The position numbers and the translations under genes are program-made. Under the pieces are notes generated by a model. That model was given only the letters and a program-made list of their open reading frames with translations. It had not been told where the DNA came from and did no database searches. A stretch of DNA of 64,000 nucleotides from Gemmatimonadales bacterium (GTDB taxonomy: Bacteria > Gemmatimonadota > Gemmatimonadetes > Gemmatimonadales > GWC2-71-9). The DNA lies in NCBI GenBank assembly GCA_050733075.1, contig JBOHSD010000014.1:13-64012 (forward strand). The letters are read 5' to 3'. This document shows positions 1 through 64,000 of the stretch, piece after piece. The number at the start of each line of letters is the position of its first letter. Positions within the stretch are counted from its first letter, which is position 1.

Positions 1-50
1 AACCGTAAACGGGGGGGATGGCCCGTTTACCGTTTACCGTTCACAGTTCA
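1..50. repeat. Heptamer-array hairpin element (GTGAACG family), left arm cut by the window edge
   Basis: GTAAACG at 5-11 faces four tandem 7-mers (CCGTTTA CCGTTTA CCGTTCA CAGTTCA) at 23-50. The array ends 7 nt before the ATG at 58. Confidence 0.7.
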
Positions 51-57
51 CGCAGTT

Positions 58-1194
58 ATGATCCGACCCATGGCCCCGACACCCGTAGCCCCTCGCGCGT
101 GGCTCCACCACCTGAAAGACGAGGCTGACGCGGCCTTCCTCTACCGGGAACTGGCCCGCGCCGAGCGCGACCCCGGCAGGTCCGAGCTCTACCTGAAGCT
201 GGCCTCGGTCGAGGACCGCCACGTGGAGATGTGGCGCAAGCTCCTGGCAGACAACGGCCACCAGGTCGCGATGCCGGCGCCCTCGGCCGGGGCGCGCCTC
301 AGGGCCTGGCTGGCCCGGCGGCTGGGCAGCGGGATCCTGCTCCCGATGTTGCTGGAGGAGGAAGGCCGGGAGGTCAAAAGCTACCTGAGTCTCTACCGCA
401 GCGAGCCGGAAGGAACCGTCGGCCCCACTGCCCTGCGCCTGGCCAAGGAGTCCAAGGAGCACGCGGACACCCTGTCGCAGATGAGCGGGGCCGAGGGTGA
501 GCCCTGGCACAAGACCGGCGCCGGCGGCTTCCTCCGGAACCTGGTCTACGGGTTCAATGACGGGCTGACGGCCAACTTCGGGCTGGTGGCCGGGATGATT
601 GGCGCCCAGGGCAGTCTCCAGTCGGCCGGCCATTTGGTGGTGGTGGCCGGGGTAGCCGGTATGGTGGCCGACGCCTTGTCGATGGGATCCTCGGGGTACC
701 TCGCGGCCAAGAGCGAGCGGGAGGTATTCGAGCATGAGATCGCCATGGAGAAGGAGGAGATCCGGCTCATGCCCGAGCTGGAGCGGGAGGAGTTGAGCCT
801 GCTCTATCAGGCTAAGGGAATCCCCGCGTCGCAGGCCGGCGTCCTGGCTGCGCAGGTCATGCAGAATCCGGAGCGGGCGCTGGAGGAAAAAGTCCGAGAG
901 GAGCTCAAGATCGGCGCGGCCACCAGCACGCCCATGCGGGAAGCCTGGATAACCGGGATCGCTACCGCGTTCGGAGCTTTTATCCCGGTGGCCCCCTTCC
1001 TTTTCGAGACCGGACCGGCGGCCATCTGGGCCTCGTTTGCGCTCGCCATGGTCTCCCACTTCGGCATCGGTGCGGCTCGGAGCTTCTTTACCGGCCGGGG
1101 GGTCTTCCGCAGCGGCCTCGACATGTTCCTGGTGGGACTCGGCGTCGCCGTGGTGGGATACGTCGTCGGAGAGCAGATCGTGAAGCTTCTTTAA
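58..1194 (+). CDS. VIT1/CCC1-family iron/manganese transporter with N-terminal ferritin/rubrerythrin-like domain
   Basis: 378-aa ORF. Helical ferritin-like N-terminus (ELYLKLASVEDRHVEMW), then GFNDGLTANFGLVAG and C-terminal TM helices typical of VIT1. Confidence 0.85.
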   Translation: MIRPMAPTPVAPRAWLHHLKDEADAAFLYRELARAERDPGRSELYLKLASVEDRHVEMWRKLLADNGHQVAMPAPSAGARLRAWLARRLGSGILLPMLLEEEGREVKSYLSLYRSEPEGTVGPTALRLAKESKEHADTLSQMSGAEGEPWHKTGAGGFLRNLVYGFNDGLTANFGLVAGMIGAQGSLQSAGHLVVVAGVAGMVADALSMGSSGYLAAKSEREVFEHEIAMEKEEIRLMPELEREELSLLYQAKGIPASQAGVLAAQVMQNPERALEEKVREELKIGAATSTPMREAWITGIATAFGAFIPVAPFLFETGPAAIWASFALAMVSHFGIGAARSFFTGRGVFRSGLDMFLVGLGVAVVGYVVGEQIVKLL

Positions 1195-1219
1195 GGAGCA
1201 GCGGACCTCTCCGGGCGCT

Positions 1220-1318
1220 GCACTTCGCTCTGCCATACGGATCGCGCAAGGGGAGGCGGCCCGCGGCGTCGGCGGTGACGTCGCCGAAGGTGTCCAGGCC
1301 CAGTTCGATGTTTGTCAT
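1220..1318 (-). pseudogene. N-terminal remnant of an LLM-class (luciferase-like) flavin oxidoreductase
   Basis: The minus-strand ORF 1088..1318 opens with MTNIELGLDTFGDVTADAAGR, the characteristic N-terminus of LLM-class oxidoreductases. It then degenerates into Arg/Pro-rich sequence overlapping the VIT1 3' end. Confidence 0.4.
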
Positions 1319-1408
1319 GAGGAATCAACTGGCGGACGGTTGGGAGGGTTCCCTGGGGCCTGGCTGCGAACGGATTGTCAACACTTATGACTATGGCAAA
1401 AGCTTTAC

Positions 1409-1567
1409 CACGGAGGACACGGAAACAATACGGAGAGCACGGAGGACGTTCCAGATCGCGCGAGAACTTTTTTGGTCAACAGCACACCATTCAGTCTCTA
1501 CGTCAATGCCAGACGAACCTTGTTGGTGTGCAGTTGAACACAAACATCTTTTTCCGTGCCCTCCGTG
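1409..1567. repeat. Nested inverted-repeat element in a lower-GC non-coding patch (MITE-like or structured RNA)
   Basis: Outer arms CACGGAGGACACGGAA (1409-1424) and TTCCGTGCCCTCCGTG (1552-1567) match 15/16. The left side carries 4 ACGGAG/ACGGAA repeats. Inner arms are CAACAGCACACCA (1477-1489) and TGGTGTGCAGTTG (1524-1536). Confidence 0.5.
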
Positions 1568-1645
1568 TTAAAGTTTTGCGGAGCGTCGGCGCTCCCTCGA
1601 TCTCGACTGCCGCCTGGTTTATTGCTGGATCGAAGAACTCAAGCG

Positions 1646-2230
1646 TCAGCTATCCTGGCGCGCGTACTTCAGGCCAACGACGCCGGTGGGATACGGCGTG
1701 GCGGATACCAGGCGAAAGCTTCGGTGAAGGCCAGCGGGCAGGATCCGCTTGCCGCCGCCGAGCGTGAGCGGGTACAGCGTCAGGTGGAGCTCGTCGACGA
1801 GATCATGGGCGAGCAGCAGCGGCACCAACTGGCTGCTGCCGTCGGTCAGAATGTTCTGGCCCGACTGGGCTTTGAGCGACCGGACCGCCTCCACGACGTT
1901 GTCGCGGATGATGGTGGTGTCGCGCCAGATCGGCTTCTTCAGCGCGCGCGATACGACGTACTTCTTCGGGGCGTTCATGAGGTCTCCGAACGGATCGCCG
2001 GGCGGCATGGGCTCGAATGCCTCCCCGTGGATCTCATACGTGCGCCGGCCGAAGAGGAACGCATCGACGCTCTGCATCGCTTGAAAGAAGGCGGCGCCGA
2101 TGTCGTCGTGCCAGTAGGGGACGGTCCAGCCCCCGTGGGTGAAGCCCCCGTCGCGATCCTCGTCCTGGCCTCCGGGGGCCTGCACCACGCCATCGAGGCT
2201 GATGAACTCGTGCACGATCAGTTTTCGCAT
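1646..2230 (-). CDS. Dihydrofolate reductase family protein (RibD C-terminal domain / YyaP-like)
   Basis: MRKLIVHEFISLDGVVQAPGG...FLFGRRTYE...DELHLTLYPLTLGGGKR. Start moved to the ATG at 2230, inside ORF 1646..2353. Confidence 0.85.
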   Translation of the reverse strand: MRKLIVHEFISLDGVVQAPGGQDEDRDGGFTHGGWTVPYWHDDIGAAFFQAMQSVDAFLFGRRTYEIHGEAFEPMPPGDPFGDLMNAPKKYVVSRALKKPIWRDTTIIRDNVVEAVRSLKAQSGQNILTDGSSQLVPLLLAHDLVDELHLTLYPLTLGGGKRILPAGLHRSFRLVSATPYPTGVVGLKYARQDS

Positions 2231-2414
2231 ATCAGACTCCTTTCGGGTGCTCCAGGCATTCCCTGTAGCGACGAACGAGAAGGCCTCAGATCGACAGCGG
2301 GCGGGCCGGTCCCGCTGTCCTCCCGGGTGACATGCGGGACCTCTCAGTGACACAAATTAGGAAGTCCGTGAGGCCGGCAGCGTGAGGCCGGCTTGGTCAG
2401 GCAGGTGCGTGCTG

Positions 2415-2456
2415 AAACCGCCGCCGATAGTCCGGACTGTTGGCGGCGGTTTATTA
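2415..2456. terminator. GC-rich hairpin, possible terminator downstream of the HxlR-family gene
   Basis: Perfect 11-bp stem AAACCGCCGCC (2415-2425) / GGCGGCGGTTT (2442-2452). It is followed by TTTATTAAA on the plus strand but only UUU on the minus-strand transcript. Confidence 0.4.
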
Positions 2457-2532
2457 AACGAGTGATGCGCTTCAGTTGGCATCCGAGGCGGCTCGGCATG
2501 GTGCAACAGGCGATGACGCCTCGAGTGGGTCG

Positions 2533-3249
2533 CTATGCTGGGCGGGCGGCGACGGCGGCCCCGCCGCGCTCGACACCGGCGAATGCGCTCAGCGTGAGCC
2601 AAGTCGGGAAGGCGCGGACGAGCGACCGCGGCCCATCGAGCCGGATCAGGCCAGCACGGACGGTCTCGGCCAGCCGCACGTCACCCATCCAGACACGTGT
2701 CAGAGTCCGGAGGTCGGCGCTGACCACGATGTCGACCAGAAAACCGGGGTCCTTGAGGCAGAGGTCGACCTCCCGCCGCTCGAGCACGAGCCACCAATAT
2801 TTCGGGCAACGCATGGTCGCCGGCACCCCGCGGAAGTCGAAGCGCACGACGACCCGCTCCGGGGGCAGCGCTTCCAGGTTCACACCCCGGTGGATGTCCC
2901 ACATGAGCAGGCCCGGGTCAAGGTCACCGCGGCCGACCTGTGCCCGGGCCCACCGCTGGCCCCACTCGCCGAGGCACTCGATAAGCGGCCGCAACTCCTC
3001 ACCCGCTGCGGTGAGGTGGTATTCGCGTCCGCGGCCACGCGACCTGGGCACGCTCCGCACGATCCCGGCGTCCTCGAGCTGCTCGAGACGTCCGGCGAGG
3101 AGGGTGCGCGACATCAGGGGCACACCCCGGTGGAGGTCGCTGAAGCGACGGCTCCCGCAGAGCAGCTCGCGCAGGACGAGCGGGGTCCATCGCTCGGCGA
3201 CGATCTCGGCCGCCTTGGCGACCGGGCAGAACTGGCCGTACCCCTTCAT
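2533..3249 (-). CDS. HxlR-family transcriptional regulator with C-terminal extension
   Basis: FCPVAKAAEIVAERWTPLVLRELLCGSRRFSDLHRGVPLMSRTLLAGRLEQLEDAGIV is a canonical HxlR winged helix. Divergent from an oxidoreductase gene. Confidence 0.9.
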   Translation of the reverse strand: MKGYGQFCPVAKAAEIVAERWTPLVLRELLCGSRRFSDLHRGVPLMSRTLLAGRLEQLEDAGIVRSVPRSRGRGREYHLTAAGEELRPLIECLGEWGQRWARAQVGRGDLDPGLLMWDIHRGVNLEALPPERVVVRFDFRGVPATMRCPKYWWLVLERREVDLCLKDPGFLVDIVVSADLRTLTRVWMGDVRLAETVRAGLIRLDGPRSLVRAFPTWLTLSAFAGVERGGAAVAARPA

Positions 3250-3353
3250 CCTGGCCCGAGAATAGCGAACGGCGGAGGGCGTCGCAAGTCCATTTTTTGT
3301 GCTTTACCGCCCGGCCGGCCTGAGCTATCCTGTCGGTCACCAGGAGGTGCCCT

Positions 3354-4778
3354 ATGGTTGCTCCATCAGCTCTCGCGTCCGAGCGTCGCGACGCCCCCGC
3401 GCTCGACGATGCGGCCCTCGCCGACCTCGCGCGACACTTCCATGGAGAGCTCATCCGTCCCGGCGACCCGCAGTACGACGCCGCCCGCGCGATCTGGAAC
3501 GGTGCGATCGATCGTCATCCCGGGCTCGTCGCGCGCTGCACCGGCGCCGCCGATGTCCGGGCCGCCGTCCGTTTCGCGCGGGAGCGCGGTTTGCTTGTGG
3601 CTGTGCGAGGCGGCGGCCACAACGTCGCCGGCACCGCGGTGTGTGACGGCGGGCTGGTGATCGATCTCTCACCGATGAAGGGCCTGTGGGTCGATCCGGC
3701 GGGCCGAACGGCGCGAGCGCAGGCGGGACTCCTCTGGGGCGAGTTCGACCGCGAGACCCAGGCCTTCGGGCTCGCCGCGCCCGGCGGGATCATCACCCAC
3801 ACCGGCATCGCGGGCCTCACGCTCGGCGGGGGGCTCGGCTGGCTGATGCGCCGACACGGACTGGCCGCCGACAACGTCCTGTCGGCCGATGTCGTCACCG
3901 CCGACGGCGACTTCCTTAGCGCCAGCGCTGAGGAGCACGCCGACCTTTTCTGGGGGCTCCGCGGTGGCGGCGGCAACTTCGGGGTGGTCACGTCCTTCGA
4001 GTATCGTCTGCACCCCGTCGGACCGATCGTCCTCGCCGGCGTGATGCTCTACCCAGCCGCGAAGGCCCGCGAGGTCCTGGGCCTCTACCGCGACTTCATC
4101 GGGAGCGCGCCCGACGAGCTCACGACCATCGTGGTTCTCCGGATGGCGCCGCCCGCGCCCTTCCTTCCTCCGTGGGTGCACGGGCAACCCGTCGTGGTCA
4201 TCGGCGTGTGCTACGCGGGCTCGGTGGAGGAGGGCGAGCGAGCGGTTGCCCCGCTGCGGCGGTTCGGCGAGCCACTGGTGGACCTGATCCGGCCGACGCC
4301 GTACGTCTCACACCAGGCGCTCTTCGACCCCACCGCGCCCCACGGGCTCGGCTACTACTGGAAATCGGAGTACGTGCCGTCGCTGAGCGATGCCCTCATC
4401 GACACGCTCGCCGAGCGGGCCTGGGGGGTCCCGACGCCGGAGTCCTACACCATCATCTTCCACCTGGGCGGCGCAGTCGGTCGCCAGGATCCGGAGGGAT
4501 CGGCCTTCGAAGACCGGCGGGCCGCCCATGCGGTGAACATCGACGCCGTCTGGTCCGAGCCCGACCGAGCGTCCGCGTGCATCGCGTGGACCCGGGAGCT
4601 GTGGGAGGCGGTGCGTCCGTATTCCACGGGCCGGGTCTACGTGAACTTTCTCGGGGAGGAGGGGCAGGACCGAGTGCGGGCGGCCTACGGCGAGGCCAAG
4701 TACGAGCGGCTCCGCGCGCTCAAGCGCAAGCACGACCCGACGAACTTTTTCCGGCTGAACCAGAATATCCGACCGTAG
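3354..4778 (+). CDS. FAD-binding oxidoreductase (PCMH-type FAD domain plus BBE-like C-terminus)
   Basis: VAVRGGGHNVAG, GGLGWLMRRHGLAADN, LFWGLRGGGGNFGVVTSFEYRL, and a C-terminal YERLRALKRKHDPTNFFRLNQNI tail. Confidence 0.9.
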   Translation: MVAPSALASERRDAPALDDAALADLARHFHGELIRPGDPQYDAARAIWNGAIDRHPGLVARCTGAADVRAAVRFARERGLLVAVRGGGHNVAGTAVCDGGLVIDLSPMKGLWVDPAGRTARAQAGLLWGEFDRETQAFGLAAPGGIITHTGIAGLTLGGGLGWLMRRHGLAADNVLSADVVTADGDFLSASAEEHADLFWGLRGGGGNFGVVTSFEYRLHPVGPIVLAGVMLYPAAKAREVLGLYRDFIGSAPDELTTIVVLRMAPPAPFLPPWVHGQPVVVIGVCYAGSVEEGERAVAPLRRFGEPLVDLIRPTPYVSHQALFDPTAPHGLGYYWKSEYVPSLSDALIDTLAERAWGVPTPESYTIIFHLGGAVGRQDPEGSAFEDRRAAHAVNIDAVWSEPDRASACIAWTRELWEAVRPYSTGRVYVNFLGEEGQDRVRAAYGEAKYERLRALKRKHDPTNFFRLNQNIRP

Positions 4779-5356
4779 ATCGGGCTGCGCACCGGGGACA
4801 CTTCATGCCGGGGCCTCCCCTGGGCGACGTGAGAACCGAACGGCCGGCTCCACAACCGGCCGCCGATCTGATGGTCACCTTCGCACAGGCCGCCGCAGAC
4901 GTTTGGGCACACGAGCTACAGCCGGATTACCGCACAGTCCGTAGCCGTGGTAGGTGAAGTACGGCCTCTCACACTCGGGTTGGACCAGTTGGTCCATATG
5001 CTTGACAATTTCGAACGCGGCGGTCGCGCCGGGAAACGTCGGACGCACGGCGCACGTCGGCGCGACGCGGGAGCTCCGAGCGGTCTCCTCGGAGATCGTG
5101 GGAGCCGTGCGGGTGATGACGGCAGGAACCGGCAGCGGTTCGCCGAGGATGGGCAGCTGCTGGGCTCCTGGATCAGCGCGAGCACGGTGCTGGGACCCCG
5201 CAGCCTGGTACGGAGTCGGAAGGAGGGACGCCGGCTGGCGGGGAGGTGAGGCCGGCCGCACCCGCCTTCGTGGGCGGCTTCTCTCCTTGTTCCCTCCCGA
5301 ATCGCGTCCTACCTTTTCTCGCGGCAGCATCCAGACCCACCATACCAGGAGGCTCC

Positions 5357-6688
5357 ATGTCGCTCACCCGGCGTCAGTTGATCGCAGGGGGGACGCTCAC
5401 GGCCGCGGCTGGTGCATTCGCCCCGGTGCTGAGCTTCACTGATAAACTCCGGCCCGCGCTTACCCTGTGGACCGATCCGAGTGACTGGCAATCGGTGCGG
5501 GAGCAGTTCGAGCTCGATCCGGCCTACATCCATCTCGGCCTGTTTTACCTCGCGTCCCATCCCCGGCCGGTTCGCGAAGCCATCGAGCGGCTTCGCCGGC
5601 GGCTCGACCAGAATCCCTTTCTCACCGTAGAGCGGGGGATGTTCGAGGACACGCCACGGGCCTACGATGCGGTGACGGCGGCGCTGGCTCGCTACACCGG
5701 TGCCGATGCCCGCGACTTCGCGCTCACCAGCAACACCACCACCGGCCTCTCGGTCATTTATCACGGCCTTCCGCTCAAGCCGGGGGACGAGGTCCTGACC
5801 ACCGATCAGGATCACTATGTCCAGCACGAGTCCATCCGCCTGGCGACGGAGCGGACCGGAGCCACCTGGCGAAAGATTCCGATCTTCGGCTCGTACGACA
5901 CGATCTCGGCGGACGAGGTCGTCGATCGGATCCGAAAGGGCATCGGGCCCAAGACCCGGGTGGTGGGAATCACCTGGGTGCACTCGTCCATCGGGCTGAG
6001 GATGCCGGTTCGCCGGATCGCGGACGCCATCGCCGAGGCGAATACGAAGCGCGGTCAAGCCGATCGCATCCTGCTGGTGGTGGACGGAGTGCATGGATTC
6101 GGCGTCGAGGACCCGAGACTCGGCGAGTTGGGAGCGGACCTCTTCGCGGCGGGCCTGCACAAGTGGATCTTTGCGCCCCGGGGGACCGGGTTCGTGTGGG
6201 CCAGGCCGGAAGTCTGGGCCACCATGAGGCCGCTCATCCCCACTTTCCAGACCCTGGACCTGTTCAACGAGTGGGCCGCCGGGCACCCGCCCCGGGTGCG
6301 GGCCCACGCGGCCATGTTCTCTCCCGGCGGGTTCCAGGCGTACGAGCACCACTGGACGGTGCCGGCTGCCATCGAGTTCCACGAGAGGATCGGTCCGGCC
6401 CGGATCACCGAGCGCATCCACGCGCTGAACGGGCAAATGCGCGAGGGCTTGAGCAAGATGCCTCATGTGGTGACCTACACCCCGGCGGCGCCGGAGCTGA
6501 GCTCGGGGATGGTCTGCTTCGATGTGAAGGGGCTCAAGGCCAAGGAGACTGTGGAGCGGCTGCTGAGGATGAAGATCCTGGCCTCGACTACACCGTATGG
6601 GGTGCCGTTTGCGCGGGTCGCCTGCGGGATCATGAACACGCCGGCAGAGGTGGAGAGCACGCTGCGCGCAGTTCGGGGGTTGGCGTGA
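5357..6688 (+). CDS. Class V aminotransferase-fold PLP enzyme (isopenicillin-N-epimerase/cysteine desulfurase-like) with Tat-type signal
   Basis: AGGAGG lies upstream of the ATG at 5357. N-terminus MSLTRRQLIAGGTLTAAAGAFAP is a twin-arginine motif. AGLHKW lysine region follows. Confidence 0.8.
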   Translation: MSLTRRQLIAGGTLTAAAGAFAPVLSFTDKLRPALTLWTDPSDWQSVREQFELDPAYIHLGLFYLASHPRPVREAIERLRRRLDQNPFLTVERGMFEDTPRAYDAVTAALARYTGADARDFALTSNTTTGLSVIYHGLPLKPGDEVLTTDQDHYVQHESIRLATERTGATWRKIPIFGSYDTISADEVVDRIRKGIGPKTRVVGITWVHSSIGLRMPVRRIADAIAEANTKRGQADRILLVVDGVHGFGVEDPRLGELGADLFAAGLHKWIFAPRGTGFVWARPEVWATMRPLIPTFQTLDLFNEWAAGHPPRVRAHAAMFSPGGFQAYEHHWTVPAAIEFHERIGPARITERIHALNGQMREGLSKMPHVVTYTPAAPELSSGMVCFDVKGLKAKETVERLLRMKILASTTPYGVPFARVACGIMNTPAEVESTLRAVRGLA

Positions 6689-6729
6689 GGTCGAGCCAGG
6701 ATCCCTAGACTCCGCTAAAGCCATCCCAT

Positions 6730-6790
6730 GTCACCCTGACCCCTCGGGCAGCGAGGGGAGGAGACCGAAGCTTCGGGTTCGCACCGAGCC
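6730..6790. repeat. Degenerate copy of the GTCACCCTGA... palindromic REP-like element
   Basis: GTCACCCTGA is followed by small hairpins CCCCTCG/CGAGGGG and the palindrome CCGAAGCTTCGG. Related to the full element at 51806-51896. Confidence 0.35.
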
Positions 6791-6945
6791 CTTAAAGCCT
6801 GACCGTTCATGGGCAGGCTCCGGCTGAGCGCAAGGGGTGTGGCGGGGGGAAGTCGGCGCTTGAAGCCGGAGAGCCTGCCCCGAGCTGTGCGAGGGGGGCT
6901 CGGTCCAGGGGCGCTGGCCGAGGGATGGGGGCTAGTTTGACCCGC

Positions 6946-7494
6946 TCAGATGGGCCGAAAGAGCTCCTGGAGGGAGAGCACGAACGGGTGGGCCGCTCCG
7001 GCGGGATGCCAGATGAGACGCTCACGTTCCACCTTGGGGAAGGTGTCGGCCGGCGACCAGGTCTCCACCTGGTGGTCGTCGGGATCGACGATCCAGTAGC
7101 ACGGAATATTCTGCCGCTGGTACTCCACTCGCTTGGTGAATCGGTCAGCCCGGCGGGATGAGGGGCTCAGCACCTCCACGACGAGTAACAGGGTCTTCAC
7201 CCTTGCCCAGTCGAGCGTGCGCACCTCCTCGAACGGAGCTACGAAAACGTCCGGTTCGACCAGGCTATCGGGACCCCAGGAGATATCGGAGCGCGAACCG
7301 AACACGTGGCCAATCGGATTATCGCGGAGGTAGACATCGAGGGCAGCGGTCAGGCGAACTACCATGACCTCGTGCCAGATCCGCGGAGCTGGGGTCACCA
7401 GCAACTCCCCACGGACGGTCTCGTACTTGTTCCCGTCCTCCGGGAGCGCCCGGACCATCTCGGCGGTGTAAAAGATCGGCGCTGCCATACCCAT
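6946..7494 (-). CDS. Uma2-family (DUF820) endonuclease
   Basis: YETVRGELLVTPAP...EPDVFV...LLVVEVLSPSS...D...K...Y...IPCYWIVDP shows the PD-(D/E)xK Uma2 pattern. Start uncertain (7494, 7487 or 7575). Confidence 0.85.
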   Translation of the reverse strand: MGMAAPIFYTAEMVRALPEDGNKYETVRGELLVTPAPRIWHEVMVVRLTAALDVYLRDNPIGHVFGSRSDISWGPDSLVEPDVFVAPFEEVRTLDWARVKTLLLVVEVLSPSSRRADRFTKRVEYQRQNIPCYWIVDPDDHQVETWSPADTFPKVERERLIWHPAGAAHPFVLSLQELFRPI

Positions 7495-7722
7495 ACGATG
7501 TTCTCCTCGGCGGCTGAGACGCAAGATCCGGCCATAGCTTAAGCTGCCGGGCTCGACCCTCCGCTCCATCACCATTTTCGCGCGATCATTACGATGCGGC
7601 CGCGGCCGCTAACTCTCATCGCGGCCCGACCCGCCGCAATCCCACCGCTGTCATACCCTTCCACTAATCTCTCCTCACGATCTCACCAGCAATCAGCCCG
7701 TCTTCAGCCTCGGGGGAGCCCC

Positions 7723-8169
7723 ATGTCTAAGTCAGTCGGCGTACTCCTGCTGTTTGCGCTTGCAGCTGCCGGTTGCGGGGACGACAGTACCGGTCCCAGC
7801 GAAGCCAATCTGGCCGGGGCGTGGACCCTGAGCGCCACCAACGTCTCGGGCCAGGGTGTGAGCTGCAATCTCAGCCCGACCCCGGTCACCATCAGCCAGA
7901 GCGGCACCACCTTTACCGGGACCTATGGCCCCGGCACCGTCACCTGTGTGTCGGGGACCGAATCGGTGAGCTTCTCCGTGCAGGGGAGTGTCGTCAACGG
8001 GTCGGTCAGCGGGAATGCGGTCCAGTTCGATCTCGACACCCAGGACGTCCACCATACCGGCAGCCTGAGCGGCAACTCGATGAGCGGCACGGTCCGATGG
8101 ACGATCGATTTCGGCGGTGACATCGGGATAGTCACCCTGAACGGCAACTGGGCCGCCGCTCGGCAGTGA
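7723..8169 (+). CDS. Hypothetical lipoprotein
   Basis: MSKSVGVLLLFALAAAGCGDD carries a lipobox, followed by a Ser/Gly/Thr-rich beta-type sequence. Confidence 0.65.
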   Translation: MSKSVGVLLLFALAAAGCGDDSTGPSEANLAGAWTLSATNVSGQGVSCNLSPTPVTISQSGTTFTGTYGPGTVTCVSGTESVSFSVQGSVVNGSVSGNAVQFDLDTQDVHHTGSLSGNSMSGTVRWTIDFGGDIGIVTLNGNWAAARQ

Positions 8170-8242
8170 GGCCTGCTGTCACACCCCCAACGTATCCTGC
8201 TCCTCCCAAGCTGGACCATCTATTACAACCGGGAGAGCACTC

Positions 8243-8725
8243 ATGATCTCGACACGTTGGATCAAGCTCATCGCGCTGGTACTGGCGGTCGGTGTGGCCG
8301 GAGCCGCATGCGCTACCCTGATGCAGGGCACCAGCCAGGAGCTGTCGATCGGGAGCTCGCCGACGGGCGCTAGGGTCATCGTGGACGGCAGCGAGGCCGG
8401 CAAGACGCCCTTCGTGGCGAGCCTTAAGCGCAAGGACAAGCATGTGGTCCGGCTCGAGATGGACGGCTACAAGCCATACGAGCTTGCCCTCTCGCGCGGG
8501 ACCAGTGGCTGGGTGTGGGGAAACCTGGTCTTCGGTGGCTTACCGGGGTTGGCCATCGATGCGATCACCGGCGGTCTCTACAAGCTCAAACCGGAACAGG
8601 TGCAGGCGACGCTCGAAAGCGCCACCACCGCCTATCAGGACGGCGGCGATATGATCGTAGTCGCTGTCGTGCTGCACCCGGATCCAGAGTGGCAGCGAGT
8701 GGGACAGCTGTCGCGGGAGAACTAG
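8243..8725 (+). CDS. PEGA-domain lipoprotein
   Basis: The signal ends in GAACA. SSPTGARVIVDGSEAGKTPFVASL is a PEGA-like motif. GGLPGLAIDAITGG lies in a C-terminal segment. Confidence 0.75.
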   Translation: MISTRWIKLIALVLAVGVAGAACATLMQGTSQELSIGSSPTGARVIVDGSEAGKTPFVASLKRKDKHVVRLEMDGYKPYELALSRGTSGWVWGNLVFGGLPGLAIDAITGGLYKLKPEQVQATLESATTAYQDGGDMIVVAVVLHPDPEWQRVGQLSREN

Positions 8726-8948
8726 CCGCGGGAGCATGAGGAAAGGGCAGAGCGATGGCTAAAAGGTTGACCGCAAGCGGAGACGGAGCGGAGGGCCTGG
8801 CGTCCTGGATTTCCGGGCTCACGATTGGGCCCCCGCAACGTGTGGGGGAGCTTACCCTCGTGCCCCTGTCTCACGATCGCGTGCCCTCTTTTTACCTCAG
8901 CTTTAGAGTCTGGACCCCCGGACCACACCGGGGGTTTGCGGCTACCGT

Positions 8949-9080
8949 CTAGTGGTAGTCCGTGATTTCTACAGCCTCTGCCCCGTCCTGCCAGACGAAA
9001 CAGATGCGGTACTGATCGTTGATGCGGATCGCGTGCTGCCCTTCGCGATCATCCTCTTCCCGAGAAAATCCCTCCGTCTC
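8949..9080 (-). pseudogene. C-terminal remnant of a HigB/RelE-type toxin (plasmid maintenance killer family)
   Basis: A stop-to-stop frame encodes ...REGQHAIRINDQYRICFVWQDGAEAVEITDYH*, matching the conserved HigB C-terminus. No start codon; in-frame TGA at 9081-9083. Confidence 0.55.
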
Positions 9081-9101
9081 TCATATCTCGGGTGACGACG
9101 G

Positions 9102-11609
9102 TTAGCCTACCACCAGATTCAGCAACCGATTCGGCACATACACCACCTTCCGAACCTCCTTCCCCTCCGTAAACCTCCGCACCGCGGAATCCTTCAGAGC
9201 AGCGGCCACGACCGTTTCCTCGTCGGCTCCGCGGGGCACGGTGACCTTCGATCGGGTCTTCCCGTTGACCTGCACCGCTATTTCCACGGTCTCTTCTACC
9301 GTGAGCCGCTCGTCCCAGGTGGGCCATCGCGCGTTGAAGATCGAGGAGTCGTGGCCCAGGCGCTCCCAGTTCTCCTCCGCAAAGTGGGGCGCGAAGGGGG
9401 CCAGCATGACGATCAGGTCCTCCACAATCTCGCGGCTGGCCACGTTCTCGGCGCGGATGGTGTTGACGAACTCCATGAGGGCCGCGATCGAGGTGTTGTA
9501 GCGCAGCTCCTCGAGGCCTTCCGTCACCTTCTTCACGGTCTGGTGCCGCTTGATGTCGACGAGTCGGGAGTCAGGAGTCGGGAGTCGGGAACGTCCGCCG
9601 TTGTCGCTGGCGGCCGTCTCGGTGACCAGGTTCCAGACTTTGTCCAGGAAGCGACGCGGCCCGCTGATCCCCTCGTCCCTGAAGTCGCCGCCCTCCTGGA
9701 ACGGGCCCAGGAACATGAGATACATGCGGAACGTGTCCGCGCCCCAGCGCGCGATGTACTCGTCCGGAATCACCACGTTGCCCCGCGACTTGGACATCTT
9801 GGCCCCGTCCTTCACGATGAGGCCGTGGGCCCGGAATTTCCGGAACGGCTCGTCGAAGTGAAGGTGACCGAGGCCGTGGAGCACCATCGTGATGAATCGC
9901 GAGTACAGCAGGTGCAGCACGGCGTGCTCGTTGCCGCCGATGTAGGTGGTCACCGGCAGCCATTTCCGGGTGCGCGCCGGGTCGAACGGCCGGTCGTCGA
10001 AGTCGGTGCTGGGATACCGTAGGAAGTACCAGGACGAGTCGAGAAACGTGTCGCTCACGTCGGTCTCGCGCCGGCTGCGCCTGCCGCAGATGGGACACGG
10101 GGTGTAGTACCACTCCTCGTGCCGGGCCAGCGGCGACACGCCGGTGTCGTCGGGCTGGAAGTCGTCGATCAACGGGAGCAGGACCGGCAGGTCCTTCTCG
10201 GGCACCGGGACCGCGCCGTGCTCGTCGCAATAGATGATGGGGATGGCAGGCCCCCAGTAGCGCTGGCGGGAGATGCACCAGTCGTGCAGCCGGTAGTTGA
10301 CGATGGCCTTGCCGGCGCCACGCTCGGCGAGCCAGGTGGTGATGGCGCGCTTGGCCTCGGGGACGGTGAGGCCGTCGAACTGGCCGGAGTTGACCAGGAC
10401 GCCGTTCTCGATGTCGACGTATGCCTCGGTAAGCGGAGTTTCGGCCCCTTCGCTGCGCTCAGGGTGACATACGACGCGGACGATCGGCAGGCCGAACTGC
10501 CGGGCGAATTCGAAGTCGCGCTCGTCGTGCCCCGGCACCGCCATGATGGAACCAGTGCCGTACTCCATCAGCACGTAATCCGCGATCCAGACCGGGATCG
10601 GCTTGCCAGTGGCCGGATTAATGGCGTACCCACCAGTGAACACGCCAGTCTTCTCGCGTTCACCGACTTTGCGGGAAACCAGGTCCTTCGCGGCAACGGA
10701 GCGACGGTAGGCATCTACCTCGGCCTTGCGGTCGGGAGTGGTGAAGGCGTCCACCAGCGGGTGCTCGGGAGCGAGCACCATGAACGTCGCCCCGAAAATG
10801 GTATCCGGGCGAGTCGTGAATACCCTGATCTCTTCCACCCTTCCCGTCTTTCCCGCCCTTCCCGCCTTTCCCGCAAACACGATCTCGGCGCCCTCGGAGC
10901 GACCCAGCCAATTCCGCTGGGCCAGCGTGGTGCTCTCGGACCAGTCCATCTTGGTCTTGTCGTCGAGGTCGGCCAGCAGCCGGTCGGCGTAGTCCGTGAT
11001 CCGGAAGAACCACTGCTCCAGCGTCCTCTGCTCCACCACCGAGCCGCAGCGCTCGCACCGCCCATCGATGACCTGCTCGTTGGCCAGCACCGTCTGATCC
11101 TTGGGGCACCAGTTGACCGCGGCCGCCTTCCGGTATGCCTTCCCTGCCTTCAGGAGTTGCAGAAAGAGCCACTGGGTCCACTTGTAGTACGCCGGATCGG
11201 TGGTGGAGAGCTCATGGCGCCAGTCGAACATGCCGCCGATACTTCGGAGCTGACGCCGGAAGTTGACGATATTGCGCGGGATCAACTCGGCCGGGTTGAC
11301 GCCGAGCTTGATTGCGTAGTTCTCGCTGTGAATGCCGAACGCATCGAAGCCGATCGGCTCGAACACGTCGTAGCCTTGAAGACGCTTGAAGCGACCGTAG
11401 ACGTCGCTGCCGGTGAAGGCGAACATGTTCCCCACGTGCAGCCCTTCGGCCGACGGGTAGGGGAACATCATCAGGTTGTAAAAGGGCCGTGCGGCCCGGT
11501 CGAGATCGGGCTCGTTGGTATGCCGCTCCGCCCAGCGCGACTGCCACTTGGCTTCGACCAGATCAGGACGGTAGGGCAGCACGTCGGTTGGTGTGGGATT
11601 CTGCTTCAC
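9102..11609 (-). CDS. leuS: Leucyl-tRNA synthetase
   Basis: FPYPSAEGLHVGN (HIGH region), VFTTRPDT, and KMSKSRGNV (KMSKS). Likely start is the GTG at 11609, just before YRPDLVEAKWQ. The ORF is open up to 11774. Confidence 0.95.
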   Translation of the reverse strand: MKQNPTPTDVLPYRPDLVEAKWQSRWAERHTNEPDLDRAARPFYNLMMFPYPSAEGLHVGNMFAFTGSDVYGRFKRLQGYDVFEPIGFDAFGIHSENYAIKLGVNPAELIPRNIVNFRRQLRSIGGMFDWRHELSTTDPAYYKWTQWLFLQLLKAGKAYRKAAAVNWCPKDQTVLANEQVIDGRCERCGSVVEQRTLEQWFFRITDYADRLLADLDDKTKMDWSESTTLAQRNWLGRSEGAEIVFAGKAGRAGKTGRVEEIRVFTTRPDTIFGATFMVLAPEHPLVDAFTTPDRKAEVDAYRRSVAAKDLVSRKVGEREKTGVFTGGYAINPATGKPIPVWIADYVLMEYGTGSIMAVPGHDERDFEFARQFGLPIVRVVCHPERSEGAETPLTEAYVDIENGVLVNSGQFDGLTVPEAKRAITTWLAERGAGKAIVNYRLHDWCISRQRYWGPAIPIIYCDEHGAVPVPEKDLPVLLPLIDDFQPDDTGVSPLARHEEWYYTPCPICGRRSRRETDVSDTFLDSSWYFLRYPSTDFDDRPFDPARTRKWLPVTTYIGGNEHAVLHLLYSRFITMVLHGLGHLHFDEPFRKFRAHGLIVKDGAKMSKSRGNVVIPDEYIARWGADTFRMYLMFLGPFQEGGDFRDEGISGPRRFLDKVWNLVTETAASDNGGRSRLPTPDSRLVDIKRHQTVKKVTEGLEELRYNTSIAALMEFVNTIRAENVASREIVEDLIVMLAPFAPHFAEENWERLGHDSSIFNARWPTWDERLTVEETVEIAVQVNGKTRSKVTVPRGADEETVVAAALKDSAVRRFTEGKEVRKVVYVPNRLLNLVVG
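9561..9590. repeat. GAGTCGG-family heptamer array inside leuS
   Basis: GAGTCGG GAGTCAG GAGTCGG GAGTCGG GA on the plus strand. On the coding strand it reads in frame as [10 protein letters not shown]. Confidence 0.85.
10445..10468. repeat. Half copy of the GTCACCCTGAG REP-like element inside leuS
   Basis: The coding strand reads GTCACCCTGAGCGCAGCGAAGGGG, translated CHPERSEG. It sits in a length-variable LeuS segment after HDERDFEFARQFGLPIV. Confidence 0.6.
10839..10874. repeat. Four tandem 9-nt repeats inside leuS
   Basis: CCTTCCCGT CTTTCCCGC CCTTCCCGC CTTTCCCGC encodes AGKAGRAGKTGR just before the conserved VFTTRPDT. Confidence 0.8.
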
Positions 11610-11811
11610 TCGCGTCTCGGTGCTCTTCCAGCGCTGGTTGGTCCCGCCCCCGGCCAGGCGCGGTTCCTCGAAGTGGGCGGCCTCGTAGAGAAGCCGTAAA
11701 TCTATTGCCGCTGCGGTGTTAGTGGTACCGGACCGGACCGGTTGACCCGCCGGTCCAACGGCCCGACCGTCCACCCGTCAGCGGGCCCCCCTCTTGCAAG
11801 GCTACGGCTCC

Positions 11812-13101
11812 ATGGCCGCAGCCCGCAATCAGTTCATCTTCCGCCTTCACCTGATCGGCTTCCTCTCCGCGGCTGTGCTGGCCACCGCGGCTGCGGGTAT
11901 CCTCGTCCTGGTCTGTCCGCCCCCGGCACAACCCACGATCCTGGGCGACCCGGTGGTGTGGGGTACCGCACTCATTCTGGCCCTCGGAGTGGCCATGGCA
12001 CAGCTGCTGGTCCGGCTGCTGCTGCAACGGGTACTGAAGCCGACCGGCAAGGCCGCGGCGGTGGCGTTGAGGGTTGCCGGGGGCGACCTCTCGATGCCCG
12101 ACTGGGCCGGCCGCAGCGGTCTGGACGGCCTCTCGACCTCCATAGTAGGAATGGTGACCCGGCTCCAGGAGCTGGTGGGCACCATCCGGCAACACTCACA
12201 CGACGCCGCCGCCATGGCTCAGGAGATCGCTGCCTCCACTCAGCAGATGACCGCATCGACCCAGGAGGTAGCGGGCACCACGGGCGATCTCACCGAGCGC
12301 GCCAACCAGCAAGCCACGGTGGTGCGGGCAGCGGCGGAAGATGCCGGCAAGATCCTGGAGATCGCCCAGGAGTTGGCCGCCGGCGCCACTCAAGCCGCCG
12401 AGCGGAATGCCGCTCTGGCCCGGCTGGCACGCTCTCATAGCGAGCGGCTGGACGAAAGCACCGCGGAGCTGGCGCGCCTGGCCGAGGAAATCGAGCGGGG
12501 CGCTGTTGAGGCAGAGGCGCTCGCCACCGCGTCGGGGCAGATCGAGAAGTTCATCACTCAGGCCAAGGCGATCGCCAAACAGACTCATATGCTCGCCCTG
12601 AATGCTTCGATCGAGGCCGCGCGGGCCGGAGAGGAAGGCCGCGGCTTCAGTGTCGTGGCCGAGGAGGTCCGCAAGCTGGCAAGCCAGGCGGCTCACGCGG
12701 CGACCTCGACCAGCGAAACAGTCCAGACCGTCGTGGCTCAGGTACAGACCGCGCGCGAGCGGCTGATCCGCCTGGGCCGGGGAGGAACGGCCGCTCGAGA
12801 GGCAGCTCACGCCGCGGCAGTCGGGCTGGTTAATGTCGCGGCCGATGCCGAGGCCAACGACGAGTGGACCCGGCGCATCTCGGAGTCAGCCAGCGAGGTA
12901 CGAGGGCTCATCGACGGCATTGCGGCACGGATGCGGGAAGTCTCCGCCGGAACCGAGGAGTACGCCGCCGCGGCCGAGGAGATCGCCGCGGCGGCAGAGG
13001 AGCTCAACGCCTCGACCGAGGAGATTTCGGCCTCCTCGAGCAACCTCGCCGGCGCCGCGGAGAAGCTGACCGGCGCCGTCGGCGGCTTCAAGCTCCAGTG
13101 A
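11812..13101 (+). CDS. Methyl-accepting chemotaxis protein (short, HAMP plus signalling domain)
   Basis: [36 protein letters not shown] is the MCP signalling hairpin. Two N-terminal TM segments. ATG at 11812, inside an ORF that opens with TTG at 11794. Confidence 0.85.
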
Positions 13102-13156
13102 GGGCGATGGCCGGCAAGGCCAGGTCTTAGAAGGGGCAAAGGGCGGTCGAGTTATC

Positions 13157-14014
13157 TTGACTGGGCGCCGTCTTACCTTCGAGGAGTCCTGGTCCTTGCC
13201 CAACACGCCGCCCTCCCGCTCACGCACCTCAGCGTGGGTTCAAGTGGGTGCCAGCGCAGCGATCCATCTGCTGCTGATGGCGCTGGCGGTGGGACTATCC
13301 GCTCGGCAACCCGCGGCACCCGACCCGATCCCGGAGGACGTCCGATCCGAAGTACCTCGGGTAAACATGATCTACCTGCGGCCGCCAGCCCCGCCGCCAC
13401 CAATGCCTCCGCGTCCACCTCCCGCCCCCGACCCAGTGGCACCGCCGATTCCCCGATCCTCGCTGCCGCCGGTCGAGCGCAGCCGACCGGAGCCGGAGCC
13501 CAACGCGCCTCCGGAGACAACCCGTTCGAGCGCCGCCGAGAGGGAGGGGGGTAGAGACTATAGCGAGCCTGAGCGGTCGGCGGAGGCTCCTACCGCCGAG
13601 TCCGAGGCGCGACGCATCTTCGGCCGCCCCCGTCTAGCCAAGCGGCCCGGAGTCGGGCCGGAGTCGGTTCGACCTATGGAGGCGTGGGTCACGGAGCCGA
13701 CGGAGCGCTGCGTCCCCCGGCCAGCGCCACCGGGCGAGTCGGCAGGCCCATCTCAGGTGGGGACGGTGACCGGGCGGATCTTCAGGCAAGACAATGGAGA
13801 GCCGCTCGCGGGGGCCCACCTCCACATGATCGGCACCCCACACGTCGCCTTTACCGACGGACGTGGCGAGTATCGCTTCAGCTTCGATATGGCGCTGGTG
13901 GACAATTGCCGAACTCAGTACGTGCGCGTCACGGCGGAGGGTTACGAATCCCGGCTTCTGGTGGTGATGGTAGGACCACGTGAAAGCGAGGATGTGCTCC
14001 TGCGGCGCCGGTGA
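13157..14014 (+). CDS. Pro-rich membrane-anchored protein with C-terminal CarboxypepD_reg-like domain
   Basis: TM helix AAIHLLLMALAVGL, a TonB-like PPAPPPPMPPRPPPAP tract, and C-terminal GTVTGRIFRQDNGEPLAGAHLHMIG...TDGRGEYRF. TTG start is uncertain. Confidence 0.6.
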   Translation: MTGRRLTFEESWSLPNTPPSRSRTSAWVQVGASAAIHLLLMALAVGLSARQPAAPDPIPEDVRSEVPRVNMIYLRPPAPPPPMPPRPPPAPDPVAPPIPRSSLPPVERSRPEPEPNAPPETTRSSAAEREGGRDYSEPERSAEAPTAESEARRIFGRPRLAKRPGVGPESVRPMEAWVTEPTERCVPRPAPPGESAGPSQVGTVTGRIFRQDNGEPLAGAHLHMIGTPHVAFTDGRGEYRFSFDMALVDNCRTQYVRVTAEGYESRLLVVMVGPRESEDVLLRRR

Positions 14015-14017
14015 GCT

Positions 14018-15178
14018 TTACTGCAAAATGACCGTCACGAGCGCCGCCGCCGCCAGTACGATGGCTCCGAGCACCAGGTATAGCATCTGGCGATCGTGCC
14101 GCCGCCTGCCCGAGGCAAACGACTCCCGCAGCCGCGCCTGACCGCTCTCCAGCTCGGCTCGGCCGGCCGATTGGTCGGCGGCCAGCGCGCGCAGGGCGTG
14201 GCCCATGGATTCGAACTGCTCGGCCAGCAGACCCAGCTCTCCCCGCAGCTCCTCCTGACCTTCCGACAGCCGGTCGATCACGCCGCCCAGGGGCCCGGCC
14301 GCCGCCGGGTGATCGAACAGCGACTGCGACATGACGTTCTCGGCCGAGATGACTTCGGCCATGCCCTGGATGAAATGGCGCTGGTGAATCCGCTTCGCGG
14401 AGTCGGGGCCCGGCTCGAGGGTTGCCATCTGAGCCGCCTTGAGCACCGCGTTCTTGATGTCGCCGCCGCTCCGCGGATAGGCGGCCGCCAGCGCGCGAAA
14501 ATCGACGTCGTCCGCCAGTGGGGTCTTCCGGGAATGGAGCTGCGCTCGCCAGATCCGCTCCCGCTCATCCTCGTCGGGCAGGTCGAAGAGAATGTGGGTA
14601 CGAATCCGGCGCTCGAATGCCGGATCGATGTTGGCCGCCAGGTTGGTGGCAAAGATGACCACACCGGGAAAGTTTTCCAGCTCGTGCAGGAGAACGCTGA
14701 CTACCGCGTTCGCCTCCCGCTCGTAGGCGGCGCTGATCGAGGTGAAACGCCGGCCCGCGATGGCGTCGGCTTCATCGAAGAAGAGCACCGCGTCCTGGCG
14801 CGCGGCCGATCGAAAGACCGCGGCAACGTGCTTCGAGGTCTGCCCTACCCAGCGGGATTCGAGCTCCGAATAACGGACGACCAGCAGCTTCTGGTCGAGC
14901 GCATGGGCGAGCGCCTCCGCACAGATGGTCTTGCCTGTTCCCGGAGGCCCGGCAAAGTGGAAGGCCAGGCCCAGGCCGGTTGAATGCCGCTCGGCCAACC
15001 CCCACTGCTGAAAGATGAGGTCGTGCTTGCGCACCAGCGCCAGGGCGTGGTTGAGGGCTCGCAGCGTGGTGGAGGGAAGGACGACGTCGTCGAAGGAACG
15101 ACGGGGCTCGATCGCCTCCACCAGCTCGCGTCCAGTCGCAACGCCACCGAAGAACAGATCGCGAATGGAGTCAGCCAT
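14018..15178 (-). CDS. AAA+ ATPase with C-terminal coiled-coil and single TM tail anchor
   Basis: Walker A GPPGTGKT, Walker B VLFFDEAD, and ATNLAANIDPAFERR (sensor/Arg finger). The tail is ...RRRHDRQMLYLVLGAIVLAAAALVTVILQ. Confidence 0.85.
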   Translation of the reverse strand: MADSIRDLFFGGVATGRELVEAIEPRRSFDDVVLPSTTLRALNHALALVRKHDLIFQQWGLAERHSTGLGLAFHFAGPPGTGKTICAEALAHALDQKLLVVRYSELESRWVGQTSKHVAAVFRSAARQDAVLFFDEADAIAGRRFTSISAAYEREANAVVSVLLHELENFPGVVIFATNLAANIDPAFERRIRTHILFDLPDEDERERIWRAQLHSRKTPLADDVDFRALAAAYPRSGGDIKNAVLKAAQMATLEPGPDSAKRIHQRHFIQGMAEVISAENVMSQSLFDHPAAAGPLGGVIDRLSEGQEELRGELGLLAEQFESMGHALRALAADQSAGRAELESGQARLRESFASGRRRHDRQMLYLVLGAIVLAAAALVTVILQ

Positions 15179-15223
15179 GGGCTCCCGACATCGTTATTCC
15201 CGGGCAAGGAGGAACCTCTGAAT

Positions 15224-15562
15224 CTAGCGCGATCGGACCTCTCCCATGACCCGGTCCCAGGCATCCCGCACCGCATCCTTGATCTCCTCCCAGGTGGAAG
15301 GGTTCGAGCCCCGGTGTTCGTACGTGTCCCAGCCCTTTCGAAGGTCTGGTTCGGCCTCTTCCCAGGGCCGGCCCATATGGTGATGGGCCGATTCGAACCC
15401 GTACCGAAACGCCGGTCTGAAGCGGTCGTAGAAATCCGGTCCCATGGCATAGGGGCGGCTGGTGAAGTTCTCGAACCAGTAGTTATCCTCCGTCTCCCAG
15501 GCAGCCTTCCAGCCGGGGTCCTTGTCGGCAGGCTCCCGTTCCGGTGCTCTTCTCTTCGGCAT
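15224..15562 (-). CDS. Conserved hypothetical Trp/acidic-rich small protein
   Basis: GAGGAGG lies upstream of the ATG at 15562. The sequence MPKRRAPER...WEEIKDAVRDAWDRV is protein-like. Confidence 0.6.
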   Translation of the reverse strand: MPKRRAPEREPADKDPGWKAAWETEDNYWFENFTSRPYAMGPDFYDRFRPAFRYGFESAHHHMGRPWEEAEPDLRKGWDTYEHRGSNPSTWEEIKDAVRDAWDRVMGEVRSR

Positions 15563-15779
15563 CGTCGCCTCCTCGGTTTGAAATGGTCGAAGGGCAATCT
15601 GTCCCATACTAGCTGGCCTTGCCCCAGGTATCGGGTGACCGCCGTCACCAGGCCTTTGCACGACCCCATGCTGCAGACATACTCCACCCACGGCGCCTCG
15701 ATGGGGCGGCAGGCTTCGCCTCCGCTCGGGTGATCCAGCACACAGTCGCGTTCCTCACCAACGGTGTCACGTGATCGTC

Positions 15780-16064
15780 ATGGACCGGCACAACCTCTTT
15801 GCTCGCGGGTGGTCTCACGTGCTCTCCACTACCAACGACATCGGTGAGCTCCAGGCATTTCGCCACCGGGTCGGTGCCCCAGCAGCCGCGCTGCACCTCG
15901 GCGGCCGACACTGGCCCCATCTCGATCTCAAGCTCGAGCCACGAGCCCGGGCGCTGGGCTGTCCCGACGTACGGGTGTTCGAGCGGACGGTCGACATGCT
16001 GCGCTTTGTCAAAGCCTGCCAGGTTCAGCAGAGGCAGCAGCACTTCATTCGAGAGTCACCGTGA
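15780..16064 (+). CDS. DUF4031-like protein
   Basis: W.H....T....ELQAF..RVG.......HLDL....R..AL..G follows the pattern I recall for DUF4031. Confidence 0.6.
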   Translation: MDRHNLFARGWSHVLSTTNDIGELQAFRHRVGAPAAALHLGGRHWPHLDLKLEPRARALGCPDVRVFERTVDMLRFVKACQVQQRQQHFIRESP

Positions 16065-16202
16065 CCGAGCAGCATGGGACCCGAAATGGAAGTGAGCGCA
16101 GCGCGGTACCGGCTGTGACACTCACCACGGCTCACGAGCCCACCGGATGTGATAATGCCTCCGTAGAGACTTCAGCCAAGGGCAACCCCGGAGGCCACTC
16201 CA

Positions 16203-16589
16203 TTGGGTACTCGCGAGACAGTGTTGGTGGTAGACGACGAAGACATGGTACGAGGGCTGGCTGTGCGTATGCTGGCCAGGCGGGGTTACCGGGTACTCGA
16301 GGCTCCAGGCAGTGAGGAGGCGCTACGGGTGCTACAGCGTGCTTCTCAGGAGATCAGTGGCGTGCTTACCGATGTGGTCATGCCGGGAAGAAGCGGATGG
16401 CAGCTCGGGGAGATCATTGCCCGGCACTGGCCAGGAGTACGGGTGCTTTACATGTCGGGGTTCCCACTCAGGCGGATGGTCGGCGAGGAACCATTCGATC
16501 CGCTTCTCCCGTTCATCGAGAAGCCCTTTACCTCGGAACAGCTGGCGAGAAAGATGGGAGAGGTGCTTGCCGGCCGCCGCAGACACTGA
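16203..16589 (+). CDS. Single-domain response regulator (CheY-like receiver)
   Basis: VLVVDDEDMVR...VLTDVVMPGRSGWQL...VLYMSGF. TTG start. No adjacent kinase. Confidence 0.85.
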   Translation: MGTRETVLVVDDEDMVRGLAVRMLARRGYRVLEAPGSEEALRVLQRASQEISGVLTDVVMPGRSGWQLGEIIARHWPGVRVLYMSGFPLRRMVGEEPFDPLLPFIEKPFTSEQLARKMGEVLAGRRRH

Positions 16590-16595
16590 CCTCCT

Positions 16596-16952
16596 TCAGT
16601 GGACCTCGGGGCGGGTCTCCAGATCGAAGTGCTTGGCCAAAACGTAGGTGACCCAGTCGGCTACCCGAATCCATAGACCCTCCATCTCATCCCGGTACTC
16701 TCCCTCCTGCACCACCTGATACCACATGCCGGGCTCAACTCCAGGATAAAGATGTAAGTACTCCGGTTTGGCCTTGACCCGAAGAGGACGAGGACCGCCG
16801 GAATGTGTCGCCCCGAGATGGCGAGAATGCGAGTTCCGCGACGGGTGACCTGGTGCGGGATGTGGATCGGGTTCGCGCATGTCGATGCCCCAGGATGTGT
16901 GGCTGCGCGCATGCTTCGGACGGCCAGGCAGATTGCGGGGGTGCGGCCGCAC
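16596..16952 (-). CDS. Hypothetical protein; only the C-terminal ~55 aa look protein-like
   Basis: KPEYLHLYPGVEPGMWYQVVQEGEYRDEMEGLWIRVADWVTYVLAKHFDL. Codon usage is atypical (several A/T-ending codons). Confidence 0.35.
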   Translation of the reverse strand: MRPHPRNLPGRPKHARSHTSWGIDMREPDPHPAPGHPSRNSHSRHLGATHSGGPRPLRVKAKPEYLHLYPGVEPGMWYQVVQEGEYRDEMEGLWIRVADWVTYVLAKHFDLETRPEVH

Positions 16953-16989
16953 TCATTCTACACGCCCACCCACGCAAAGGGCAATCGGT

Positions 16990-17904
16990 CTACATGATTT
17001 TCTTGCCGAACGCGGACTGAATCAGTTCGACTGCGAACGCCGCGGAGGTGTTGCCTTGATCCAGTATGGGATTCACCTCGACCAATTCGAGGGAAGTCAT
17101 CACTCCAGCAGCGGCAATGAGCTCCATGATCAGATGTGATTCGCGATAATCGAGGCCGCCCTTGACGGGAGTTCCGACCCCCGGAGCCAGCATCGGGTCG
17201 ACTGCGTCGAGATCGAAGCTCACGTGCAGGTAATCGGTCCCCCTGGTCACCCACGCGAGCGCCATCTGCATGATCTCATGCACCCCGTGCTGGTCGATAT
17301 CCGCCATCGTATGCACCTGGACGCCGGTTTCCTTGAGACGGCGCTTTTCACCGGGATCGAGACTCCGGATCCCGACCAGGGCAACGTTCTCTGGAGCAAC
17401 CTTGGGAAAGCCTCCGCCGACTCCGATCAGCTCGCCGGCTCCGTAACCCAGCAAGGCGGCCAGCGGCATGCCGTGTATGTTGCCCGAGGGGGAGGTCTCG
17501 GGTGTGTTGATGTCGCCGTGCGCGTCAACCCAAAGCAGGCCGAGCTTCTTTCCCTGGCGCCGGGCGAAGGCGGCTATGCCCGACACGGTACCCGCCGCGA
17601 TCGAGTGATCGCCACCCAGGACCAGGGGAAAATGCCCCCGCTCCATGATCCGCCCGACCTTGTGCGCGAGTATGCCGGCCGTACGCACGATCTCGCCCAG
17701 ATAGCGGGCTCGCTCGTTGCCGACCTTGAGTACCTCGATATTCTTGATCTGGATGTCGCCGTCGTCGACCACCCTGTGCCCCAGCTCTCGCAGGCGATCG
17801 GCTACTCCGGCAATCCGGATGGCGGACGGGCCCATGTCCACTCCGCGCCTGCCGGAGCCGAGATCCATGGGGGCACCCAGCAGGTGAACGATCACGGCTT
17901 CCAT
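16990..17904 (-). CDS. rocF: Arginase
   Basis: LVLGGDHSIAAG, WVDAHGDINTPETSPSGNIHGMPLA, and SFDLDAVDP are ureohydrolase Mn-binding motifs. Confidence 0.9.
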   Translation of the reverse strand: MEAVIVHLLGAPMDLGSGRRGVDMGPSAIRIAGVADRLRELGHRVVDDGDIQIKNIEVLKVGNERARYLGEIVRTAGILAHKVGRIMERGHFPLVLGGDHSIAAGTVSGIAAFARRQGKKLGLLWVDAHGDINTPETSPSGNIHGMPLAALLGYGAGELIGVGGGFPKVAPENVALVGIRSLDPGEKRRLKETGVQVHTMADIDQHGVHEIMQMALAWVTRGTDYLHVSFDLDAVDPMLAPGVGTPVKGGLDYRESHLIMELIAAAGVMTSLELVEVNPILDQGNTSAAFAVELIQSAFGKKIM

Positions 17905-18194
17905 CGATTCCGCTCGAGCGGCACGCGACCTCGCGCGTCCAGAGCGATTCCTTCCCTCTCCAGGAGCAGCCGCTGCACCAGCTCTCCGCCCGGGACCGCG
18001 CGGACGCTGATTTGGCCGGCCGCGTTGACCACTCTGTGCCAGGGCACCAGAGTTCCGGCCGGCAGGGCGTGGAGAGCGTACCCGACCTGCCGGGCCTGGC
18101 CCGCAAGCCCCGCGAGAGAGGCGATCTGGCCGTAGGTGGCCACTCGCCCCCGCGGAATCCGGCGGACCACCTCGTAGATGAGCTGATGGCTCAC
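17892..18194 (-). CDS. Alkyltransferase-like (ATL) protein: MGMT-fold DNA-binding domain without the catalytic Cys
   Basis: IPRGRVATYGQIA...VPWHRVVNAAG has PWHRV in place of the PCHRV active site. 100 aa. Overlaps the arginase start by 13 nt. Confidence 0.85.
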   Translation of the reverse strand: MSHQLIYEVVRRIPRGRVATYGQIASLAGLAGQARQVGYALHALPAGTLVPWHRVVNAAGQISVRAVPGGELVQRLLLEREGIALDARGRVPLERNRWKP

Positions 18195-18201
18195 ATTCCG
18201 A

Positions 18202-18417
18202 TCAGGCGCGCCGCTTCATTCCGGCAGCCAGGAGAACTATGCCGGCCACGATCGCAACCCCGCCCACCCAGGTGGGAATCGCTTTCTTTTCCTCCACCGA
18301 TGCCCTCATGTCTCCGACCCGCAGCACCTCCTCATTCGATGAGTAGGTGGCCCCTCTGAACACGACGAAGGCACCCAGCGCGAGAAGCACGATTCCAACC
18401 AGCGAGAGCGGTCGCAT
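18202..18417 (-). CDS. Small two-TM membrane protein
   Basis: The 71-aa ORF has hydrophobic helices at both ends and is a paralogue of the next gene. Confidence 0.55.
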   Translation of the reverse strand: MRPLSLVGIVLLALGAFVVFRGATYSSNEEVLRVGDMRASVEEKKAIPTWVGGVAIVAGIVLLAAGMKRRA

Positions 18418-18456
18418 GAGCGGCTCCGATCTATTTGAGGTGACTGCACCGATGAC

Positions 18457-18660
18457 CTAATCTCTAGGAACCCAGATGGAACGCAGGTAAAGGCTCACCG
18501 CCAGAACGATTACTCCGGCTATGATGGGGCCGGGGCCGCCATAGCTCTCGAAGGTGAACGGCACCCCGTTCGGCCCCTGCATGCCGCGGATAATGGTGAC
18601 CACACCGAACGCGATACCGGCGACACCTAAAAGCGCGAGAAGCCCGAAGAGGGCACGCAT
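18457..18660 (-). CDS. Small two-TM membrane protein (paralogue of 18202..18417)
   Basis: MRALFGLLALLGVAGIAFGVVTIIRG...IIAGVIVLAVSLYL. ATG at 18660. Confidence 0.55.
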   Translation of the reverse strand: MRALFGLLALLGVAGIAFGVVTIIRGMQGPNGVPFTFESYGGPGPIIAGVIVLAVSLYLRSIWVPRD

Positions 18661-18887
18661 GATCACCTCATGGACGAGGTACAACGGGAGCACGCCGGCC
18701 CGGCGCGGGAGCCGGCTGCGCTCATCCATCTAAAGGTACTCCGGCGCAACACATTGGCCATCTCGGAAGGTCCGCTCCGACATATTGCGGAATCGGGTGG
18801 GTTCCCGACATTTCCGAGCCGGCCGCGGGTCCGGTAGCGCCGGCAATGCTGCGGATGGGGAGTCCGGCCCATAGTAGGAGTGATCGA

Positions 18888-20132
18888 ATGCAGCTCACGA
18901 TTCTGAGGGATGGAATCCACCTGACGGGCACTCTGGGCGGCTCGGTGCAGACGGCGGCCGACACCGTGGCTGTGCCCCAGCCGAGCGAGCTTGCGGTACG
19001 CTATTACCGGACTGGAAATGCCCTCTGGGGCGTGGAGCTGGCGCTCAGCCTTCTGATTCCCGCACTCCTCCTGTTAAGCGGCCTCTCAGCTCGGTTGCGC
19101 GACCTGGCCCAGCGGATCGGCCGCAGGTGGCTCCCGACCGTAGCGATGTACGCGCTGCTCTTTACCTTGGTAACCGCACTGCTCATGCTCCCGCTGTCCT
19201 ACTACGAAGGCTACCTGCGGCAGCACGCTTTCGGGCTCTCGAATCAGAGCTTCGCCCGCTGGTTCAGCGAATGGCTCAAGGGGGTGGCGGTAGGCGGGAT
19301 CGGACTGTCTCTGGTGCTGTGGATCCCTTATCTGCTTCTGCGGAAGAGCCCGGGACGATGGTGGCTTTATGCGGGGCTGGCGACGATACCTGTTGCGGCG
19401 CTGGTGCTCGTGATCACGCCGGTCTGGGTGGATCCCATTTTCAACGAATATGGCCCCATGAAGGACAAGTCCCTGGAAGCCCGGATCCTGGCATTGGCCC
19501 AAAGGGCCGGAATCGAGGGGGGCCGGGTATACCAGGTGAATAAGAGTGTGGACACCAGAACCGTTAATGCCTATGTGACGGGGGCCGGGAACACCAAACG
19601 AATCGTCTTGTGGGACACGATCCTAGATAAACTCGAGCCGAACCAGATTCTTTTCGTGACCGCTCACGAGATGGGGCACTTCGTCCTGCGGCACACCCTC
19701 GCTTTTATAGTGCTGGCCGCTGGTCTCACGACGGTTTCGCTCTACGTGGTGCACCGCGTTGCCGGGAGACTGATTGCGCGGTTTTCCAGGCGGCTTGGCT
19801 TTGACAGGCTCTCGGACGTCGCCTCCTTCCCTCTACTACTCCTCCTTGGGCGCCTCGTGGCGTTGATTCTGACGCCGGCAGTGCTCGCATTCAGCCGGTA
19901 CCAGGAGCGCGAAGCGGACAGATTTGCCCTCGAGATCACCCGCGATAACCGGGCGGCGGCCAGTACCTTCGTCCGGCTGCAGCAGGAGAACCTGACCATC
20001 CCGCGACCTGGACGGCTCTACACGCTGTGGCGTGGTAGCCATCCCTCGCTCGGCGAACGGATCGATTTCGCCAATCACTACCGCCCCTGGGAGACGGGAG
20101 AGGAGCTCAAGTACGGCCATCTCTTCCGGTAG
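18888..20132 (+). CDS. M48-family (Ste24/HtpX-like) zinc metallopeptidase
   Basis: HEMGH in FVTAHEMGHFVLRH, multiple TM helices, and C-terminal SHPSLGERI. AGGAG lies upstream of the ATG at 18888 (alternative start 18846). Confidence 0.85.
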   Translation: MQLTILRDGIHLTGTLGGSVQTAADTVAVPQPSELAVRYYRTGNALWGVELALSLLIPALLLLSGLSARLRDLAQRIGRRWLPTVAMYALLFTLVTALLMLPLSYYEGYLRQHAFGLSNQSFARWFSEWLKGVAVGGIGLSLVLWIPYLLLRKSPGRWWLYAGLATIPVAALVLVITPVWVDPIFNEYGPMKDKSLEARILALAQRAGIEGGRVYQVNKSVDTRTVNAYVTGAGNTKRIVLWDTILDKLEPNQILFVTAHEMGHFVLRHTLAFIVLAAGLTTVSLYVVHRVAGRLIARFSRRLGFDRLSDVASFPLLLLLGRLVALILTPAVLAFSRYQEREADRFALEITRDNRAAASTFVRLQQENLTIPRPGRLYTLWRGSHPSLGERIDFANHYRPWETGEELKYGHLFR

Positions 20133-20294
20133 TTGACGGCGGCTCTCCGAATGCGGGAGCTTGCCTGTGTCGCTCGTCACGGCGGCACGGTCATATCCGG
20201 CATATAAGAGGATTGGGGGTTGACTTCGCAAGCCTGAAATTACGCAATTAATAGGTTCGTCAGCCGGGCAGGCCCCACGCCTCAGGGAGGCTTC

Positions 20295-20771
20295 ATGAAA
20301 GCTCACACAACCGGTCTGGTTCTTTGCGCCCTCGCCGTGACGTCCTGTGGCGGCCGGCAGCCCGTCGAGCTCAGCCCCAACCGCCAACAGGTAGCCACCC
20401 GATGGAACGGCACGCTGTCGACTCCACCCGAGCTGCTTGGAATCATAGACATCCGCGGCTCAGCCTGGATGGGCCCCGAGGAGAACAACCCGGAGCGGGC
20501 CCGGGCACACGTGGAAATCGCCAACGCAGTACCCGGCGGGGTGCATCCGTGGCATGTCCATCGGGGGCAGTGCGGATCGGATCAGGGAATTCTCGGGCCG
20601 GCGGACGCCTACAAGCCGATCGAGATCCAGGGTAACGGCCGCGCCAGCTCGGACGCGGTTTTGCCCATACCTCCCCCCAAGGCCGGCGACTTCTTCGTGA
20701 ACGTCCACGCCTCGGCGAGGAACATGGGAACGACCGTTGCCTGCGGGAACCTGGCGCCACCAGCTCATTGA
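20295..20771 (+). CDS. Lipoprotein with CHRD/SOD-like beta-sandwich features
   Basis: LCALAVTSCGG lipobox. HPWHVHRGQCG and the C-terminal FFVNVHAS...GTTVACGNL resemble CHRD-domain ends. Confidence 0.55.
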   Translation: MKAHTTGLVLCALAVTSCGGRQPVELSPNRQQVATRWNGTLSTPPELLGIIDIRGSAWMGPEENNPERARAHVEIANAVPGGVHPWHVHRGQCGSDQGILGPADAYKPIEIQGNGRASSDAVLPIPPPKAGDFFVNVHASARNMGTTVACGNLAPPAH

Positions 20772-21637
20772 CCGGAGCCCGGCCGGGATCCCTGCGCGAT
20801 CGGGGTATCCGTACGGGCGCCCCACTCGGCCCAGGCTCCATCGTACAGCGTCGTTTGGCCGTGACCAATCAGATGTAGCGCCAGCACCAGGGAGCAGGCG
20901 CTGGTTCCGGACCCACAGGTTGCGATGACCGGACGGGAAAGGTCTATGCCCGCGTCAACCAACCGGCGGCGCAGCTCGTCGTGCGGCAGAAGCGTCCCAT
21001 CACTCCGAACCAGGTCACCGTAAGGCAGATTCAGGCTTCCGGGCACATGCCCGCTCCGAAGCCCGGGGCGGGGCTCGGGTTGGGTGCCGGCAAAACGCTG
21101 CGGGGAGCGGGTGTCCACCAGCTGCTCGGCACGGGTTAAGATGCTGGCGCGAACGGCGGCGAGATCTCGAACGGCGCTCCGCTCGACGCGGGCGGTGAAG
21201 CGACCCGCCGGCAGGCTCACGACGCCGGCCTCGATGGGGCGATGTTCCCGTCGCCATTTTCCCAAACCACCGTCCAGAAGAGCCACCCGCTCGTGGCCCA
21301 AGGTGCGGAAGGTCCACCAGACGCGGGGCCCGCTGAGATTGACGCCCGATCCATCGTAGACGACCAGATCGTCCGAGTCGTTGAGTCCCAGGGCCGACAT
21401 CCGGGCGGCGAAAGCCTGAGCGCTCGGCAGCATGTGGGGCAGCGGGTTGTTCGGGTCGCTGGAGGCGTCGAGGTCGAAAAAACCCGCGCCCGGAATGTGC
21501 CCCGCCGCGTATTCGGCCGCGGCATCGCGGCCGCTGTCGGGCAGGTACCAGGACCCATCGACCACGCGTAGACCGGGACGCCCCAGCTCCGCTGCCAGCC
21601 AATCGGTGGAAACGACGGCAGGAAGCCGGCCGTTCAC
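20765..21637 (-). CDS. sseA: 3-mercaptopyruvate/thiosulfate sulfurtransferase (tandem rhodanese)
   Basis: Two rhodanese domains. Active-site loop [21 protein letters not shown] motifs. Confidence 0.9.
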
Positions 21638-22602
21638 GGAATGAGCAACAGCTTGCCCGTGGTCCGGCGGCCCTCCAGCTCACCGTGAGCCTCCGCCGCT
21701 GCAGCAAGGGGGAACTCGCGGCCGATTCGGACCTTCAAGGTGCCATCCGACACCCAGCCGAGAACCTCGGATGCCCGCTCGAGCAGCTCGGCTCTGGTGG
21801 CCACGTAGTGGTTCAGGCTGGGGCGGGTCAGGAAGAGCGAGCCTTTCTGATTGAGAATTTGGGGATCCAGTGACTCTACCGGCCCACTGGACTGCCCGTA
21901 AAGCACCATCGTACCTCGGGGAACGAGGCAGTCCAGTCCTTTGGTAAACGTGGTTCGGCCTACCGAATCGTAGACCACGTGTACCCCGGCTCCCGCGGTA
22001 AGTCGCCTCGTCTCGGCCACGAAGTCCTGCTCGGTGTACAGGATCACCTCGTGAGCACCGGCCTCACGAGCTAGAGCGGCTTTTTGTCGGGTCGAGGCGG
22101 TCCCGATGACGCGAGCTCCCCGGTGGCGGCCGATCTGACAGAGCAGCAGGCCCATGCCTCCGGCGGCCGCATGCACCAGGCAAGTGTGCCCGGGGCCCAG
22201 GGGGAAGGTCGAACACGCCAGGTAGTGAGCGGTCATTCCCTGGAGCATGACCGCAGCGCCGAGCCTGGTACTTACACTGTCGGGTAGTGCTATCAGCCGG
22301 TCTGCGGGTGCCAGAGCGTACTCTGCGTAGGAGCCGGCAAAGCTCTGCGAGGCCACCCGGGCACCTATTTTCACCGACGATACGCCGGCCCCGACCTCCA
22401 CCACCGTTCCCCCCGCCTCGGTGCCCGGAGTAAACGGTGTCGGTACCGGATAGAGCCCGCTCCGTTGGTAGATCTCGATGAAGTTCACGCCGACCGCGTC
22501 TACCTCCACCAACGCTTGCCCCGGGGGCGGAGATGGCCGGTCTACGCGCTCGTAACGCAAAACCTCGGGACCGCCGGTCTGGTGGACGCGAACAGCCTGC
22601 AC
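21634..22602 (-). CDS. qor: NADPH:quinone oxidoreductase (MDR/zeta-crystallin family)
   Basis: [32 protein letters not shown]-terminal GKLLLIP. 4-nt overlap with sseA. Confidence 0.9.
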
Positions 22603-22622
22603 GGAGGTCCCCTGAAGAGAGG

Positions 22623-23249
22623 CTAGACGCCCATGAACCGGCGCTCTGGTCCGGGATAGCCCGGATTCTCACCATTGCGCCGATTCGGGGCTACCGAGCT
22701 TCTCCCGGCAGCGGCCGCTCCACCATCGAGCCCCAGATCGGGCCGATGCTGCTTGAGTATGGCCAGCGCCTGAGGAGTACGTCCGCCCGCGCTGACCGTG
22801 AGGAGAATTCCACCGGCCCGTAGACCGCGGTCGAAATGCTCGGCATCGCTCTCCGAGACTCCCATGCCCCTGAGAAGCCCGATGAGCCCGCCGGCCGCCG
22901 CGCCGATCCCCGCGCCGGTCAGCGATGTTGCAAGTACGCCGCCGAGCACCACGGGGCCGACGCCAGGCACGAGAAGCGACCCCAGCAAGCCAATCAGGCC
23001 GCCGGCCAGACCGCCACCCACCGCTCCTCTGGTGGCAGGCTCGGAAGGACTGGGCTCCTCCTCAGAGTCTCGCCGGCCAGCGGAGTCCTGCATGGCCAGT
23101 CCAATCTGCTGGTCGGTGAATCCGGCCCCTTTGAGGTCGCGAACAGCCGCTTCTGCTTCAGATCTGCTGGCGAAGAGGCCCACCACTGTAAGGTCGGGAG
23201 GGTCGCTTTCAGTAGGGGGTAAATCTCCGCCGGGATTGGGGGAGGTCAT
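22623..23249 (-). CDS. YflT/general-stress-protein-17M-like protein with Gly-zipper membrane segment
   Basis: [32 protein letters not shown], then [27 protein letters not shown], then a second [21 protein letters not shown] module. Confidence 0.65.
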
Positions 23250-23329
23250 TGGGCTCTCCGTACACTGTTAGCTCGCAAGCTAGGGAGAAGCGCCTGCCGG
23301 GTGGGTGACCTTGCTCACAGGGGCTCTCC

Positions 23330-24586
23330 CTATGCCGCCACAGCCTCCTGGATGAGGTCGTCGGCAGGTGACCGGGCCCTCCTGGTGTAGCGTTCGAAAA
23401 AGGCGTGAGCCTGCTCCAGATCGGCGGGGTGGAAGTAGCCCGGTCCGAGCCCGGCGCAGCCTTCCATCGCCAGCTCGAAGAGATCAGTGGCGGTTCTCGC
23501 TATCCCCTGGTCGTGGAGCCCCACCCGGCCAGCCAGCTCGAGCAAGTCCTGATCGGGAGGTCCGAGCAGCTCGGCGGCCGCCCGAAGGGCCCGGGAGTCG
23601 TAAAGGATGCCCGCCGTGAGTGCGAGCGGGGCGGCATACCACTCGGGCGCTATGGTATCCGCGGATCTGAGCTCCAGATGGCCGCGGGGGCGCACCTCGG
23701 GAAACAAGGTACTGAGGTGCTCTCTCCACTCCGGGACTGACGGGTTGCCCCGCGCGAGCCACTCCCCGAACGGGCGGTGTTCTCCATGAACGATAGGAAA
23801 GAGAATTGCCGGAGCATTCAGGGCAAACTCGAGATACGCCTCTACCGGCGCCCCCTCGCGGTACGGCAGGCCGGTACGCGCCGGGTCGAGCGTGCGCCAC
23901 ACGTGGGCCCGGGCGCTCTGGTGCCCGGTGCGCTCTCCACAGTAGATCGGCGAATTGGCGAAGATTGCCACCATGTAAGGGGTGACGGCGTTGAGCACCC
24001 GCCAACGCAGCCAGGGCTCGTCATCGAAATCGAGGCTCACCTGGAGTGCCGCGGTTTGCCGCATCATGCGGGCTCCCGCTGGCCCCCGGTGCGCGAGGTA
24101 CTCGGCCATGCGGTGATACCGCTTGGCGGAGATCAAGAGTGGCGCCCGGTCCGCTGAGTTCATCGGATCGAGACCGACTGCCAGGAGATCAATACCCTCG
24201 TCCGCCGCCGCCGCACGCAAGGGAAGAACCACCGATCGCAGCAGCGCGAGCAACCCGGCGGCGGTGCTACATGGGGGCGAGCTGTACTCGAGCTGGCCAC
24301 CGGGCTCGAACGTCAGTGCGCCCCCTGCCGGTAAAGCGAAGCAGGGAGTCCCCTTCTCCGTGACACCCTCGTGCCACCCCTGTCCGGCGCCAAAGCGGCG
24401 AAGCAATGGAAGAGTCGAGATGACCTCCTCAGCCTCGATGGGACAGCGCCGGCCGGTCACCGACTCCACTGGGATGAGCTCCACCTCCGCACCTAGGCGG
24501 CGCGGAGTGGTCGAGCTGCTGATGGGTGCGGTGAAGGCGGCTTCGGCGAGGTCCGCCGCCAGGGCTGCCCGCGTCAACCGTGTCAT
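23330..24586 (-). CDS. egtA: Glutamate-cysteine ligase family 2 protein (EgtA-like)
   Basis: LGAEVELIP and TFEPGGQLEYSSPP are plant-type/EgtA GCL motifs. Its ATG overlaps the egtD TGA (ATGA). Confidence 0.75.
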   Translation of the reverse strand: MTRLTRAALAADLAEAAFTAPISSSTTPRRLGAEVELIPVESVTGRRCPIEAEEVISTLPLLRRFGAGQGWHEGVTEKGTPCFALPAGGALTFEPGGQLEYSSPPCSTAAGLLALLRSVVLPLRAAAADEGIDLLAVGLDPMNSADRAPLLISAKRYHRMAEYLAHRGPAGARMMRQTAALQVSLDFDDEPWLRWRVLNAVTPYMVAIFANSPIYCGERTGHQSARAHVWRTLDPARTGLPYREGAPVEAYLEFALNAPAILFPIVHGEHRPFGEWLARGNPSVPEWREHLSTLFPEVRPRGHLELRSADTIAPEWYAAPLALTAGILYDSRALRAAAELLGPPDQDLLELAGRVGLHDQGIARTATDLFELAMEGCAGLGPGYFHPADLEQAHAFFERYTRRARSPADDLIQEAVAA

Positions 24587-25584
24587 TGGCCGGCTCCGAC
24601 CACCAGGGCAAAGAGAGCTCCGGGGTCGGCTTTCCAGGCTTCGATCCGAAGCCCAGCCGCCGCGAAAAGCTCCGACACGCTAGCCCGGTCGTGCTTGCAA
24701 CTGATCTCGGTCCGGATCGATTCCCCGGCTGCAAAGGGAACGATCCCTATACCGGGTATGCTGACCTCCTGAGGCCCGCTCGAGACCAGATGCATCTCGA
24801 TCCGGTGGGTGCCCGGCTCATAGAACGCCAGGTGCTCGAATCTGGCGGGGTCGAAGTTGGCACCGAGCTCATGATTCAGCACCAGCAGCATGTTGCGGTT
24901 GAACGCCGCGGTAACGCCCCGCGCGTCGTTGTAAGCCGCCTCGATGCGGCTCATGTCCTTACGAAGATCCACTCCCAGCAGGAACCGGTCACTCGACTCC
25001 ATAGCGGCGCGCACCCGGGCGAGAAGCCGAATGGCCGCGGGGGGGTAGAAGTTGCCGATGGTGCCGCCGAGGAATGCGTATAGCGCCGGACGCGGCAGCC
25101 TGCGGGGAGGCTCGAAATCTTCCGTGATGTCGGCCACGATCGGCTCGACCGCCAGGCCAGGATACTCGCGGTGGAGACGGGCCGCGGTCTGGGCGAGAAA
25201 GCTGGCGCTGACGTCGATGGGGACGTAGAGGTCGGCCGTGTCGACCGTTCGCATGGCGCTCAGAATGAGGCGGCTCTTCTCCGCGCTTCCAGCGCCGAGC
25301 TCGACCAGGGCGCGGGTGCCCAGGCGGGGAATGAGTGCCGGCATCCAGCTCGCGAGCAGGGATCGCTCAGTCCGGGTCGGGTAGTACTCCGGCAGCCTGG
25401 TGATCTCCTCGAACAGCTCGGATCCCCGATGATCGTAAAAGTACTTGGGATGAAGCTCTTTCTGCGGCGCCGACAGGCCGGCCGCCACCTCCGCCAGCAT
25501 GCCTGGATCGGGACGCTGGTACGCCCGTGCCGCCCCTTCGCTTCGCTCAGCCCTGCGAGCCCACTTTGTGGTCGAGTCAGTCAT
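24583..25584 (-). CDS. egtD: L-histidine N-alpha-methyltransferase
   Basis: KYFYDHRGSELFEEITRLPEYYPTRTE, LVELGAGSAEKSR, FLGGTIGNF, FLLGVDLRKD. ATG at 25584 overlaps the egtB stop by 8 nt. Confidence 0.9.
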   Translation of the reverse strand: MTDSTTKWARRAERSEGAARAYQRPDPGMLAEVAAGLSAPQKELHPKYFYDHRGSELFEEITRLPEYYPTRTERSLLASWMPALIPRLGTRALVELGAGSAEKSRLILSAMRTVDTADLYVPIDVSASFLAQTAARLHREYPGLAVEPIVADITEDFEPPRRLPRPALYAFLGGTIGNFYPPAAIRLLARVRAAMESSDRFLLGVDLRKDMSRIEAAYNDARGVTAAFNRNMLLVLNHELGANFDPARFEHLAFYEPGTHRIEMHLVSSGPQEVSIPGIGIVPFAAGESIRTEISCKHDRASVSELFAAAGLRIEAWKADPGALFALVVGAGQ

Positions 25585-26908
25585 CGCATGCGCACCGGAA
25601 GCCGCTGAAGATCTGACGGCGGATAGGGTAATCCCAGTTCCTGAAGGTGGTGCGGATAGCTCCCGGTCGCGTGGCCCACGATCCCCCGCGAAGTACCTTG
25701 TATTCGGTTCCGAAGAACGCCTCGGAGTATTCCGGGTAAGGAAAGCTTTGGAACCCGGGATAAGGACCGAAATCGCTGGAGGTCCACTCCCAGACATCGC
25801 CGATCATGCCATAGCAGCCGAGTGGAGACAGGTTCTTCGGGTCGCTCCCCACTGGGCTAGTGCCAAACGACAGTTGATCCAGATTGGCCAGATCCTTCGA
25901 TGGCCGCTGATCGCCCCAGGGATAGCGGCGCCTGCCGGCTGAGGCTCCATCCCAGGAGGCGGCCGCCTCCCATTCGAACTCGGTCGGAAGCCGCTTGCCG
26001 GCGTATCGGGCGAACGCCTCGGCCTCGTAGTAACTCACGTGACAGACGGGGTGGCGGAGATCCACCGGCCCGACCTGGTCCATGCACCGGGTCAGCCAGA
26101 CACCATCCACCCAGCTCCAATATCGCGGCGCGTGAACCCCGGCTCGGCGGACCCACTCCCATCCCGCCTCGGACCAGTACTCCGGGGCGGTGTAGCCCCC
26201 GGCCGCCATGAAGGTCATGAAATCTCCATTGGTGACCGGATTGACATCGATTCGGAAAGGATCGAGCCGCATCGAGTGACGGCTCCGCTCGTTGTCGTAT
26301 GCCTCGGAGCGATCGTCCGTCCCGATCTCGACCGCACCGCCTGGAAACCGGACCATGCTGCCGCTACCCGCCCCCGGATTCGGCTGGGGGTGGGTGCCCG
26401 GCAGCTCGAAACGTGCGGCTGGCGAGTAGGGTCTCCCGCGCTTCAGTTGCAGGGTCTGGAGAATGGTCTCATTGTGCTGGTACTCGTGCTGGAGCACCAT
26501 GCGGTAAACGTACCCGTCGCGAAGCAAAGGGTTTTCCTGATCGAGATCGGTGGCCGCGAGATGCGCGAGGACGCGGCCGCGGATCTCCTCCATGATCTTC
26601 CGGCATTGTCCGGGCCCCGGAAGCGGCAGGGCGGCCCGCTCCCTCCGAGCGTGCTCGAAGGGGTTGAACAGGCCCGGCATCTCGACGAATTCTATGGGGC
26701 CCTCGAGGTTACGGGTGAGCCAGAGCTCCTCGAAGTGAGCTATATGGCCCAGGTCCCACAGGATAGGGCTCATCAGGGCGTCATGCTGAGCCTGGAGCTC
26801 CTCGTCGGTCAGCGGTGCAATCAGCAGGAAGGTTCTCTCCCGTGCCTCGGAGAGCTCCGCGGCGATGGCTTGGCGGTCGATGCGGCTCCGCGCCAGGGTC
26901 GTGATCAT
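25577..26908 (-). CDS. egtB: Ergothioneine biosynthesis sulfoxide synthase (DinB-like plus FGE-sulfatase domains)
   Basis: MSPILWDLGHIAHFEELW, HEYQHNETI, and GDVWEWTSS...RVLRGGSW. Start uncertain (26908, 26947 or 27010). Confidence 0.9.
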   Translation of the reverse strand: MITTLARSRIDRQAIAAELSEARERTFLLIAPLTDEELQAQHDALMSPILWDLGHIAHFEELWLTRNLEGPIEFVEMPGLFNPFEHARRERAALPLPGPGQCRKIMEEIRGRVLAHLAATDLDQENPLLRDGYVYRMVLQHEYQHNETILQTLQLKRGRPYSPAARFELPGTHPQPNPGAGSGSMVRFPGGAVEIGTDDRSEAYDNERSRHSMRLDPFRIDVNPVTNGDFMTFMAAGGYTAPEYWSEAGWEWVRRAGVHAPRYWSWVDGVWLTRCMDQVGPVDLRHPVCHVSYYEAEAFARYAGKRLPTEFEWEAAASWDGASAGRRRYPWGDQRPSKDLANLDQLSFGTSPVGSDPKNLSPLGCYGMIGDVWEWTSSDFGPYPGFQSFPYPEYSEAFFGTEYKVLRGGSWATRPGAIRTTFRNWDYPIRRQIFSGFRCACDD

Positions 26909-27071
26909 GAAGTTATCATACGGCCGGCGCGAGGGATGCGCGAGCATGGGGCGGGGGAGAAGTTCCAGCGCAAGAACCGGGTAGTGCGGACCCGCTCGCA
27001 ATGGTACCATGGGGCGTGGCAGGAGACGGTATCATAAATCGGGAAGCTATACAGCCAGAGGGAGAAGGGTG

Positions 27072-28148
27072 ATGACGGCACGACTACAACCCGGGCGAGC
27101 CTTACCGCCGGATGACGGCAGGTGGGAGGCAGTGCTCGGACGAGACCAGACCCATGACGGCGAGTTCGTCTATGCCGTCTCCACTACCGGAATCTACTGC
27201 CGCCCGACTTGCCCCTCGCGGCGGCCGGCTAGAGACCACGTGAGCTTCTTCGATACTGCGGACGCCGCAGAGTCTGCCGGTTATCGTCCGTGCCTTCGCT
27301 GCGAGCCGCGGAGCAGCTACCCGACCGCCATTCGCCTGGTAGACTTGGCCCGCAAGTACATAGATGAGCACCCCACCGAGGCCGTGACCTTGGAGCGCCT
27401 GGGACAACTCGCCGGAATGAGCCCGTTCCACCTCCAGCGTACGTTCAAGCGCGTAGTCGGCGTGACGCCAAAGGCGTACGCGAGCGCCCTGCGGCTGCAG
27501 CGAATGAAGTCCCGCCTGCGGCATGGCGCCAGCGTGAGCCGCGCAACCTACGATGCCGGGTACGGCTCCGGCAGCAGGGCATACGAACAGGCCCAAAAAC
27601 GGCTGGGAATGACGCCGGGTCGGTATCGCAAGGGCGGGATCGGAATTCGAATCCGTTACGCTGTAGCTCCGAGCCCGGCAGGGCTGCTGCTCGTTGCCGC
27701 GACCGACCGGGGACTCTGCGCGGTCATGCTGGGAGACGAAAGGGAGCGGCTCGAGACGGCGCTCAGACGGGAATATCCGGCGGCCACGATCGAGCGGGAA
27801 GACCAGGAGCTCAGGGGCTATACGGAAATGGTGGTGGCGCTGCTGGGGGGAAACCACCTCCGGTCCGGCCCTGCACTGGATGTGCCGGGCACGCCTTTCC
27901 AATGGCAGGTCTGGGAGGCGTTGCGGCGCATCCCTCCCGGGGAGACACGGTCATATCAGGCCATTGCCCGTGAGCTGGGCCGGCCGACCGCAGCCCGGGC
28001 GGTGGCCAGAGCCTGTGCCGGCAATCCGGTCGCTCTGGTGATCCCGTGTCATCGGGTGGTGCGGGAGGACGGGCAGCTGGGGGGCTACCGCTGGGGGTTG
28101 GAACGCAAGCGACGGCTGCTGGAGGAGGAGAGAGAGTCAAAGGGATAG
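27072..28148 (+). CDS. ada: Bifunctional Ada: Zn methylphosphotriester domain, AraC HTH and O6-methylguanine methyltransferase
   Basis: YCRPTCPSRRP...CLRCEPR, AraC HTH MSPFHLQRTFKRVVGVTPKAY, and C-terminal IPCHRVV. Confidence 0.9.
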   Translation: MTARLQPGRALPPDDGRWEAVLGRDQTHDGEFVYAVSTTGIYCRPTCPSRRPARDHVSFFDTADAAESAGYRPCLRCEPRSSYPTAIRLVDLARKYIDEHPTEAVTLERLGQLAGMSPFHLQRTFKRVVGVTPKAYASALRLQRMKSRLRHGASVSRATYDAGYGSGSRAYEQAQKRLGMTPGRYRKGGIGIRIRYAVAPSPAGLLLVAATDRGLCAVMLGDERERLETALRREYPAATIEREDQELRGYTEMVVALLGGNHLRSGPALDVPGTPFQWQVWEALRRIPPGETRSYQAIARELGRPTAARAVARACAGNPVALVIPCHRVVREDGQLGGYRWGLERKRRLLEEERESKG

Positions 28149-28203
28149 CCTACGGGCGTCTCCTGTGCCAGTATTCCCGGAGCCCTCAAGTCGAGTATGA
28201 GCC

Positions 28204-28623
28204 ATGCCCAGTTTGGAAACTCTGATCCCTCGCTTTCAGGCGGCTGACCGCAACACCCGGCTCGAGACGCTGCTGGACTATTCCAAGAAGCTGCCTCCAC
28301 TGCCCCAGAAGCTGGAAGCGGAAAAGGAGCTCGGGCACAATCGGGTCCATGAGTGCCAGACCCCGGTCTACCTCTGGGTCGAAGTGGACCAGGGCCGGGT
28401 CAGCATTTACGCGGACGTGCCTCGCGAGTCGCCCACCGTCCGAGGGTTCATCTCGCTGCTGGCCCGGAGTCTCGAAGGCCAGACGCCGGATGCGGTCGCA
28501 CGGATCCCCGACGACCTGCTCGATCAGCTCGGCCTCAGTGAAACCCTCGGCATGACACGGACCCAGGGACTCACGGCCATCCTCCATCAGATCAAACGCT
28601 CAGTGGCAGCGGCGAGCACCTGA
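28204..28623 (+). CDS. sufE: SufE-family sulfur acceptor
   Basis: RLETLLDYSKKLPPLP...HECQTPVYLWVEV...SPTVRGFISLL...GLSETLGMTRTQGL. Confidence 0.85.
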   Translation: MPSLETLIPRFQAADRNTRLETLLDYSKKLPPLPQKLEAEKELGHNRVHECQTPVYLWVEVDQGRVSIYADVPRESPTVRGFISLLARSLEGQTPDAVARIPDDLLDQLGLSETLGMTRTQGLTAILHQIKRSVAAAST

Positions 28624-29744
28624 TGCTCGGCGTCCTCGAGGTCGCCGGCAGAGGGAGTGGTTTCCTGCGCCGGCGTGAGGCGAGCTATCTCCCGTCGCAT
28701 GGCGACGTCCACGTCGGTGAGCGGCTCATCCGTCAGTTTGGTCTCCGTACCGGCGACGAGATAGCCGGCTCGGTCCGTGCGGCGGGCAAAGGCAAGAGCG
28801 CCTCGCTCGAGACCATTACCGCCGTTCAGGGAAAGCCGCCCGACATCCTGCGCGAGCGCCCCGAGTTCGGCCGCCTGGCCGCGGTGCACCCCAAGGAGCA
28901 GCTCAGGCTGGAGTTCTCCCCCGAGGCCGGCGCACAGCCCGACTACACCAACCGGGTCATCGACCTGCTGGCTCCGCTCGGGAAAGGGCAGCGCGCCCTG
29001 ATCGTCGCTCCCGCCAAGGCGGGCAAGACGATGGTGCTCCAGGCCATCTCCCAGGGCGTGAGCCGCAACTACCCCCACGCCGACCTGTTCATACTGCTGG
29101 TGGACGAGCGCCCTGAAGAGGTGTTCGAGATGGAAGCGGCAGGGGTGGGGGAAGTTGTGGCTTCGAGCTTCGACAACCCCGCTCAGCGCCACGTCGCAGT
29201 GGCCGAGCTGACGCTGGAGCGGGCCCGGCGGAGAGTCGAGATGGGAGACGACGTGGTTCTGATCGTGGATTCTCTCACCCGGCTGGCGCGAGCCTACAAC
29301 ACCGTCGAGAAGGGTACCGGCCGCACGCTTTCCGGCGGGTTGGACGCCCAGTCACTGGAGAAGCCGAAGCGGTTTCTCGGCAGCGCGCGGCGCATCGACC
29401 CCGCGCAAGGCGGCGGCTCTCTCACCATTATCGCCACCGCCCTGGTGGACACCGGCAGCCGGATGGACCAGGTCATCTTCGAGGAGTTCAAGGGCACCGG
29501 AAACAGCGAGCTAGTGCTGAGCCGCGAGCTGGCGGAACGGCGGATCTACCCGGCCATAGACCTGGTGGCGAGCGCCACCCGGCGGGAGGAGCTGCTGCTC
29601 TCGAATGAGGCTCTCGCCGCGTCTCGCCTCCTGCGCCAGCGTATTGCCGCCATGACTCCGATCAACGCCATGAACGATCTGCTGACCGATATGCGGCGCC
29701 ACAGGACCAACGAAGACCTGGTCCGGGCGCTCAACGCCGGCTGA
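28623..29744 (+). CDS. rho: Transcription termination factor Rho, lacking the N-terminal helical (Rho_N) subdomain
   Basis: Begins at the CSD-like RNA-binding segment (GVLEV...GSGFLRR). [46 protein letters not shown]. Its ATG overlaps the sufE TGA by 1 nt. Confidence 0.9.
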
Positions 29745-30174
29745 TCAGTTCCCCACCGACCTGGCTATGGCGTCCAGTCTGGCATCGATCACCGCGGTGT
29801 CTCGGGTGGCCCAGCATGCCACGTATGGTGGTGATGCCGCCGGACACGTAGAGAAACAGGGTGCGCTCTATGACGCTGTCCGGCGTCTGTCCACCGGGTA
29901 TGTGCGCATGCATCTCGGCCAGGCCGGGAATCAGGAACCTGCCGCGGCCATCCACGCTTACGCCGCCGGCAGGAACCTCCACGCGATCGGCTGGCCCGAT
30001 GGCCACGATCCGCTCGCCTCGGACCACCACCGTCACACCCGGCAGCGCGCGCTCCCGATCCATCGGGATCACGGTGACGTTTACGAAGGCGATGACCGAA
30101 TCCAGCTGCCTGACCGGTTGCCCCGAGAGCAGGAGGAGCAGGGTGGCGTACAGCAAGGGGTCAGCTCCTGGCAC
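29731..30174 (-). pseudogene. N-terminal fragment of a metal-dependent amidohydrolase
   Basis: FVNVTVIPM...VVVRGERIVAIG...VDGRGRFLIPGLAEMHAHI carries the HxH motif. The match stops after ~125 aa and the ORF ends at 147 aa. It is wedged between the rho and serC 3' ends with 14-nt overlaps. Confidence 0.5.
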
Positions 30175-31267
30175 CGGCCGGGCGGTTTGCCCGCTCGAAC
30201 TCCTTCATGAAGGCCACCAACGCCTCGACCGCCGCGCGAGGACAGGCGTTATAGATGCTGGCGCGCATTCCGCCGACCGACCGGTGCCCCTTGAGCCCGT
30301 CGAGCCCCTTCTTGGTGGCGTCCCTTACGAACTTTTCTTCCAGCTCCTCGGTGGGAGCGCGGAAACAGACGTTCATCCGCGACCTGCTGCCGGGCTCCGC
30401 CGTGCCGCGGAAGAACTCGCTGGTGTCGAGGTAGTCGTATAGAAGGCGGGCCTTGATCTCGTTCTGCTCCGCCATGGCCGCCAGACCCCCCTGCCCTTCG
30501 ATCCACTTGAATACTTCCCCCATCACGTAGATGCCGAAGGTAGGCGGGGTGTTGTAGAGCGACCGCTCGGCCGCATGGGTCCGGTACTGGAGCATGGTCG
30601 GCAAGGTCTTGGGACCCGCCTCCACCAGATCGTCGCGGACGATCACCAGGACTACACCGGACGGACCCAGATTTTTCTGGGCACCCGCGTAAATCACCCC
30701 ATACTGCTTGATATCGATCGGCCGGCTATACATGTCGCTCGAGGCATCGGCGACGAGCGGTGCGCTGGCCGGCAGTTGAGGCTCCCGTTGCCACTGGGTG
30801 CCGTAGATGGTGTTGTTGGTCGTGATGTGTACGTATGCCGGATTGGCCGAGTAGCGGATCTGATCGGGCCCGGGGATCCGGTCGAAGTTGGTGGCTTCGC
30901 CGCTGGCTGCGATGTGCACCTTGGCGACCTGCCTGGCCTCCTTGACCGCCTTCTGCGACCAGACACCAGTCAGGAGATAGTCGGCCGTCCGGTCACCGGA
31001 CAGGAGGTTCATGGGCACCATCGAGAACTGCAGTGAGGCACCACCCTGGAGGAACAGCACCCGGTAGTTGTCGGGTACATCTCCCAATCTGCGGCACGCG
31101 TCCTCCGCCTCGGTGATGACCTTGTCGAACACCTTTCCCCGATGGCTGTGCTCCAGGATCCCGATCCCGCTGCCGGCCACGTTCCAGATGGCCTCCTGTG
31201 CCTTCTGTAGGACGGGTTCGGGCAGGACTGCGGGGCCGGCGCTGAAGTTGTGGATGCGATCGGGCAT
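30161..31267 (-). CDS. serC: Phosphoserine aminotransferase
   Basis: [32 protein letters not shown], and [18 protein letters not shown]. Confidence 0.95.
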
Positions 31268-31408
31268 GGGAGTCGGAAGTCTGGGGTGGAGAGTCGAGAG
31301 ACTACAGTCGAGAGTCGAAAGTCGAGAGTCGAAAGTCGAAGGTCTAAGATAATCTCGGGGGCCGGCCTGAGAGTCCGGTCGAGACTCCCGACTCCTGACT
31401 CCCGACTA
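31268..31408. repeat. Inverted heptamer-array element (GAGTCGG family) filling the serC-serA gap
   Basis: Left arm: 7-nt periodic GTCGA at 31307, 31314, 31321, 31328, 31335 (plus 31293). Right arm: GACTC at 31383, 31390, 31397 and GACTA at 31404. The serA TAG (31406-31408) is part of the last unit. Confidence 0.85.
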
Positions 31409-32632
31409 TTCCCGCGGCTCGCGCCCGTCGAGCTCGCTCAGCTCGGCACTGATGATGTCGCGGTTGCCCTGGCGGATCCGGTCCAGCGCGGACGGACCGG
31501 GCTGGCCATCAAGGTGGATCCGGGCCAAAGTGGCGTGGGCCCCATGATAAATGATGTTCTCCACTTCTTCTACGTTGATGGAGGCCCCTGCCAGCACCCC
31601 GAAGACGTGGGCGAGCACGCCCGGCCGGTTCCGGTGGCGGATCGTCAGAACATGCGTCGCCGAGCTTCGGGCCAGCCGGTTCACTACGTTGGGAACCTCG
31701 CCGGTGGCCTTGAATGATTGCACGATCCGGATCACCTCGTGCGCGATGGCCACCTGTGCCTGGTCGGTCGAAGCCCCCACGTGGTGGGTCCCGTAGACCC
31801 CGGGAGCCTGCACAATCGGGTTGGAGAACTCGCCGCCGGCGGCTGGCGGTTCGTTCTGGTAGACGTCCAAACCAACCCGGATTCCCTTCTCCCGTACCGC
31901 GGCCTCCAGGGCGGCCTCGTCCACTACCGACCCCCGGGACGTGTTGATGAGGTAAGCGCCCGGCTTCATGGCAGCCAGGAACTCTGCGTTTACCAGGTTC
32001 CGGGTTTCCTCGGCGCCGACCACGTTGATGGTAACGGCATCTGCCAGCCGGGCGATCTCCAGGGGAGTCTGCGCGTAAGCCAGCTCCAGACGGTCGGCCT
32101 CCTCGTGCGTCAGGCTGCGGGACCAGGCGACGACCCGCATCCCGAACGCCCGGGCTCGGGCGGCAACCTCCCGGCCGATCTGCCCCAGCCCCACGATTCC
32201 CAGCGTGCGGCCGTAGAGCCCGCGTGCCTTGGAGAACTCGGCCTTGTTCCATTTGCCCTGGCGCAACTGGGCCACCTGGTCGGGAATGCGCCGGTCGCAG
32301 GTGAGCAGCAGCCCCAGGACCAGCTCCGCGACCGCAATGGAGTTCTTGCCGGGACAGTTCGAGACGAAGACGCCCAGGTCGGAAGCCGCGGCCACATCGA
32401 TGGTATCGATCCCCGCACCCGCCCGGATCACCAGGTTCAGCGCGGTTCCGGCCCTGAGTGCCTCGGCATTCACCTTCTTGCTGCGGACGATCAGAATGTG
32501 CGGGTCGATCTGCCTGATCAGTGCCGCGAGCGCCTCCGCCTTTACTCCGGGCTCGGAAATCACCTTGCAGCCGAGCTCCTCGAGGCCGTCCATACCGACT
32601 TTGTCGAATTTGTCGGCGATCAGAACCTTCAT
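31406..32632 (-). CDS. serA: D-3-phosphoglycerate dehydrogenase with C-terminal ACT domain
   Basis: GIVGLGQIGREVA, NTSRGSVVDEAAL, HVGAST, and an ACT-like C-terminus. Confidence 0.95.
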   Translation of the reverse strand: MKVLIADKFDKVGMDGLEELGCKVISEPGVKAEALAALIRQIDPHILIVRSKKVNAEALRAGTALNLVIRAGAGIDTIDVAAASDLGVFVSNCPGKNSIAVAELVLGLLLTCDRRIPDQVAQLRQGKWNKAEFSKARGLYGRTLGIVGLGQIGREVAARARAFGMRVVAWSRSLTHEEADRLELAYAQTPLEIARLADAVTINVVGAEETRNLVNAEFLAAMKPGAYLINTSRGSVVDEAALEAAVREKGIRVGLDVYQNEPPAAGGEFSNPIVQAPGVYGTHHVGASTDQAQVAIAHEVIRIVQSFKATGEVPNVVNRLARSSATHVLTIRHRNRPGVLAHVFGVLAGASINVEEVENIIYHGAHATLARIHLDGQPGPSALDRIRQGNRDIISAELSELDGREPRE

Positions 32633-32653
32633 TTGGTCTCCTGGAACGCTATT

Positions 32654-32768
32654 GGGAGAGTCGGGAGCTGGGAGCTGGATGTTGTAGGCCAGCAGACTTT
32701 CGACTGCGGACTCCTGACGAAGAGTCCTGACTTCCTACCCCCGACTCCCGACTCCCGACTCCCGACTA
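32654..32768. repeat. Inverted heptamer-array element (GAGTCGG family) filling the serA-DUF1015 gap
   Basis: Left arm GGGAGAGTCGGGAGCTGGGAGCTGG (32654-32678). Right arm GACTC at 32743, 32750, 32757 and GACTA at 32764. The TAG of the DUF1015 gene (32766-32768) is part of the last unit. Confidence 0.85.
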
Positions 32769-33992
32769 TTCTAACAGATGCACAAACAACCCGCTCCTGA
32801 GCTTGGGCTCGAACCAGGTGCTCTTGGGCGGCATGACGGCGTCGGCGTCGGCTACCGCCATAAGCTGCTCGAGAGTCGTCGGATACAACGAAAACGCAAT
32901 CGCCATCTCCCCCGACCTGACCCGCCGCTCCAGCTCGGCGGTGCCGCGAATCCCACCCACAAAGTCGAGGCGCTGGTCGGTGCGCGGATCGCCGATGCCC
33001 AGGATGGGACCGAGTACCCGGTCCTGGAGCAGCGAGACATCCAGTGACCCGATGGGGTCCCGCCGATCGATGCTCTGTTCGTCAAACTCCACCCGGTACC
33101 AGGCGTCCGCCAGGTACGCGCAGAACGTGCCGGGACGCGGTGGCCGGGGATGATCGGTGGTGGAGATGCGGCCGACGTCGCGCAAAGCGTGAAGCACCTC
33201 GGCGGCCGACCTTCCGCCCAGATCGCGTACCATCCGGTTGTAGGGCAAGATGGTGAGCTGGTCGGCCGGAAACAGCACCGCGAGAAACCAGTTGTACTCC
33301 TCGTCTCCCTGGTGCCTGGGGTTGGCGGCTCGGCGCTCCTTCCCCGCACGCCAGGCGCTGGCCGAGCGGTGATGGCCGTCGGCGACGTAGGCGTGAGGCA
33401 CGCCCAGGAAGGCGTCCACCCAGGGCGCCGGATCTGGTATGCGCCAGACCGTGTGGCGAACCCCGTCCGGGGCCGTGAAATCGTAGAGGGGCTCGGTGCC
33501 CAGCACCGGCTCGGAGAGCACGTCGATCTCGCCGCGGCTACGATAGGTGAGGAACACCGGCTCGGCATGAGCACCCAGAGCCAGTACATGGCGGGTGCGG
33601 TCGTCCTCCTTGTCGGGGCGGGTCTTCTCGTGCTTTCGGATCACATTCTGCTCGTAATCATCGATGTGGACGCAGCCTACCAGGCCGGTCTGCGCCCTTC
33701 CGCCCATGATCTGACGATACAGATAAAGGGCCGGGGCTCCCTCCCGAACGAGAACGCCGCCAGCCAGAAACTCCCAGAGCGCCTCGCGCGCCCGGGCGTA
33801 GATGCGGGGATCGTGGGGGTCGATCTCTGCGGGGAGGTCGATATCCGAGCGGCCGACATGCAGGAAGCTGTGCGGATTTCCCCGCGCCAGCTCCACCGCC
33901 TCAGCCCGGTTCACCACATCGTAGGGGACTGCCGCAACTCTGGCCGCCACCTCCGGGGCCGGCCGGACCGCGTCAAAAGGATGAAGTCGCAC
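32766..33992 (-). CDS. DUF1015-family protein
   Basis: MRLHPFDAVRP...VAAVPYDVV...HEKTRPDKEDDR...YVADGHHRSASA. Commonly linked to serA/serC. Confidence 0.85.
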   Translation of the reverse strand: MRLHPFDAVRPAPEVAARVAAVPYDVVNRAEAVELARGNPHSFLHVGRSDIDLPAEIDPHDPRIYARAREALWEFLAGGVLVREGAPALYLYRQIMGGRAQTGLVGCVHIDDYEQNVIRKHEKTRPDKEDDRTRHVLALGAHAEPVFLTYRSRGEIDVLSEPVLGTEPLYDFTAPDGVRHTVWRIPDPAPWVDAFLGVPHAYVADGHHRSASAWRAGKERRAANPRHQGDEEYNWFLAVLFPADQLTILPYNRMVRDLGGRSAAEVLHALRDVGRISTTDHPRPPRPGTFCAYLADAWYRVEFDEQSIDRRDPIGSLDVSLLQDRVLGPILGIGDPRTDQRLDFVGGIRGTAELERRVRSGEMAIAFSLYPTTLEQLMAVADADAVMPPKSTWFEPKLRSGLFVHLLE

Positions 33993-34023
33993 TGAGCTCC
34001 GGACCCCGAGAGAGAATGGGCAT

Positions 34024-35580
34024 TTAGCCGGCCGGCGTTACGATCCGCTCGCACAGGCCGAGCGCTCCATCCACCAGCAGCGCGAGCAGGGCGGCCGGCA
34101 GGGCGCCCGAAAGGATCATCCGGGTATCCGAGAGAGCAAGTCCGGCCGCAATCGGATCTCCCAGGCCCCCGGCTCCGATGAATGCGGCCAGGGTGGCGGT
34201 CCCAACGTTGATGACCGCGGCGGTTCTGACGCCGGCCATGATGATGGGCGCGGCAAGCGGCAGCCGCACATAGCGGAGCACCTGCCCGGCGGTCATGCCC
34301 AGCGCCCCTGCGGCGCCGACCGCTTCGGGCGCCGCGTCTCTCACCCCGGTGTAAGTGTTGCGCAGGATGGGGTACAGAGAATAAAGGAAGAGCGCCACCA
34401 AAGCCGGAACGAGGCCGATCCCCAGGAGAGGGATCATAAAGGCCAGAAGTGCAATGCTGGGGAGCGTCTGAAGCAGCCCCACGCCGCGGATAACCGGCTC
34501 CGCCGCACCTCCGCTCCGTTCCAGGGCCAGGCCCAGCGGTAGCGCCACTGCCAGGGCGCCGGCAAGGGAAACCACGACCAGCAAGAGGTGCCGGAGCGTC
34601 AAGCTGAAGATCGTCGCCCGCTGTTCCCAGAGGTAGGGGAGTACGCCGGAGGCGGAGCGATGGCGACCGGTGGGGGTCTCCTCGGCCATGATGCCGGTCA
34701 GCCCCAGACGGCTCAACTCGGCCGCGGCGATCCTGGGGGCAGGCTCCCCATCTACCTCGTGGCGCCGGTTGAGCTGCCGCATGCCGGCATCGGTGAGCAG
34801 CCCGCTGAGCTCGGTCAAAGCCGCCACTCCACCCGGGATATCCCGCTGCATCTCCTCGCCGATAAGAGCGGCGGCCTCGTAGGGGGGGAAGAAATCACGA
34901 TCGTCCCGCAACACCACGAGGTCGTACCTGGCAATGAAGCCATCGGTTGAATAGCCGTCGATCACGTCCACCTCGCCCGCGGCGAGCGCCTGATACTTGA
35001 CGGCAGGTAACAGAGCGCGGATCGACCGGAATCGGAGCCCGTATGCTTGCTGGAGCCCTGGCAGACCGTCGCTCCGGCCGATGAAATCGGGAGTAAGACC
35101 GGCCGTCAGCGTGGATGACACCCGAGCCAGATCGCTGAGCGTCTCGAGCCCGAGCCGGGCTGCGGTCTCCCGCCGCACGGCGATGGCATACGTGTTCTGG
35201 AATCCGAGGGGCGGAAGCCACCTTACTCCGTACCGCTCGCGGAACTCACGAGCGACCTTCCGGTAGACCGCCCGGGGATCGCGGCTGGGTTGCTCCCCCA
35301 TGATGGCCAGGAGTCCGGTGCCGGTGTACTCGGGGTATACGTCGATTGCGTTGTTCCGGAGCGCCTCGAACGTGATCTCGGTGGCTCCGAGCCCAAGACG
35401 CCGGTTGACCTCGAAACCCCTGGCCTCGAGCAGTTGCGCGAACATCTCAGCCAGCAGGTAAGACTCGCCGAAAGGCTTGGAAGCCACGACGATGGGTCGG
35501 GCCTGTGTGCCTGAGGGCAAGGTAGAGGCCGGAACAGCGGCCAGGACCGCCAGCGGCGCCACCATGGCGAGCAGCCTCAC
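34024..35580 (-). CDS. Osmoprotectant (glycine betaine/choline-type) ABC transporter, fused substrate-binding and permease protein
   Basis: N-terminal OpuBC-like binding domain (VVASKPFGESYLLAEM...YPEYTGTG), then a C-terminal six-TM permease with LPSIALLAFMIPLLG. Confidence 0.9.
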   Translation of the reverse strand: MRLLAMVAPLAVLAAVPASTLPSGTQARPIVVASKPFGESYLLAEMFAQLLEARGFEVNRRLGLGATEITFEALRNNAIDVYPEYTGTGLLAIMGEQPSRDPRAVYRKVAREFRERYGVRWLPPLGFQNTYAIAVRRETAARLGLETLSDLARVSSTLTAGLTPDFIGRSDGLPGLQQAYGLRFRSIRALLPAVKYQALAAGEVDVIDGYSTDGFIARYDLVVLRDDRDFFPPYEAAALIGEEMQRDIPGGVAALTELSGLLTDAGMRQLNRRHEVDGEPAPRIAAAELSRLGLTGIMAEETPTGRHRSASGVLPYLWEQRATIFSLTLRHLLLVVVSLAGALAVALPLGLALERSGGAAEPVIRGVGLLQTLPSIALLAFMIPLLGIGLVPALVALFLYSLYPILRNTYTGVRDAAPEAVGAAGALGMTAGQVLRYVRLPLAAPIIMAGVRTAAVINVGTATLAAFIGAGGLGDPIAAGLALSDTRMILSGALPAALLALLVDGALGLCERIVTPAG

Positions 35581-36323
35581 GCCGCAAGCACCCGGGCTCG
35601 CAACAGCAGCTGCCGGACGTACTCCGTCGCCGGGGCTGCACGCAGCTCGCCGGAAGGGGCAACCTGCTCGAGCCGCCCCTGCCGCATGACCGCGATTCGA
35701 TCGGCAAGGAGAAAGGCTTCGTGGATGTCGTGCGTGACCAGGAGCGCGGTGAAGCCGAGCTCACGCCGAACCCGGCCGAAAGTGGTCTGAAGGTCGGCCC
35801 GGGTAATGGCGTCCAGTGCGCCGAATGGCTCGTCGAGCAGAATGACGTCGGGTCTGGCAGCCAGTGCCCGGGCCACCGCCACCCGTTGGCGTTCACCGCC
35901 CGAGAGCTTTCGGGGACGGCGCTCGGCGAAGCTCTCGGGATCGAGCCCCACCAGTGCGAGCGCGCGGTCGGCCAATCTCTCGGGATCCTGCATTCCCCGG
36001 AGCCAAGGCACCAGAGCGACGTTGCGCCTCACCTTCCAGTGGGGAAGCAGACCGCCGTCTTGCGGAACGTAGCCCACCCTTCGTCGCAAGACGATCGGAT
36101 CGAGCTCAGCAGCATCGAGCCCATCGATCAGAACCCGTCCCTGCTCCGGATCCACCAGCCGGTTGAAGCAGCGCAGAAGGGTCGTCTTTCCCGAGCCGCT
36201 TTCTCCGATCAGGGCCAGGCACTCACCGCGGGCCACCTGGAGCGACACCCCACCAAGCGCCAGGACACGGCCGTAGCGCTTGGTAACGTTCTCGGCGCTG
36301 AGCGCGATATCAGTCGCTGCCAA
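35577..36323 (-). CDS. ABC transporter ATP-binding protein (osmoprotectant system)
   Basis: GESGSGKTT, LSGGERQRVAVARAL, ILLDEPFGALD. 4-nt overlap with the permease gene. Confidence 0.9.
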   Translation of the reverse strand: MAATDIALSAENVTKRYGRVLALGGVSLQVARGECLALIGESGSGKTTLLRCFNRLVDPEQGRVLIDGLDAAELDPIVLRRRVGYVPQDGGLLPHWKVRRNVALVPWLRGMQDPERLADRALALVGLDPESFAERRPRKLSGGERQRVAVARALAARPDVILLDEPFGALDAITRADLQTTFGRVRRELGFTALLVTHDIHEAFLLADRIAVMRQGRLEQVAPSGELRAAPATEYVRQLLLRARVLAA

Positions 36324-36326
36324 GCG

Positions 36327-36692
36327 TCAGCCCCGCGCCCGGGCGCTGCCCCACAGCGCCGCCAACCCGATCTCGACCGCGGCATCGGCCAGGTAGATAG
36401 CGGATATTCGCCCCGACAGTGCGTAGACGAGATCGATGGCCGCAAGGCCCAGCGCGCTCCCTATGGCCAGGAGAACTATCTCGTCGGTTACCCGGCGCCG
36501 GCGAGCCGCCGAGATCAGAACCGCTCCTATGACGGTTACCAGCACTCCTACCGTCCTCACCAGCCAGAGGTCCGTCTTCGGTCCAGTCACTGCCTGGAAG
36601 CTGTCGATCTCGATGATTGGCCAGAGGCCGGTGGCCACGTAAAACAATCCCTGGATCAGCGCAAGCCTTGGCAGCAATCCAATGTCACTCAT
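36327..36692 (-). CDS. Small integral membrane protein
   Basis: Four predicted TM helices. ATG at 36692. Ends 4 nt before the ABC ATPase start. Confidence 0.55.
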   Translation of the reverse strand: MSDIGLLPRLALIQGLFYVATGLWPIIEIDSFQAVTGPKTDLWLVRTVGVLVTVIGAVLISAARRRRVTDEIVLLAIGSALGLAAIDLVYALSGRISAIYLADAAVEIGLAALWGSARARG

Positions 36693-37049
36693 CGCCCATC
36701 CCGGTAAACACCACTTGCCCTCGTCGTGAGCAGTTTTTCTGGCAATGTACCAGAGTGGCAAGGATGCAAAGCTATGCTTTCAAACATTCAGTCCCTCTGC
36801 CGTCCCGGCAAGCTGCAGAAACGAGCACTACGAAGCGAGGCGAGCAGCCGGATCGAAGTGTTTGATTAGGCGAGTATTCCCGGCCGCAGTTCAGACTCTG
36901 CTTCGGGGCACTACGGAGTTTGCATCAGCAGGCTGCCTGTCAGGAGGACATGAAGGAAAATGCATCGCAGACGCGCTCGAAACTTGCATTTGCTCGGAAG
37001 CCCAGCGCGGAATTGACTCGAGAACCTCAGCACTTCGAGAGGCAGGCGG

Positions 37050-37931
37050 ATGTATCGCATCGAGCTCTCACCCGGCGAAGAAACTGCATTCAGATCGATA
37101 GAGGAACTGGCGGTGGCGATCCGGCGTGGTGTGGTGACGCCGCGGGCGCGCATCTATCACCACGCCTCGAGCAAGTGGTTACCGATCCAGTTTCATCCGC
37201 ACTACAAGACTGCTGCCACCATGCCGCTTACCCAGGCAGACCTGGTTGTCGGACCGCCGGTAGCGCCGCTCTCGTCACTGACCGTGCCGGATCCGACCGC
37301 GCAGGCGCCGAGGGTCACGCCATTTAGACCACTTTCACCGCCGGCTCAGCCACAATCGCCTGTGCTCGAGCCGCCGGTGGTCGCGCGGCCCAAGCCCGAG
37401 CCGCTCAAGGCCAAGCCGGCCGCGAAGCCCCAGCCCGCGCGAATGGTCCCGGCGGCGGAGGAGTCGCTACCGAAGAAGAAGCGCCCCGGCATCAGGAAGC
37501 CGTCCCGCCGCACCCTCAGACTGGCCCTGGTGGGAGCGTTGGTGATCGCCGGGGCGCATCTGCTGGTGGCGGCCGGGACGGCTCTGCACTCGGAGGGGCT
37601 CCGCACCCATAGGCGCTTCATCGCAGCACCACCCGAAGCCATCAAGCAAGCAGCCCCCAAGACGGTTGCAGCCGTCATGCCGGTACTCCGCAACGCCTCG
37701 ATTCCCGGAGGGGGGTCATCCTTATCGAGTACTCCATCGAGCACTCCGGTTGAGATCGCGCCGGAGATTCAACCGGTTCCCTCGGGCATCGAGATGTCGG
37801 CGCCGGCGCCGGCCGCACCCGACTCTCTCGCCGAGGCCGTGGTGGACTCCACTGCTAAGAAGAACCTGAAAAACATTCTCCGCGCCATCACGGAAGCGCC
37901 AGAGGGCGGGAAGAGCTCTTCCCGGCGGTAA
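37050..37931 (+). CDS. Hypothetical membrane protein with GYF_2-like N-terminal domain and Pro-rich linker
   Basis: YRIELSPGEETAFRSIEELAVAIRRGVVTPRARIYHHASSKWLPI, then PAQPQSPVLEPP..., then the TM segment LRLALVGALVIAGAHLLVAAG. Confidence 0.5.
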   Translation: MYRIELSPGEETAFRSIEELAVAIRRGVVTPRARIYHHASSKWLPIQFHPHYKTAATMPLTQADLVVGPPVAPLSSLTVPDPTAQAPRVTPFRPLSPPAQPQSPVLEPPVVARPKPEPLKAKPAAKPQPARMVPAAEESLPKKKRPGIRKPSRRTLRLALVGALVIAGAHLLVAAGTALHSEGLRTHRRFIAAPPEAIKQAAPKTVAAVMPVLRNASIPGGGSSLSSTPSSTPVEIAPEIQPVPSGIEMSAPAPAAPDSLAEAVVDSTAKKNLKNILRAITEAPEGGKSSSRR

Positions 37932-38003
37932 TACCCTTTAGTGTGACTCAAGCCACAGCATCTTACTGCCGACCGGCCGATCTTCGCTGGCGTAAGCTCA
38001 TGG

Positions 38004-38026
38004 TTATCAACCAGTTCTGTTGATAA
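38004..38026. promoter_or_regulatory. Perfect 8-7-8 palindrome upstream of ku (candidate operator)
   Basis: TTATCAAC cagttct GTTGATAA sits in an AT-richer patch, 127 nt upstream of the ku ATG. Confidence 0.35.
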
Positions 38027-38152
38027 ACCTGGGGAAAACGCCGGCGCCTGTGGGAAAGTGCCGGTGCTTTTTCCGCGCTCAGGAGCCGATTCGTGCCGCG
38101 GGTTGCGCGCCAGCGGATACCTGCTCCGAGACTCGAGCCGGGAGCACCGAAT

Positions 38153-38989
38153 ATGGCGAGAGCGATCTGGAGCGGCTCCATCAGCTTCGGGATGGTGAGC
38201 ATCCCAGTCAAGCTGTATGGTGCGACCGAAAGCCGCGATATCTCGTTTAATCTGCTGCATGCCACCTGTGGAACCAAGCTCCAACAGCGACGCTGGTGTC
38301 CCACCGATGAGGTCGACGTGCCATGGAGCGAAGTGGCGCGGGGCTACGAGTACGCTAAGGGCGAGTACGTGGTGCTCACTGATGAAGATTTCGAGCACCT
38401 GCCCCTGCCCAGCAAGCACACCATCGATCTCAGCGCCTTTGTCGAGGAGCAGGAGGTCGATCCCATCTTCTACGAGCGCAGCTATTTCCTGGAGCCCGGC
38501 GAGCGGGCGGAGAAGCCCTACGCTCTCCTGTTGAAGGCGCTGGAGCAGAAGAGGCTGGGTGCCGTGGCCAGCATCACGATAAGAAAGAAAGAGCAGCTCT
38601 GCCTGCTCCGCCCGCAGAACGGCACGATCCTTTTAGAGACGCTCTACTATCCCGACGAGATCAGGCAGCAACCCGGCGTCGATCTCGACCAGGTGAAGGT
38701 GTCGGACCGGGAGCTCGAGATGGCCTATACCCTGATCGAGCTGCTCAAGAAGCCCTTCGATCCATCCGAGTACAAGGACCACTACCGCGAGGCGCTGGCC
38801 CAGCTCATCGAGTCCAAGCTCGAAGGCAAGCAGGTGGTGACGGCGCCGCAACCGCGGGAAACCAAGGTCATCGATCTGGCTGAGGCGCTCAAGCGCAGCG
38901 TCGAAGCGGCGAAGAAGGGAGCCAAACCGAAGCCCGCGGCACGCGGCCGGGGGCGGCCCGCCCGCCGGCGGACCCGGAAGGTTGGATGA
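38153..38989 (+). CDS. ku: Ku protein (NHEJ DNA-end binding)
   Basis: MARAIWSGSISFGMVSIPVKLYGAT and a Lys/Arg-rich C-terminal tail. ATG at 38153. Confidence 0.95.
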   Translation: MARAIWSGSISFGMVSIPVKLYGATESRDISFNLLHATCGTKLQQRRWCPTDEVDVPWSEVARGYEYAKGEYVVLTDEDFEHLPLPSKHTIDLSAFVEEQEVDPIFYERSYFLEPGERAEKPYALLLKALEQKRLGAVASITIRKKEQLCLLRPQNGTILLETLYYPDEIRQQPGVDLDQVKVSDRELEMAYTLIELLKKPFDPSEYKDHYREALAQLIESKLEGKQVVTAPQPRETKVIDLAEALKRSVEAAKKGAKPKPAARGRGRPARRRTRKVG

Positions 38990-40053
38990 GCGCAGTCGGG
39001 GAGGTGGCAGGACAGCTCGAAGATCCGAAGCCGCAACTGGTCCTGGACGTCGAAGGACACCGGCTCCCCGTCACCAACCTCGAAAAGGTTCTCTGGCCCG
39101 GCTCCCAGCGGGGCAGCGGTTTTACCAAGCGGGACCTGCTCCGCTATATGGTCCGGGTGTCTCCCTGGCTCCTCCCCCACCTGGCCGGACGACCTCTCTT
39201 CGTCACTCGGTATCCTGACGGCGTCGGCGGCAAGAGCTTCTACCAGAAGCACTGGGATAACCCTCCGGAGTTCGTGCGCACCGTCACCATCTACTCCAGC
39301 CACACCGAGGGCGATAGCGATTATGTGATCTGTGAGAACCTTCCGACCCTGCTCTGGCTAGCCCAGATGGCGGGGCTCGAGCTGCACCCCTGGTTTTCCC
39401 GGGTGGATCCGGCACCCGACGCCCGTGGTCGGGGGCGGAAGTTCTCCGGCTCGGAGGATACCCTGGACCGCTCGGTCCTGAACTATCCCGACTTCGTGGT
39501 GTTCGACCTGGATCCATATCAGTACTCGGGCCGGGAGAGCAAGGGTGAAGAGCCGGAGCTGCACCGCGAGGCGTTCAAACGTACCTGCGATCTCGCTCTC
39601 CGGCTGCGTGACCTGCTCGGCAGTCTCGGCCTCAACCCCTTCGTGAAGACATCGGGCCGCACCGGACTGCACCTCTATCTGCCCATTCTCCGGAAGTTCG
39701 ACTACGATGCTGCTCGGGGCGTTGCCGAGACCATCGGGCGGTACGCGCTTCAGGTATGGCCCAGGGACGTGACCTTGGAATGGGCAGTCGAACGGCGGAC
39801 CGGGAAGATCTTCTTCGACTACAACCAGAACACCCGGGGCAAGTCGTTGGCGTCCATCCTCTCGCCGCGGCGGCATAGGTTGGGTACGGTATCGATGCCG
39901 GTCCACTGGGATCGGCTTCAGGGGATTTATCCCACCGACTTCACCCTCGGGACCGCACCCGATCTGCTGGGCAGCCAGGGCGACCCCTGGGCCGGCATCC
40001 TCTCTGCAAAACAGGACCTGGGTCAGCTGCTGGAGCAGCGAACGGCCGGATGA
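38986..40053 (+). CDS. ligD: LigD polymerase/primase domain protein (stand-alone PolDom)
   Basis: LEKVLWPG..FTKRDLLRYM..PHLAGRPL...RYPDGV.GKSFYQKH, DLDP, and KTSGRTGLHLYLP. ATGA overlap with ku. Confidence 0.9.
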   Translation: MSAVGEVAGQLEDPKPQLVLDVEGHRLPVTNLEKVLWPGSQRGSGFTKRDLLRYMVRVSPWLLPHLAGRPLFVTRYPDGVGGKSFYQKHWDNPPEFVRTVTIYSSHTEGDSDYVICENLPTLLWLAQMAGLELHPWFSRVDPAPDARGRGRKFSGSEDTLDRSVLNYPDFVVFDLDPYQYSGRESKGEEPELHREAFKRTCDLALRLRDLLGSLGLNPFVKTSGRTGLHLYLPILRKFDYDAARGVAETIGRYALQVWPRDVTLEWAVERRTGKIFFDYNQNTRGKSLASILSPRRHRLGTVSMPVHWDRLQGIYPTDFTLGTAPDLLGSQGDPWAGILSAKQDLGQLLEQRTAG

Positions 40054-41054
40054 CAAAAGGGCCGAAGGCCCAAAGCATAAGCGCCCCGGCTCGCCTCCGC
40101 CGTCGCGGGATGCCCTCCTGGATTCCCCCCATGCTGGCGACGCTCACCGACAGCTTACCCAGCGGGGGTAAATGGGTCTACGAGCCCAAACTGGACGGCG
40201 TGCGGGCCCTGGTCTACGTGACCGGTGGAGAGGTCCGCCTCTATTCGCGGAATCGGAAGCCGCTCAACGATGCCTATCCCGAGCTGGTCGAGGCCCTCCG
40301 GGAAATGGTGCGCGGCGACGCGGTGCTCGATGGCGAGATCGTGGCTTTCGACCCCGAGCGCGGGATCACCAGCTTTGCCAGGCTGCAGCAGCGCATGCAG
40401 CTCAGAGACCCGGTGCGCGCCCGGCGCAGCCCGGTGCCGGTGTACCTCTACCTCTTCGATTGCCTGTACTACGATGGCCTCGATCTCACCGGACTTCCTC
40501 TGCTGGAACGCAAGGCGGTCCTGCGGGACGTTGTGACGTCCCGTGACCCGGTGCGGCTCACTCCATACCGGATGACCAGGCCGCAAGCCATGCTGGAGGA
40601 AGCCTGCACCAGAGGCGAGGAGGGGATCCTTGCCAAGCGGGCAGACTCCCGATACGTGAGCGCGCGCTCGTCCGATTGGCTCAAGATAAAATGTCTCCGC
40701 CGCCAGGAGCTGGTGATCGGCGGTTACACCGCTCCGCAAGGCTCGCGGGAGCGCCTGGGCGCTCTGCTGGTAGGATATTATGACGGCAAATCACTGCGCT
40801 ATGCCGGTAAAGTCGGCACCGGCTACGATCGCAGAACGCTGCAGTACCTGCACGATCGTCTGGTTCCTCTCCACCGCCCCACCTCCCCGTTTTCGGCCGG
40901 GCCGGTTCCCACTGGGGAGGTCCAGTGGGTCACACCTAAGCTGGTGGCGGAAGTGGGCTTCTCCGAATGGACATCGGCAGGGCTCCTCAGACACCCACGA
41001 TTCCTGGGCCTCCGAGAGGACAAAGCGGCCCGGGAGGTACGCCGGGAAGACTAG
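40050..41054 (+). CDS. ligD: ATP-dependent DNA ligase (LigD ligase domain, stand-alone)
   Basis: WVYEPKLDGVRAL (KxDG adenylation motif), EGILAKR, and WLKIK, with an OB-fold C-terminus. ATGA overlap with the PolDom gene. Confidence 0.9.
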   Translation: MTKGPKAQSISAPARLRRRGMPSWIPPMLATLTDSLPSGGKWVYEPKLDGVRALVYVTGGEVRLYSRNRKPLNDAYPELVEALREMVRGDAVLDGEIVAFDPERGITSFARLQQRMQLRDPVRARRSPVPVYLYLFDCLYYDGLDLTGLPLLERKAVLRDVVTSRDPVRLTPYRMTRPQAMLEEACTRGEEGILAKRADSRYVSARSSDWLKIKCLRRQELVIGGYTAPQGSRERLGALLVGYYDGKSLRYAGKVGTGYDRRTLQYLHDRLVPLHRPTSPFSAGPVPTGEVQWVTPKLVAEVGFSEWTSAGLLRHPRFLGLREDKAAREVRRED

Positions 41055-41254
41055 CGTGGCAGAGCGCCCGGACCCCTTCAAATTTCCCACCTCCCGAGCC
41101 CGATCCGCCCTTGCCTCGTCATCCGCAAGATAAGCCATAGCAAGAGGTTAGACCCGCGCCCCCGGGAGGTGGCTCGCTCCGGCCACCCCTGCACGGTTCT
41201 TGCCCTCTGGGCAGCGGTCGAATCGTCCCCCAACGCCGCTTCCAAGGAGCTCGT

Positions 41255-41614
41255 ATGCTCGCAGCTCGCCGGGTGCTCTGGTCGGCTCTTGCAACCTTCA
41301 CCCTGCTCGGCGTCGCCCTGGCTCCAGCGCATGCCCAGGGCAAGGCCAGGGGCAAGCACAAGCACTACGTCGTCACCAGCGACAAGGCCATCACCGTGAC
41401 CCGCACGGTGCTGGTCGGTCGGGGATACGAGGTCGTGCGGGTCGAGCGCGTCGGACCCACGCGGGTGGTGTATTACCGGCCTGGCAAGAAGTGGCGCGGC
41501 AGGGGAAAGCGCCCGGTCTACCGTATGGTCATTCGCACCGTTCGCGAGCGGGTGGTCTTCGAAGAGACCGATCCGGCGGTGCTGATAGACATCGACGTCA
41601 AGCTGAAGCTCTAG
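41255..41614 (+). CDS. Secreted basic small protein, hypothetical
   Basis: Signal peptide LGVALAPAHAQG, then a Lys/Arg-rich beta-type sequence. Confidence 0.55.
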   Translation: MLAARRVLWSALATFTLLGVALAPAHAQGKARGKHKHYVVTSDKAITVTRTVLVGRGYEVVRVERVGPTRVVYYRPGKKWRGRGKRPVYRMVIRTVRERVVFEETDPAVLIDIDVKLKL

Positions 41615-41656
41615 CCAGTGGACTCTTTCACCTATCCCTTTCCAAGCGGAGGCGCA

Positions 41657-42301
41657 ATGCGTGGCAATGCGTGGATGGCTCGCGCCGTGGCCGTAGGCGG
41701 CATACTGCTGGGTGCGGGAGTGCAACCCCTCTCGGCTCAGCGCATCAGCATCGCTCCCAATATCGGAGTCTACGTTCCCACCACGGAGCTGGTGCGGGCA
41801 GCCAGCGGTGAAGAGTTCAAGCAGGAGATCAGCATCACCCTCGGTGGCCGCATGGGAATCTTCCTGAGCGAGCGCCTGGGGCTGGAGTTCACCGGTGCCT
41901 ACGCGCCCAGCGACCTGAAGATCACCCAGACCGGAATCGGCGACCAGGCAGCGGAGGCGAACATCTTCACCGGTAGCGGCCGGCTCAGCTACCAGCTGGT
42001 GCCTTACACCAGCCCGGTGGCGTTCGTAGTTACCGGCGGCGTCGGCATCATCAACCGCAGCGGCGATTTCTATGCTGATGTGGAAGACAAGACCGACATC
42101 GGCGGCACCCTCGGTGCCTCCGCCCGATTTCGCCTGGGTAAGCTCCTGCGCATTCAGATCAGCGCCGAAGACTACATCTACAAGCCGAAGGCCGAAATTC
42201 CGGGCTTCGGGCCGGACCAGCAGAAGAGCACCCAGAACGACATCCATCTCTCCATCGGGGTAGGTATTCCACTCCTTGGCCTGGGTCAGATGGGCCAATA
42301 G
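41657..42301 (+). CDS. Outer-membrane beta-barrel protein (OmpA-like beta-barrel / OmpW-like)
   Basis: GGAGG lies upstream of the ATG at 41657. Signal ends in PLSAQ. Alternating beta-strand pattern. Terminal ...HLSIGVGIPL. Confidence 0.75.
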   Translation: MRGNAWMARAVAVGGILLGAGVQPLSAQRISIAPNIGVYVPTTELVRAASGEEFKQEISITLGGRMGIFLSERLGLEFTGAYAPSDLKITQTGIGDQAAEANIFTGSGRLSYQLVPYTSPVAFVVTGGVGIINRSGDFYADVEDKTDIGGTLGASARFRLGKLLRIQISAEDYIYKPKAEIPGFGPDQQKSTQNDIHLSIGVGIPLLGLGQMGQ

Positions 42302-42327
42302 GCCCGATGGCCCCGGTATCACCCCGG

Positions 42328-42359
42328 AGGGCGGCTCCCAGAGCCGCCCTTTTCTTTTT
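42328..42359 (+). terminator. Rho-independent terminator after the first OMP gene
   Basis: 10-bp stem AGGGCGGCTC / GAGCCGCCCT with a 3-nt loop, followed by TTTTCTTTTT. Confidence 0.75.
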
Positions 42360-42542
42360 GCCTGCCCGTCACTACCAGAGGGTGACCCGCTTCACAGTCT
42401 TCACCTCTCGCGGTTCACAGCGCCCAATTCCCGAATCAGCCATGCTAACTGGGCCGGGTCAGTCCCCGACCGTTGGGCGCGCCCGAAACCCCGCGCCAGG
42501 TTCTGTTGCCACAACAGGTTCTGAAACTCTGGGAGCGTTTAC

Positions 42543-43160
42543 ATGTCGATTCACAAGCTTCTTCAACTGACCTCCGGTCTGGTCGCCGCGGCAATCGTAG
42601 CCAGCGCCGCCGCGCCCCCTGCCGCCGCACAGGGCGGGGTGGAGCTGACTCCCTGGGCCGGGGTATACATTCCCACCAGCAATTCAGTGAGTGCCCTCGG
42701 TGATGACATCTCCCGTGACGTCAGCGTTGCCGGTGGCGCCCGTCTCAGCTTCTGGGGCACCGGTGCCCTCGGCTTCGAGGTGACCGGCGGCTACGCTCCG
42801 GCGAAGATCGGAGACGAGACCATCAACGAGACCGGCAACACCGATCTCCTGCTCGCCAGCGGGCGTCTGATGCTTGCGCTGTCACCCGTCAGCAACCCCG
42901 TCGGCTTCTATATCGCCGGAGGCCCTGCGCTGCTGGCACGCGGGAGCAATCCCTTCGACGACGACCGGAGCAGCACCGATATCGGCGGAGTGCTCGGACT
43001 CGGCTTCCGCTTCGGCGGCGGCGATGATAATCGAGTGGGCTTCCGGCTCGATATCGAGGATTACCTTTACAACGGTGACTTCGGTGGCGGCGACGAGTTC
43101 CAGAACGACCTGGTCGCCTCGCTGGGCGTCTCGATCGCCCTCGGAGGCAGCCCCGACTGA
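42543..43160 (+). CDS. Outer-membrane beta-barrel protein (paralogue of 41657..42301)
   Basis: Signal ASAAAPPAAAQG. Shared motifs with the upstream OMP include GVYIPT, RL.F and LGVSIALG. Confidence 0.75.
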   Translation: MSIHKLLQLTSGLVAAAIVASAAAPPAAAQGGVELTPWAGVYIPTSNSVSALGDDISRDVSVAGGARLSFWGTGALGFEVTGGYAPAKIGDETINETGNTDLLLASGRLMLALSPVSNPVGFYIAGGPALLARGSNPFDDDRSSTDIGGVLGLGFRFGGGDDNRVGFRLDIEDYLYNGDFGGGDEFQNDLVASLGVSIALGGSPD

Positions 43161-43188
43161 CCTCCGGAAGCTCAACCGCAGGACTCGA

Positions 43189-43224
43189 GGGCGTGCAGCC
43201 GAACCTAGCTTCGGTTGTGCGCCC
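43189..43224 (+). terminator. Long hairpin downstream of the second OMP gene (possible terminator)
   Basis: 15-bp stem GGGCGUGCAGCCGAA / UUCGGUUGUGCGCCC with three G-U pairs and a 6-nt loop. The downstream U-tract is weak. Confidence 0.45.
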
Positions 43225-43526
43225 TTCCCGCATTGAGGCCAGGGCAGTCCGGGTGGTTTCCTCTCACGCCAGGCGACAATGAAGGGACATGAAGGTGGGT
43301 GGAACGGGCCCATTGGGGGCCCGTTCCCGGCGAGATGAGATAAGAAGGGGAATTTGAGGGAGACAAACAGCAAAAGCGAAGATGGATAGCTCGTCCGGCC
43401 GTTGAGCAGGGGACTCGAGGCTTGTTCGGACGTCTCGCGGTTCGCCCTCCACCCACGCTCTCACTGGGCCAAGTATAGACTCGCGAAAAGGAGCCGCTGT
43501 GCGGTAGATCACAACCAAGAGTCGCC

Positions 43527-44207
43527 TCAGGGCGCCGGTGCTACCGCGCGCAGAGGCAAATGCGGCTCGAGTACATGGTCTTCCAAGATCTGCCGCAGCG
43601 TTATAGGTCGAACTCCTCTCGAACGCCAGGCAGCGATCAGCCGCTCACCCTCTTCCGGGTTGATGGCCCGCACAGCGTCGGTCACCAGATACAGCTCCGC
43701 CTTCGGCAGCGCGCGCATGAGGCCTTCCATGGCGTACTTGTCACAGAAATCGGTGGCCACGCCGTAGAGCACCACAGCCTCTGGCTCCAGCGCTCGAAGC
43801 AGCGCCGGCACGTTGGCGTTGGTGAACACGTCCAACGCCCGCTTGTGCAACAGGAAATCGCCCCGGTGGGCGAGGACCTGCTGGGCCAGCGCGCCCGGAT
43901 CGTGAAGCTCGGGGCCGATCACCAGCGGATTGAGCAGCTCGGTCTCGGGAATCTTGAGCTGTCCCGGTGTGCCCCGCATGCAGTGCGGCGGGAAAGTAGT
44001 GCTCCAGTCGGGGGTATCGCTGATCTCCGGATCGGAGAGCTCGTGATTGTCAGCCGAGGCGACGATCGGGATCCGGTTGGCGTGGGCAAAGTCGGTGAGC
44101 GCCTTGACGGCGGGGATGATCTCTTCGCTGCCGGGCACATAGAGCTTTCCGTCCGACTTCATGAAGTCATAGGACGTGTCCACGTCCCAGAAAATCAGTT
44201 TCGTCAT
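43527..44207 (-). CDS. pncA: Isochorismatase-family hydrolase, probable nicotinamidase
   Basis: LIFWDVDTSYDF...PIVASADNH...FPPHCMRGTPG...VVLYGVATDFC. Lies next to pncB. ATG at 44207. Confidence 0.75.
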   Translation of the reverse strand: MTKLIFWDVDTSYDFMKSDGKLYVPGSEEIIPAVKALTDFAHANRIPIVASADNHELSDPEISDTPDWSTTFPPHCMRGTPGQLKIPETELLNPLVIGPELHDPGALAQQVLAHRGDFLLHKRALDVFTNANVPALLRALEPEAVVLYGVATDFCDKYAMEGLMRALPKAELYLVTDAVRAINPEEGERLIAAWRSRGVRPITLRQILEDHVLEPHLPLRAVAPAP

Positions 44208-44223
44208 GCGGTCTCCGAAAAAC

Positions 44224-44371
44224 CGTGAACCGTGAACAGTAAACGGTGAACGGCAAGGGGTGAACCCGGCCACCCGTTCACCGTTTACCGTTCACCGTTT
44301 ACCGTTCACCGTTTACCGTTCACCGTTCACCGTTCACCGTTCACCGTTCACCGTTCACCGTTCACCGTTTA
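44224..44371. repeat. Inverted heptamer-array element (GTGAACG family) between pncB and pncA
   Basis: Right arm 44274-44371 is 14 uninterrupted units (10 CCGTTCA, 4 CCGTTTA). Left arm 44224-44253 is CGTGAAC CGTGAAC AGTAAAC GGTGAAC, plus GTGAACC at 44260-44266. Confidence 0.9.
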
Positions 44372-45427
44372 ATCTACCTTTTCCAACCTCGGGTTGGGCC
44401 GGTATTCCCGTCCCACCTTGGCACATGGCCTTCCTTCGCGCCGCACCACGTCGGCCGTGAAATCGAACCGTCCCTGGAACAGCGAGGACCCCACGCCGTA
44501 CCCGTCCACCGGCACTTTGTCCCGCTCGAATTCCCGGATCTTGTCAACCGTGAACCCACCGGAGACGATGATCCTCACGCTGCGGAAGCCGTCGCCATCC
44601 AGCGCGCGGCGGACATTCCAGACCAGCTGCGGGTTGACCCCATTGGGCTTGAAGTACCCCATCCTATCCCAGAGTGAGCGGTCCACCAGCGTCTCGCTGG
44701 TGTCGAGACGTACGCCGTAGAGCCGGTCTCCCAGCGCGTGAGCCACCTCGAGCGAGGTGCGCACGCAATCGTTCTCGAAGTCGACCAGGCTGATCAGCCT
44801 CACTTCCGGCCGTATGTGCTGGGCGAACTTCCGGGTGGCGAGCACCGTGTCACCCCCGTAGGCAGCGATGAGCGCGTGCGGTACCGTCCCCACACCCTCG
44901 CTCCCCCACCACGAGGCCTGCGCGTCGGTCGAGACCCCGATGGCACCGGCCACGTGTGCGGCGTATCCATCGCCGGTCTGGACCAGCCAGTGATCGTGAC
45001 GGGCCGGAAAGAACATGATCTCCTTGGGCGCGGCTGCTTCGACCACCCTCCGAGTGTTCGTCGCCACGCGGGTTCGCCGGGCGAGCACTCCCAGGTAGAG
45101 CGTCTCCAGATGGGCAAAGGCGTCATAAGGCCCCTCGACAAGAAGCGCCGTCTCCCAGGGCTCGACCTCGTCACCATCATGCAGCGCGTGGACCTCGAGC
45201 TCGGGCCACTCGATGGCACATAGCTTCAGGATGGCGAGCGCCTCATCCACCCCGCCGAGGAATGCGTGGGTCTTGCCGAACACCTGCATGGTTACCCGGG
45301 GGCGATACCGATCGGCTAACAGGATCTCGCGCGCCCGTACGAAGTACTTGTCGGAGTAATAGCCGGCCCGCATCTTCGCCACCGGCAAGTTGAAGATTTC
45401 GGGGTCCAGCCGCTGGCGAGCGGGCAT
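44369..45427 (-). CDS. pncB: Nicotinate phosphoribosyltransferase
   Basis: 352-aa ORF with YYSDKYFVRAREIL and LDTSETLVD-type motifs of the NAPRTase family. The TAA stop is embedded in the first heptamer. Confidence 0.85.
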   Translation of the reverse strand: MPARQRLDPEIFNLPVAKMRAGYYSDKYFVRAREILLADRYRPRVTMQVFGKTHAFLGGVDEALAILKLCAIEWPELEVHALHDGDEVEPWETALLVEGPYDAFAHLETLYLGVLARRTRVATNTRRVVEAAAPKEIMFFPARHDHWLVQTGDGYAAHVAGAIGVSTDAQASWWGSEGVGTVPHALIAAYGGDTVLATRKFAQHIRPEVRLISLVDFENDCVRTSLEVAHALGDRLYGVRLDTSETLVDRSLWDRMGYFKPNGVNPQLVWNVRRALDGDGFRSVRIIVSGGFTVDKIREFERDKVPVDGYGVGSSLFQGRFDFTADVVRREGRPCAKVGREYRPNPRLEKVD

Positions 45428-45428
45428 T

Positions 45429-46100
45429 TCAGCAGGGCCCGGCGTCGAACCGTTGGGCTTTCAAGGCCGCCAGAGCCGTCCGGAGCCGCCGCGCATCACC
45501 CGACGTGGGGTGACGGTCTATCAGCCTGCGCAGCTCGGCCATGGCGCGTCCCGGATCGCTCAGGTGCTGCTCGTAAACCTGGACCAGGGCCAGCCCGATC
45601 CGGAAATCGTCCCGGCTCGAGAGCGGCCCCGCCATCCGCAGATTATCGAGCTCGAGTGCCGCCGTCTCGGAATGGCCCAATGACTCCGCCAGCAGCTTCG
45701 CCCGCCTGAGGGTGGCCTCAACCCGCTCGGCCTGGTTCTGCGCTCGCTCCGCGTAGGCCTCGGCGGCGGCCGCGAGATGACCTCGCGCCACCAGGGTCTC
45801 GATGGCGGAAAAGCCGCCGCCCCTGCGCACCAGCCCGGCATTGCTCACGAGGTGAAAGAATCCGTCGATCACGGGCTCGAGCACGCCGTAGAGCAACCCG
45901 ACGACTAGGCCATACACCGCCCATAGCGCGCCTACCAGCTGGAGGGCTCGGGGCTCGGCTCCGGTCGCCGCCAGAATGACCGCGATGACCGTACCCAGGA
46001 GCGCGAGCGCTCCCACAACCAACCGAACCAGGCCGAACGGCTCCTCGGTGGATCGATTGGCTCGGTCGGTGGCGGAGCGGAGCGGGGAGTAAGAGGCCAA
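45429..46100 (-). CDS. Membrane protein with TPR-like helical C-terminal domain, hypothetical
   Basis: Two TM helices, then Ala/Leu/Arg-rich helical repeats. TTG start. Ends 1 nt before the pncB start. Confidence 0.55.
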   Translation of the reverse strand: MASYSPLRSATDRANRSTEEPFGLVRLVVGALALLGTVIAVILAATGAEPRALQLVGALWAVYGLVVGLLYGVLEPVIDGFFHLVSNAGLVRRGGGFSAIETLVARGHLAAAAEAYAERAQNQAERVEATLRRAKLLAESLGHSETAALELDNLRMAGPLSSRDDFRIGLALVQVYEQHLSDPGRAMAELRRLIDRHPTSGDARRLRTALAALKAQRFDAGPC

Positions 46101-46117
46101 GGCAAAAAGTTACTCGG

Positions 46118-46146
46118 TTGACTTTCGCTTCGCGACGGGCCTAAAT
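46118..46146 (+). promoter_or_regulatory. Candidate sigma70-type promoter for the asparaginase-family gene
   Basis: TTGACT (46118-46123), a 17-nt spacer, and CTAAAT (46141-46146). GGAGG lies 8 nt before the ATG at 46194. Confidence 0.3.
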
Positions 46147-46193
46147 CCCCCGCAGCGTGAACGGCGGTTCCCTCTGCCATTGGAGGCTTTCCT

Positions 46194-47219
46194 ATGTCAC
46201 GGCCGGTCTCCCGCCGCACCTTTTTGGGAGCGAGCGGTTTCGCGGCGGCAAGCGTTGCGTTGCCATCGATCCCTCCGGCGGTCCTCCGCGGGAGCGCGAG
46301 TCGACCGGCAGCGGTGAGCTCGGCCAACGGTCTCCCCGCGGTCAACCGCGCCATGGAGCTGATGCTTGGCGGCACCGACACGCTCGATGCGGCCGTGGAA
46401 GGCGTCAAGATCCAGGAGCTCGACCCGGCTGACAATTCGGTTGGCTACGGCGGCCTTCCCAACGAGGATGGCGTGGTTCAGCTGGATGCGTCGTGCATGC
46501 ACGGTCCGACTCGACGGGCAGGAGCGGTGGCGGCGCTGGAGGGGATCAAGACGCCGAGCGAGGTGGCGCGGCTGGTGCTCAAGTATACCGATCACATCAT
46601 GCTGGTGGGCGAAGGCGCCAAACGTTTCGCGCTCTCGTACGGCTTCAAGGACGAAGATCTGCTGACTCCCGAGTCGCGGCAGCTGTGGCTCACCTGGCGC
46701 GCCAACCGGGGGCCGGAGGACGACTGGCTCGACGTCCCCGAGGACGAGCCCATGGTGGCCCGGCCCACCGGCACGATCAATCTGAACCTGGTGAACTCGC
46801 GGGGCGAGGTCTCCTCCGTCACTACGACCAGCGGGCTGGCCTGGAAGATCCCGGGTCGCGCGGGGGACTCACCCATTGTGGGCGCGGGCCAGTATACCGA
46901 TAACGATATCGGGGCCGCCGGGTCCACCGGTCGGGGCGAGGCGAACATCCTGGCCTGCGGCGGGTTCTTGACCGTCGAGAACCTGCGGCGGGGACTCAAG
47001 GCGACCGATGCGTGCCTCGAGACGCTGAAGCGGGTGGTGCGGATCACTCCGCCCCGTCTGCTCCGGAATGGCCGCCCGACGTTCAATCTGAACTTTTATG
47101 CGGTGAGCAAGCAGGGCGACTTCGGGGCCGCGTCGCTCTATCCGGCTCGCTACGCGGCGCACGACGGCAAGGACGGAGCCCTGCGCGACACGGCCTACCT
47201 CTATCAGAGGCGGGCGTGA
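46194..47219 (+). CDS. Ntn-hydrolase of the asparaginase 2 family (isoaspartyl peptidase / glycosylasparaginase-like), Tat signal
   Basis: MSRPVSRRTFLGASGFAAAS is a twin-arginine signal. GTINLNLV holds the nucleophile Thr. GAAGSTGRGEANI. Confidence 0.85.
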   Translation: MSRPVSRRTFLGASGFAAASVALPSIPPAVLRGSASRPAAVSSANGLPAVNRAMELMLGGTDTLDAAVEGVKIQELDPADNSVGYGGLPNEDGVVQLDASCMHGPTRRAGAVAALEGIKTPSEVARLVLKYTDHIMLVGEGAKRFALSYGFKDEDLLTPESRQLWLTWRANRGPEDDWLDVPEDEPMVARPTGTINLNLVNSRGEVSSVTTTSGLAWKIPGRAGDSPIVGAGQYTDNDIGAAGSTGRGEANILACGGFLTVENLRRGLKATDACLETLKRVVRITPPRLLRNGRPTFNLNFYAVSKQGDFGAASLYPARYAAHDGKDGALRDTAYLYQRRA

Positions 47220-48361
47220 CGGGGCGGGTCGCTCTGCTCCTTCCCGTACTGCTCTGGGCTGCGCCGCTGGTGGCGCAGGAAGCCGAGGAGCGGGAGCGGA
47301 GCACGCCCTGGCGCACCAGTTACTTCCCCTATCTTACGGGCGGCACCAACGATGGACCGGTGCTCGCTTTCCGGGTCCATCACTGGCAACCCGCGCAGTA
47401 CGAAGACCGGGTCACCGCCAATGGGGCACTCACCGCCGACGCGGGCATCACCCATCGCGGCAGCCGCCACGCCTACGTCAAGTTCCGGGCCCCCCAGCTG
47501 CTGAACGGATGGCGGATCAACCTGCTCGGCGCCGCGGCGCGGGAGGCGCGCTTCGGCTACTTCGGGCTGGGAAACGATACCGAGTACAACGGAGATCTCG
47601 TCACCAGGACGCAGCCGTTCCTATACCGGGTCCGGCGAACCCGTTACACCGGGCAGGTCGAGGTCACCAAGCTGATCGGGGGGCCGCTGCAACTCGCCAT
47701 TCTGGGAAACCTGGAGAAGGCGCGGTTCACCTCGCTGCCCGGCCCCTCGTTGTTCCGCTCGGACTTCTCCACCGAGCTGGACCAGACCGATGCCTCGGGT
47801 CGACTGGCTTTCGTGTACGACACCCGGGATAACGAGTTCAACACCCATCAAGGACTTTTGCTCGAGGGTGGCGCGCAGATCGGCAGCGGGGGGAGTGGCT
47901 ATACCCGGCTGTATGCCATACTCCGAGGCTATGTCACTCCGCGCGAGGGCACCGTAGTGGCGACGCGGCTGGTCGCGTCGGGGATGGGGGGTGGCCCGAC
48001 GCTGGATGCGCGCTTCACCATTCCGGGTTGGGAAAAAGAGATCCCGGTGCTGGGGGGTCAGTACTCCCATCGCAGCTTCGATACCGGGCGCTTCGCCGGC
48101 CGCCACCTGATCTTTGGAAATCTAGAGGTCCGCCACGACCTTCTGGCGTTCGGCGATCTCGGCGCCATTACACTGCTGGGATTCGTCGATGCGGGGCGGG
48201 TGTTCGAGCAGGAGTCTTTCGGGCTGACCACCGATGGCGTGAAGGTGGGCGGGGGCGGCGGAGTGGCGCTCCGGATTCTCCGCTCGACCATATTCACCTT
48301 CAACTTTGCCGGCGGCCCGGACGGCTTCAACTATTCGGTGGGAACCGGGTGGATGTTCTAG
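47216..48361 (+). CDS. BamA/TamA-family outer-membrane protein (surface-antigen D15 beta-barrel only)
   Basis: The GTG at 47216 overlaps the upstream TGA (GTGA). Signal LLLPVLLWAAPLVAQ. C-terminal ...FNYSVGTGWMF aromatic terminus. Confidence 0.75.
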   Translation: MTGRVALLLPVLLWAAPLVAQEAEERERSTPWRTSYFPYLTGGTNDGPVLAFRVHHWQPAQYEDRVTANGALTADAGITHRGSRHAYVKFRAPQLLNGWRINLLGAAAREARFGYFGLGNDTEYNGDLVTRTQPFLYRVRRTRYTGQVEVTKLIGGPLQLAILGNLEKARFTSLPGPSLFRSDFSTELDQTDASGRLAFVYDTRDNEFNTHQGLLLEGGAQIGSGGSGYTRLYAILRGYVTPREGTVVATRLVASGMGGGPTLDARFTIPGWEKEIPVLGGQYSHRSFDTGRFAGRHLIFGNLEVRHDLLAFGDLGAITLLGFVDAGRVFEQESFGLTTDGVKVGGGGGVALRILRSTIFTFNFAGGPDGFNYSVGTGWMF

Positions 48362-48363
48362 AG

Positions 48364-48398
48364 GCGGGGAAGCGGGGGAGCGGGGAAGCGGGGAAGCG
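48364..48398. repeat. Tandem octamer array (GCGGGGAA x4) starting 2 nt after the TAG stop
   Basis: GCGGGGAA GCGGGGGA GCGGGGAA GCGGGGAA GCG, between convergent genes. No inverted partner seen. Confidence 0.8.
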
Positions 48399-48424
48399 AT
48401 GCTGTCGGAGGACGGGGTCCGCCC

Positions 48425-48961
48425 TCAAGCCACCTTCGCAACCGGGAACCCTGCGGTTTCCAGAACCTCGCGCAGCGTCGTCTCGCCGCGGTCGCGGGCA
48501 TACCACTGGCGGACCTTGGGATAGAGCTCGGTCTTAGGCATGGTGCCGAGGCTGGCCATGACCCAGGCCTGCAGCTCGGCCGGACGCGGCCCCCAGTGGC
48601 CGATCTCCTGGAACGACTCGTCCAGCGCGATCACGATGGGAATAGAGCGCGAGCCGTTGGTAAGGTACTGGTCCATCACCTCCGGATACGCGTCGCGCAT
48701 GATCACCCGCAGCTCGAGCCCGGGCACCAGGTCGGCCAGCCGGGCGACGACCGGCACGGTGTTTGAAGCGTCGCCGCACCAGTCTTCCGCGATGACCAGG
48801 AGCTTACGTTTCACCCCGGGAGGAACGGCTGCCGGCGCCCAGCCGGGAATTCGGGCCAGATTGTAGATCGCCTGCCAGAGCCCGCAGTGCTCAGCCTTGC
48901 ATACGGCGACGAACGCCTCGAAGGTGAGCGCGCTCTCCCACAATTTCCTGAAGTCCAGCAT
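48425..48961 (-). CDS. Thioredoxin-fold family protein
   Basis: LLVIAEDWCGDASNTVPVVARLA...IPIVIALD. ATG at 48961. Confidence 0.75.
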   Translation of the reverse strand: MLDFRKLWESALTFEAFVAVCKAEHCGLWQAIYNLARIPGWAPAAVPPGVKRKLLVIAEDWCGDASNTVPVVARLADLVPGLELRVIMRDAYPEVMDQYLTNGSRSIPIVIALDESFQEIGHWGPRPAELQAWVMASLGTMPKTELYPKVRQWYARDRGETTLREVLETAGFPVAKVA

Positions 48962-49045
48962 GTCTTTCTCCGGTAATAGGCGGCGGCGTTCCTCAAACAC
49001 CAGGTTACCCCGGAAGGTTCCCACCGCGCCGCCGCGCCGCCCACC

Positions 49046-50188
49046 TCAGGTCTCCTCTACCATGATTCCCCGTTTGGCCAGCTCAGAGACGTACTGGTCG
49101 AACGGGATCGCCTCATCCGGGGTGTGTACCCCCTTCGCCTTGACCCGGCCGTCCACCTGCATCTGCCCGGTAATGGACAGCGAGTAGCCGGTGGTCCGCA
49201 TCATGGCACTGATGCCGTGCTGGGCATCGTAGTAGTCGATCAGCCGGAAGGTGACCCGATGACGCTGGCCGCCCCTTTGTCCGGTGACCTGAACCTGGAG
49301 GGCGACGAGATCGCGACCCTCGGGCTTGTACAGCTTGGGGTGTACCGCGGCGATGAACAGGTCACGAGGCGCCACCTTCTTCCCCTTGACCTCGATTGGC
49401 GCGTTGGACAGGAGGCCGAGCTCGCGTATGGGGCGCATGATGGCGACGTGACCGGGGTAGCGAAGCGTCTTGTACTCCATTACGTCGATCTTGCCGGCAT
49501 AGGCAAATGGCAGCGTGCTGATGCCGCCGCCGGTGTGGAACGCCTCCAGGGTGCCGACCGGCGCCGGGAACTCCACCGGCTCCACCTCGCTCAGGGCCTC
49601 GACCTGTACCGGCTTGCCACCCCTGAGGACCCAGGAGGGGGTGGTGTAGTAGTCGAGCGCACCCTCGAGGGAATACACGAGCTGATAATTGAGCGGGGGC
49701 TCGGGGCTCTGGGGCAGGCCGCCGACGAAGATCTTCACCCTTTCGGCCCGGTCGACCCGCCGGATTCCCTCGGCGGCCAGAATATTTACCATTCCAGGCG
49801 CCAGGCCGCAGTCGGGAATCACGGATACACCCCGGGCCCATGCCTGCTGGTGCAGCTTCTTCTGCTCCAGCACGATGTCGGTGTTGCCGCCAAGATCGGA
49901 GAAGTGGCAGCCGCACTCGATGGCGGCTCTTGCCATGGCGCCGTTGTAGTAGTACGGGATGGCGCTCATGACCGCGGCCTGACCATCGAACGCCGCGTGC
50001 ACCGCCGCAGAGTCGGTGACGTCCAGTTTCAGGGTGCGTAGGCGCCCCTTCCAGTCTTCCGCCAGAAACCGGGGCAGCTTCTCGGGGCGCAGATCGGCCA
50101 GCGTAACCTGACCAACCGCCGGATTCTGGAGGAGGTCGTAGGCGCAGGCGCACCCCTGGAGTCCGGCACCGAGGACCAGCAGTTTCAT
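49046..50188 (-). CDS. Saccharopine dehydrogenase-family NAD(P) oxidoreductase
   Basis: MKLLVLGAGLQGCACAYDL is a Rossmann motif. A Sacchrp_dh C-terminal-type sequence follows. ATG at 50188. Confidence 0.85.
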   Translation of the reverse strand: MKLLVLGAGLQGCACAYDLLQNPAVGQVTLADLRPEKLPRFLAEDWKGRLRTLKLDVTDSAAVHAAFDGQAAVMSAIPYYYNGAMARAAIECGCHFSDLGGNTDIVLEQKKLHQQAWARGVSVIPDCGLAPGMVNILAAEGIRRVDRAERVKIFVGGLPQSPEPPLNYQLVYSLEGALDYYTTPSWVLRGGKPVQVEALSEVEPVEFPAPVGTLEAFHTGGGISTLPFAYAGKIDVMEYKTLRYPGHVAIMRPIRELGLLSNAPIEVKGKKVAPRDLFIAAVHPKLYKPEGRDLVALQVQVTGQRGGQRHRVTFRLIDYYDAQHGISAMMRTTGYSLSITGQMQVDGRVKAKGVHTPDEAIPFDQYVSELAKRGIMVEET

Positions 50189-50237
50189 TCCTACCCCGTT
50201 GGAAAAGTCCCCGAACATACTCGGGAGAGTGGGAGGG

Positions 50238-50396
50238 GTGAAGGCCGTGAACGGTGAACGGTAAACGGTTAACGGGTACATGATTGCGGGAGAATGGTGA
50301 ACCGGCCCATCCCTTCCCCCCGTTCACCGTTCACCGTTCACCGTTCACCGTTTACCGTTCACCGTTCACCGTTTACCGTTCACCGTTCACCGTTCA
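50238..50396. repeat. Inverted heptamer-array element (GTGAACG family) in the divergent SDH/TetR intergenic region
   Basis: Left arm: GTGAACG GTGAACG GTAAACG GTTAACG (50247-50274), plus GTGAAGG at 50238 and GGTGAACC at 50297. Right arm 50320-50396 is 11 uninterrupted units (9 CCGTTCA, 2 CCGTTTA). Confidence 0.9.
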
Positions 50397-50432
50397 CGCC
50401 CTTCATCTCTCACCTCTTACATTCATCATCAC

Positions 50433-51035
50433 ATGTCGCCCCCTGGCCCTTCCAATCCCCGCCGCAACGGCACCGCCACCCGCCAGCGGCTCCTGCGCGC
50501 GGCGGCGGAGCTCTACACCACCGTGGGTTACCGGGCGACCACTACCCCGGAGCTCGCCGCCCGCGCCGGAGTGGCGGAGGGGACGATATACCGGCACTTC
50601 AAGGGCAAGGAGAGCCTGCTGAACGAGGTCTACCGCGATGCGCAGCAGCGGGGGGCGGAGCTGGTCCGCGAGGTGGACACCTACAAGGCGCTACCACCGC
50701 GTGAGCGATTGCTCGGCGTTGCCAGGCGCCTCGTGGACGAGGCGAAGACCGACCCCGCGAGGATGCGGATGCTGCTGCAGAGCCGGGAGGAGCGTCTTCT
50801 GGACGAGCAGAGCCGGGAAGCAGGACGCGAATTTCAGGAGGCGCTACAGCAGATCGTTGCCGGCGGCAAGGCGGACGGGAAAGTGCGTTCCGGCCCGGCC
50901 GACCTCTGGGCCTCGATCTGGCTGGCGCTGGTAGGGTTTGCGGCAGAGCGGGTGAGCGCAGGTGAGTGGACCCCGGAGCATCCGCAGGTGGCGCTGACGC
51001 TGGAGGCGGCCTGGGATGCGATCTCGGCGAGATGA
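50433..51035 (+). CDS. TetR-family transcriptional regulator
   Basis: RQRLLRAAAELYTTVGYRATTTPELAARAGVAEGTIYRHFKGKESLL. Confidence 0.9.
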   Translation: MSPPGPSNPRRNGTATRQRLLRAAAELYTTVGYRATTTPELAARAGVAEGTIYRHFKGKESLLNEVYRDAQQRGAELVREVDTYKALPPRERLLGVARRLVDEAKTDPARMRMLLQSREERLLDEQSREAGREFQEALQQIVAGGKADGKVRSGPADLWASIWLALVGFAAERVSAGEWTPEHPQVALTLEAAWDAISAR

Positions 51036-51051
51036 GGAGTTTTTCTCCCGC

Positions 51052-51810
51052 TCACCGCTCCCGTCTCCCCTCAAAAAACGTCAGCTGCCTCGGCCGGGCC
51101 GGCAGATTCGACCACGCGGGCCGGCGGGGACGCCCTGGGCCCAGGGGCCGGACCTCGAGCCTATCGTTCACGAAGTATCCCACCGAATCACTCCCCCAGC
51201 GCACCGGGTCACGCGCGCCGCGGGCGAGGAGACCGGGCGCTCCGGTATCCGCCACCACGCACAGGTCGCCACCCGTCTCACACGGCACCGCCCGGGCGAA
51301 CACCGGGTCGCCCAGCAGCACCGCCAGGCTCGACTCCGCGCGCGCGCGTTCGCCGGCCGGCACCGCCCGGGCATCCCGGGCCGCGGGCGGCGAGCCGACC
51401 CGATAAAGGCCGTTAGCCGTCGAGACGATCACCGATTGTCCACCCCGCTCCCAGCCGACTCGCAGGGGCTGTCCAGCGCCCCTGGGCAGCCGGAGCTCGC
51501 GTTCCCCACCGCTCAGCAGGCTCATGACCCAGACGGTGGCAGGGGTAGAGTCGTTGACCGATGCACTGCGGAAGAACGCCAACCTGGCGCCGTCGGGCGA
51601 GAGGGCCGGCCTCAGCTCGGCGATGTTGCTGAAGGTGACCCGGACCGGGGAGCCCCCCTGGGGACGCGCAGCATAGAGATCACCATTGAGACCGCCACCA
51701 ACGAAGACGGCATATGGGTCTCGCCCGACCTCCATCTGGCCGCGGAGCGGAGGGAGCGTGGGATCGCAGGCGGTCAGAAGTAAGAGGTGAGAAGTGAGAA
51801 GGGTTGTCAC
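51052..51810 (-). CDS. TolB-like beta-propeller (PD40 repeat) protein, possibly a lipoprotein
   Basis: LRPALSPDGARLAFF is a PD40 motif. Putative GTG start at 51810 gives VTTLLTSHLLLLTAC, a lipobox-like signal encoded by the heptamer array. Alternative ATG at 51735 has no signal. Confidence 0.55.
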   Translation of the reverse strand: MTTLLTSHLLLLTACDPTLPPLRGQMEVGRDPYAVFVGGGLNGDLYAARPQGGSPVRVTFSNIAELRPALSPDGARLAFFRSASVNDSTPATVWVMSLLSGGERELRLPRGAGQPLRVGWERGGQSVIVSTANGLYRVGSPPAARDARAVPAGERARAESSLAVLLGDPVFARAVPCETGGDLCVVADTGAPGLLARGARDPVRWGSDSVGYFVNDRLEVRPLGPGRPRRPAWSNLPARPRQLTFFEGRRER

Positions 51811-51933
51811 CCTGAGGGCGCGGCCGCGCCCGAGGGGCCGGAGCTTGAATTGTGCTTCGGCCCCCTCGCCTGCGCTGCGCTTCGGCTCAGGGTGACACCG
51901 CATTCCCCTCACTTCTTACTTCTCACCTCTCAC
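51773..51933. repeat. Composite element: GTGAGAA-family heptamer arms flanking a GTCACCCTGAG...CTCAGGGTGAC REP-like palindrome
   Basis: Left arm GTCAGAA GTAAGAG GTGAGAA GTGAGAA (51773-51800). Palindrome arms at 51806-51816 and 51886-51896 enclose the internal palindrome GGCGCGGCCGCGCC and the hairpin CGAGGGGCCG/CGGCCCCCTCG. Right arm CCCTCAC TTCTTAC TTCTCAC CTCTCAC (51906-51933). Confidence 0.85.
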
Positions 51934-53511
51934 TGTGCTTTTGAGCAGCCACCAGCCGTGGGGATCGACCTGGATGCTGGCGGGCTTCCGCCTGATTCCC
52001 TCGAGCACCTTGCGGGTCTTCCTTCCCTCGATCGCCACCCGCACCGGTTTTCCATCAACCAGTAGCTCGAGAGCCGGGATTCGATAGGCGCCCCACTCCG
52101 GCTTTTGGATCTGCTCGATCTCGAGCGTCAGCTTCCCTCCCTGGTGACGCCAGTGGATCTCCAGCACCGGATAGCCCGGCTGAGTCAGCGCCTGCCGGAA
52201 GTACCACTCGAGATCCTGCCCCGCGGTCTGGGACATTACCCGGGCGAAATCGCCGGAGAGCGCGGTACTGTCCTTATAGGCCGAGTAGTAGCGCCGCAGC
52301 CCGCCGAAGAAGGTGGAGTCTCCCAGGATACCACGGAGCTGATGCAGTACCCACGCACCTTTCTCGTAGCTGTTGCTGTTGAGCAGCCCGAGCAGATCGG
52401 ACGTCGCAGTATCTACCACCGGCCGCTCGCTGGCGGGGGAGTCGAGAATCTCGGCTGCCGCTCCCGCCATTCTGGAGCGGAAGGCGCTGTCGCCCTCGGC
52501 GTGAGCGGTCCAGAGGGCGGAGAGATAGGTGGCGAACCCTTCCGACAGCCAGAGATGCGGCCAGTCCAACGGGGTGACCGAGTTGCCGAACCACTGATGC
52601 CCGGTCTCGTGGGCTACCAGCGCCTCGTTCAGCTTCTTGCTCCGGTAGAGCTTCTCGTCGTAAAAGATCGCAGTGGCGTTCTCCATGCCGCCGAACCTGG
52701 TGCTCGACTCGACGTGGGCCAGGCTGGGATAGGGAAATGGAGCGATCAGCCGGCTGAAGTACTCCAGCATCTCGCCGGCCCGCCGGAAGGCCCTGGTAAC
52801 AGCGTAGGCCGAGTCGAGGGGGTAGGTCCAGACGGTGAGCGGCACGCACTTGATCGCGCAGGCAGCGTCCGGCAGAGCGGTACGGGCGAACTTGCCGACG
52901 CCCGCCACCATGGTGTATACCGGCACCGGAGTGTCCAGGCGGTAGTGCCACATCGCGCTGCCGTAGGGCAGCGTGTCGATTTTCTCCAGCACGCCGTTAG
53001 CGATCACCTGGTGCTCGATAGGCACCTCGACGTGAAATGCGACAGTCGCCTTGTCGCTGGGGTGATCGCGGGAAGGGAGCCAGAGGTGAGCCCGGTTGGG
53101 CCAGTTGTCGGCGAACAGGGTGCGCTGGCCGTATTGGTTGTTGCGAATGATCAGCCCATCGCGGGTGAAGCCGCGGTAGCGCACCCGGGTGCTGATCGAA
53201 TCGCCCGGCTGCTTTTGATGCGGGATAGCAATGTAGTCCTCCGACCGGCCATACATGGTGCGGGAGAGCCGGGTGTTGGGTTTACCGTCCACCAGAACCC
53301 GGATCACCCGCATGGCGGAGTCGAGCTGCATCGTCACCGGCTCGGCGGAGCGGAGCCGCCATGTGGTCTGCACTTCGCCTAGGACGTGGGTGCCGGTGTC
53401 GCTGGGCACGAGGGTGATGTCGTAGTGCAGCGCGTCATGCACCGCGCCGACCGAGTCGGCCCAGGCGGCGAGGGGAGACTGGGATTGCAACAGGAGAATC
53501 AGGGGGAGCAT
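51916..53511 (-). CDS. M1-family zinc aminopeptidase (aminopeptidase N-like)
   Basis: GGMENAT, HETGHQWFGNSV (HExxH), and WLSEGFATY. The last codons (VRGEK) and the TAA stop lie inside the heptamer array. Confidence 0.9.
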   Translation of the reverse strand: MLPLILLLQSQSPLAAWADSVGAVHDALHYDITLVPSDTGTHVLGEVQTTWRLRSAEPVTMQLDSAMRVIRVLVDGKPNTRLSRTMYGRSEDYIAIPHQKQPGDSISTRVRYRGFTRDGLIIRNNQYGQRTLFADNWPNRAHLWLPSRDHPSDKATVAFHVEVPIEHQVIANGVLEKIDTLPYGSAMWHYRLDTPVPVYTMVAGVGKFARTALPDAACAIKCVPLTVWTYPLDSAYAVTRAFRRAGEMLEYFSRLIAPFPYPSLAHVESSTRFGGMENATAIFYDEKLYRSKKLNEALVAHETGHQWFGNSVTPLDWPHLWLSEGFATYLSALWTAHAEGDSAFRSRMAGAAAEILDSPASERPVVDTATSDLLGLLNSNSYEKGAWVLHQLRGILGDSTFFGGLRRYYSAYKDSTALSGDFARVMSQTAGQDLEWYFRQALTQPGYPVLEIHWRHQGGKLTLEIEQIQKPEWGAYRIPALELLVDGKPVRVAIEGRKTRKVLEGIRRKPASIQVDPHGWWLLKSTVRGEK

Positions 53512-53519
53512 AGCAAAGC

Positions 53520-53632
53520 GTAAACGGTAAACGGTGAACGGTGAACGGTGAATGGAAGGCTGCTGTACCCCGGCACGTGAACGGGAGGTGAGCGGCCCGT
53601 TTACCGTTTACCATTCACCGTTCACGGTTTCA
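53520..53632. repeat. Inverted heptamer-array element (GTGAACG family) between the dienelactone hydrolase and M1 peptidase genes
   Basis: Left arm: GTAAACG x2, GTGAACG x2, GTGAATG (53520-53554), plus an extra GTGAACG at 53577. Right arm: CCGTTTA x2, CCATTCA, CCGTTCA, CGGTTTCA (53597-53632). The upstream TGA at 53630-53632 abuts the array. Confidence 0.9.
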
Positions 53633-54466
53633 TTTGCCCAGCCGTGCCGTGAAGAACTCCAGGATTCGCCCCCACGCCTTCTCCCGCTCCGGCGTGTCGT
53701 ACCCATCCCGGCCCGGCTTCAGGAACCCGTGGCCGGTGCCCGGGTAAACCTCCGAGTTGTAAGTCTTTCCGGCCGACTGCATCGCGGCGGTCACGTCGGG
53801 CAGGTTGGCGTTGATCCGCTCGTCGTTCTCGCCGTAGATGCCGAGCACCGGGGCCTTGATGCGCTTCATGGAGGTCGGGTCGGGAGCGGGGCCGTAGGCG
53901 ACGACCGCGGCCCGGAGATTCGGGTTGTTGGTGGCATAGCGGAAGCTCTGTCCCCCACCCCAGCAGAACCCGATCACTCCGATCTGGTCCGTGGCCACTG
54001 CCGGCAGACCATTCACGTAGGCGTGGGCCGCATCGAGATCGGCGGTGACCCGCTCGGGCTCGAGCTGGCCTATCAGCTTTCGTCCCGAATCGGCATCGGC
54101 CGGCGTGATACCGTGCTTCGAGGAGAGCAGGTCGGGAACGATCGCGACGAAGCCCTCTTTGGCCAACCGGTCGGCCACGGTCGGCTCCCAGTCGGTCAGC
54201 CCATAGATCTCGTGTATGACGATGATGGCCGGCGCCTTGGTGTCCCGCTCGGGGTATGCGACGTAGGCCCGAATGGAGTCTCGGCCTCGCTTGATCGAGA
54301 CCCATTCGCCGTGGGTGGTCACCGGAGCCTGCGCAGATGAGGAGGGAGCCGTCACCGCTTTATCGCTTCCGCTGTACATCCAGATCAGCGCCGCGCCCAC
54401 CAGCAGGAGCACCAACACCAGGGCCGCTGAAACAGCGCCGCTGCCACGGGAGCCGTGCTGCATCAT
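53630..54466 (-). CDS. Dienelactone hydrolase-family protein, membrane-anchored or secreted
   Basis: N-terminal TM segment. IVIHEIYGLTDW and GVIGFCWGG (nucleophile elbow). PGTGHGF. Confidence 0.9.
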   Translation of the reverse strand: MMQHGSRGSGAVSAALVLVLLLVGAALIWMYSGSDKAVTAPSSSAQAPVTTHGEWVSIKRGRDSIRAYVAYPERDTKAPAIIVIHEIYGLTDWEPTVADRLAKEGFVAIVPDLLSSKHGITPADADSGRKLIGQLEPERVTADLDAAHAYVNGLPAVATDQIGVIGFCWGGGQSFRYATNNPNLRAAVVAYGPAPDPTSMKRIKAPVLGIYGENDERINANLPDVTAAMQSAGKTYNSEVYPGTGHGFLKPGRDGYDTPEREKAWGRILEFFTARLGK

Positions 54467-55437
54467 GGCACCTCCAGAAATTGAACCTTGTTCTCCATCA
54501 ACTGCGGCACCGCAACGCGAGAGTTCCTCGGATCGACGTCGATGTCGGCAGGAAATGAAATCCCCGTGGCTACCGTTCTAGCCTGGCCGTTTTCAATAAC
54601 GAACAGACTCGAATCGGTCCAGCTCGTCACCAGCAGGCGACCATCGGGAAGCATCACCACGCCATCGTGCTGACCGGGGCCGGACCCGATCGACTCAACA
54701 TCCTTGTCGCCCGGCTTCCATCCGTAGATGCCTTTACCCAGAAAGGAGACGATCACAAAGCGGCGCTGCTGGGCATCCCAGGTGATGCCGTTGGGGCCCT
54801 CGAGCTTGGATGACGTGAGGGCGGGCTTGGCGCCGGCCCGGGTAACCCGGAAGACCCGATCGGGGCCGGGGTGGGAAACCTTCCCGTCGGATCCGAAGAG
54901 GATTCCGGTGTCAGTCATGTAGATCGCTCCGTCCGGCCCCACCGTCGCGCCGTTGAGGAACTTGGCCTGCCCTTGAGCGCTGACGTTGGCGATGGGCGCT
55001 CCGGTGCGCTTGTTGAAGGCGCGGGCGACATCGATGTCCGCCACCCAGAGCGTGTCGCCGTTGATCGCGAGCCCTTTGGGAGCATGGAGCGTGACCCCCT
55101 TCTTCCCGCCCTCGATGAACTTGACCGAGTACGGGGTGCCGTCGGGCCTGAGCCGGCTGATGTATCCGTTGTTGTCCTTGCCGAGGGGCTGACCGTTAAT
55201 GTTGGCCACGAACCACACGTCGAGGTCGCGGTCGTAGCGGGCCGACTCCGGTCCCTCGAGGTTCGGGGTCTCCCCCACCTTCCGGAACATGCCGGACTCT
55301 TTTTCGTAGACGGCTGCGGACTCAGCCAGAGCGCGGGAATCGGCGGCCGTGCGGTCATCTCGGCCTTTACAGGCTCCCAGCCAGAGGCTCAGCGGCGCGC
55401 TGAGGATCAGGATTTGTTGGACGTATTGGCGGAGCAT
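54463..55437 (-). CDS. Beta-propeller lipoprotein (SMP-30/gluconolactonase/NHL-like)
   Basis: LSLWLGACKG lipobox. Repeated ...GP.GI..D / DG.IY..D propeller blade motifs. ATGA overlap with the downstream gene. Confidence 0.7.
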   Translation of the reverse strand: MLRQYVQQILILSAPLSLWLGACKGRDDRTAADSRALAESAAVYEKESGMFRKVGETPNLEGPESARYDRDLDVWFVANINGQPLGKDNNGYISRLRPDGTPYSVKFIEGGKKGVTLHAPKGLAINGDTLWVADIDVARAFNKRTGAPIANVSAQGQAKFLNGATVGPDGAIYMTDTGILFGSDGKVSHPGPDRVFRVTRAGAKPALTSSKLEGPNGITWDAQQRRFVIVSFLGKGIYGWKPGDKDVESIGSGPGQHDGVVMLPDGRLLVTSWTDSSLFVIENGQARTVATGISFPADIDVDPRNSRVAVPQLMENKVQFLEVP

Positions 55438-55585
55438 TGAGGCATTCTCCACATCAGGAGGACAAGCAAGTATACCCACACCACCCTCCCCGTCGCAGCG
55501 GAGGAACGGCGAACCCTTCCAGCCGCTGCAGTGCGCTCAGGTGGATGGATCGCGCAGAGGTTACAGTGCACAGCGGGGGTGGGGC

Positions 55586-56557
55586 CTACGATTCCTCAGG
55601 TACGCCGCCAACCTTCGCGACCTGATCCGCACGGACCCGCCCGGCATCGAACCGCCGCGCGGCAGAAAGCATCGTATCGAGCGTCTCGTCCGCATCGGCG
55701 GGGCCGCGCTTGAACCGTATCGGGTTGATCCGCGCCACCACGAACGGGCGAAGGTAGGGGCTCTCGAAGCCGCGGGCCTTGAGCGCCTTCATCGCCTCGC
55801 TCACCGCCGCGTCGACTTGGAGGACCCGCTTGGCCCGTTCCCGCCGGGTCTCCAGCGCCTTGGGCAGCGCTGCCGACTGCCACTTCTCGATTCGGCGCAG
55901 GATCGGGTGGTAAGCCCCGCCGGCAAACCGGCCGTTCTCCTGGTAGCAGAGTCCCAGAGTCAGGAGGGCCGGCTCCTCGAACTCGATCTCGTAATCGCGC
56001 TCGGGCCGGCTCTCGGTTGCCGCCAGCAGCTCGGCCAGCCGGATCACCTCCAGCGACCGCTCGCGCAGGTTGTGCGCCTTCTCGGTGTTGAGCAGCAGGA
56101 TTCGGTGGGCGACCTCGATCTCCGGCACCACGATGGCGATGGCCGACCTGGCTCCGAGCTGCCGGAGCGCGGCCAGGCGGTGGTTGCCGTTGGGGGTCCA
56201 GTACTTCCCCTCTTCCGAGCGCACTACGACCATCGGGTCCAGGTATCGGCCCAACTTATCGATGGCCGCGGAGAGCCGCTCGACGTGCGGCTTTGAGAGG
56301 TCGCGCTGATAGGGAGTGGGCTCGACCAGATCTATGGGAAGGGCGGCGAAGAGCTGCCAGTTCCCGCCGAGGGGGTCTTTGTAGGGGGCCAGGACGGTGC
56401 CGCCGTCGGCCTCGATCGCCTGGGCCAGCCGGGTCACCTCTGCGGGCGGGGTTCCCGAGCCGATGGCGTCGGGCGCGATGCCGCGGGAGCGGGGCTCGGC
56501 TGCCGCCTTCTTCTTGGAGCGGCGGGTTGCCTTTTTTTCTGTCTTGGGCTCAGCCAC
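55586..56557 (-). CDS. ParB N-terminal (sulfiredoxin-like) domain protein
   Basis: LVEPTPYQRDLSKPHVERLSAAI...PNGNHRLAALRQLG, with a basic N-terminal tail. Confidence 0.75.
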   Translation of the reverse strand: MAEPKTEKKATRRSKKKAAAEPRSRGIAPDAIGSGTPPAEVTRLAQAIEADGGTVLAPYKDPLGGNWQLFAALPIDLVEPTPYQRDLSKPHVERLSAAIDKLGRYLDPMVVVRSEEGKYWTPNGNHRLAALRQLGARSAIAIVVPEIEVAHRILLLNTEKAHNLRERSLEVIRLAELLAATESRPERDYEIEFEEPALLTLGLCYQENGRFAGGAYHPILRRIEKWQSAALPKALETRRERAKRVLQVDAAVSEAMKALKARGFESPYLRPFVVARINPIRFKRGPADADETLDTMLSAARRFDAGRVRADQVAKVGGVPEES

Positions 56558-56748
56558 TGGGTACCCCGTCTGGTTTCGCTCAGCCGACAGAGGTATGTAA
56601 ACCCAGCGGAAAGACTTCGGGAAGACTGCCGATGCCGCAGGGTGGTGTGGCGCCGCAGCCCCCTATGTCCTTCCGCGACGCGATACCGGCCTCTAGCTTC
56701 TTCTTGCAACTACGCGAGTCCATCATTTCGTTCTCTAGACCCCTAGAA

Positions 56749-57588
56749 ATGACGCACACCTCTCCAGGCCGGATGTCGGCTCGGACGCTGGTTCTCCCTC
56801 TGGTGGCCGGGCTGTCCCTGCTCGGTGGCGGAGTTGCACGCGCCGCGCCCGCGCAGTGGGCCGTGGTGACACGGAACGTCAATCTGCGCGCTCAACCCTC
56901 GACCGATTCGGCAGAGATCGTGCTGCTCCATACTGGTACCGAGCTCGAGCTGGTGTGGCCCGACCGGGTGAACCGCTACTACCTCGTCCTGACTGAGGCG
57001 GGCGAGATCGGCTGGGCCTGGGGGAATAACGTGCGGTTGGCATCAGAGAGCGAGGTTCCGTCGCTGGAGCACTTTCCCCGCGAGCGCGGCACCACCCCAC
57101 CGTATGACCGCGACCGGCATTTCGGTGGATGGACCGACCACGATGCGGACTGCCAGGACACCAGAGCCGAGGTTCTGGTGCGCGACTCCGATGGGGGAAC
57201 AGTGGCCGACGCGCGCGGGTGCCGCATCCGCCAGGGCCGCTGGCCGGACCCATACAGCGATGAAGTACTCACTGCCGCGGCCGACGTGGACATCGATCAC
57301 TTCGTGCCGTTGAAGAACGCTTACGAATCTGGTGCCTGGCGCTGGAGTTACCCTCGGCGAGCGGCCTACGCCAACTACCTGCAGGATTCCCGTCATCTCC
57401 TTGCAGTTAAGGACCGGCTCAATCAGTCGAAAGGCGACCGGGGACCCGACCGCTGGTTGCCGCCGAGCCAGCCCTATCTCTGCACCTACGTACGGGAGTG
57501 GGTGCGCCTCAAGGACAAGTGGCGGCTCGTCATTTCAGCCGGTGAGAGACGGGCGGTGGACAGCATCAGTGGCCTGCATTGTCAGTGA
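56749..57588 (+). CDS. Secreted SH3b-domain HNH/DUF1524-type nuclease
   Basis: Signal LLGGGVARAAP. SH3b-like VNLRAQPSTDSAEIV...GWAW. C-terminal nuclease motifs VDIDHFVPLKNAYESGA and NQSKGD. Confidence 0.7.
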   Translation: MTHTSPGRMSARTLVLPLVAGLSLLGGGVARAAPAQWAVVTRNVNLRAQPSTDSAEIVLLHTGTELELVWPDRVNRYYLVLTEAGEIGWAWGNNVRLASESEVPSLEHFPRERGTTPPYDRDRHFGGWTDHDADCQDTRAEVLVRDSDGGTVADARGCRIRQGRWPDPYSDEVLTAAADVDIDHFVPLKNAYESGAWRWSYPRRAAYANYLQDSRHLLAVKDRLNQSKGDRGPDRWLPPSQPYLCTYVREWVRLKDKWRLVISAGERRAVDSISGLHCQ

Positions 57589-57864
57589 GCCTGCGACCCC
57601 CAGGTGCTTGACCGATCGTTCTCCGCGCTCCTGCCACCTAGCGGCGATAATGCCGCGATGGCAGTCGCCGGGATGGCGCTCGAAACATGCGATGCAGACC
57701 TGCTTGCTTCGAGCGTGGAACGTGGCGACCAGGGCTTCAAACTGGTGACTCCAGGCCGTCTCTCTCACGTCCAGGAGCACATCCACAGTTGCTTGCTTCA
57801 GAAGCCGGACGAACTCGTCTATGCTGCGCTTCTCATAGCCGAGAGTAAGTAAGGTGGTCGGCAT
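57535..57864 (-). CDS. DUF488-family protein (short form)
   Basis: LLTLGYEKRSIDEFVRLLKQATVDVLLDVRE and CFERHPGDCHRGIIA. Its 3' end overlaps the convergent nuclease gene by 54 nt. Confidence 0.55.
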   Translation of the reverse strand: MPTTLLTLGYEKRSIDEFVRLLKQATVDVLLDVRETAWSHQFEALVATFHARSKQVCIACFERHPGDCHRGIIAARWQERGERSVKHLGVAGSLTMQATDAVHRPSLTG

Positions 57865-57889
57865 ATGCTCCGGAGATATGGTCCTGAGG

Positions 57890-58594
57890 TTAGCGTCCCA
57901 CCCTCAGCCGGTTATGCACCTCCCGCACCCCCGGCACCGACTCTACCAGCTCCTCGGCCAGCAGCCTCGCGTCGGAGCCGTCCACCACCCCGCTGAGCGT
58001 CACTGCGCCACCCTCGACCTCGACTTCGACTTCCGTGGCCTCGAGCTCGGGATCCCGGATCAGGATCTCGTGGAGCTCGCGGGCGAGACTCTCATCGGGC
58101 CGGCGGACCCTACGCGGGCCGCGAGCCTCCTGGCGGCCCTGCTCCTCCCTGCGCTCGGCGGTGTACTGCTCCTCGCCCCAGGTCTCCTCCCCGGGGTAGC
58201 CGAGCCCCTCTTGCCCCCGGGCGCCGGAGCTTGCGCCGGAGCTGTGGCGCTGCCAGTCACCGTAACTAGGCGCGTCCTCGTCAGATGCCTCGTCCTGGTA
58301 CACCTCGCCGCCCAGCGTACTGTAGCTGCCCTCCCCACCGGTTCCACCCGTCCGCGGGTTGGCCGGCTGTCTCGGCTCCGAAAGCTGGCCGCCGAAGCGG
58401 CCTGAGGCTTCGGTGCCGGGGCTGCCCCCGCTCGGATCGACCTGCTCCTCTGCGGTCGGCCCTTCACCCCGCTCGAGCAGCTGGGTGCTCTCCTTGTCTC
58501 GCTTGATGGTTCGCCGACGGACCGCCGGCCGGCCTCGCCGTGGCGAGCCGCGCCTGGTCTGGCCGCCCCTCCTGCCACCGCTCTTTCGTGCCAT
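57890..58594 (-). CDS. BON-domain protein with long disordered basic/acidic N-terminal region
   Basis: The C-terminal segment VEVEVEGGAVTLSGVVDGSDARLLAEELVESVPGVREVHNRL is a BON domain. Confidence 0.75.
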   Translation of the reverse strand: MARKSGGRRGGQTRRGSPRRGRPAVRRRTIKRDKESTQLLERGEGPTAEEQVDPSGGSPGTEASGRFGGQLSEPRQPANPRTGGTGGEGSYSTLGGEVYQDEASDEDAPSYGDWQRHSSGASSGARGQEGLGYPGEETWGEEQYTAERREEQGRQEARGPRRVRRPDESLARELHEILIRDPELEATEVEVEVEGGAVTLSGVVDGSDARLLAEELVESVPGVREVHNRLRVGR

Positions 58595-58769
58595 TTTTCT
58601 CCTCCGAGTTGGCCGTGCTCCGCAACCTTGGCCCTCTGCAAGGGCAATACTGTGAGCGGGATTACATCTCCTGGTGCGGAAGCGCTCCTATAGATCGGCT
58701 ACTGCCCGGAGCCACGTCTAACCGGGAGAATGTGGCAGCGTGCTACTGCGGAGTCGAGTGAGGAGCGCG

Positions 58770-59141
58770 ATGTGGGAAACGGCTTGGGAAGAGGCGGCCC
58801 TTGCCCGCCGCTTTGTCGAACGCCTTAGGGAAGTTCCCCCCTCCCTGCTCAGGCCGGCGGTGCCACCGGCGCTGGACGCGGATCCCTACCTCAGCGCCTG
58901 GACCAACGTGCAGGCCGCACTGGCAAACGCGCCCCCGGTGGATCGGGAGCGGCTACGTGTCCTCACTGAGGAGCTCGACCGAGAGTTGAGCGTCCTGCCG
59001 ATGAATCCCGTGATGGCCCAGGCGGCGCGCCGCTCGGTCCGCGCTCTCCTTGCCCGGCGGTGGCTCACGACGCCGGAGAGCTTCACCTTTGTCTTCGAGC
59101 CCTTCGAGAGTGTCATCCCTCTTACGTCCCTTCACGCCTGA
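58770..59141 (+). CDS. Hypothetical protein
   Basis: GAGGAG lies upstream of the ATG at 58770. The sequence is helical and protein-like. No family recognised. Confidence 0.45.
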   Translation: MWETAWEEAALARRFVERLREVPPSLLRPAVPPALDADPYLSAWTNVQAALANAPPVDRERLRVLTEELDRELSVLPMNPVMAQAARRSVRALLARRWLTTPESFTFVFEPFESVIPLTSLHA

Positions 59142-59154
59142 AGCGGGCGCAGGA

Positions 59155-59820
59155 TCATGGGCGAACCGACATCTCCGCCGCGGTCCGCTCCAGCAGCTCC
59201 CTGACCTCCTCGTCGGTCGTCTGGGAGAAGTCCTGGTACCAGAGCCCCACCGCATAGAACGGCTCCGGCGTCACCGCACAGACGACATCGTCCACCTGCT
59301 CCTTCAACAGCTCGCAGGTATCGCCCGCCGCTACCGGCACCGCCACCACAATGCGGGCCGGCCCCTGCTTTCGGAGCGCCTGGACTGCCGCCAACATGGT
59401 TGATCCGGTGGCCAGGCCGTCGTCCACCAGGATCACCGTCTTGTCTCGCACGTCGGGCGGAGGACGGTTTCCCCGGTAGAGCCGCTCCCGCCTCTGAAGC
59501 TCCTGCAGCTCCCAGTTGGCCACCGCATCGATCACGTAATCGGGAATGCGCAGCCCACGAACCACCTGTTCGTTGAGCACCCGCACCCCACCGGTGGCTA
59601 CGGCGCCCATCGCCAGCTCCTCGTGTCCCGGCACCCCCAGCTTTCGCACGATGAACACGTCCATCGGCGCGCGCAGCGCGCGGGCCACCTCGTACGCCAC
59701 CGGCACCCCGCCCCGTGGCAGGGCCAGAACGATTACGTCCGGCTGGTCGGCATACTTGCTGAGCCGGGAGGCGAGCTCCCGGCCCGCCTGGGATCGGTCG
59801 TTAAACAATCGTGGGGTCAT
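59155..59820 (-). CDS. Phosphoribosyltransferase-family protein
   Basis: [13 protein letters not shown] and [18 protein letters not shown] (PRPP-binding loop). Confidence 0.85.
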
Positions 59821-60019
59821 TTCTCCTCCAGCAGCGTCACCGAAACCTCGCCATCGGGAACCGCTCCACCCTCTACACCCCTGCTTGGGACCTGGACTCC
59901 ATACGCCAGCACTGACATACTCGGCTTCGGCAGTGCATATCTGTCAGGAAACCGGTACTCGCGCTAGCGGGAAAAGCCCGGCAGTCCGAGACCCGATCTT
60001 AGTGTGCGAGCAGCCAGCC

Positions 60020-60514
60020 ATGAGCGACATTGCCGAGCTCTTCCGCCGGCTCACCTATGGGGTCTACGTCGTCGGCGTGGCCCAAGGCGAAAAGCGGAAT
60101 GCCTTCACCGCCGCCTGGGTGATGCAGAGCTCATTCGACCCATTGCTGCTGGTCCTGAGCATCAACCCCGAGAACGCCTCGTATCGCTTGCTTGGAGGTG
60201 GTGGATTCGTGGTCAACGTGCTGAAGCAAGGTCAGTTGGATCTGGCCCGGCGGCTCGGCACCCGCTCGGCCTCGGATGAGGACAAGCTTGCAGGCATCGC
60301 ATGGAGCGCCGGCCGCACCGGCGCACCTATCCTCGATGAGGCGCTGGCCTACTTCGACTGCGAGCTTATGGGACGGGTCCGGGCGGGCGATCACGAGCTG
60401 GTGCTGGGGCGAGTGGTGGACGGCCAAGTGCTCGACCCCGACGCCACCCCGCTGACCCACGCCGAGACCGGTGATATGGATGGAAGCAGCGCTCTCTTTC
60501 CGAGGAAGCTGTGA
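60020..60514 (+). CDS. Flavin reductase-like (FMN-binding split-barrel) protein
   Basis: GVYVVGVAQGEKRNAFTAAWVMQSSFDPLLLVLSI...GDHELVLGRVV. ATG at 60020. Confidence 0.85.
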   Translation: MSDIAELFRRLTYGVYVVGVAQGEKRNAFTAAWVMQSSFDPLLLVLSINPENASYRLLGGGGFVVNVLKQGQLDLARRLGTRSASDEDKLAGIAWSAGRTGAPILDEALAYFDCELMGRVRAGDHELVLGRVVDGQVLDPDATPLTHAETGDMDGSSALFPRKL

Positions 60515-60861
60515 GCGTGTCGCGCAAGGCTCTCGCCCTGGCCGGGCTCCTGGGACTCGGGGCCTGCGACCAGTGGCACCTGTCGATCAACCGCGATGGC
60601 CTGGTCTTCGTTTCCGTGATCGATGGCACCGGCCAGCGGGACGGTTACCGGGTGCGCACTCGGCAGTCGCACGGCACCGTTCAAGTCGTTGACCTGCCTG
60701 CCTCCGGAGTCCTGAGGTTGAGCCCCGTGGCCTCGGGCATCCTGGAGCTCACACTTCTGCCGCCGGCGGGCTGCACGGTGGCGGGCGCCAACCCGCGGGT
60801 GTTGACGGTTGGCGTAGACGTGACCGTCAGGGTGAGCTTCGACGTGCGTTGCGGGGGGTAG
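60511..60861 (+). CDS. Hypothetical lipoprotein
   Basis: The GTG overlaps the upstream TGA. LALAGLLGLGACD lipobox. Confidence 0.5.
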   Translation: MSVSRKALALAGLLGLGACDQWHLSINRDGLVFVSVIDGTGQRDGYRVRTRQSHGTVQVVDLPASGVLRLSPVASGILELTLLPPAGCTVAGANPRVLTVGVDVTVRVSFDVRCGG

Positions 60862-61179
60862 GCGGGAGCAGACCACCCCACCCCACTCGGCCAGCGGCCC
60901 TGGACCGAGCCCCTCCGGCTTCAAGCGCCTGACATCCCTTCACCGCACCCCTTGCGCTCAGCCTTCGGGGCTCAGCCCAGTTCCGCTGGCCGCCCCACCA
61001 CAGGGGGAGGAGCAGCGGCGGAGCCATGGACCCTGAAGGGCGCGTCAGTGCGCACTGTATCCTCTGCGCGATCTTTCCTCCAGAGCGCACTGCAGTGACC
61101 GGAAGGGTTCGTGGCTCCTGCCGCTGCGGTGGGTGGTGGGCCTTAATGCCGTCTGTACCAAGGGCGTAAATGCCCCGGC

Positions 61180-61506
61180 TTATTCGACAAACAGCTTGAG
61201 CTTGCCCAGCGCCTGATCCCACTGCCGAGAGATCAGTTCGAGCGACCGGCGCGCCTCCTCCAGCCGCCGCCGCTCGAGCTGCCAAAGGCTCTCCTTCCCC
61301 CGCCGCCTACCCCGCACCAGCCCGGCGTTGGCGAGCACTCGCAGGTGTTTGGTGACTCCCTGCCGGGTGATGCCCGAACCCGCGGTGAGCCGCGAGATCG
61401 ACATCGGCTCTCCGCTTCCCAGCCGGGCCAGCAGCCGGAGCCGGGTCTCGTCGCCCAGGGCGGCGAACACCGGCGCCGGCGTCTCGGCCCTACGCCGCTG
61501 GGGCAA
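61180..61506 (-). CDS. ArsR/SmtB-family transcriptional regulator
   Basis: FAALGDETRLRLLARL...MSISRLTAGSGITRQGVTKHLRVLANAGLV. Confidence 0.9.
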   Translation of the reverse strand: MPQRRRAETPAPVFAALGDETRLRLLARLGSGEPMSISRLTAGSGITRQGVTKHLRVLANAGLVRGRRRGKESLWQLERRRLEEARRSLELISRQWDQALGKLKLFVE

Positions 61507-61963
61507 GGTACTTCCGGAGATTTTCCATCTGCCCAGTCCAGCCGGCTTCGTTCTCCCGGTACGCCTTCCCCCTGCGCGACACCGGAATCCGGTCGAACCC
61601 CGACTCCCTCACCGTGAGCCGGGTCCCCTCCGGCACCTCCTCCAGCTCGAACACTACCAGCGTGGTGGGCTCGGCCGGGTCGGCCTGGGGATCGCCGCCG
61701 GGCTGCCAGCGCCAGGAGAAGAGCCGCTCCGGCTCCAACCGGTCGATGGTGATGTCCATGGTGAGATGCTGGTAGCCCGGGCTGGTGACCGGCCCCCGCA
61801 CCCGGTCGCCTGGATTGAAAGGATCCTTCAGAGCTACCCCGAACCATTGGCTGAACTGCGCGGGATCGATGAGGGCGCGCCACACCCTTGATCTGGGGGC
61901 GCGCAGCACGATGGACTTCTCGATCCGGTCGGTGCTGCTGGGACTCTGGGTGCTGGTGCTCAT
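61490..61963 (-). CDS. SRPBCC-superfamily (Aha1/BPI-like) protein
   Basis: IEKSIVLRAPRSRVWRALIDPAQFSQWFG. 17-nt overlap with the ArsR gene. Confidence 0.85.
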   Translation of the reverse strand: MSTSTQSPSSTDRIEKSIVLRAPRSRVWRALIDPAQFSQWFGVALKDPFNPGDRVRGPVTSPGYQHLTMDITIDRLEPERLFSWRWQPGGDPQADPAEPTTLVVFELEEVPEGTRLTVRESGFDRIPVSRRGKAYRENEAGWTGQMENLRKYLAPAA

Positions 61964-61982
61964 GGCCGACCTCCTGGTGTGT

Positions 61983-62047
61983 AGGCAACCTGCTGGTTGC
62001 CTGAAACCTTAAGCTGGAGCCCGGAAATCCGCAACCCTTCGGTTGCG
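61983..62047. promoter_or_regulatory. Two related palindromes (GCAACC-N4-GGTTGC) in the divergent SRPBCC-ArsR / PolDom promoter region
   Basis: AGGCAACC tgct GGTTGCCT (61983-62002) and CGCAACC cttc GGTTGCG (62030-62047). Confidence 0.4.
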
Positions 62048-62105
62048 CGTCTACGAGCCCGACGCCGGCCCACCGGTCTTGGCGAACCGGGCTGCCGGAG
62101 CGAGA

Positions 62106-63107
62106 ATGAGAGCGATGCCCAAGGCGAAGCTGAGCGCAGCCCGCGCGAGATATGTCCGCCGAACTGAAGAGCACTCGAAGGTGGCCTCTTCCGCGGAGCT
62201 GGTGCGCATCGGCCGCCGGGAAATGGAGATTGCCCGCCTTGATAAGGTTCTGTTTCCCGAAGCCGGGATCACCAAGGGAGAGCTGATCGACTATTACCAC
62301 CGCATCGCCTCTTGGATGCTGCCGCATCTCCGGGGGAGGCCGCTGTCCCTGGAGCGCTATCCCGATGGAATCGAGGGCCAGGGCTTCTTCCAGAAATCGG
62401 CGCCTTCCTATTACCCCGATTGGATTCGCCGGGTCACGGTCAGGAAAGTCGGAGGCACCGTCACCCATGTGGTTTGCGAGGACGAGGCCACCCTGGTGTA
62501 TCTGGCCAACCAGGCGGTCGTGACCCCCCACGTGTGGCTCAGCCGCACCGACCGGCTCGACCACCCCGACCAGATGGTGTTCGATCTGGATCCGTCGGGC
62601 CAAGCCTTCGGACCGGTGAAAAGAACGGCGCAGGCGTTCAAGGAGCTGCTCGACCAACTGGAGCTCCCGGCCTACCTCAAGACCACCGGCTCACGCGGCC
62701 TGCACGTCGTGGTACCGCTGCGGCGCCGGGAAGGGTTCGATTCGGTACGCGCCCTTGCCAGAGAGCTGGCCGAGATCGTGGCCGGGGAGGCGCCCACCGA
62801 ACGGACTCTCGAACAGCTGAAGAGCAAGCGCGCAGGCCGGGTGTTCCTCGACACCAACCGGAATGCCTATGCCCAGACCGTCGCCCCAGCGTATGCGGTG
62901 CGGGCCCGGCCGGGGGCTCCGGTATCAGTGCCGCTGGATTGGAGCGAGCTGGAGAGAAAAGCGCTGCGGCCCGACGGCGTGACCATCCGTACCATCTTCG
63001 GCCGGCTGGAGAAGGTCGGCGATCCCTGGAAGGGCTTCTGGCGCCGCGGCGTTACGCTGACGCGGGCCCGACAGAAGCTCTCGTCGCCATCCTCCGCTCC
63101 CGCGTGA
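62106..63107 (+). CDS. Second stand-alone LigD-type polymerase/primase domain protein
   Basis: LDKVLFPEAGITKGELIDYY..PHLRGRPLSLERYPDGI.GQGFFQK, DLDP, and KTTGSRGLHVVVP. GGAG lies upstream of the ATG at 62106. Confidence 0.85.
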   Translation: MRAMPKAKLSAARARYVRRTEEHSKVASSAELVRIGRREMEIARLDKVLFPEAGITKGELIDYYHRIASWMLPHLRGRPLSLERYPDGIEGQGFFQKSAPSYYPDWIRRVTVRKVGGTVTHVVCEDEATLVYLANQAVVTPHVWLSRTDRLDHPDQMVFDLDPSGQAFGPVKRTAQAFKELLDQLELPAYLKTTGSRGLHVVVPLRRREGFDSVRALARELAEIVAGEAPTERTLEQLKSKRAGRVFLDTNRNAYAQTVAPAYAVRARPGAPVSVPLDWSELERKALRPDGVTIRTIFGRLEKVGDPWKGFWRRGVTLTRARQKLSSPSSAPA

Positions 63108-63172
63108 CGCCGGTCACCACACCTCCTCCCGGGGCCGCGTACACTCACCAAGACAGCGACAAAGGAGGAATC

Positions 63173-63808
63173 ATGGCTCTGCCGGATCAGTCGGGCTGGG
63201 GCATCGTGGGCGCGCTCTTGCTTCTGACCGCGTGCGAGGGCGATCGGAGGGAGCAGCGAGAGTCATCCGCCGGCGCGGATACTACGGTACCCGCTATGAC
63301 GTCGTCCGAGACCGCCAAAGCCCGGGCCACCATCGCTGGGCCACCGGGTTCGGGGATCAAGGGGGAGGTGACCTTCGTCGAGCTAGCGGGCAACGCGCCG
63401 GTACCAGGCGTGGAGATAGAGGCGCGCATCACCGGACCGGCAGACCGCTTGACCCCTGGTCCCCACGGCCTGCACATCCACGAGGTGGGGAGCGGCGCCT
63501 GTGTTCCTCCCTACAAAGCGGCACAGGGGCACTTCGACCCGGGACCGGCCGCCAACCCCGATCCCGACGTCAATCACCCCTTCCACCTGGGCGACATTCC
63601 CAATCTGGTCGTGGACCGGAACGGCGCGGGCGTAGTGGAGGCGACGACCAGCCGGATCACCCTCTCTCCCGGCCCCCTCAGCCTGTTCGACGCCAACGGC
63701 AGCTCCGTCATAGTTCATGAAAAGCCCGATCAGGGGATTCCCGGCCCGGCGGGGTCCGGAGTTTCGGGAGGCCCGCGGATTGCCTGCGGCGTGATCGAGT
63801 TGGAGTGA
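63173..63808 (+). CDS. sodC: Cu/Zn superoxide dismutase lipoprotein
   Basis: AGGAGG lies upstream of the ATG at 63173. LLLLTACEG lipobox. HGLHIHEVGSC-type motif, HLGDIPNL, SVIVHEKPD, and RIACGVI. Confidence 0.9.
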   Translation: MALPDQSGWGIVGALLLLTACEGDRREQRESSAGADTTVPAMTSSETAKARATIAGPPGSGIKGEVTFVELAGNAPVPGVEIEARITGPADRLTPGPHGLHIHEVGSGACVPPYKAAQGHFDPGPAANPDPDVNHPFHLGDIPNLVVDRNGAGVVEATTSRITLSPGPLSLFDANGSSVIVHEKPDQGIPGPAGSGVSGGPRIACGVIELE

Positions 63809-63949
63809 CCACCTGGCAGCTGCTCCCCGGTGATGCGGGTCACGGCTTCCCTATTTCCCTGGGGACACTATGCGTATTCCCGACACGTCAACCGCTCGCC
63901 GGCCGGCTACGATCTCAGGGCGGCGATCACTCACTTAGGGAGCCGGATC

Positions 63950-64000
63950 ATGGGTTTACTTACCAAGCCGATCAAGAACCTGGATGATCTCTTCGTCCAC
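63950..64000 (+). CDS. Start of a DUF892 (YciE/YciF ferritin-like) protein, truncated by the window end
   Basis: MGLLTKPIKNLDDLFVH resembles the conserved N-terminus of DUF892 proteins. GGGAG lies upstream. Confidence 0.45.
   Translation, partial: MGLLTKPIKNLDDLFVH

Follow-up and report, generated by a model that had tools for sequence, protein, structure and literature searches.

What is a long array of tandem heptamers doing on the stop codon of an NAD-salvage gene, and how may it have come to lie there? In the 64,000-nucleotide stretch of DNA from a soil Gemmatimonadales MAG that we analysed (the window), two genes of NAD salvage lie on the minus strand, and a hairpin that starts on the stop codon of the first sits between them. 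The first is a pncB-like gene (44369–45427; 352 aa; Pfam QRPTase_N/C, nicotinate/quinolinate phosphoribosyltransferase family, NaPRTase-like), and the second is a pncA-like gene (43527–44207; 226 aa; Pfam PF00857, isochorismatase/nicotinamidase family). The long arm of the hairpin (44274–44371) comprises 14 in-register 7-nt units without interruption; an earlier note on this DNA had claimed as much, and direct reading, Tandem Repeats Finder and a period-7 scan confirm the array. Ten units read CCGTTCA on the plus strand (units 1, 3, 5 and 7–13) and four read CCGTTTA (units 2, 4, 6 and 14), so that the minus strand runs TAAACGG (TGAACGG)7 and then alternates between TAAACGG and TGAACGG. Tandem Repeats Finder describes this arm with period 7, 13.7 copies, 93% matches and a score of 171. 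The terminal heptamer opens with the pncB stop TAA (44369–44371; TAA-ACGG on the minus strand), as the earlier note had stated.

The complementary arm had been placed at 44224–44253 and was found at 44223–44253, where it consists of approximately 4.5 imperfect units (CCGTGAA twice, CAGTAAA, CGGTGAA and a final CGG) that are of the CCGTTCA/CCGTTTA type on the minus strand; Tandem Repeats Finder puts it at 44221–44251 with 4.4 copies. Between the arms lies a spacer (44254–44273; CAAGGGGTGAACCCGGCCAC) that includes one extra degenerate GGTGAAC unit and differs among the copies of the family, i.e., it is not conserved. RNA folding supports the proposed pairing of the two arms into a long hairpin, with −90.1 kcal/mol for the minus-strand transcript (z = −7.4 vs. 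shuffles) and −68 kcal/mol for the plus strand (z = −6.2 vs. shuffles). The predicted stem is approximately 35 bp long with a loop of 20 nt; the short arm is paired with those long-arm units that lie nearest the loop, and approximately nine long-arm units beside the pncB stop are left unpaired. On the minus-strand transcript, the second arm is followed directly by a UUUUU run (44218–44222) and then by the Shine-Dalgarno sequence and start of pncA (44205–44216; GGAG at 44213–44216, ATG at 44205–44207). The opposite orientation had been described as open in all frames; the plus strand is indeed open, and a mechanical ORF (44260–44460) runs through it, reading RSPFTVHRLPFTV.

An array of this kind in a short-read MAG could be an artefact of assembly, and the full 14 copies do rest on one contig of one assembly: an independent Logan assembly reproduces the pncB stop and the first 3.5 units and then breaks within the array. 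Nevertheless, the stop and the first units recur in that assembly, family arrays stand in contigs of 0.25–1.7 Mb from other MAGs, and dozens of independent metagenomes have arrays at orthologous junctions. We consider an artefact extremely unlikely. Among species-representative genomes, more than 120 stretches carry the unit of the pncB-pncA array; they are mostly of Gemmatimonadales and include contigs of 0.6–1.7 Mb, and several contigs per MAG have the unit.

The element is a fast-evolving inverted heptanucleotide microsatellite, and this Gemmatimonadales genome contains many of them. Period-7 arrays number 14 in the window (543 nt), compared with three of period 6 (58 nt) and one of period 8 (39 nt); the GTGAACG unit is present at four loci and the GAGTCGG unit at three within 64 kb. 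All of the further copies listed in the earlier note are present. Three inverted elements share the pncB-pncA unit. The element at 1–51 is cut by the start of the window and has 7 nt between the end of its right arm and an ATG at 58; the element at 50245–50399 (4 + 11 units) lies between divergent genes for a saccharopine dehydrogenase (minus strand) and a TetR protein (plus strand) and is not anchored on a stop; and the element at 53515–53632 lies between a DLH-family hydrolase gene, whose stop TGA (53630–53632) is one base out of phase with the array, and a peptidase M1 gene. Three inverted elements are built of other heptamers. An element of the GAGTCGG/AAGTCGA family (31270–31408) separates the serA-like gene from an aminotransferase gene, and an element of the GAGTCGG/GGGAGCT family (32654–32769) separates a DUF1015 gene from the serA-like gene; the TAG stops of serA and DUF1015, respectively, are the first triplet of a TAGTCGG unit. 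The third, of the GTGAGAA/GTAAGAA family (51772–51934), covers with its arms the ends of a plus-strand ORF (51016–51783) and of the minus-strand peptidase M1 gene, and the two stops fall in the second and third units; this ORF is weakly supported, having no Pfam match, and our gene caller preferred a minus-strand ORF (51052–51735). The loop of this element encloses a further palindrome (GTCACCCTGAG...CTCAGGGTGAC; 51806–51896), which may itself be a MITE. Finally, an array of 4.3 GAGTCGG units (9561–9591, plus strand) lies inside leuS, where it is in frame, in the open orientation, and encodes 11 residues. The Pfam scan covered ten array-flanking ORFs.

Across the family, 4 of 77 elements are intragenic, and placement is predominantly intergenic. 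The proposal that anything arriving from either side meets the stop-rich orientation first was well founded. Among 41 inverted elements from the window and from Gemmatimonadales loci, a stop trinucleotide occurs solely in the first arm, whichever strand is read, in 36, solely in the second in none, in both in one and in neither in four (binomial p = 3 × 10^−11); outside the Gemmatimonadales the bias is weaker, at 27 to 10. The expected enrichment at gene ends is likewise seen: by the approximate gene calls of our own codon-bias caller in the related loci, the median distance of an array is 7 nt to a stop codon and 33 nt to a start codon, and of the 67 arrays adjacent to a stop, 20 have the ORF stop as the opening triplet of their first unit (p = 5 × 10^−19 vs. 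a uniform offset). Anchoring on stops is therefore real, but it does not extend to every copy, as the element between divergent starts at 50245–50399 demonstrates. Two of 32 inverted elements have a divergent context, which does not differ significantly from a background of 13%, and enrichment at convergent junctions is mild (p = 0.035).

At least three stop-bearing units are present in 87 of 96 arms, and these arms consequently contain stops in all three frames. The claim that the arrays stop every frame holds to this extent and fails for the GAGTCGG/GGGAGCT unit, which has no stop except in a terminal TAGTCGG. A TGA or TAA is retained in 94% of 423 units. The stop-preserving change of G to A is the only common one inside the triplet (42 of 96 arms), and stop-destroying changes are rare (A to G at position 3 in three arms and T to C at position 1 in four). 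Because positions outside the triplet are just as invariant (G to A at position 7 in three arms and C to T at position 5 in four), we regard this substitution spectrum as suggestive of selection on stops but not diagnostic of it. The units conserve a G-T-R-A core, edge units often deviate from the consensus, and the arms have microsatellite-like lengths, mostly of three to five units.

Intergenic heptamer repeats (STRR) have been known since approximately 1990, and their units in heterocystous cyanobacteria are CCCCAGT, TTGGTCA and CAACAGT. Literature searches returned no description of such repeats specific to Gemmatimonadetes. The assertion that the architecture is undescribed was nevertheless mistaken, given the inverted pairs of Xanthomonas (PMC4692102), the STRR hairpins (PMC2670836) and the TAACTGA repeats (PMC4679880), and the pncB-pncA element belongs to the same type of repeat as cyanobacterial STRR and the inverted GGGAATC pairs of Xanthomonas. 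In Xanthomonas campestris and X. axonopodis, GGGAATC arrays of 2–26 units, mostly four, occupy approximately 185 loci per genome, including 70–75 convergent (inverted) pairs that could form stem-loops (Rehm et al., 2015, PLoS One, PMC4692102). According to the same authors, 89–93% of the arrays are intergenic and lie nearer the upstream ORF (mean 28 nt), and the pairs are mostly 0–50 bp from the upstream stop codon or overlap it, have the G-rich arm on the coding strand, are rare between divergent genes, are not conserved at corresponding genes in sister species and show no connection with mobile elements (PMC4692102). The Gemmatimonadales elements resemble them in consisting of convergent, closely spaced and foldable arrays of one heptamer (41 inverted elements here) that lie by or over the upstream stop. 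However, the Xanthomonas unit, from another phylum, lacks a stop codon and contains a G3 tract with which it forms G-quadruplexes (at least four GGG runs), whereas GTGAACG bears a stop and GTGAACG/GTAAACG has no GGG run and cannot form such structures. For Xanthomonas, neither exact in-phase anchoring on the stop nor the repeated occupation of one junction in separate lineages, as seen in Gemmatimonadales, was reported (PMC4692102).

The likeness to STRR lies in dispersed intergenic 7-bp tandem units that can form hairpins and occupy the same operon junction in several genera; the host and the units (GTGAACG, GAGTCGG, GTGAGAA) are unlike those of STRR sensu stricto. In Nostoc and Anabaena, STRR hairpins lie between hupS and hupL (PMC2670836), where transcript stability, translational coupling or termination have been proposed and the function has been called unknown (PMC2670836; PMC4692102), and few STRR arrays of Nostoc are paired as inverted repeats (PMC4692102). 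TAACTGA repeats, which are patchily spread among marine Beggiatoaceae, cyanobacteria and Bacteroidetes, also contain stops, so that tandem copies stop all frames one way and are open the other, and these stops were argued to govern the tolerated sites and to limit overlap with gene ends (MacGregor, 2015; PMC4679880). The stop-bearing heptamer is common to both systems, but TAACTGA repeats form 169 direct sets and one inverted set of 2–6 copies just upstream of start codons, not on stop codons, and have no predicted secondary structure (PMC4679880). The 14 units, the excess of period 7 and the dispersal of one unit over four loci also place the array with long SSRs of STRR type. Heptanucleotides are the most abundant class of long SSRs of 5–11 nt in many prokaryotic genomes, with a sporadic taxonomic spread for which polymerase slippage has been suggested (Mrazek et al., 2007, via PMC4679880). 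As summarised in PMC4679880, that class is a general statistical one, with no mention of inverted pairs or stop anchoring, and Gemmatimonadota are not among its repeat-rich genomes.

The comparison of 80 orthologous pncB loci bears most directly on origin. The pncB C-terminus is conserved in length across these orthologues, and the FWDVD motif of pncA orthologues was found after pncB in approximately 35 related loci. In many loci the stop and start overlap (ATGA/GTGA) or are a few nucleotides apart (L124, L142, L149, L150, L157), and in others arrays of GTGAGAA, GAGGTGA, GTGAGCG, GTGAGAC, TTGACGA or GTGAAnn extend from the conserved stop. On the pncB tree, loci with an array, without one and with different units are intermixed, which implies at least seven gains or replacements. 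Early stages are also seen: a single TGAGCGG sits on the GTGA start/stop overlap of L171, where L140 has (TGAGCGG)4; two units only are present in L126 and L135; and in L154 the GTG start of pncA lies inside the array. Different lineages have different units, and the loci of one genome have units in common. An array is found at 8 of 27 pncB-pncA junctions compared with 3 of 262 other junctions (Fisher p = 2.8 × 10^−7). The serA junctions behave similarly, with an array between DUF1015 and serA in six of seven loci; a lone TAGTCGC stands at the DUF1015 stop of L208, where L204–L207 and the window have (N)AGTCGS arrays. The array-less convergent pncB junctions have a plain GC hairpin 1–3 nt past the stop without a U-tract, and a hairpin in this position is thus a normal gene-end feature of the clade.

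From these sequence comparisons we infer an origin scenario for the pncB-pncA array and a function for its hairpin. At the ancestral junction, the two genes would have been coupled in translation through a close overlap (ATGA or GTGA) or separated by less than 25 nt. An array could be born there either by slippage that duplicates a 7-nt stretch containing the stop or by microhomology at TGA/TAA that lets a stretch of another array be copied in. Survival would be limited to events that spare the first stop and the downstream start, and for this reason arrays would begin on stops and read in the stop sense. Slippage would then lengthen the array, an intramolecular template switch would yield the complementary arm, and the units would be homogenised within the genome. 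After the pncB stop, the pncB-pncA mRNA is predicted to carry approximately nine single-stranded GGUGAAC units and then the stem of approximately 35 bp. REP/BIME sequences form mRNA hairpins that shield the transcript upstream of them and adjust how strongly adjacent genes are expressed; the element would most likely be a barrier of the REP/BIME type, or a partial terminator, at a 3′ end. The translation of pncA, which has its own GGAG, would be uncoupled from that of pncB, and copy number would determine how strong the effect is. Several points weigh against parts of this account. Seeding in situ alone leaves unexplained the dominance of a few units per genome (GTGAACG and GAGTCGG in the window), and 50245–50399 has no stop to seed from; the edge units often depart from the consensus; and a barrier effect finds neither a consistent U-tract nor a difference between sense and antisense fold energies. 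We give the account as a whole, in which a microsatellite of a known type was born on a stop codon and uncouples pncA as a REP/BIME-like barrier, a probability of approximately 0.55.

The strong stem immediately followed by UUUUU suggests instead a canonical Rho-independent terminator between pncB and pncA. The terminator-like layout in the earlier note, with UUUUU, GGAG and ATG after the second arm, is accurate for this locus but is peculiar to it: at least five T within 10 nt occur in 5 of 82 hairpin tails of the family (mean 2.6), the U-tract being missing in the other 77, and we reject the family as a set of intrinsic terminators because U-tracts are not enriched in these tails. A consensus promoter/terminator scan of 43000–55000 did not call the element, and terminator-like sites in that region were at chance level (6 found vs. 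6.5 expected). The stem and loop are far beyond terminator norms, and the site lies within an operon-like pair whose genes overlap in relatives. A canonical terminator is thus very unlikely. Rfam matched no curated covariance model at gathering score in the whole window, and a comparison of sense with antisense fold energies gave no significant difference (16 vs. 12 elements; Wilcoxon p = 0.13); the latter result leaves no signature of RNA-level selection and makes a DNA-level role, or no role, possible. A non-autonomous mobile element (MITE, REPIN or PATE-like), a palindrome copied by a transposase that targets stop codons, would account for the spread of one unit over numerous loci of a genome and over numerous species and phyla, for the fixed architecture with the stop arm first, and for the recurrence of the GTGAGAA array with its nested GTCACCCTGAG palindrome in the window (51772–51934), L123 and L127. 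However, loops, spacers and flanks differ between copies, leaving the heptamer unit alone in common, and arm lengths vary freely. Of the hallmarks of a MITE, neither terminal inverted repeats beyond the arrays nor target-site duplications nor a conserved interior were seen, and at pncB-pncA a comparison with array-less orthologues revealed no duplication flanking the arrays. REP/BIME of enterobacteria and REPINs of Pseudomonas are abundant extragenic palindromes, often past stops and between operon genes (PMC3116915), but a REP is a conserved palindrome of approximately 35 nt that is mobilised by RAYT and not built of tandem units, and the heptamer arrays share no such non-repetitive core. In addition, one orthologous site is occupied by different units, single-unit and two-unit stages exist, the Xanthomonas counterpart has no link to mobile elements (PMC4692102), and the motif was found in just 21 stretches among 2.9 million viral contigs, which also speaks against phage. 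Without a conserved core or target duplications, we reject a mobile element as the main explanation and consider it improbable.

The arrays might instead be neutral or selfish by-products that slippage and template switching make and erase wherever they are harmless, in which case the element would be useless, and its hairpin, anchoring and orientation would follow incidentally from which sites tolerate 7-nt insertions. The patchy distribution among orthologues, the rapid turnover of units, the microsatellite-like arm lengths, and the lack of a U-tract and of a sense-strand fold bias all fit this explanation, as does the argument of MacGregor that stop content alone dictates the tolerated sites (PMC4679880). 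Against it, the same junctions (pncB-pncA and DUF1015-serA) are struck repeatedly and their neighbours spared, the G-T-R-A core is conserved, and the arrays split operons that were ancestrally coupled in translation and should therefore not be neutral. We regard this explanation as possible but doubtful. The orientation bias, the retention of TGA/TAA, the three-frame coverage of most arms and the preponderance of stop-preserving G to A changes would also be expected if the arrays were selected as a frame-independent stop barrier that insulates neighbours from read-through or frameshifted ribosomes. However, positions 5 and 7, outside the stop triplet, are equally invariant, the GAGTCGG/GGGAGCT arrays and Xanthomonas GGGAATC also place the purine arm first and have no stops, the orientation bias weakens to 27 to 10 outside the Gemmatimonadales, and the gain from 14 extra stops is unclear when the native stop alone ends translation; selection for such a barrier seems unlikely to us. 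We also considered that the purine-rich arms mimic Shine-Dalgarno sequences, which fits GGTGA, GAGGTGA and GGGAG but not TTGACGA, TAGTCGC or TAGGGTC.

Beyond the REP/BIME-like barrier that we prefer, a bolder and, in our opinion, unlikely proposal is that the arrays are lineage-wide evolvable operon insulators, nucleated on stops by a specific process and retained at particular junctions. Nucleation might then proceed by microhomology-guided copying out of other arrays or through a dedicated factor that recognises the G-T-R-A core, and copy number at pncB-pncA and DUF1015-serA-serC might tune the ratio of the adjacent gene products. If this were true, free-living soil bacteria would have in such insulators a post-transcriptional counterpart of contingency loci.

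On the practical side, heptamer arrays break short-read assemblies, and their open orientation could invite false ORFs or N-terminal extensions, as seen in the mechanical ORF 44260–44460 and confirmed for no called gene. Detailed literature on heptameric repeats was absent as of 2015 (PMC4692102). The kind of repeat is already known, and the new part is the comparative clues to the origin of heptamer arrays. With hundreds of orthologues of one junction, the Gemmatimonadales metagenomes constitute a rich natural experiment that has captured the overlapping stop/start, the single seed unit, two units, the direct array and the inverted hairpin. The origin of the arrays, by stop-codon seeding or by insertion, and their function, as reflected in junction-specific recurrence, thereby become testable questions.

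The element between the pncB-like and pncA-like genes is a labile inverted heptamer microsatellite, and the array sits on the stop codon of an ancestrally translationally coupled gene pair. The long arm (44274-44371) consists of 14 heptamers without interruption, CCGTTCA x10 and CCGTTTA x4 (period 7, 13.7 copies, score 171 in Tandem Repeats Finder), and the short arm (44223-44253) of approximately 4.5 imperfect complementary units. The element is flanked by two minus-strand genes: upstream lies a NaPRTase-like gene (44369..45427; 352 aa, QRPTase_N/C domains), and downstream a member of the isochorismatase/nicotinamidase family (43527..44207; 226 aa). Read along the transcript, GTA GAT TAA-ACGG (TGAACGG)n is followed by a spacer of 20 nt and then by the complementary arm, UUUUU, GGAG and ATG, so that the pncB stop TAA forms the opening triplet of the array's first unit. 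An earlier note made from the sequence alone had described these 14 heptamers, the complementary arm and the TAA in the terminal unit accurately, and all of the other copies it listed are present, together with one further array in frame inside leuS. The hairpin it proposed was recovered by RNA folding of the minus-strand transcript (-90.1 kcal/mol, z = -7.4), in which approximately five loop-proximal units are predicted to be paired and approximately nine GGUGAAC units next to the stop to be single-stranded. The plus strand folds more weakly (-68 kcal/mol as RNA, -38 kcal/mol as DNA), and the sense-strand fold of this copy is stronger by ~21 kcal/mol.

That the arrays are an assembly artefact is unlikely, and the repeat family is real. 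An independent Logan assembly of one sequencing run reproduces the pncB stop followed by 3.5 units before it ends inside the array, as expected of a k-mer assembler; it supports the copy number of 14 up to that point. This arm is among the longest surveyed, and the usual arm has 3-5 units. The window, part of a Gemmatimonadales MAG, holds 14 period-7 arrays versus three of period 6 and one of period 8. Arrays of the CCGTTYA unit were found in >120 stretches drawn from species-representative genomes; of the 120 that were fetched, 43 come from Gemmatimonadales/Gemmatimonadota, and some arrays lie on contigs of 0.6-1.7 Mb. Outside the Gemmatimonadales, CCGTTYA arrays reach ~190 nt and are spread over MAGs from many phyla, including Halomonas (L011), Caldilineales (L049 and L055) and Cellvibrionaceae (L081), and an archaeon (L013). 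A Saprospiraceae MAG contig (CAYMLN010000060.1; L036, 889-1052) carries a 164-nt array of AAACCCT, the plant-type telomere unit; either contamination or a heptamer family unrelated to this one may explain it.

The same junction was compared across 80 orthologous metagenome loci (80-90% protein identity), in which the length of the pncB C-terminus is conserved. At many array-less loci the pncA start overlaps or nearly abuts the pncB stop (ATGA, GTGA, gaps <25 nt), and at others heptamer arrays of various units occupy the identical position: GTGAGAA/GAGGTGA in loci L123, L125, L126 and L127, GTGAGCG in L130 and L140/141, GTGAGAC in L151 and L152/179, and TTGACGA in L178. Two-unit stages are seen in L126 and L135, and a direct-only GTGAAnn array in L154 provides the pncA GTG start from its penultimate unit. 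In the pncB tree, the nearest relative of the window, L123, has a different unit, and array states are interleaved with array-less sisters, which implies at least seven gains or replacements. An array is present at pncB-pncA in 8 of 27 non-identical loci, compared with only 3 of the 262 remaining junctions of those contigs (OR 36, p = 2.8e-7), and the 381 kb surveyed contain only 20 arrays, the majority at this junction. The L156-L202 clade has no pncA downstream of pncB; the neighbour is convergent, and a GC hairpin (GTAGGGGCGCAGCATGCTGCGCCCCTAC) without a U-tract lies between the two genes, 1-3 nt after the pncB stop, and is apparently this group's own style of terminator.

The serA cluster behaves similarly, in that its DUF1015-serA and serA-aminotransferase junctions carry heptamer arrays in relatives as well as in the window. 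(C/G/T)AGTCGC arrays lie at the DUF1015 stop in L204-L207, and L208 has a single TAGTCGC there without an array. Both junctions carry TAGGGTC in L203 and GAGTCGG in the window; therefore, adjacent junctions within a genome share a unit, and different genomes use different ones. The conserved cluster (OpuAC/permease, DUF1015, serA-like, class-V aminotransferase, amidohydrolase; L203-L208 and window 30161-33992) has intergenic gaps of -4 to 200 nt, chiefly due to heptamer arrays, and one 167-nt gap in L207 holds three array families (GGAGCTG, GAGTCGC and AATAGCC). SerA homologues, including P0003, P0017, P0018, P0023 and P0026, differ in their predicted C-terminal extensions, which are K/Q/R-rich, measure 0-25 residues beyond the conserved AELSELDGR and may be either genuine or read-through into repeat DNA.

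Across the window and 43 Gemmatimonadales loci, where genes were predicted by a caller trained on the codon bias of the window, the earlier note's claim that the stop-rich orientation is met first from either side holds. Of 41 inverted elements, 36 present the stop-bearing arm first whichever strand is read and none presents it second (p = 3e-11); of the other five, one has a stop in both arms and four in neither. This rule is shared by the unrelated units GTGAACG, GTGAGAA, GTGAAAG, TAGTCGT and GTAGGTC. Arrays lie close to stop codons and farther from start codons: the median distance is 7 nt to the stop codon, with many arrays overlapping it, and 33 nt to the start codon. Among 67 distinct stop-adjacent arrays, 20 have a first unit whose initial triplet is exactly the ORF stop (zero-offset peak, p = 5e-19), and in 15 the stop falls within the second to fourth unit. 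Both flanks could be assigned for 32 inverted elements, of which 21 lie at tandem, 9 at convergent and 2 at divergent junctions; the background counts are 195, 35 and 34, so that enrichment is mild and confined to convergent junctions. In other phyla, the orientation preference drops to 27 versus 10, and arrays are mostly single (129 versus 42 inverted).

Several window copies deserve separate mention. Between the divergent TetR and saccharopine dehydrogenase genes, the greater part of the promoter region is taken up by an 11-unit plus 4-unit GTGAACG hairpin (50245-50399), the sole clear copy in the window without an adjoining gene end. The leuS gene (9102..11774, minus strand; HVGN and KMSKS motifs present) contains a GAGTCGG x4.3 array in frame at 9561-9591 (aa 727-737), and therefore the open orientation is tolerated within an essential gene; leuS also holds a 9/18-nt repeat (10838-10874, GKAGRAGKTGR). 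A non-heptamer palindrome of ~90 nt, TGTCACCCTGAG ... CTCAGGGTGACA, is nested in the loop of a GTGAGAA array pair (51806-51896) and recurs in the GTGAGAA arrays at pncB-pncA of L123 (3596-3704) and L127 (~1255); it may be a MITE landing in array loops, or array and palindrome may move together as a composite.

A serious rival to our reading is that the arrays have no function whatsoever, which is opposed mainly by their junction-specific recurrence. A stop-barrier role, following the earlier note's point that the units place stops in all frames, fits the substitution pattern of the units: 94% of 423 units retain TGA or TAA, G to A, which preserves the stop, is the most frequent substitution, and stop-destroying transitions are rare. 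However, the units vary just as little at positions 5 and 7, and the stop-free units GAGTCGG (window) and GGGAATC (Xanthomonas) have the same purine-arm-first layout. The observation behind the earlier note is confirmed and its interpretation partly supported.

Its intrinsic-terminator-like layout applies to pncB-pncA, where UUUUU follows the stem, but is not a family trait. At least five T in 10 nt were found in only 5 of 82 hairpin tails (mean 2.6), and a terminator scan of 43000-55000 did not call the pncB-pncA element and found terminator-like sites no commoner than chance; on these grounds we rejected the family as intrinsic terminators, and a canonical terminator is unlikely. Sense and antisense fold energies do not differ significantly across the family (16 versus 12, p = 0.13), which shows no signature of RNA-level selection. 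A mobile element would be expected to leave marks that are absent here, namely a conserved core and target duplications; loop sequences differ between copies, and a search of Rfam returned no family match.

We propose that the microsatellite would arise when a stop-containing heptamer is duplicated, or when a stretch is copied from another array via TGA/TAA microhomology. Viable events would be those keeping the first stop and the downstream start, and this filter alone would yield both the stop anchoring and the stop-sense orientation. Slippage may then expand the array and a template switch create the second arm. Homogenisation within a genome, the weakest link, would render units uniform and is needed because dominant units are otherwise unexplained. 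In the mRNA, the stop is immediately followed by a large stem that probably works as a REP/BIME-like hairpin or leaky terminator; it would release pncA, now equipped with a GGAG of its own, from coupling. The analogy offered is with array-less convergent pncB junctions, where a plain GC hairpin without a U-tract lies 1-3 nt past the stop; a hairpin there appears to be the clade's normal gene-end signal.

The suggestion that this architecture was undescribed does not stand. For Gemmatimonadota, our literature search found no description of such repeats. The closest description is that of the Xanthomonas GGGAATC arrays, which occupy ~185 loci in each genome and form 70-75 inverted pairs there, lie mostly <50 bp from an upstream stop or overlap it, are scarce between divergent genes and are not conserved across sister species (Rehm et al., 2015; PMC4692102). 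STRR heptamer hairpins occur at hupS-hupL in several cyanobacterial genera, for which roles in stability, coupling and termination have been proposed and none proven (PMC2670836). For Beggiatoaceae, it was already pointed out that a heptamer carrying stops in all frames can extend only a little way into a gene end, which shapes where such repeats are distributed (MacGregor, 2015; PMC4679880). The Gemmatimonadales arrays differ from these known repeats in lineage and units, in having no G-quadruplex potential, in their very strict orientation rule, in being anchored exactly in phase on the stop, and in recurring at the same junctions. The repeat class is already known yet unexplained, and the Gemmatimonadales provide unusually good comparative material, which may help to show how heptamer arrays arise and whether they are functional.

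Follow-up and report, generated by a model that had tools for sequence, protein, structure and literature searches.

A heptamer-repeat hairpin between the predicted divergent promoters of a saccharopine-dehydrogenase-family gene and a TetR-family regulator gene is probably a local copy of a genome-wide repeat family in a Gemmatimonadales bacterium

We analyzed a 64,000-nucleotide stretch of one contig (hereafter the window) from the draft genome of a Gemmatimonadales bacterium (3.67 Mb, 65.6% G+C), whose relatives are uncultured Gemmatimonadales metagenome-assembled genomes (MAGs). Two genes diverge at the locus studied here: a saccharopine-dehydrogenase-family gene (SDH; 380 aa, 49046-50188, minus strand), identified by the Pfam domains Sacchrp_dh_NADP and Sacchrp_dh_C, and a TetR-family regulator gene (200 aa, 50433-51035, plus strand), identified by TetR_N (E 1e-18) and TetR_C_10. 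We place the true SDH start at ATG 50188, since every ortholog aligned from its residue 1 there. A longer SDH open reading frame reaches 50281 and is annotated as a 411-aa protein in the NCBI record, but it runs into the repeat arm described below; we reject this call as an annotation artefact with a public start 31 codons too early, inside the repeat. As a practical point, heptamer arrays can thus mislead gene callers. No start codon lies further upstream in the TetR frame than the ATG at 50433, and a TetR ortholog was found in 64 of 102 other genomes of the genus. Pfam and the orthologs together bear out the first-pass annotation, made from the sequence alone, in placing the repeat between the divergent starts at 50188 and 50433 and 3' of no stop codon.

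The 244-bp region between the two starts contains an inverted pair of tandem 7-nt repeats. Tandem Repeats Finder (TRF) identified a left, G-rich arm of 4.1 copies of GTGAACG at 50247-50275, read as the units GTGAACG, GTGAACG, GTAAACG and GTTAACG, and a right, C-rich arm of 11.1 copies of CCGTTCA/CCGTTTA at 50320-50397 (period 7, 94% matches, score 142), confirming the GTGAACG arm and the 11 CCGTTCA/CCGTTTA units already described. Each arm is a direct repeat, the perfect arms comprise 4 units (~28 bp), and at least 44 nt separate them. These inner arms are flanked by an outer, degenerate G-rich arm (GTGGGAG, GGGTGAA, GG; 50229-50246), which begins 9 nt after the candidate SDH -10 element, and by a remnant of an outer C-rich arm (CCCTTCA, TCTCTCA, CCTCTTA; 50399-50419) that belongs to the CCTCTYA family; the two outer stretches pair with each other in predicted folds. 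The short TTCTCAC-like run reported beside the array is present as TCTCTCACCTCTTAC (50406-50420), and it corresponds to this outer C-rich remnant, whose last unit overlaps the candidate TetR -10 element. A long hairpin is predicted whichever strand of the array region is folded: as RNA, the region folds into one long hairpin of -108 kcal/mol (z -7.6), and as DNA it reaches -55 kcal/mol (z -8.8), a value equalled by none of 200 shuffled sequences.

The 44-nt centre of the hairpin (50276-50319), which would form its loop, is unique: blastn-short against the genome and the relatives' loci gave no second significant match. No Rfam family matched anywhere in the window. The identical locus occurs in an NCBI record that probably derives from the same genome, and in an independent Logan assembly (SRR27067773) the contig stops within the right arm, with its last units identical to ours. 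Scans of metagenome contigs for strain-level variants, using the exact flanks and the TetR protein, returned nothing closer than 48% identity, and an exact-protein look-up returned only the identical locus and one contig broken in the array.

To place the element relative to transcription signals, we compared 64 SDH/TetR regions in the genus, the window included. All 64 regions share an AnnnTA hexamer in a single gap-free register (AAAGCCCCGGAAnATA); read on the SDH strand, it becomes a TAnnnT hexamer followed by CCGGGGCTTT. At a fixed distance of ~18 nt beyond AAAGCCCCGGAAnATA, 59 of the 64 regions carry a (C/T)TTCAA box, which reads TTGAAG on the SDH strand. From this conservation and spacing we predict the SDH -10 element to be TATGTT on the minus strand (50214-50219). 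On the other side, 52 of 59 evaluable orthologs have a TANNNT hexamer whose end lies 4-12 nt (mostly 5-8) 5' of the TetR start, and comparison points to TACATT (50418-50423, plus strand), 9 nt before the ATG, as the candidate TetR -10. Just 4 of the 59 evaluable orthologs have a Shine-Dalgarno-like sequence before the TetR start, and the TetR mRNA is probably leaderless or near-leaderless. Overall, the conserved blocks appear to represent two back-to-back promoters.

Both candidate -10 elements lie outside the array, 28 nt to the left of its left arm and 21 nt to the right of its right arm, with the -35 positions located at its edges. By position, the candidate SDH -35 is TTCACC (50242-50237, minus strand), inside the outer G-rich arm, and the TetR -35 position (~50394-50400) lies on the right arm's last unit. 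This arrangement supports the earlier proposal that both promoters lie within or beside the array, and places them beside it. A sigma-70 promoter scan of 50100-50520 returned no site, its 9/12-match threshold being too strict for these 4-of-6 hexamers. Because the outer boundaries of the array appear fixed relative to both -10 elements, changes in unit number should alter only the distance between the promoters, and neither the -35/-10 spacing nor the length of either 5' UTR is predicted to change when units are gained or lost. Moreover, neither arm is expected to be transcribed from either promoter, which argues against a termination or RNase III-type RNA role here. We also considered an intrinsic terminator and rejected it: there is no terminator-like site in 50100-50520, and both neighboring genes start here.

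Most orthologous regions lack the element altogether. Neither heptamer units nor a palindromic insert is found in 54 of the 64 regions, which nonetheless keep the promoter-like blocks for both genes, and all but one of these 54 span 53-121 nt between the extrapolated starts. Heptamer units occur in five regions (the window's, L001, together with L004, L006, L032 and L051), and the TTCAA box is missing from precisely these five, so that the SDH -35 box has been lost wherever heptamers are present. In each of the remaining five regions, the box is intact and has an unrelated REP-like palindromic insert on its right; four of these (L005, L008, L031 and L033) share a palindrome of the form GTCACCCTGAG...CTCAGGGTGAC, and that of L007 is different. 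In a wider set of 80 SDH loci, close relatives carry GTGAGAR/CCTCTYA arrays; these begin ~9 nt past the SDH -10, also at loci where another gene has replaced TetR. The comparison of array length at the orthologous locus that the first-pass annotation had proposed finds mostly no array to measure (54 of 64), and a range of ~2 to ~20 units among the array-bearing close relatives. The lack of an array at most orthologous loci corresponds to the sequence half of what that annotation named as refuting its proposal. On a tree of SDH, arrays are concentrated in a single clade of 30 loci (support 98/95), which includes 11 of the 12 array-bearing ones. The other large starred clade, with 41 loci, contains no arrays at all, and at least seven array gains or losses are required. 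Heptamer repeats at this site thus turn over faster than species diverge.

The arrays of relatives also separate the hairpin into two layers. The GTGAGAR arrays of L006, L032 and L154 start at the same position as the window's outer G-rich arm, and ahead of the TetR -10, L004 and L006 carry the CCTCTYA family in the matching position, which in L051 is taken by a short inverted run of CTCAC type. Three consecutive CCTCTYA units are found in the window's genome (G000) and in all four of its closest TetR-bearing relatives (G016, G008, G059 and G099). Three consecutive GTRAACG units, by comparison, match 144 times in G000, never in G016, G008 or G059, and once in G099. Since the decayed outer pair belongs to the shared CCTCTYA family, a CCTCTYA-type hairpin would have stood here before the lineage diverged, and the GTGAACG layer would therefore be a later addition or replacement specific to the window's genome.

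We identified 289 period-7 arrays of at least three units in the genome, grouped into 192 clusters. Period 7 stands out, and the array at the SDH/TetR locus is far more than chance would give: 90 arrays of at least five copies have this period, whereas periods 8 and 9 yield 10 such arrays each and periods 5 and 6 yield none. The arrays fall into several unit families, including GTGAACG/GTAAACG (88 arrays), ACTCCCG, AATAGCC and ACCTCTC, among others. Array size declines steadily, with 109, 90 and 44 arrays of three, four and five units, and only 12 of the 289 reach 11 units or more. By array bases, the window cluster ranks 17th of 192, and other large clusters in divergent regions rank 4th, 7th, 8th and 14th. 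As classified with our own crude, self-trained gene caller, 128 clusters lie in tandem, 26 in convergent and 29 in divergent regions, 4 are intragenic, and 5 are at contig ends. These occupy 128 of 1864 tandem (6.9%), 26 of 418 convergent (6.2%) and 29 of 407 divergent junctions (7.1%), so that divergent sites are not avoided per junction; per kilobase of intergenic DNA, there are 0.37, 0.27 and 0.24 arrays, respectively. The presence of 29 of 192 clusters in divergent regions, and of this one in a start-to-start region, agrees with the earlier suggestion that the repeat family is more than a terminator module and shows that it is not solely a post-stop module.

Inverted pairing is a further property of the family. 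About 36 clusters contain strictly paired inverted arms by a strict test, and a looser comparison of families gives more; in every cluster with both arm orientations, the order is G-rich arm first (5') and C-rich arm second (3'). Among 23 GTGAACG-type pairs, the centres show no relation to one another. [quoted passage not shown] Because these centres are unrelated and that of the window is unique, the family is not a MITE family with a conserved body. The strict 7-nt period, held over unrelated units, and the invariant polarity of the arms are not explained by slippage alone.

Overall, these data point to a passive, two-layered element between two promoters, likely a local and lineage-specific copy of the genome-wide inverted tandem-heptamer hairpins and neither an operator nor a terminator. 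In this model, the hairpin would sit in the spacer of back-to-back promoters, leaving both -10 elements outside. The outer layer would be old and decayed, of the CCTCTYA/GTGAGAR type that relatives have in common at the same site, and the inner GTGAACG/CCGTTCA unit would have expanded throughout the window's genome, being absent or nearly absent in the closest TetR-bearing relatives. Replication slippage most likely lengthens and shortens the arms, and intrastrand template switching probably maintains their complementarity. The hairpin family would occupy any kind of non-coding DNA. Here, the element would have widened the gap between the two -10 elements from ~60 nt to ~200 nt, and the ancestral SDH -35 box (TTGAAG) would have been replaced by the repeat-derived TTCACC. 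Such local effects would be passive, at a site that appears to tolerate them. The most economical reading is that the array is a tolerated selfish or neutral repeat.

We searched separately for dyads that might serve as operators at this locus. A CCCGG-N7-CCGGG dyad over the SDH -10 was rejected, as its mean arm length (3.73) does not exceed that obtained with halves swapped among species (3.82). The motif CGCAA-N(0-12)-TTGCG has a single, unrelated match in the window (62030), no more than expected by chance. Dyads with arms of at least 6 bp at the TetR -10 occur at 13.5% of loci compared with 4.4% in shuffles, in a comparison that does not control for relatedness. Such dyads (CGCAAACTATTTTGCG, GCGCAACAGTTAACTTGCGC, GCATCACCCTACTTTGATGC and TGACGAGGACTATTCTTCGTCA) are found in several array-free clades, and not in the clade of the window's genome; their sequences are suggestive of operators for those array-free clades only.

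Several active roles for the element can be weighed against the passive copy described above. The first-pass annotation had raised operator-like palindromes. In such a role, the TetR protein would bind individual heptamers or the paired arms and thereby repress both promoters. The element does occupy the classical place of an operator, between tetR and a divergent target, and no other dyad of at least 5 bp lies near the TetR -10 in the window's genome. A TetR operator is expected, though, to be a short-spaced dyad (about 12-30 bp) over a promoter, and the arms are direct repeats with no such dyad, at least 44 nt apart. Such an operator is also expected to be conserved at orthologous regulator/target loci, but 54 of 64 regions have neither array nor insert even though TetR and its neighbor are conserved, the array-bearing loci use other units, some relatives have lost TetR yet keep their arrays, and array-free clades have TetR -10 dyads of their own, for example CGCAAACTATTTTGCG and GCGCAACAGTTAACTTGCGC. 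Finally, about 88 GTGAACG-type arrays are dispersed over the genome. A fast-evolving copy of a genome-wide family, missing in most relatives, is very unlikely to be a TetR binding site, and of all the roles considered here we give this one the least credence. The cruciform-prone region raised in the same annotation fares little better. Since the twin-domain model assigns the strongest negative supercoiling to the spacer of a divergent promoter pair, arms in this position could extrude under divergent transcription, absorb supercoils, and uncouple or modulate the two promoters; the stability of the DNA fold (-55 kcal/mol, z -8.8) and the divergent setting of several of the genome's largest clusters (ranks 4, 7, 8, 14 and 17) fit such a role. 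A longer spacer between inverted arms, on the other hand, disfavors extrusion kinetically, and here perfect arms of just 4 units (~28 bp) enclose a 44-nt centre, with 7 extra units of the 11-unit arm left unpaired opposite the 4-unit arm. Together with the 54 orthologous loci that function with no such element and the somewhat lower density of arrays in divergent (0.24 per kb) than in tandem regions (0.37), this makes a supercoil buffer improbable. Somewhat less improbable, but still unlikely, is a contingency locus at which slippage alters promoter geometry and thereby switches or tunes expression of SDH, TetR or both. A long simple-sequence repeat lies within the shared control region, its unit number ranges from ~2 to ~20 at this site among species, repeat-derived sequence occupies the SDH -35 position, and the hifA/hifB and hmw1A control regions of Haemophilus influenzae provide precedents. 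Against this, the array boundaries are fixed relative to both -10 elements and only the distance between the promoters varies; slippage that changes neither -35/-10 spacing nor 5'-UTR length argues against classical phase variation. Moreover, the neighboring genes are metabolic and regulatory, not surface genes, and such arrays occur at ~190 unrelated sites.

A stronger competitor, which we nonetheless hold only tentatively and judge less probable than not, derives the hairpin from a mobile cassette: the arms would be the termini of a cassette carrying a gene for an Avd-like four-helix-bundle protein (PF05635), and the window's copy would have become gene-less, and MITE-like, by internal deletion. 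At L154, in the same site (9 nt beyond the SDH -10), a G-rich arm is followed by an open reading frame (MRDHKSLLAWQEANAVV...LQRAALSVQLNIAEGYA), which is cut by the contig end and matches PF05635 (23S_rRNA_IVP) with E 1.6e-7 and 32.0 bits, against a gathering cut-off of 33.8 bits. Truncated remnants of such a frame, beginning MRDH(K/R)SLLA, are present in L136 and L137, and L132 retains only the cassette's last 24 nt (ATCACCTTCGCACG.C.TGAGCAC) beside a C-rich arm. In addition, inverted heptamer arms of various units bracket five of the nine PF05635 genes in G000, and those of the gene at C12:44729-45488 are GTGAACG/CCGTTCA arms. This series of deletions at one site, from gene to truncated gene to 24-nt stub to arms alone, ties the heptamer repeats to PF05635 cassettes, and its sequences make it plausible that the window's outer layer is a gene-less relic of such a cassette. 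The 44-nt centre in the window, however, has no significant similarity to any cassette interior, the centres of solo hairpins are mutually unrelated, and no transposase, target-site duplication or pair of empty and filled sites has been shown. The ratio of ~190 clusters to nine genes also fits with genes landing in pre-existing hairpins. We therefore give well under even weight to the broader proposal that the hairpins as a class are termini or relics of an undescribed mobile or self-propagating PF05635 cassette, with the window's copy gene-less and later overlaid by a second unit family. If it were true, half of a conserved promoter would have been replaced here without silencing the locus, and a single origin would account for the intergenic heptamers of Xanthomonas, Nostoc and Gemmatimonadales, for the ORF-bearing intervening sequences of 23S rRNA, and for stand-alone Avd-like proteins.

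Under the reading we prefer, of a passive local copy of a genome-wide hairpin family, the locus amounts to a natural experiment. The same intergenic site has no insert in 54 species, heptamer hairpins varying in unit and length or unrelated palindromes in others, and, in three relatives, a four-helix-bundle gene or its remnants between arms. It indicates that a conserved -35 box can be overwritten by repeats, and promoter spacing tripled, while the genes persist. It also indicates that heptamer repeats are neither confined to post-stop positions nor operators.

The element is a Gemmatimonadales variant of a known, unexplained bacterial phenomenon, that of heptamer repeats. Mazel and colleagues reportedly described, in 1990, cyanobacterial STRR heptamers related to those of Xanthomonas and Nostoc. 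Rehm et al. 2015 (PMC4692102) analyzed intergenic heptamers of unknown function in Xanthomonas (GGGAATC) and Nostoc (GGGGAYT). As in those genomes, the repeats here are tandem 7-nt units in hundreds of dispersed, mostly intergenic arrays of variable copy number, period 7 is strongly over-represented, only 4 of the 192 clusters are intragenic, and some arrays form inverted pairs able to fold into stem-loops. By the strand rule of that study (PMC4692102), G-rich units lie on the coding strand when they follow a stop codon and on the non-coding strand when they precede a start codon. The same rule holds here: the G-rich arm is the 5' one wherever a cluster has both orientations, and at the SDH/TetR locus the C-rich arm precedes each start on its coding strand. 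There are differences as well. The G-quadruplex rationale does not extend to the GTGAACG and CCTCTYA units, which contain no GGG tract, and array sizes show no peak at four units. One genome here contains many unit families, two of which are nested at a single site, and inverted pairing is common in it, whereas such pairing is occasional in Xanthomonas and Nostoc. Between divergent ORFs, heptamer repeats were under-represented there, at 7-9% (PMC4692102), compared with 15.8% of the classifiable intergenic clusters here; by our crude gene calls, occupancy per junction is similar in divergent (7.1%) and tandem regions (6.9%), but density per kilobase is lower in divergent ones (0.24 against 0.37).

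The control regions of Haemophilus influenzae offer a second comparison. The promoter region between the divergent genes hifA and hifB contains TA repeats (van Ham 1993, as cited in PMC4692102), and hmw1A has heptanucleotide repeats upstream (PMC8262952, PMC12721329). Our locus resembles both in having a simple-sequence repeat in a control region, matching hifA/hifB in its divergent arrangement and hmw1A in its 7-nt unit. The Haemophilus repeats, however, lie between -35 and -10 or in the 5' UTR, where unit number changes expression, whereas here both candidate -10 elements are predicted to be outside the array. The abundance, intergenic location and hairpin-forming capacity of the family also recall REP, BIME and REPIN elements and MITEs; unlike these, it has no conserved full-length copy, only the arm unit recurs, and arm lengths vary by whole units.

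A further comparison is with PF05635 cassettes, whose protein family shares homology with Avd, a protein of diversity-generating retroelements (PMC10053308). The window's element has inverted heptamer arms of the same families with the G-rich arm 5', and relatives hold a gene or its remnants between arms at the same site. It differs from the cassettes in its 44-nt centre, which contains no ORF; descent from a cassette is proposed for its outer layer only. It also differs from the ORF-bearing intervening sequences of 23S rRNA in lying between the promoters of protein-coding genes and not in an rRNA gene. Beyond the heptamer repeats known from other bacteria, this locus adds a comparative series at a promoter site, a two-layer structure, and a local link to PF05635 cassettes.

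Throughout the window's own genome (G000), every cluster containing heptamer arrays in both orientations has the G-rich arm (e.g., GTGAACG) on the 5′ side and the C-rich arm (e.g., CCGTTCA) on the 3′ side, and this polarity holds across every heptamer unit family. The polarity of the arms and their fixed 7-nt period are unaccounted for by slippage alone. Inverted heptamer arrays bracket five of the nine genes in this genome that match PF05635 (23S_rRNA_IVP, Avd-like four-helix-bundle proteins): two on contig C2 (104124-104800 and 324857-325403) and one each on C13 (7566-8121), C1 (717650-718343) and C12 (44729-45488). In all five, the G-rich arm lies ~50-130 nt upstream of the PF05635-matching portion of the gene and the C-rich arm at most ~120 nt downstream of it. 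The bracketing arrays belong to different unit families.

Among 103 genomes of the genus, the abundance of a single unit type varies enormously between species. Matches to three tandem GTRAACG units number 144 in G000 and 74 and 62 in two other genomes (G066 and G110, respectively), and are absent from more than half of the genomes, near-complete long-read MAGs among them. We also observed that heptamer arrays often form contig ends in G000 and related assemblies, including the start of contig C14 (window 23-41), ends of C8 and C14, and contig ends at three orthologous loci of the saccharopine-dehydrogenase-family gene (SDH) in relatives (L130:1-30, L149 and L154). The arrays therefore break short-read assemblies, and their true number probably exceeds the assembly count.

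At a single orthologous site upstream of the SDH gene, relatives display a deletion series: heptamer arms with a PF05635 ORF (L154:1-308), arms with a truncated PF05635 ORF (L136:1-338 and L137:1-400), and arms with a 24-nt cassette-end stub, ATCACCTTCGCACG.C.TGAGCAC (L132:1-400). The window's minus-strand SDH is recorded publicly as a 411-aa protein starting at 50281, within the repeat arm, which adds the stretch 50189-50281; every ortholog begins at the position of the ATG at 50188, for a protein of 380 aa. Heptamer repeat arrays produce false extensions of the N-terminus, MYPLTVYRSPFTAF... being an example.

We next consider the divergent TetR gene at orthologous loci. In array-free clades, perfect 5-6-bp dyads of clade-specific sequence span the candidate TetR -10 element, including CGCAAACTATTTTGCG (L015, L018, L020 and L059), GCGCAACAGTTAACTTGCGC (L042 and L048), and others at L037, L072 and L073. 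These dyads are candidate autoregulatory operators; the window genome's clade has no equivalent dyad over the TetR -10. Two unrelated REP-like palindromic elements occupy the same insertion spot in other species of the genus, between the candidate SDH -35 box and TetR -10: GTCACCCTGAG...CTCAGGGTGAC (L005, L008, L031 and L033) and GCGAGTCATTCCGAGCGTAGCGAGGAATCG... (L007). Hairpin elements have repeatedly landed, or been retained, in the SDH/TetR spacer.

Follow-up and report, generated by a model that had tools for sequence, protein, structure and literature searches.

A dispersed palindrome nested in a heptamer-repeat hairpin at the junction of a peptidase gene and a putative lipoprotein gene in Gemmatimonadales

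The REP, BIME and REPIN elements of Enterobacteria and Pseudomonas are short dispersed palindromes that lie between operon genes and form hairpins in single-stranded DNA or mRNA; new copies insert into or beside existing ones, and the hairpin is kept. The REP hairpin is maintained by compensatory changes (PMC3116915). The pneumococcal elements BOX, RUP and SPRITE are MITEs that nest inside one another, while Rickettsia palindromic elements (RPEs) lie in frame inside protein genes and are translated with the product (PMC10969869). Here we describe a composite repeat at a gene junction of a Gemmatimonadales bacterium, found in a 64,000-nucleotide stretch of DNA (the window) from a MAG, and compare it with these and related systems. 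In cyanobacteria, heptanucleotide tandem repeats (STRR) with nested small dispersed repeats have reportedly been described. In Neisseria, a long perfect array of the pentamer CTCTT in the signal-peptide coding region of opa drives phase variation. Finally, translation of neighboring genes can be coupled through overlapping stop and start codons (GTGA, ATGA) or through an mRNA structure that is melted by the upstream ribosome.

The composite straddles what we read as the stop/start junction of two co-oriented genes on the minus strand, encoding a secreted M1 peptidase and a TolB/Tricorn_N-like lipoprotein. The M1 family metallopeptidase (531 amino acids, 51916..53511) ends in ...STVRGEK, and its TAA stop (51916..51918) lies within a GTAAGAA unit. 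The ORF of the beta-propeller lipoprotein (51052..51912) is open from 51912, with the mature part predicted to begin at Cys 51768. Direct reading gave GTCAGAA GTAAGAG GTGAGAA GTGAGAA for the left heptamer arm (51773-51800) and CCCTCAC TTCTTAC TTCTCAC CTCTCAC for the right arm (51906-51933), confirming the four GTGAGAA-type units and four complementary units of the original prediction. A repeat search returned the arms as a 23-nt inverted repeat (51779-51801 and 51912-51934) that is 91% complementary, with the two halves 110 nt apart. In gene sense, the right arm becomes the 5' arm (51906..51933, minus strand), reading GTGAGAG GTGAGAA GTAAGAA GTGAGGG, and contains the peptidase's five terminal codons (VRGEK), the stop, both as predicted, and a candidate GTG start. 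The left arm becomes the 3' arm (51773..51800, minus strand), reading (CCC)TTCTCAC TTCTCAC CTCTTAC TTCTGAC, and codes for the hydrophobic core of the signal peptide, LLTSHLLLLT; the minus-strand frame across it reads LLTSHLLLLTAC. The loop of this heptamer hairpin holds a MITE/REPIN-like palindromic element of 91 nt (51806..51896), likewise as predicted. Its terminal inverted repeat, TGTCACCCTGAG / CTCAGGGTGACA, is 12 nt long and 100% complementary (51805-51816 and 51886-51897), and it encloses two inner hairpins, GGGCGCGGCCGCGCCC at 51817-51832 and a second one at 51831-51868.

Folding of the 176-nt region comprising the composite gave -98.4 kcal/mol (z = -7.2) for the gene-sense strand and -105.1 kcal/mol (z = -8.2) for the other strand, and 0 of 200 shuffled sequences folded as stably. 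Within the window, GTCACCCTGAG was found five times when one mismatch was allowed (1.5 expected; 0 of 100 shuffles reached five), and the doubled heptamer, with up to three mismatches, gave nine matches (3.5 expected), six of which lie within the two arms. The composite is not an assembly artefact: an independent Logan assembly (SRR27067773), which may share source reads, is identical over 3036 nt including the entire composite, and the same architecture is present in dozens of other MAGs, long-contig assemblies among them. No Rfam family reached its gathering threshold across the window, and a permissive search of positions 51600-52100 returned spurious long-hairpin miRNA models alone (37 bits against thresholds of 137 to 168). 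A search of the searchable literature for Gemmatimonadetes heptamer repeats, doubled heptamers and the palindrome termini found no description.

We favor, as probable on balance, an overall reading in which a nested repeat composite sits on a stop/start junction, both arms are coding, the lipoprotein starts at the arm GTG and the two genes are translationally coupled. In it, the peptidase takes its TAA and the five codons before it from the 5' arm, and the 3' arm codes for the hydrophobic core of the signal peptide of the lipoprotein. All of the REP, BIME and REPIN traits named above are shared by the composite, and it is for this resemblance only that we call the palindrome REP-like. In contrast to REP, which is a fixed palindrome of 20 to 40 nt, the outer hairpin consists of tandem heptamer arrays that vary in number and are interchangeable in type; moreover, the composite here overlaps coding sequence at both ends.

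Inverted heptamer arrays of the kind that makes up the outer layer of the composite occur across Gemmatimonadales. Tandem repeat analysis with TRF of 485 kb of Gemmatimonadales DNA identified 107 period-7 arrays and 28 inverted pairs, and every one of the 28 is oriented purine-first, the nnnTCAC arm lying 3' of its GTGAnnn partner. This strict polarity is a simple, testable rule. The units in these arrays include GTGAGAA, GTGAGCG, GTGAACG and GTCGAGA, and their number varies between species. About ten period-7 arrays are present in the window, where inverted arrays occupy many gene junctions; by the criteria of the 485-kb analysis, five inverted pairs were found, the composite included (31289-31407, 44221-44369, 50247-50397, 51776-51934 and 53523-53630), together with a further weak inverted partner (32663-32678/32725-32767). 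The pairs at tandem junctions of the window begin at or inside the stop codon of the upstream gene. Heptamer hairpins also occur at many unrelated junctions, including divergent promoter regions, and their arms can be very unequal (13.7 versus 4.4 units). Arrays of GTGAnnn or GTAAnnn contain a stop codon in each of the three frames, whereas the complementary nnnTCAC arrays are open in all three and code for a 7-residue repeat rich in Leu, Phe and Thr; a hairpin of this kind can therefore span a gene junction and leave both genes intact. Like the cyanobacterial STRR, these are tandem heptamer arrays dispersed in intergenic DNA with very small mobile elements embedded in them. However, the host belongs to another phylum and the unit sequences differ, which makes the Gemmatimonadales arrays an analogue and not a member of that class. 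To our knowledge, neither an obligatory inverted pairing with purine-first polarity nor arms coding for a stop and a signal peptide has been reported for STRR.

We then compared about 36 orthologous junctions between M1 peptidase and TolB/Tricorn_N-like lipoprotein genes. The 5' arm always carries the terminal codons and stop of the peptidase, and the 3' arm codes for the hydrophobic core ahead of a conserved lipobox Cys. An alignment of about 120 peptidase orthologues showed C-termini that track whichever heptamer is present, each being the translation of the resident unit (TVRGEK, TVRSEK, SVSGER or SVNGER, followed by the stop). At the other end, the orthologous TolB-like N-termini have the conserved Cys followed by CDPTLPPLRGQMEIGRDPYAVFVGG, and the heptamer-coded hydrophobic region before it reads LLTSHLLLLT, LFTVHRSLFTLF or PLTLLLFPLTLL. 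Thus, the idea that repeat DNA has become coding sequence at both ends of the composite held up across the orthologues. In the window, the lipobox L-T-A-C spans 51766..51777 (minus strand), with the Cys codon at 51768-51766, and this Cys is nearly invariant among orthologues.

These alignments bear directly on the possibility that the TolB-like protein has no signal peptide and starts at the ATG at 51735, with the whole composite being intergenic. That ATG exists, and the gene calls of some orthologues begin there (e.g., P0040 and P0064). However, the segment CDPTLPPLRGQ, which consists of the Cys and the residues following it in the 11 positions upstream of this Met, is at least 90% conserved among proteins that are 60 to 70% identical overall, and the Cys is always preceded by a hydrophobic stretch. 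We rejected this model, which we consider extremely improbable, because the lipobox Cys and its downstream residues are conserved upstream of the ATG. Two observations named beforehand as speaking against coding repeats, a start at 51735 and peptidase C-termini free of repeats, were thus both contradicted.

The two arms have changed in step. Unit type was equal in both arms in 22 of the 27 loci that could be typed (9 GTGAGAA, 7 GTGAGCG and 6 GTGAACG), and the types are interspersed on the protein tree, with switches among close relatives. Both arms have together exchanged one unit type for another several times. We scored co-variation by matching unit types in place of cross-locus duplex energies; the latter averaged -42.4 kcal/mol for a locus's own arms and -35.4 kcal/mol for foreign arms, but own arms ranked poorly, since one unit type is common to many loci and the windows used for the arms were crude. 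Complementarity would be kept by concerted change through template switching or gene conversion, possibly in addition to selection, and DNA-level correction by template switching alone could account for the co-variation with no function required. The predicted RNA was more stable in gene sense than in antisense at 17 of 29 loci, with 129 versus 89 G-U pairs, a weak lean toward the sense strand. At this junction, the complementary arms of a single hairpin belong to two different genes and have changed sequence together repeatedly. Such a naturally occurring dual-coding hairpin is a ready-made means of telling selection on RNA or DNA structure apart from concerted mutation.

In contrast to the arms, the palindrome is present at only some of the orthologous junctions; other loci have short loops without it. 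Its orientation at the window junction (WIN), L002 and L098 is opposite to that at L025 and L010, and half copies also occur at the same junction site. These states bear out the proposed nesting of one repeat class in the loop of another. The family extends well beyond this junction: copies of the 92-nt subfamily are found at unrelated sites, the 485 kb of Gemmatimonadales DNA contain 37 full or half copies, and metagenomes yielded at least 120 stretches with a family member, some copies of the family lying inside ORFs. The family does not depend on heptamer loops, as most metagenome copies lie elsewhere. A threshold-based automatic flag for heptamer flanks marked 0 of 122 metagenome matches, and flank reading was used instead; it identified heptamers on both sides of L098, L101, L122 and L160 and on one side of L180 and L182. 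Eight copies of the subfamily could be aligned, with an invariant terminal repeat, and their structure is that of two inner stem-loops closed by a terminal-repeat stem, not clearly a doublet of one REP unit. The family as a whole is defined mainly by its GTCACCCTGAG terminus, and the interiors are very diverse. The palindrome is thus one copy of a dispersed family of very large size, and its presence in the heptamer loop is secondary. We also considered the 92-nt palindrome as an old structured RNA and rejected this idea because a double change was seen in only 1 of 35 pairs.

Several attributes of a MITE are evident in the palindrome: terminal inverted repeats, a size below about 500 bp, no coding capacity of its own, multiple dispersed copies, and filled, empty and inverted states at this orthologous junction. 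With the nested pneumococcal MITEs, the 91-nt element shares perfect terminal inverted repeats, MITE size, a stable fold, presence/absence variation and insertion in another repeat. It differs from them in that the flanks of about ten copies showed no obvious target-site duplication, although a T...A beside the terminal repeat was frequent, and in the great diversity of its interiors.

Which codon starts the lipoprotein determines how much of the composite would be translated. Three in-frame candidates were considered in the window, all on the minus strand: a GTG in the last unit of the 5' arm (51910..51912), which lies 3 nt past the peptidase stop (offset +6) and shares its frame with the peptidase and the lipobox Cys; the ATG at 51901..51903, three codons later in the same frame, which is the start in the public annotation (283-amino-acid product); and a GTG in the terminal repeat of the palindrome (51808..51810), a possible alternative or additional start that would give MTTLLTSHLLLLTAC. 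We examined the spacer between peptidase stop and Cys codon at 36 junctions, 22 with a TAA and 14 with a TGA stop, covering 16 different spacer lengths. At TAA junctions, the spacer was a multiple of three in 17 of 22 cases (P = 3e-5), with ten lengths from 39 to 177 nt, whereas at TGA junctions it was 2 mod 3 (frame +2) in 10 of 14 (P = 0.004); these binomial P values overstate independence because the loci are phylogenetically related. That the spacers come in so many lengths, however, speaks for numerous separate events. In line with the frame rule, 27 of 31 hairpin loci have, at offset -1 or +6 relative to the stop, a GTG whose frame is open to the Cys, and at L008, L010, L018 and L057 the arm GTG is the sole canonical start available. 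The ORF is also open throughout the palindrome at all five junctions with a 92-nt copy; at WIN, L098 and L002, the first half of the palindrome is read in differing frames, and the same frame is then regained.

A start at GTG 51810, as the original prediction had proposed, would leave the remainder of the 5' arm and the palindrome as an untranslated spacer. This GTG is in frame, it would place the Cys at residue 15, and the lipobox pattern is matched. The codon has an ATG counterpart (CTCAGGATGAC) at the homologous position in L002 and L016, and many orthologues have an ATG just 5' of the 3' arm, giving 'MT..LLTSH', from which they are called; the start site may therefore differ between lineages. 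Furthermore, three or four hairpin loci lack an in-frame arm GTG (L007, L016, L052 and L060) and necessarily start nearer the 3' arm, in L007 past its palindrome. Base composition also fits a spacer, or is at most neutral to translation of the loops: GC by codon position was 0.60/0.65/0.67 in the loops against 0.72/0.57/0.78 in the mature protein, with no coding-type periodicity in the loops. However, a start at 51810 leaves unexplained both the dependence of the stop-to-Cys frame on the stop codon over 16 spacer lengths and the fact that each of the five 92-nt palindromes leaves the ORF open even though the frame changes inside it. In L010, the palindrome is that of the window, but its GTG is out of frame and there is no canonical start besides the arm GTG. 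In addition, the resulting signal peptide would have 14 residues without Lys or Arg, and the GTG itself is part of the palindrome's 12-bp stem, which is perfectly paired. We regard a start at 51810 as unlikely, if still a serious contender, and conclude from the frame comparison that the lipoprotein ORF most likely starts at the arm GTG 51912 rather than at 51810. The prediction of a lipobox signal peptide in the left arm therefore stands as regards the hydrophobic core and the lipobox, but 51810 is not its best-supported start.

With a start at 51912, and with ATG 51903 in the same frame, the palindrome probably lies within the ORF and is not an intergenic spacer. Translation would then take in what is left of the 5' arm as well as the palindrome and the 3' arm, and would yield a long signal peptide, of about 49 residues, in which the palindrome is probably translated as MRCHPEPKRSAGEGAEAQFKLRPLGRGRALRV. 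We compared the three candidates with a PROSITE PS51257-type lipoprotein rule. The segment ...SHLLLLTAC fits the pattern {DERK}(6)-[LIVMFWSTAG](2)-[LIVMFYSTAGCQ]-[AGS]-C with any of them. As to the other two parts of the rule, a Cys at position 15-35 and a Lys or Arg within the first seven residues, GTG 51810 gives a Cys at 15 and no Lys or Arg, while ATG 51903 and GTG 51912 give a Lys or Arg and a Cys at 46 and 49, respectively. All three parts are combined by none of the three candidates in the window and by a start at 18 of 38 orthologous loci. Called N-termini of homologues begin 0 to 70 residues upstream of the Cys, and with start calls of gene callers this inconsistent, lipoprotein status and gene boundaries near such arrays are unreliable in Gemmatimonadota MAGs.

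As regards function, we propose that the start codon at 51912 is buried in the stem and would be exposed once the ribosome finishing the peptidase melts it, so that the hairpin would enforce translational coupling of peptidase and lipoprotein. As in known coupling, the candidate start follows the upstream stop by 3 nt or overlaps it, and it sits in a stem that would be opened as the ribosome terminates. The difference is that the structure here is a hairpin made of repeats, with a stability of 60 to 130 kcal/mol, and would itself be translated. In distant orthologues without a hairpin, a candidate GTG start overlaps the peptidase stop (a GTGA junction), and another candidate lies 34 nt further upstream; the overlapping GTG speaks for the arm-GTG start.

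Alternatively, the hairpin could be a transcript-level element (terminator, attenuator or 3'-end stabilizer) in the manner of REP or BIME elements, and thereby set the ratio of peptidase to lipoprotein mRNA. A very stable stem-loop at the end of the upstream gene, and the fact that heptamer hairpins of the window begin at upstream stop codons, are in keeping with such a role, as is the protection of upstream mRNA by REP elements near stop codons. However, CGCCTGCGATCCC and not a U-tract follows the 3' arm, which sets the hairpin apart from an intrinsic terminator, and a scan of the junction detected no promoter-like or terminator-like site between the two genes, a result that also favors the arm-GTG start. 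The 3' arm must also be translated for the downstream signal peptide, and full termination would therefore silence a conserved gene. We consider a transcript-level role improbable, though not strikingly so.

A stronger contender, against which we nonetheless lean, is that the composite is selfish or mutational repeat DNA without function, its arrays expanded by slippage, its arms homogenized by template switching and the coding overlaps merely tolerated, since the units happen to suit stops on one arm and hydrophobic peptides on the other. Turnover is fast, with unit types switching in close relatives and loops and palindromes gained and lost. Orthologues free of the hairpin exist, their clade being nested in a crude NJ tree by which either gain or loss of the hairpin may have occurred, and similar hairpins with very unequal arms are found at many unrelated junctions. 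Sense and antisense folds are, moreover, about equally stable. Against this stand the purine-first polarity of 28 of 28 inverted pairs and the retention of the paired hairpin in about 36 species-level genomes, which suggest purifying constraint on orientation and pairing. This alternative bears on function alone, and what our preferred reading says of structure and coding can hold alongside it.

The position of the 3' arm also raises the possibility of a phase-variation switch, in which heptamer slippage in the signal-peptide region would toggle the lipoprotein, as CTCTT does in Neisseria opa. As in opa, the unit is not a multiple of three, can be read through in every frame and codes for hydrophobic residues of a signal peptide. 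The number of units also varies from species to species. However, opa-like repeats are recognized by a long tract of identical units with unit-number polymorphism within a population, whereas here the units are few and diverged and form one arm of a hairpin. Only two adjacent units of the window's 3' arm are identical, so slippage should be rare. The frame is retained from species to species, frequent OFF states have left no sign, and the two assemblies of this locus, whose source reads may be shared, are identical. A phase-variation switch is thus very unlikely.

Our preferred reading can be taken further. In an extended form, the hairpins make up an undescribed family whose unit is 'translation-proof' by design, the whole hairpin with its palindrome is the signal peptide, lipoprotein translation strictly depends on peptidase termination, and the arms co-evolve under three constraints, two proteins and one RNA structure. 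A translation-proof unit, with stops on the incoming arm and open hydrophobic frames on the outgoing arm, would let hairpins colonize stop/start junctions. We put forward this extension tentatively and regard it as unlikely. Heptamer coding of signal peptides as a general feature was rejected for the neighboring M1 peptidase, which has an ordinary, conserved signal peptide, MLPLILLLQSQSPLAAWA.

On our preferred reading, simple repeats and a mobile palindrome could be recruited as stop codon, start codon and signal peptide, which would extend the precedents of Rickettsia RPEs and Neisseria opa to a little-studied soil phylum. The likeness to RPEs lies in a palindrome within an open, presumably translated frame at five junctions. 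RPEs differ in being about 150 bp long, in belonging to another lineage and in lying within mature enzymes, whereas the palindrome here would occupy the dispensable n-region of a signal peptide. Elsewhere in the window, the LeuRS gene likewise contains the two repeat classes in frame, the palindrome as a half copy, which adds to the case for a start at the arm GTG.

The window was identified as contig CDHZYM010000036.1 of a Gemmatimonadales MAG, GCA_975305025.1. The M1 metallopeptidase gene (53511..51916, minus strand; 531 aa; Pfam Peptidase_M1, E=5e-34) ends in ...STVRGEK, with its TAA stop (51918-51916) inside a GTAAGAA unit, and is followed on the same strand by a TolB/Tricorn_N-like beta-propeller gene whose frame is open from 51912. 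Direct reading of 51500-52200 confirmed the arrangement described in the original prediction. The left arm (51773-51800) reads GTCAGAA GTAAGAG GTGAGAA GTGAGAA; the right arm (51906-51933), which comes 5' in gene sense and does supply the VRGEK codons and the stop, reads CCCTCAC TTCTTAC TTCTCAC CTCTCAC. The arms enclose a palindrome of 91 nt (51806-51896) whose ends are a perfect 12-nt inverted repeat, TGTCACCCTGAG and CTCAGGGTGACA. Two hairpins lie inside it, GGGCGCGGCCGCGCCC at 51817-51832 and another stem-loop at 51831-51868. The best alignment of the two arms spans 23 nt with 91% complementarity. The predicted fold of the 176-nt region has an energy of -98.4 kcal/mol on the minus, or gene-sense, strand (z = -7.2) and of -105.1 kcal/mol on the plus strand (z = -8.2), and 0 of 200 shuffles were as stable in either case. 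The palindrome terminus and the doubled heptamer were likewise commoner in the window than in shuffles, and the composite is far above chance expectation. A separate Logan assembly, which may share source reads, was identical over 3 kb. The pairing of an M1 aminopeptidase carrying a signal peptide with a Tricorn_N-like beta-propeller lipoprotein (51052-53511) is conserved; it recalls tricorn protease and its M1-family interacting factors, and the two proteins may cooperate in the periplasm.

The outer hairpin belongs to a lineage-wide class of fixed polarity. Tandem Repeats Finder returned about 10 period-7 arrays in the window, and five inverted pairs were recognized by pairing criteria: 31289-31339/31383-31407 (array region also given from 31270), 44221-44251/44274-44369 (arms of 4.4 and 13.7 units), 50247-50275/50320-50397 (4.1 and 11.1 units), the studied junction at 51776-51801/51908-51934, and 53523-53552/53597-53630. 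The array at 32725-32767 has only a weak partner (32663-32678) below these criteria, and that at 23-51 is cut by the window start. Across 485 kb of Gemmatimonadales DNA, made up of the window and 80 loci from GTDB species representatives (designated by L numbers, as are further metagenome stretches), we detected 107 period-7 arrays and 28 inverted pairs representing at least six distinct genomic sites. In 28/28 pairs, on either strand, a purine-rich GT(G/A)Annn arm came first and an nnnT(C/T)AC arm second. The units were of the GTGAGAA/GTGAGAG, GTGAACG/GTGAACA, GTGAGCG and GTCGAGA/GTCGGGA types. At tandem-gene junctions in the window, the stop of the upstream gene falls at or inside the first unit (TA|GTCGGGA at 31406 and 32766, G-TAA-ACG at 44369, TGA directly before the array at 53630). 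Inspection of the units shows that (GTGAGAA)n has TGA in all three frames, while (TTCTCAC)n is stop-free in every frame and encodes the cyclic peptide FSLLTSH; GTGAACG and GTGAGCG arrays also carry stops in all frames, and their stop-free complements encode RSPFTVH and RSPLTAH, respectively.

Heptamer repeats also occur around the neighboring genes. Shortly before the start of the TetR gene (50433), a short TTCTCAC-type stretch, CATCTCTCACCTCTTACATTC (50398-50425), follows the long CCGTTCA array without a gap, placing two heptamer types side by side. In the region 50219-50281 (minus), the public call of a saccharopine dehydrogenase-like gene begins at ATG 50281 and has an array-coded N-terminus, MYPLTVYRSPFTAF; this start is probably an over-extension due to the open frames of the CGTTCAC array. 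A weak CTCCCG-like period-7 stretch with indels (51045-51069) lies in the region of the 16-nt gap that separates two convergent genes, TetR (ending at 51035) and TolB-like (ending at 51052), and several orthologous loci (L007, L009, L011, L019, L058 and L062) carry a full heptamer hairpin after the TolB-like stop. Other tandem repeats in the window are GCGGGGAA x4.4, an 18-mer x2.1 and a 21-mer x3.9 (48364-48398, 10838-10874 and 12944-13024, respectively).

Both arms of the studied hairpin are used as coding sequence, as originally proposed for the two gene ends. For each protein, a database search gave about 120 orthologues sharing 60-80% identity, and every named source was a member of the Gemmatimonadales. 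After a conserved DPNGWWLLK, the peptidase C-termini read TVRGEK*, TVRSEK*, SVSGER*, SVNGER*, SVNGKQ* or similar, which are in-frame GTGAGAG/GTGAGAA, GTGAGCG or GTGAACG arrays translated to their built-in stop. In every TolB-like N-terminus a Cys precedes DPTLPPLRGQMEIGRDPYAVFVGG; ahead of this Cys stand a lipobox (LTAC, LTSC, LVAC, VSSC and others) and a heptamer-coded hydrophobic stretch, LLTSHLLLLT, LFTVHRSLFTLF or PLTLLLFPLTLL, whose type differs by species. The left arm encodes the hydrophobic core of the predicted lipobox-type signal peptide, which the original prediction had tied to a start at GTG 51810. The hairpin was present in the junction DNA of 26/26 syntenic loci, and the arms change unit type in concert: both were of the same type in 22 of 27 typed loci (9 GTGAGAA, 7 GTGAGCG and 6 GTGAACG), and a few mixed loci looked intermediate. 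Since the types are scattered among close relatives on a rough protein tree, both arms have been replaced together several times. GTGAGCG-type loci have fewer canonical units in the 3' arm than in the 5' arm, with PLTLLLFPLTLL in place of PLTAHRSPLTAH, which we interpret as protein-level remodeling towards hydrophobicity. Despite a heptamer hairpin just upstream, the signal peptide of the peptidase itself, MLPLLLLLQSQSPLAA(W/R)AD, is conserved and of ordinary type, without heptamer coding, so the coding use is specific to the studied junction.

Four in-frame codons could start the lipoprotein: GTG 51912, ATG 51903 (the public annotation), GTG 51810 and ATG 51735. Because the Cys and the residues after it, which lie upstream of ATG 51735, are at least 90% conserved, translation must begin farther upstream, and ATG 51735 was rejected. 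In 27 of 31 hairpin loci, an in-frame GTG with a frame open to the Cys occurs at offset -1 (GTGA, overlapping the stop) or +6 (G-TAA-nnn-GTG), and this arm GTG is the sole canonical start in L008, L010, L018 and L057. The strongest argument for it came from the frame of the spacer from stop to Cys codon, which we measured at 36 junctions and assessed with a binomial test. The spacer was a multiple of three at 17 of 22 TAA junctions (P=3e-5; ten lengths, 39 to 177 nt) and 2 mod 3 at 10 of 14 TGA junctions (P=0.004; six lengths), exactly the frames that phase the arm GTG beside the stop with the Cys. Were the start close to the 3' arm, the spacer frame would be unconstrained. All five junctions with a 92-nt palindrome (the window, L002, L010, L025 and L098) are open from the arm GTG through the palindrome, and most other frames are closed. 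The first half of the element reads CHPEPKRSAGEG in the window and VVTLSRSAAQ or VVTLRRSPST in L098 and L002, and all three then resume ...GPLGR(G/I)RALR(V/M)T, a return that indicates compensating indels. The spacer rule and the open palindromes together favor GTG 51912, or the in-frame ATG 51903 three codons on, and the frame statistics suggest that the palindrome is translated. We favor a predicted signal peptide of about 49 residues, (M)RGMRCHPEPKRSAGEGAEAQFKLRPLGRGRALRVTTLLTSHLLLLTA|C. Against an arm-GTG start, the Cys position breaks the 15-35 rule (0/3 start models pass all three PROSITE-type rule parts), the loops lack coding-type GC periodicity, L007, L016, L052 and L060 must begin elsewhere, and many orthologues have an ATG directly before the 3' arm. 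GTG 51810, in the palindrome terminus, the start considered in the original prediction, is in frame and could serve, but we consider it rather unlikely; the start is probably at the 5' arm.

If GTG 51912 is the start, it lies within the stem and only 3 nt past the stop. Ribosomes finishing the peptidase would then unpair the stem and pass on to the lipoprotein frame, and the hairpin would in this way enforce translational coupling of the two genes. A scan of the junction found no promoter-like or terminator-like site between them. In distant hairpin-free orthologues, a candidate GTG start overlaps the stop in a GTGA junction (L058: GCG CAG TGA / GTG AGA GCC...), with a further candidate 34 nt upstream, and L056 is a minimal intermediate that retains the GTGA overlap beside a one-unit hairpin. 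These loci fit the coupling model. The main rival view of function is that the hairpin may be selfish or mutational DNA, tolerated and nothing more, with template switching keeping its arms complementary. The weak strand asymmetry of the fold and its fast turnover are in keeping with this view; coupling and tolerance can both hold.

The mobile palindrome was nested secondarily. Its termini gave 37 full or half matches in the 485 kb. Unrelated sites (L015:700, L027:731 and L086) carry the same 92-nt subfamily, in which the terminal repeat is invariant, the two inner hairpins are conserved and covariation is almost absent, a pattern more like that of a recently dispersed mobile element than of an old structured RNA. 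At the studied junction, L002 and L098 carry the element in the window's orientation, and L025 and L010 carry it reversed; a different subfamily occupies L007, half copies are present in L005, L006, L008 and L070, and L003, L004, L011, L012, L019 and others have none. These filled, inverted and empty states bear out the view that one repeat class sits in the loop of another. In metagenomes, GTCACCCTGAG-N60-85-CTCAGGGTGAC occurred in at least 120 stretches with very diverse interiors and contexts. Among the matches listed, only L098 (an orthologue of the studied junction), L101, L122 and L160 were heptamer-flanked, and L180 and L182 on one side. Nesting in heptamer loops therefore recurs at several independent loci, yet the family does not require loops. 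At L101:40-150, another locus, about 14 mixed GTGAGCG, GTGAGAG and GTAAGCG units form a very long 5' arm, followed by a same-family palindrome and a short 3' arm, an independent nested case with unit types mixed within one arm. At the metagenome loci L118:475-620, L121:3710-3850 and L199:113-240, the palindrome copies run into tandem arrays made up of the terminal motif only (...CTCAGGGTGAC every 18-20 nt), a pattern suggestive of slippage or of repeated partial insertion at the end of the element.

The outer heptamer layer resembles the cyanobacterial STRR heptamers, in which Mazel in 1990 and Elhai in 2008 are said to have described embedded small mobile repeats. In Neisseria opa, CTCTT repeats encode a signal peptide; the likeness is that in both cases a signal peptide is encoded by a repeat with a unit length not divisible by three. 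The outer layer also resembles REP/BIME/REPIN elements (PMC3116915); for the palindrome, 'REP-like' in the original prediction denotes a resemblance only. MITEs insert into one another, much as the inner palindrome is nested in another repeat, and Rickettsia RPEs are likewise palindromes used in frame (PMC10969869). None of these systems is known to unite inverted heptamer arrays whose polarity is fixed, arms lying in two different genes and concerted switching of the unit type. Rfam contained no matching family, and a full-text literature search for the repeat sequences or for Gemmatimonadetes heptamer repeats found nothing.

The LeuRS gene (9102-11777, minus) holds both repeat classes in frame, especially at 10440-10468 and 9561-9590. 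A half palindrome, TTCGGCCCCTTCGCTGCGCTCAGGGTGAC, matches full copies in L012 and L017 over their right half and is translated as CHPERSEGAE within a variable linker, and a heptamer array, (GAGTCGG)x4.3, is translated as 12 residues. In the LeuRS of Thermus thermophilus (1h3n), both correspond by alignment to variable segments.
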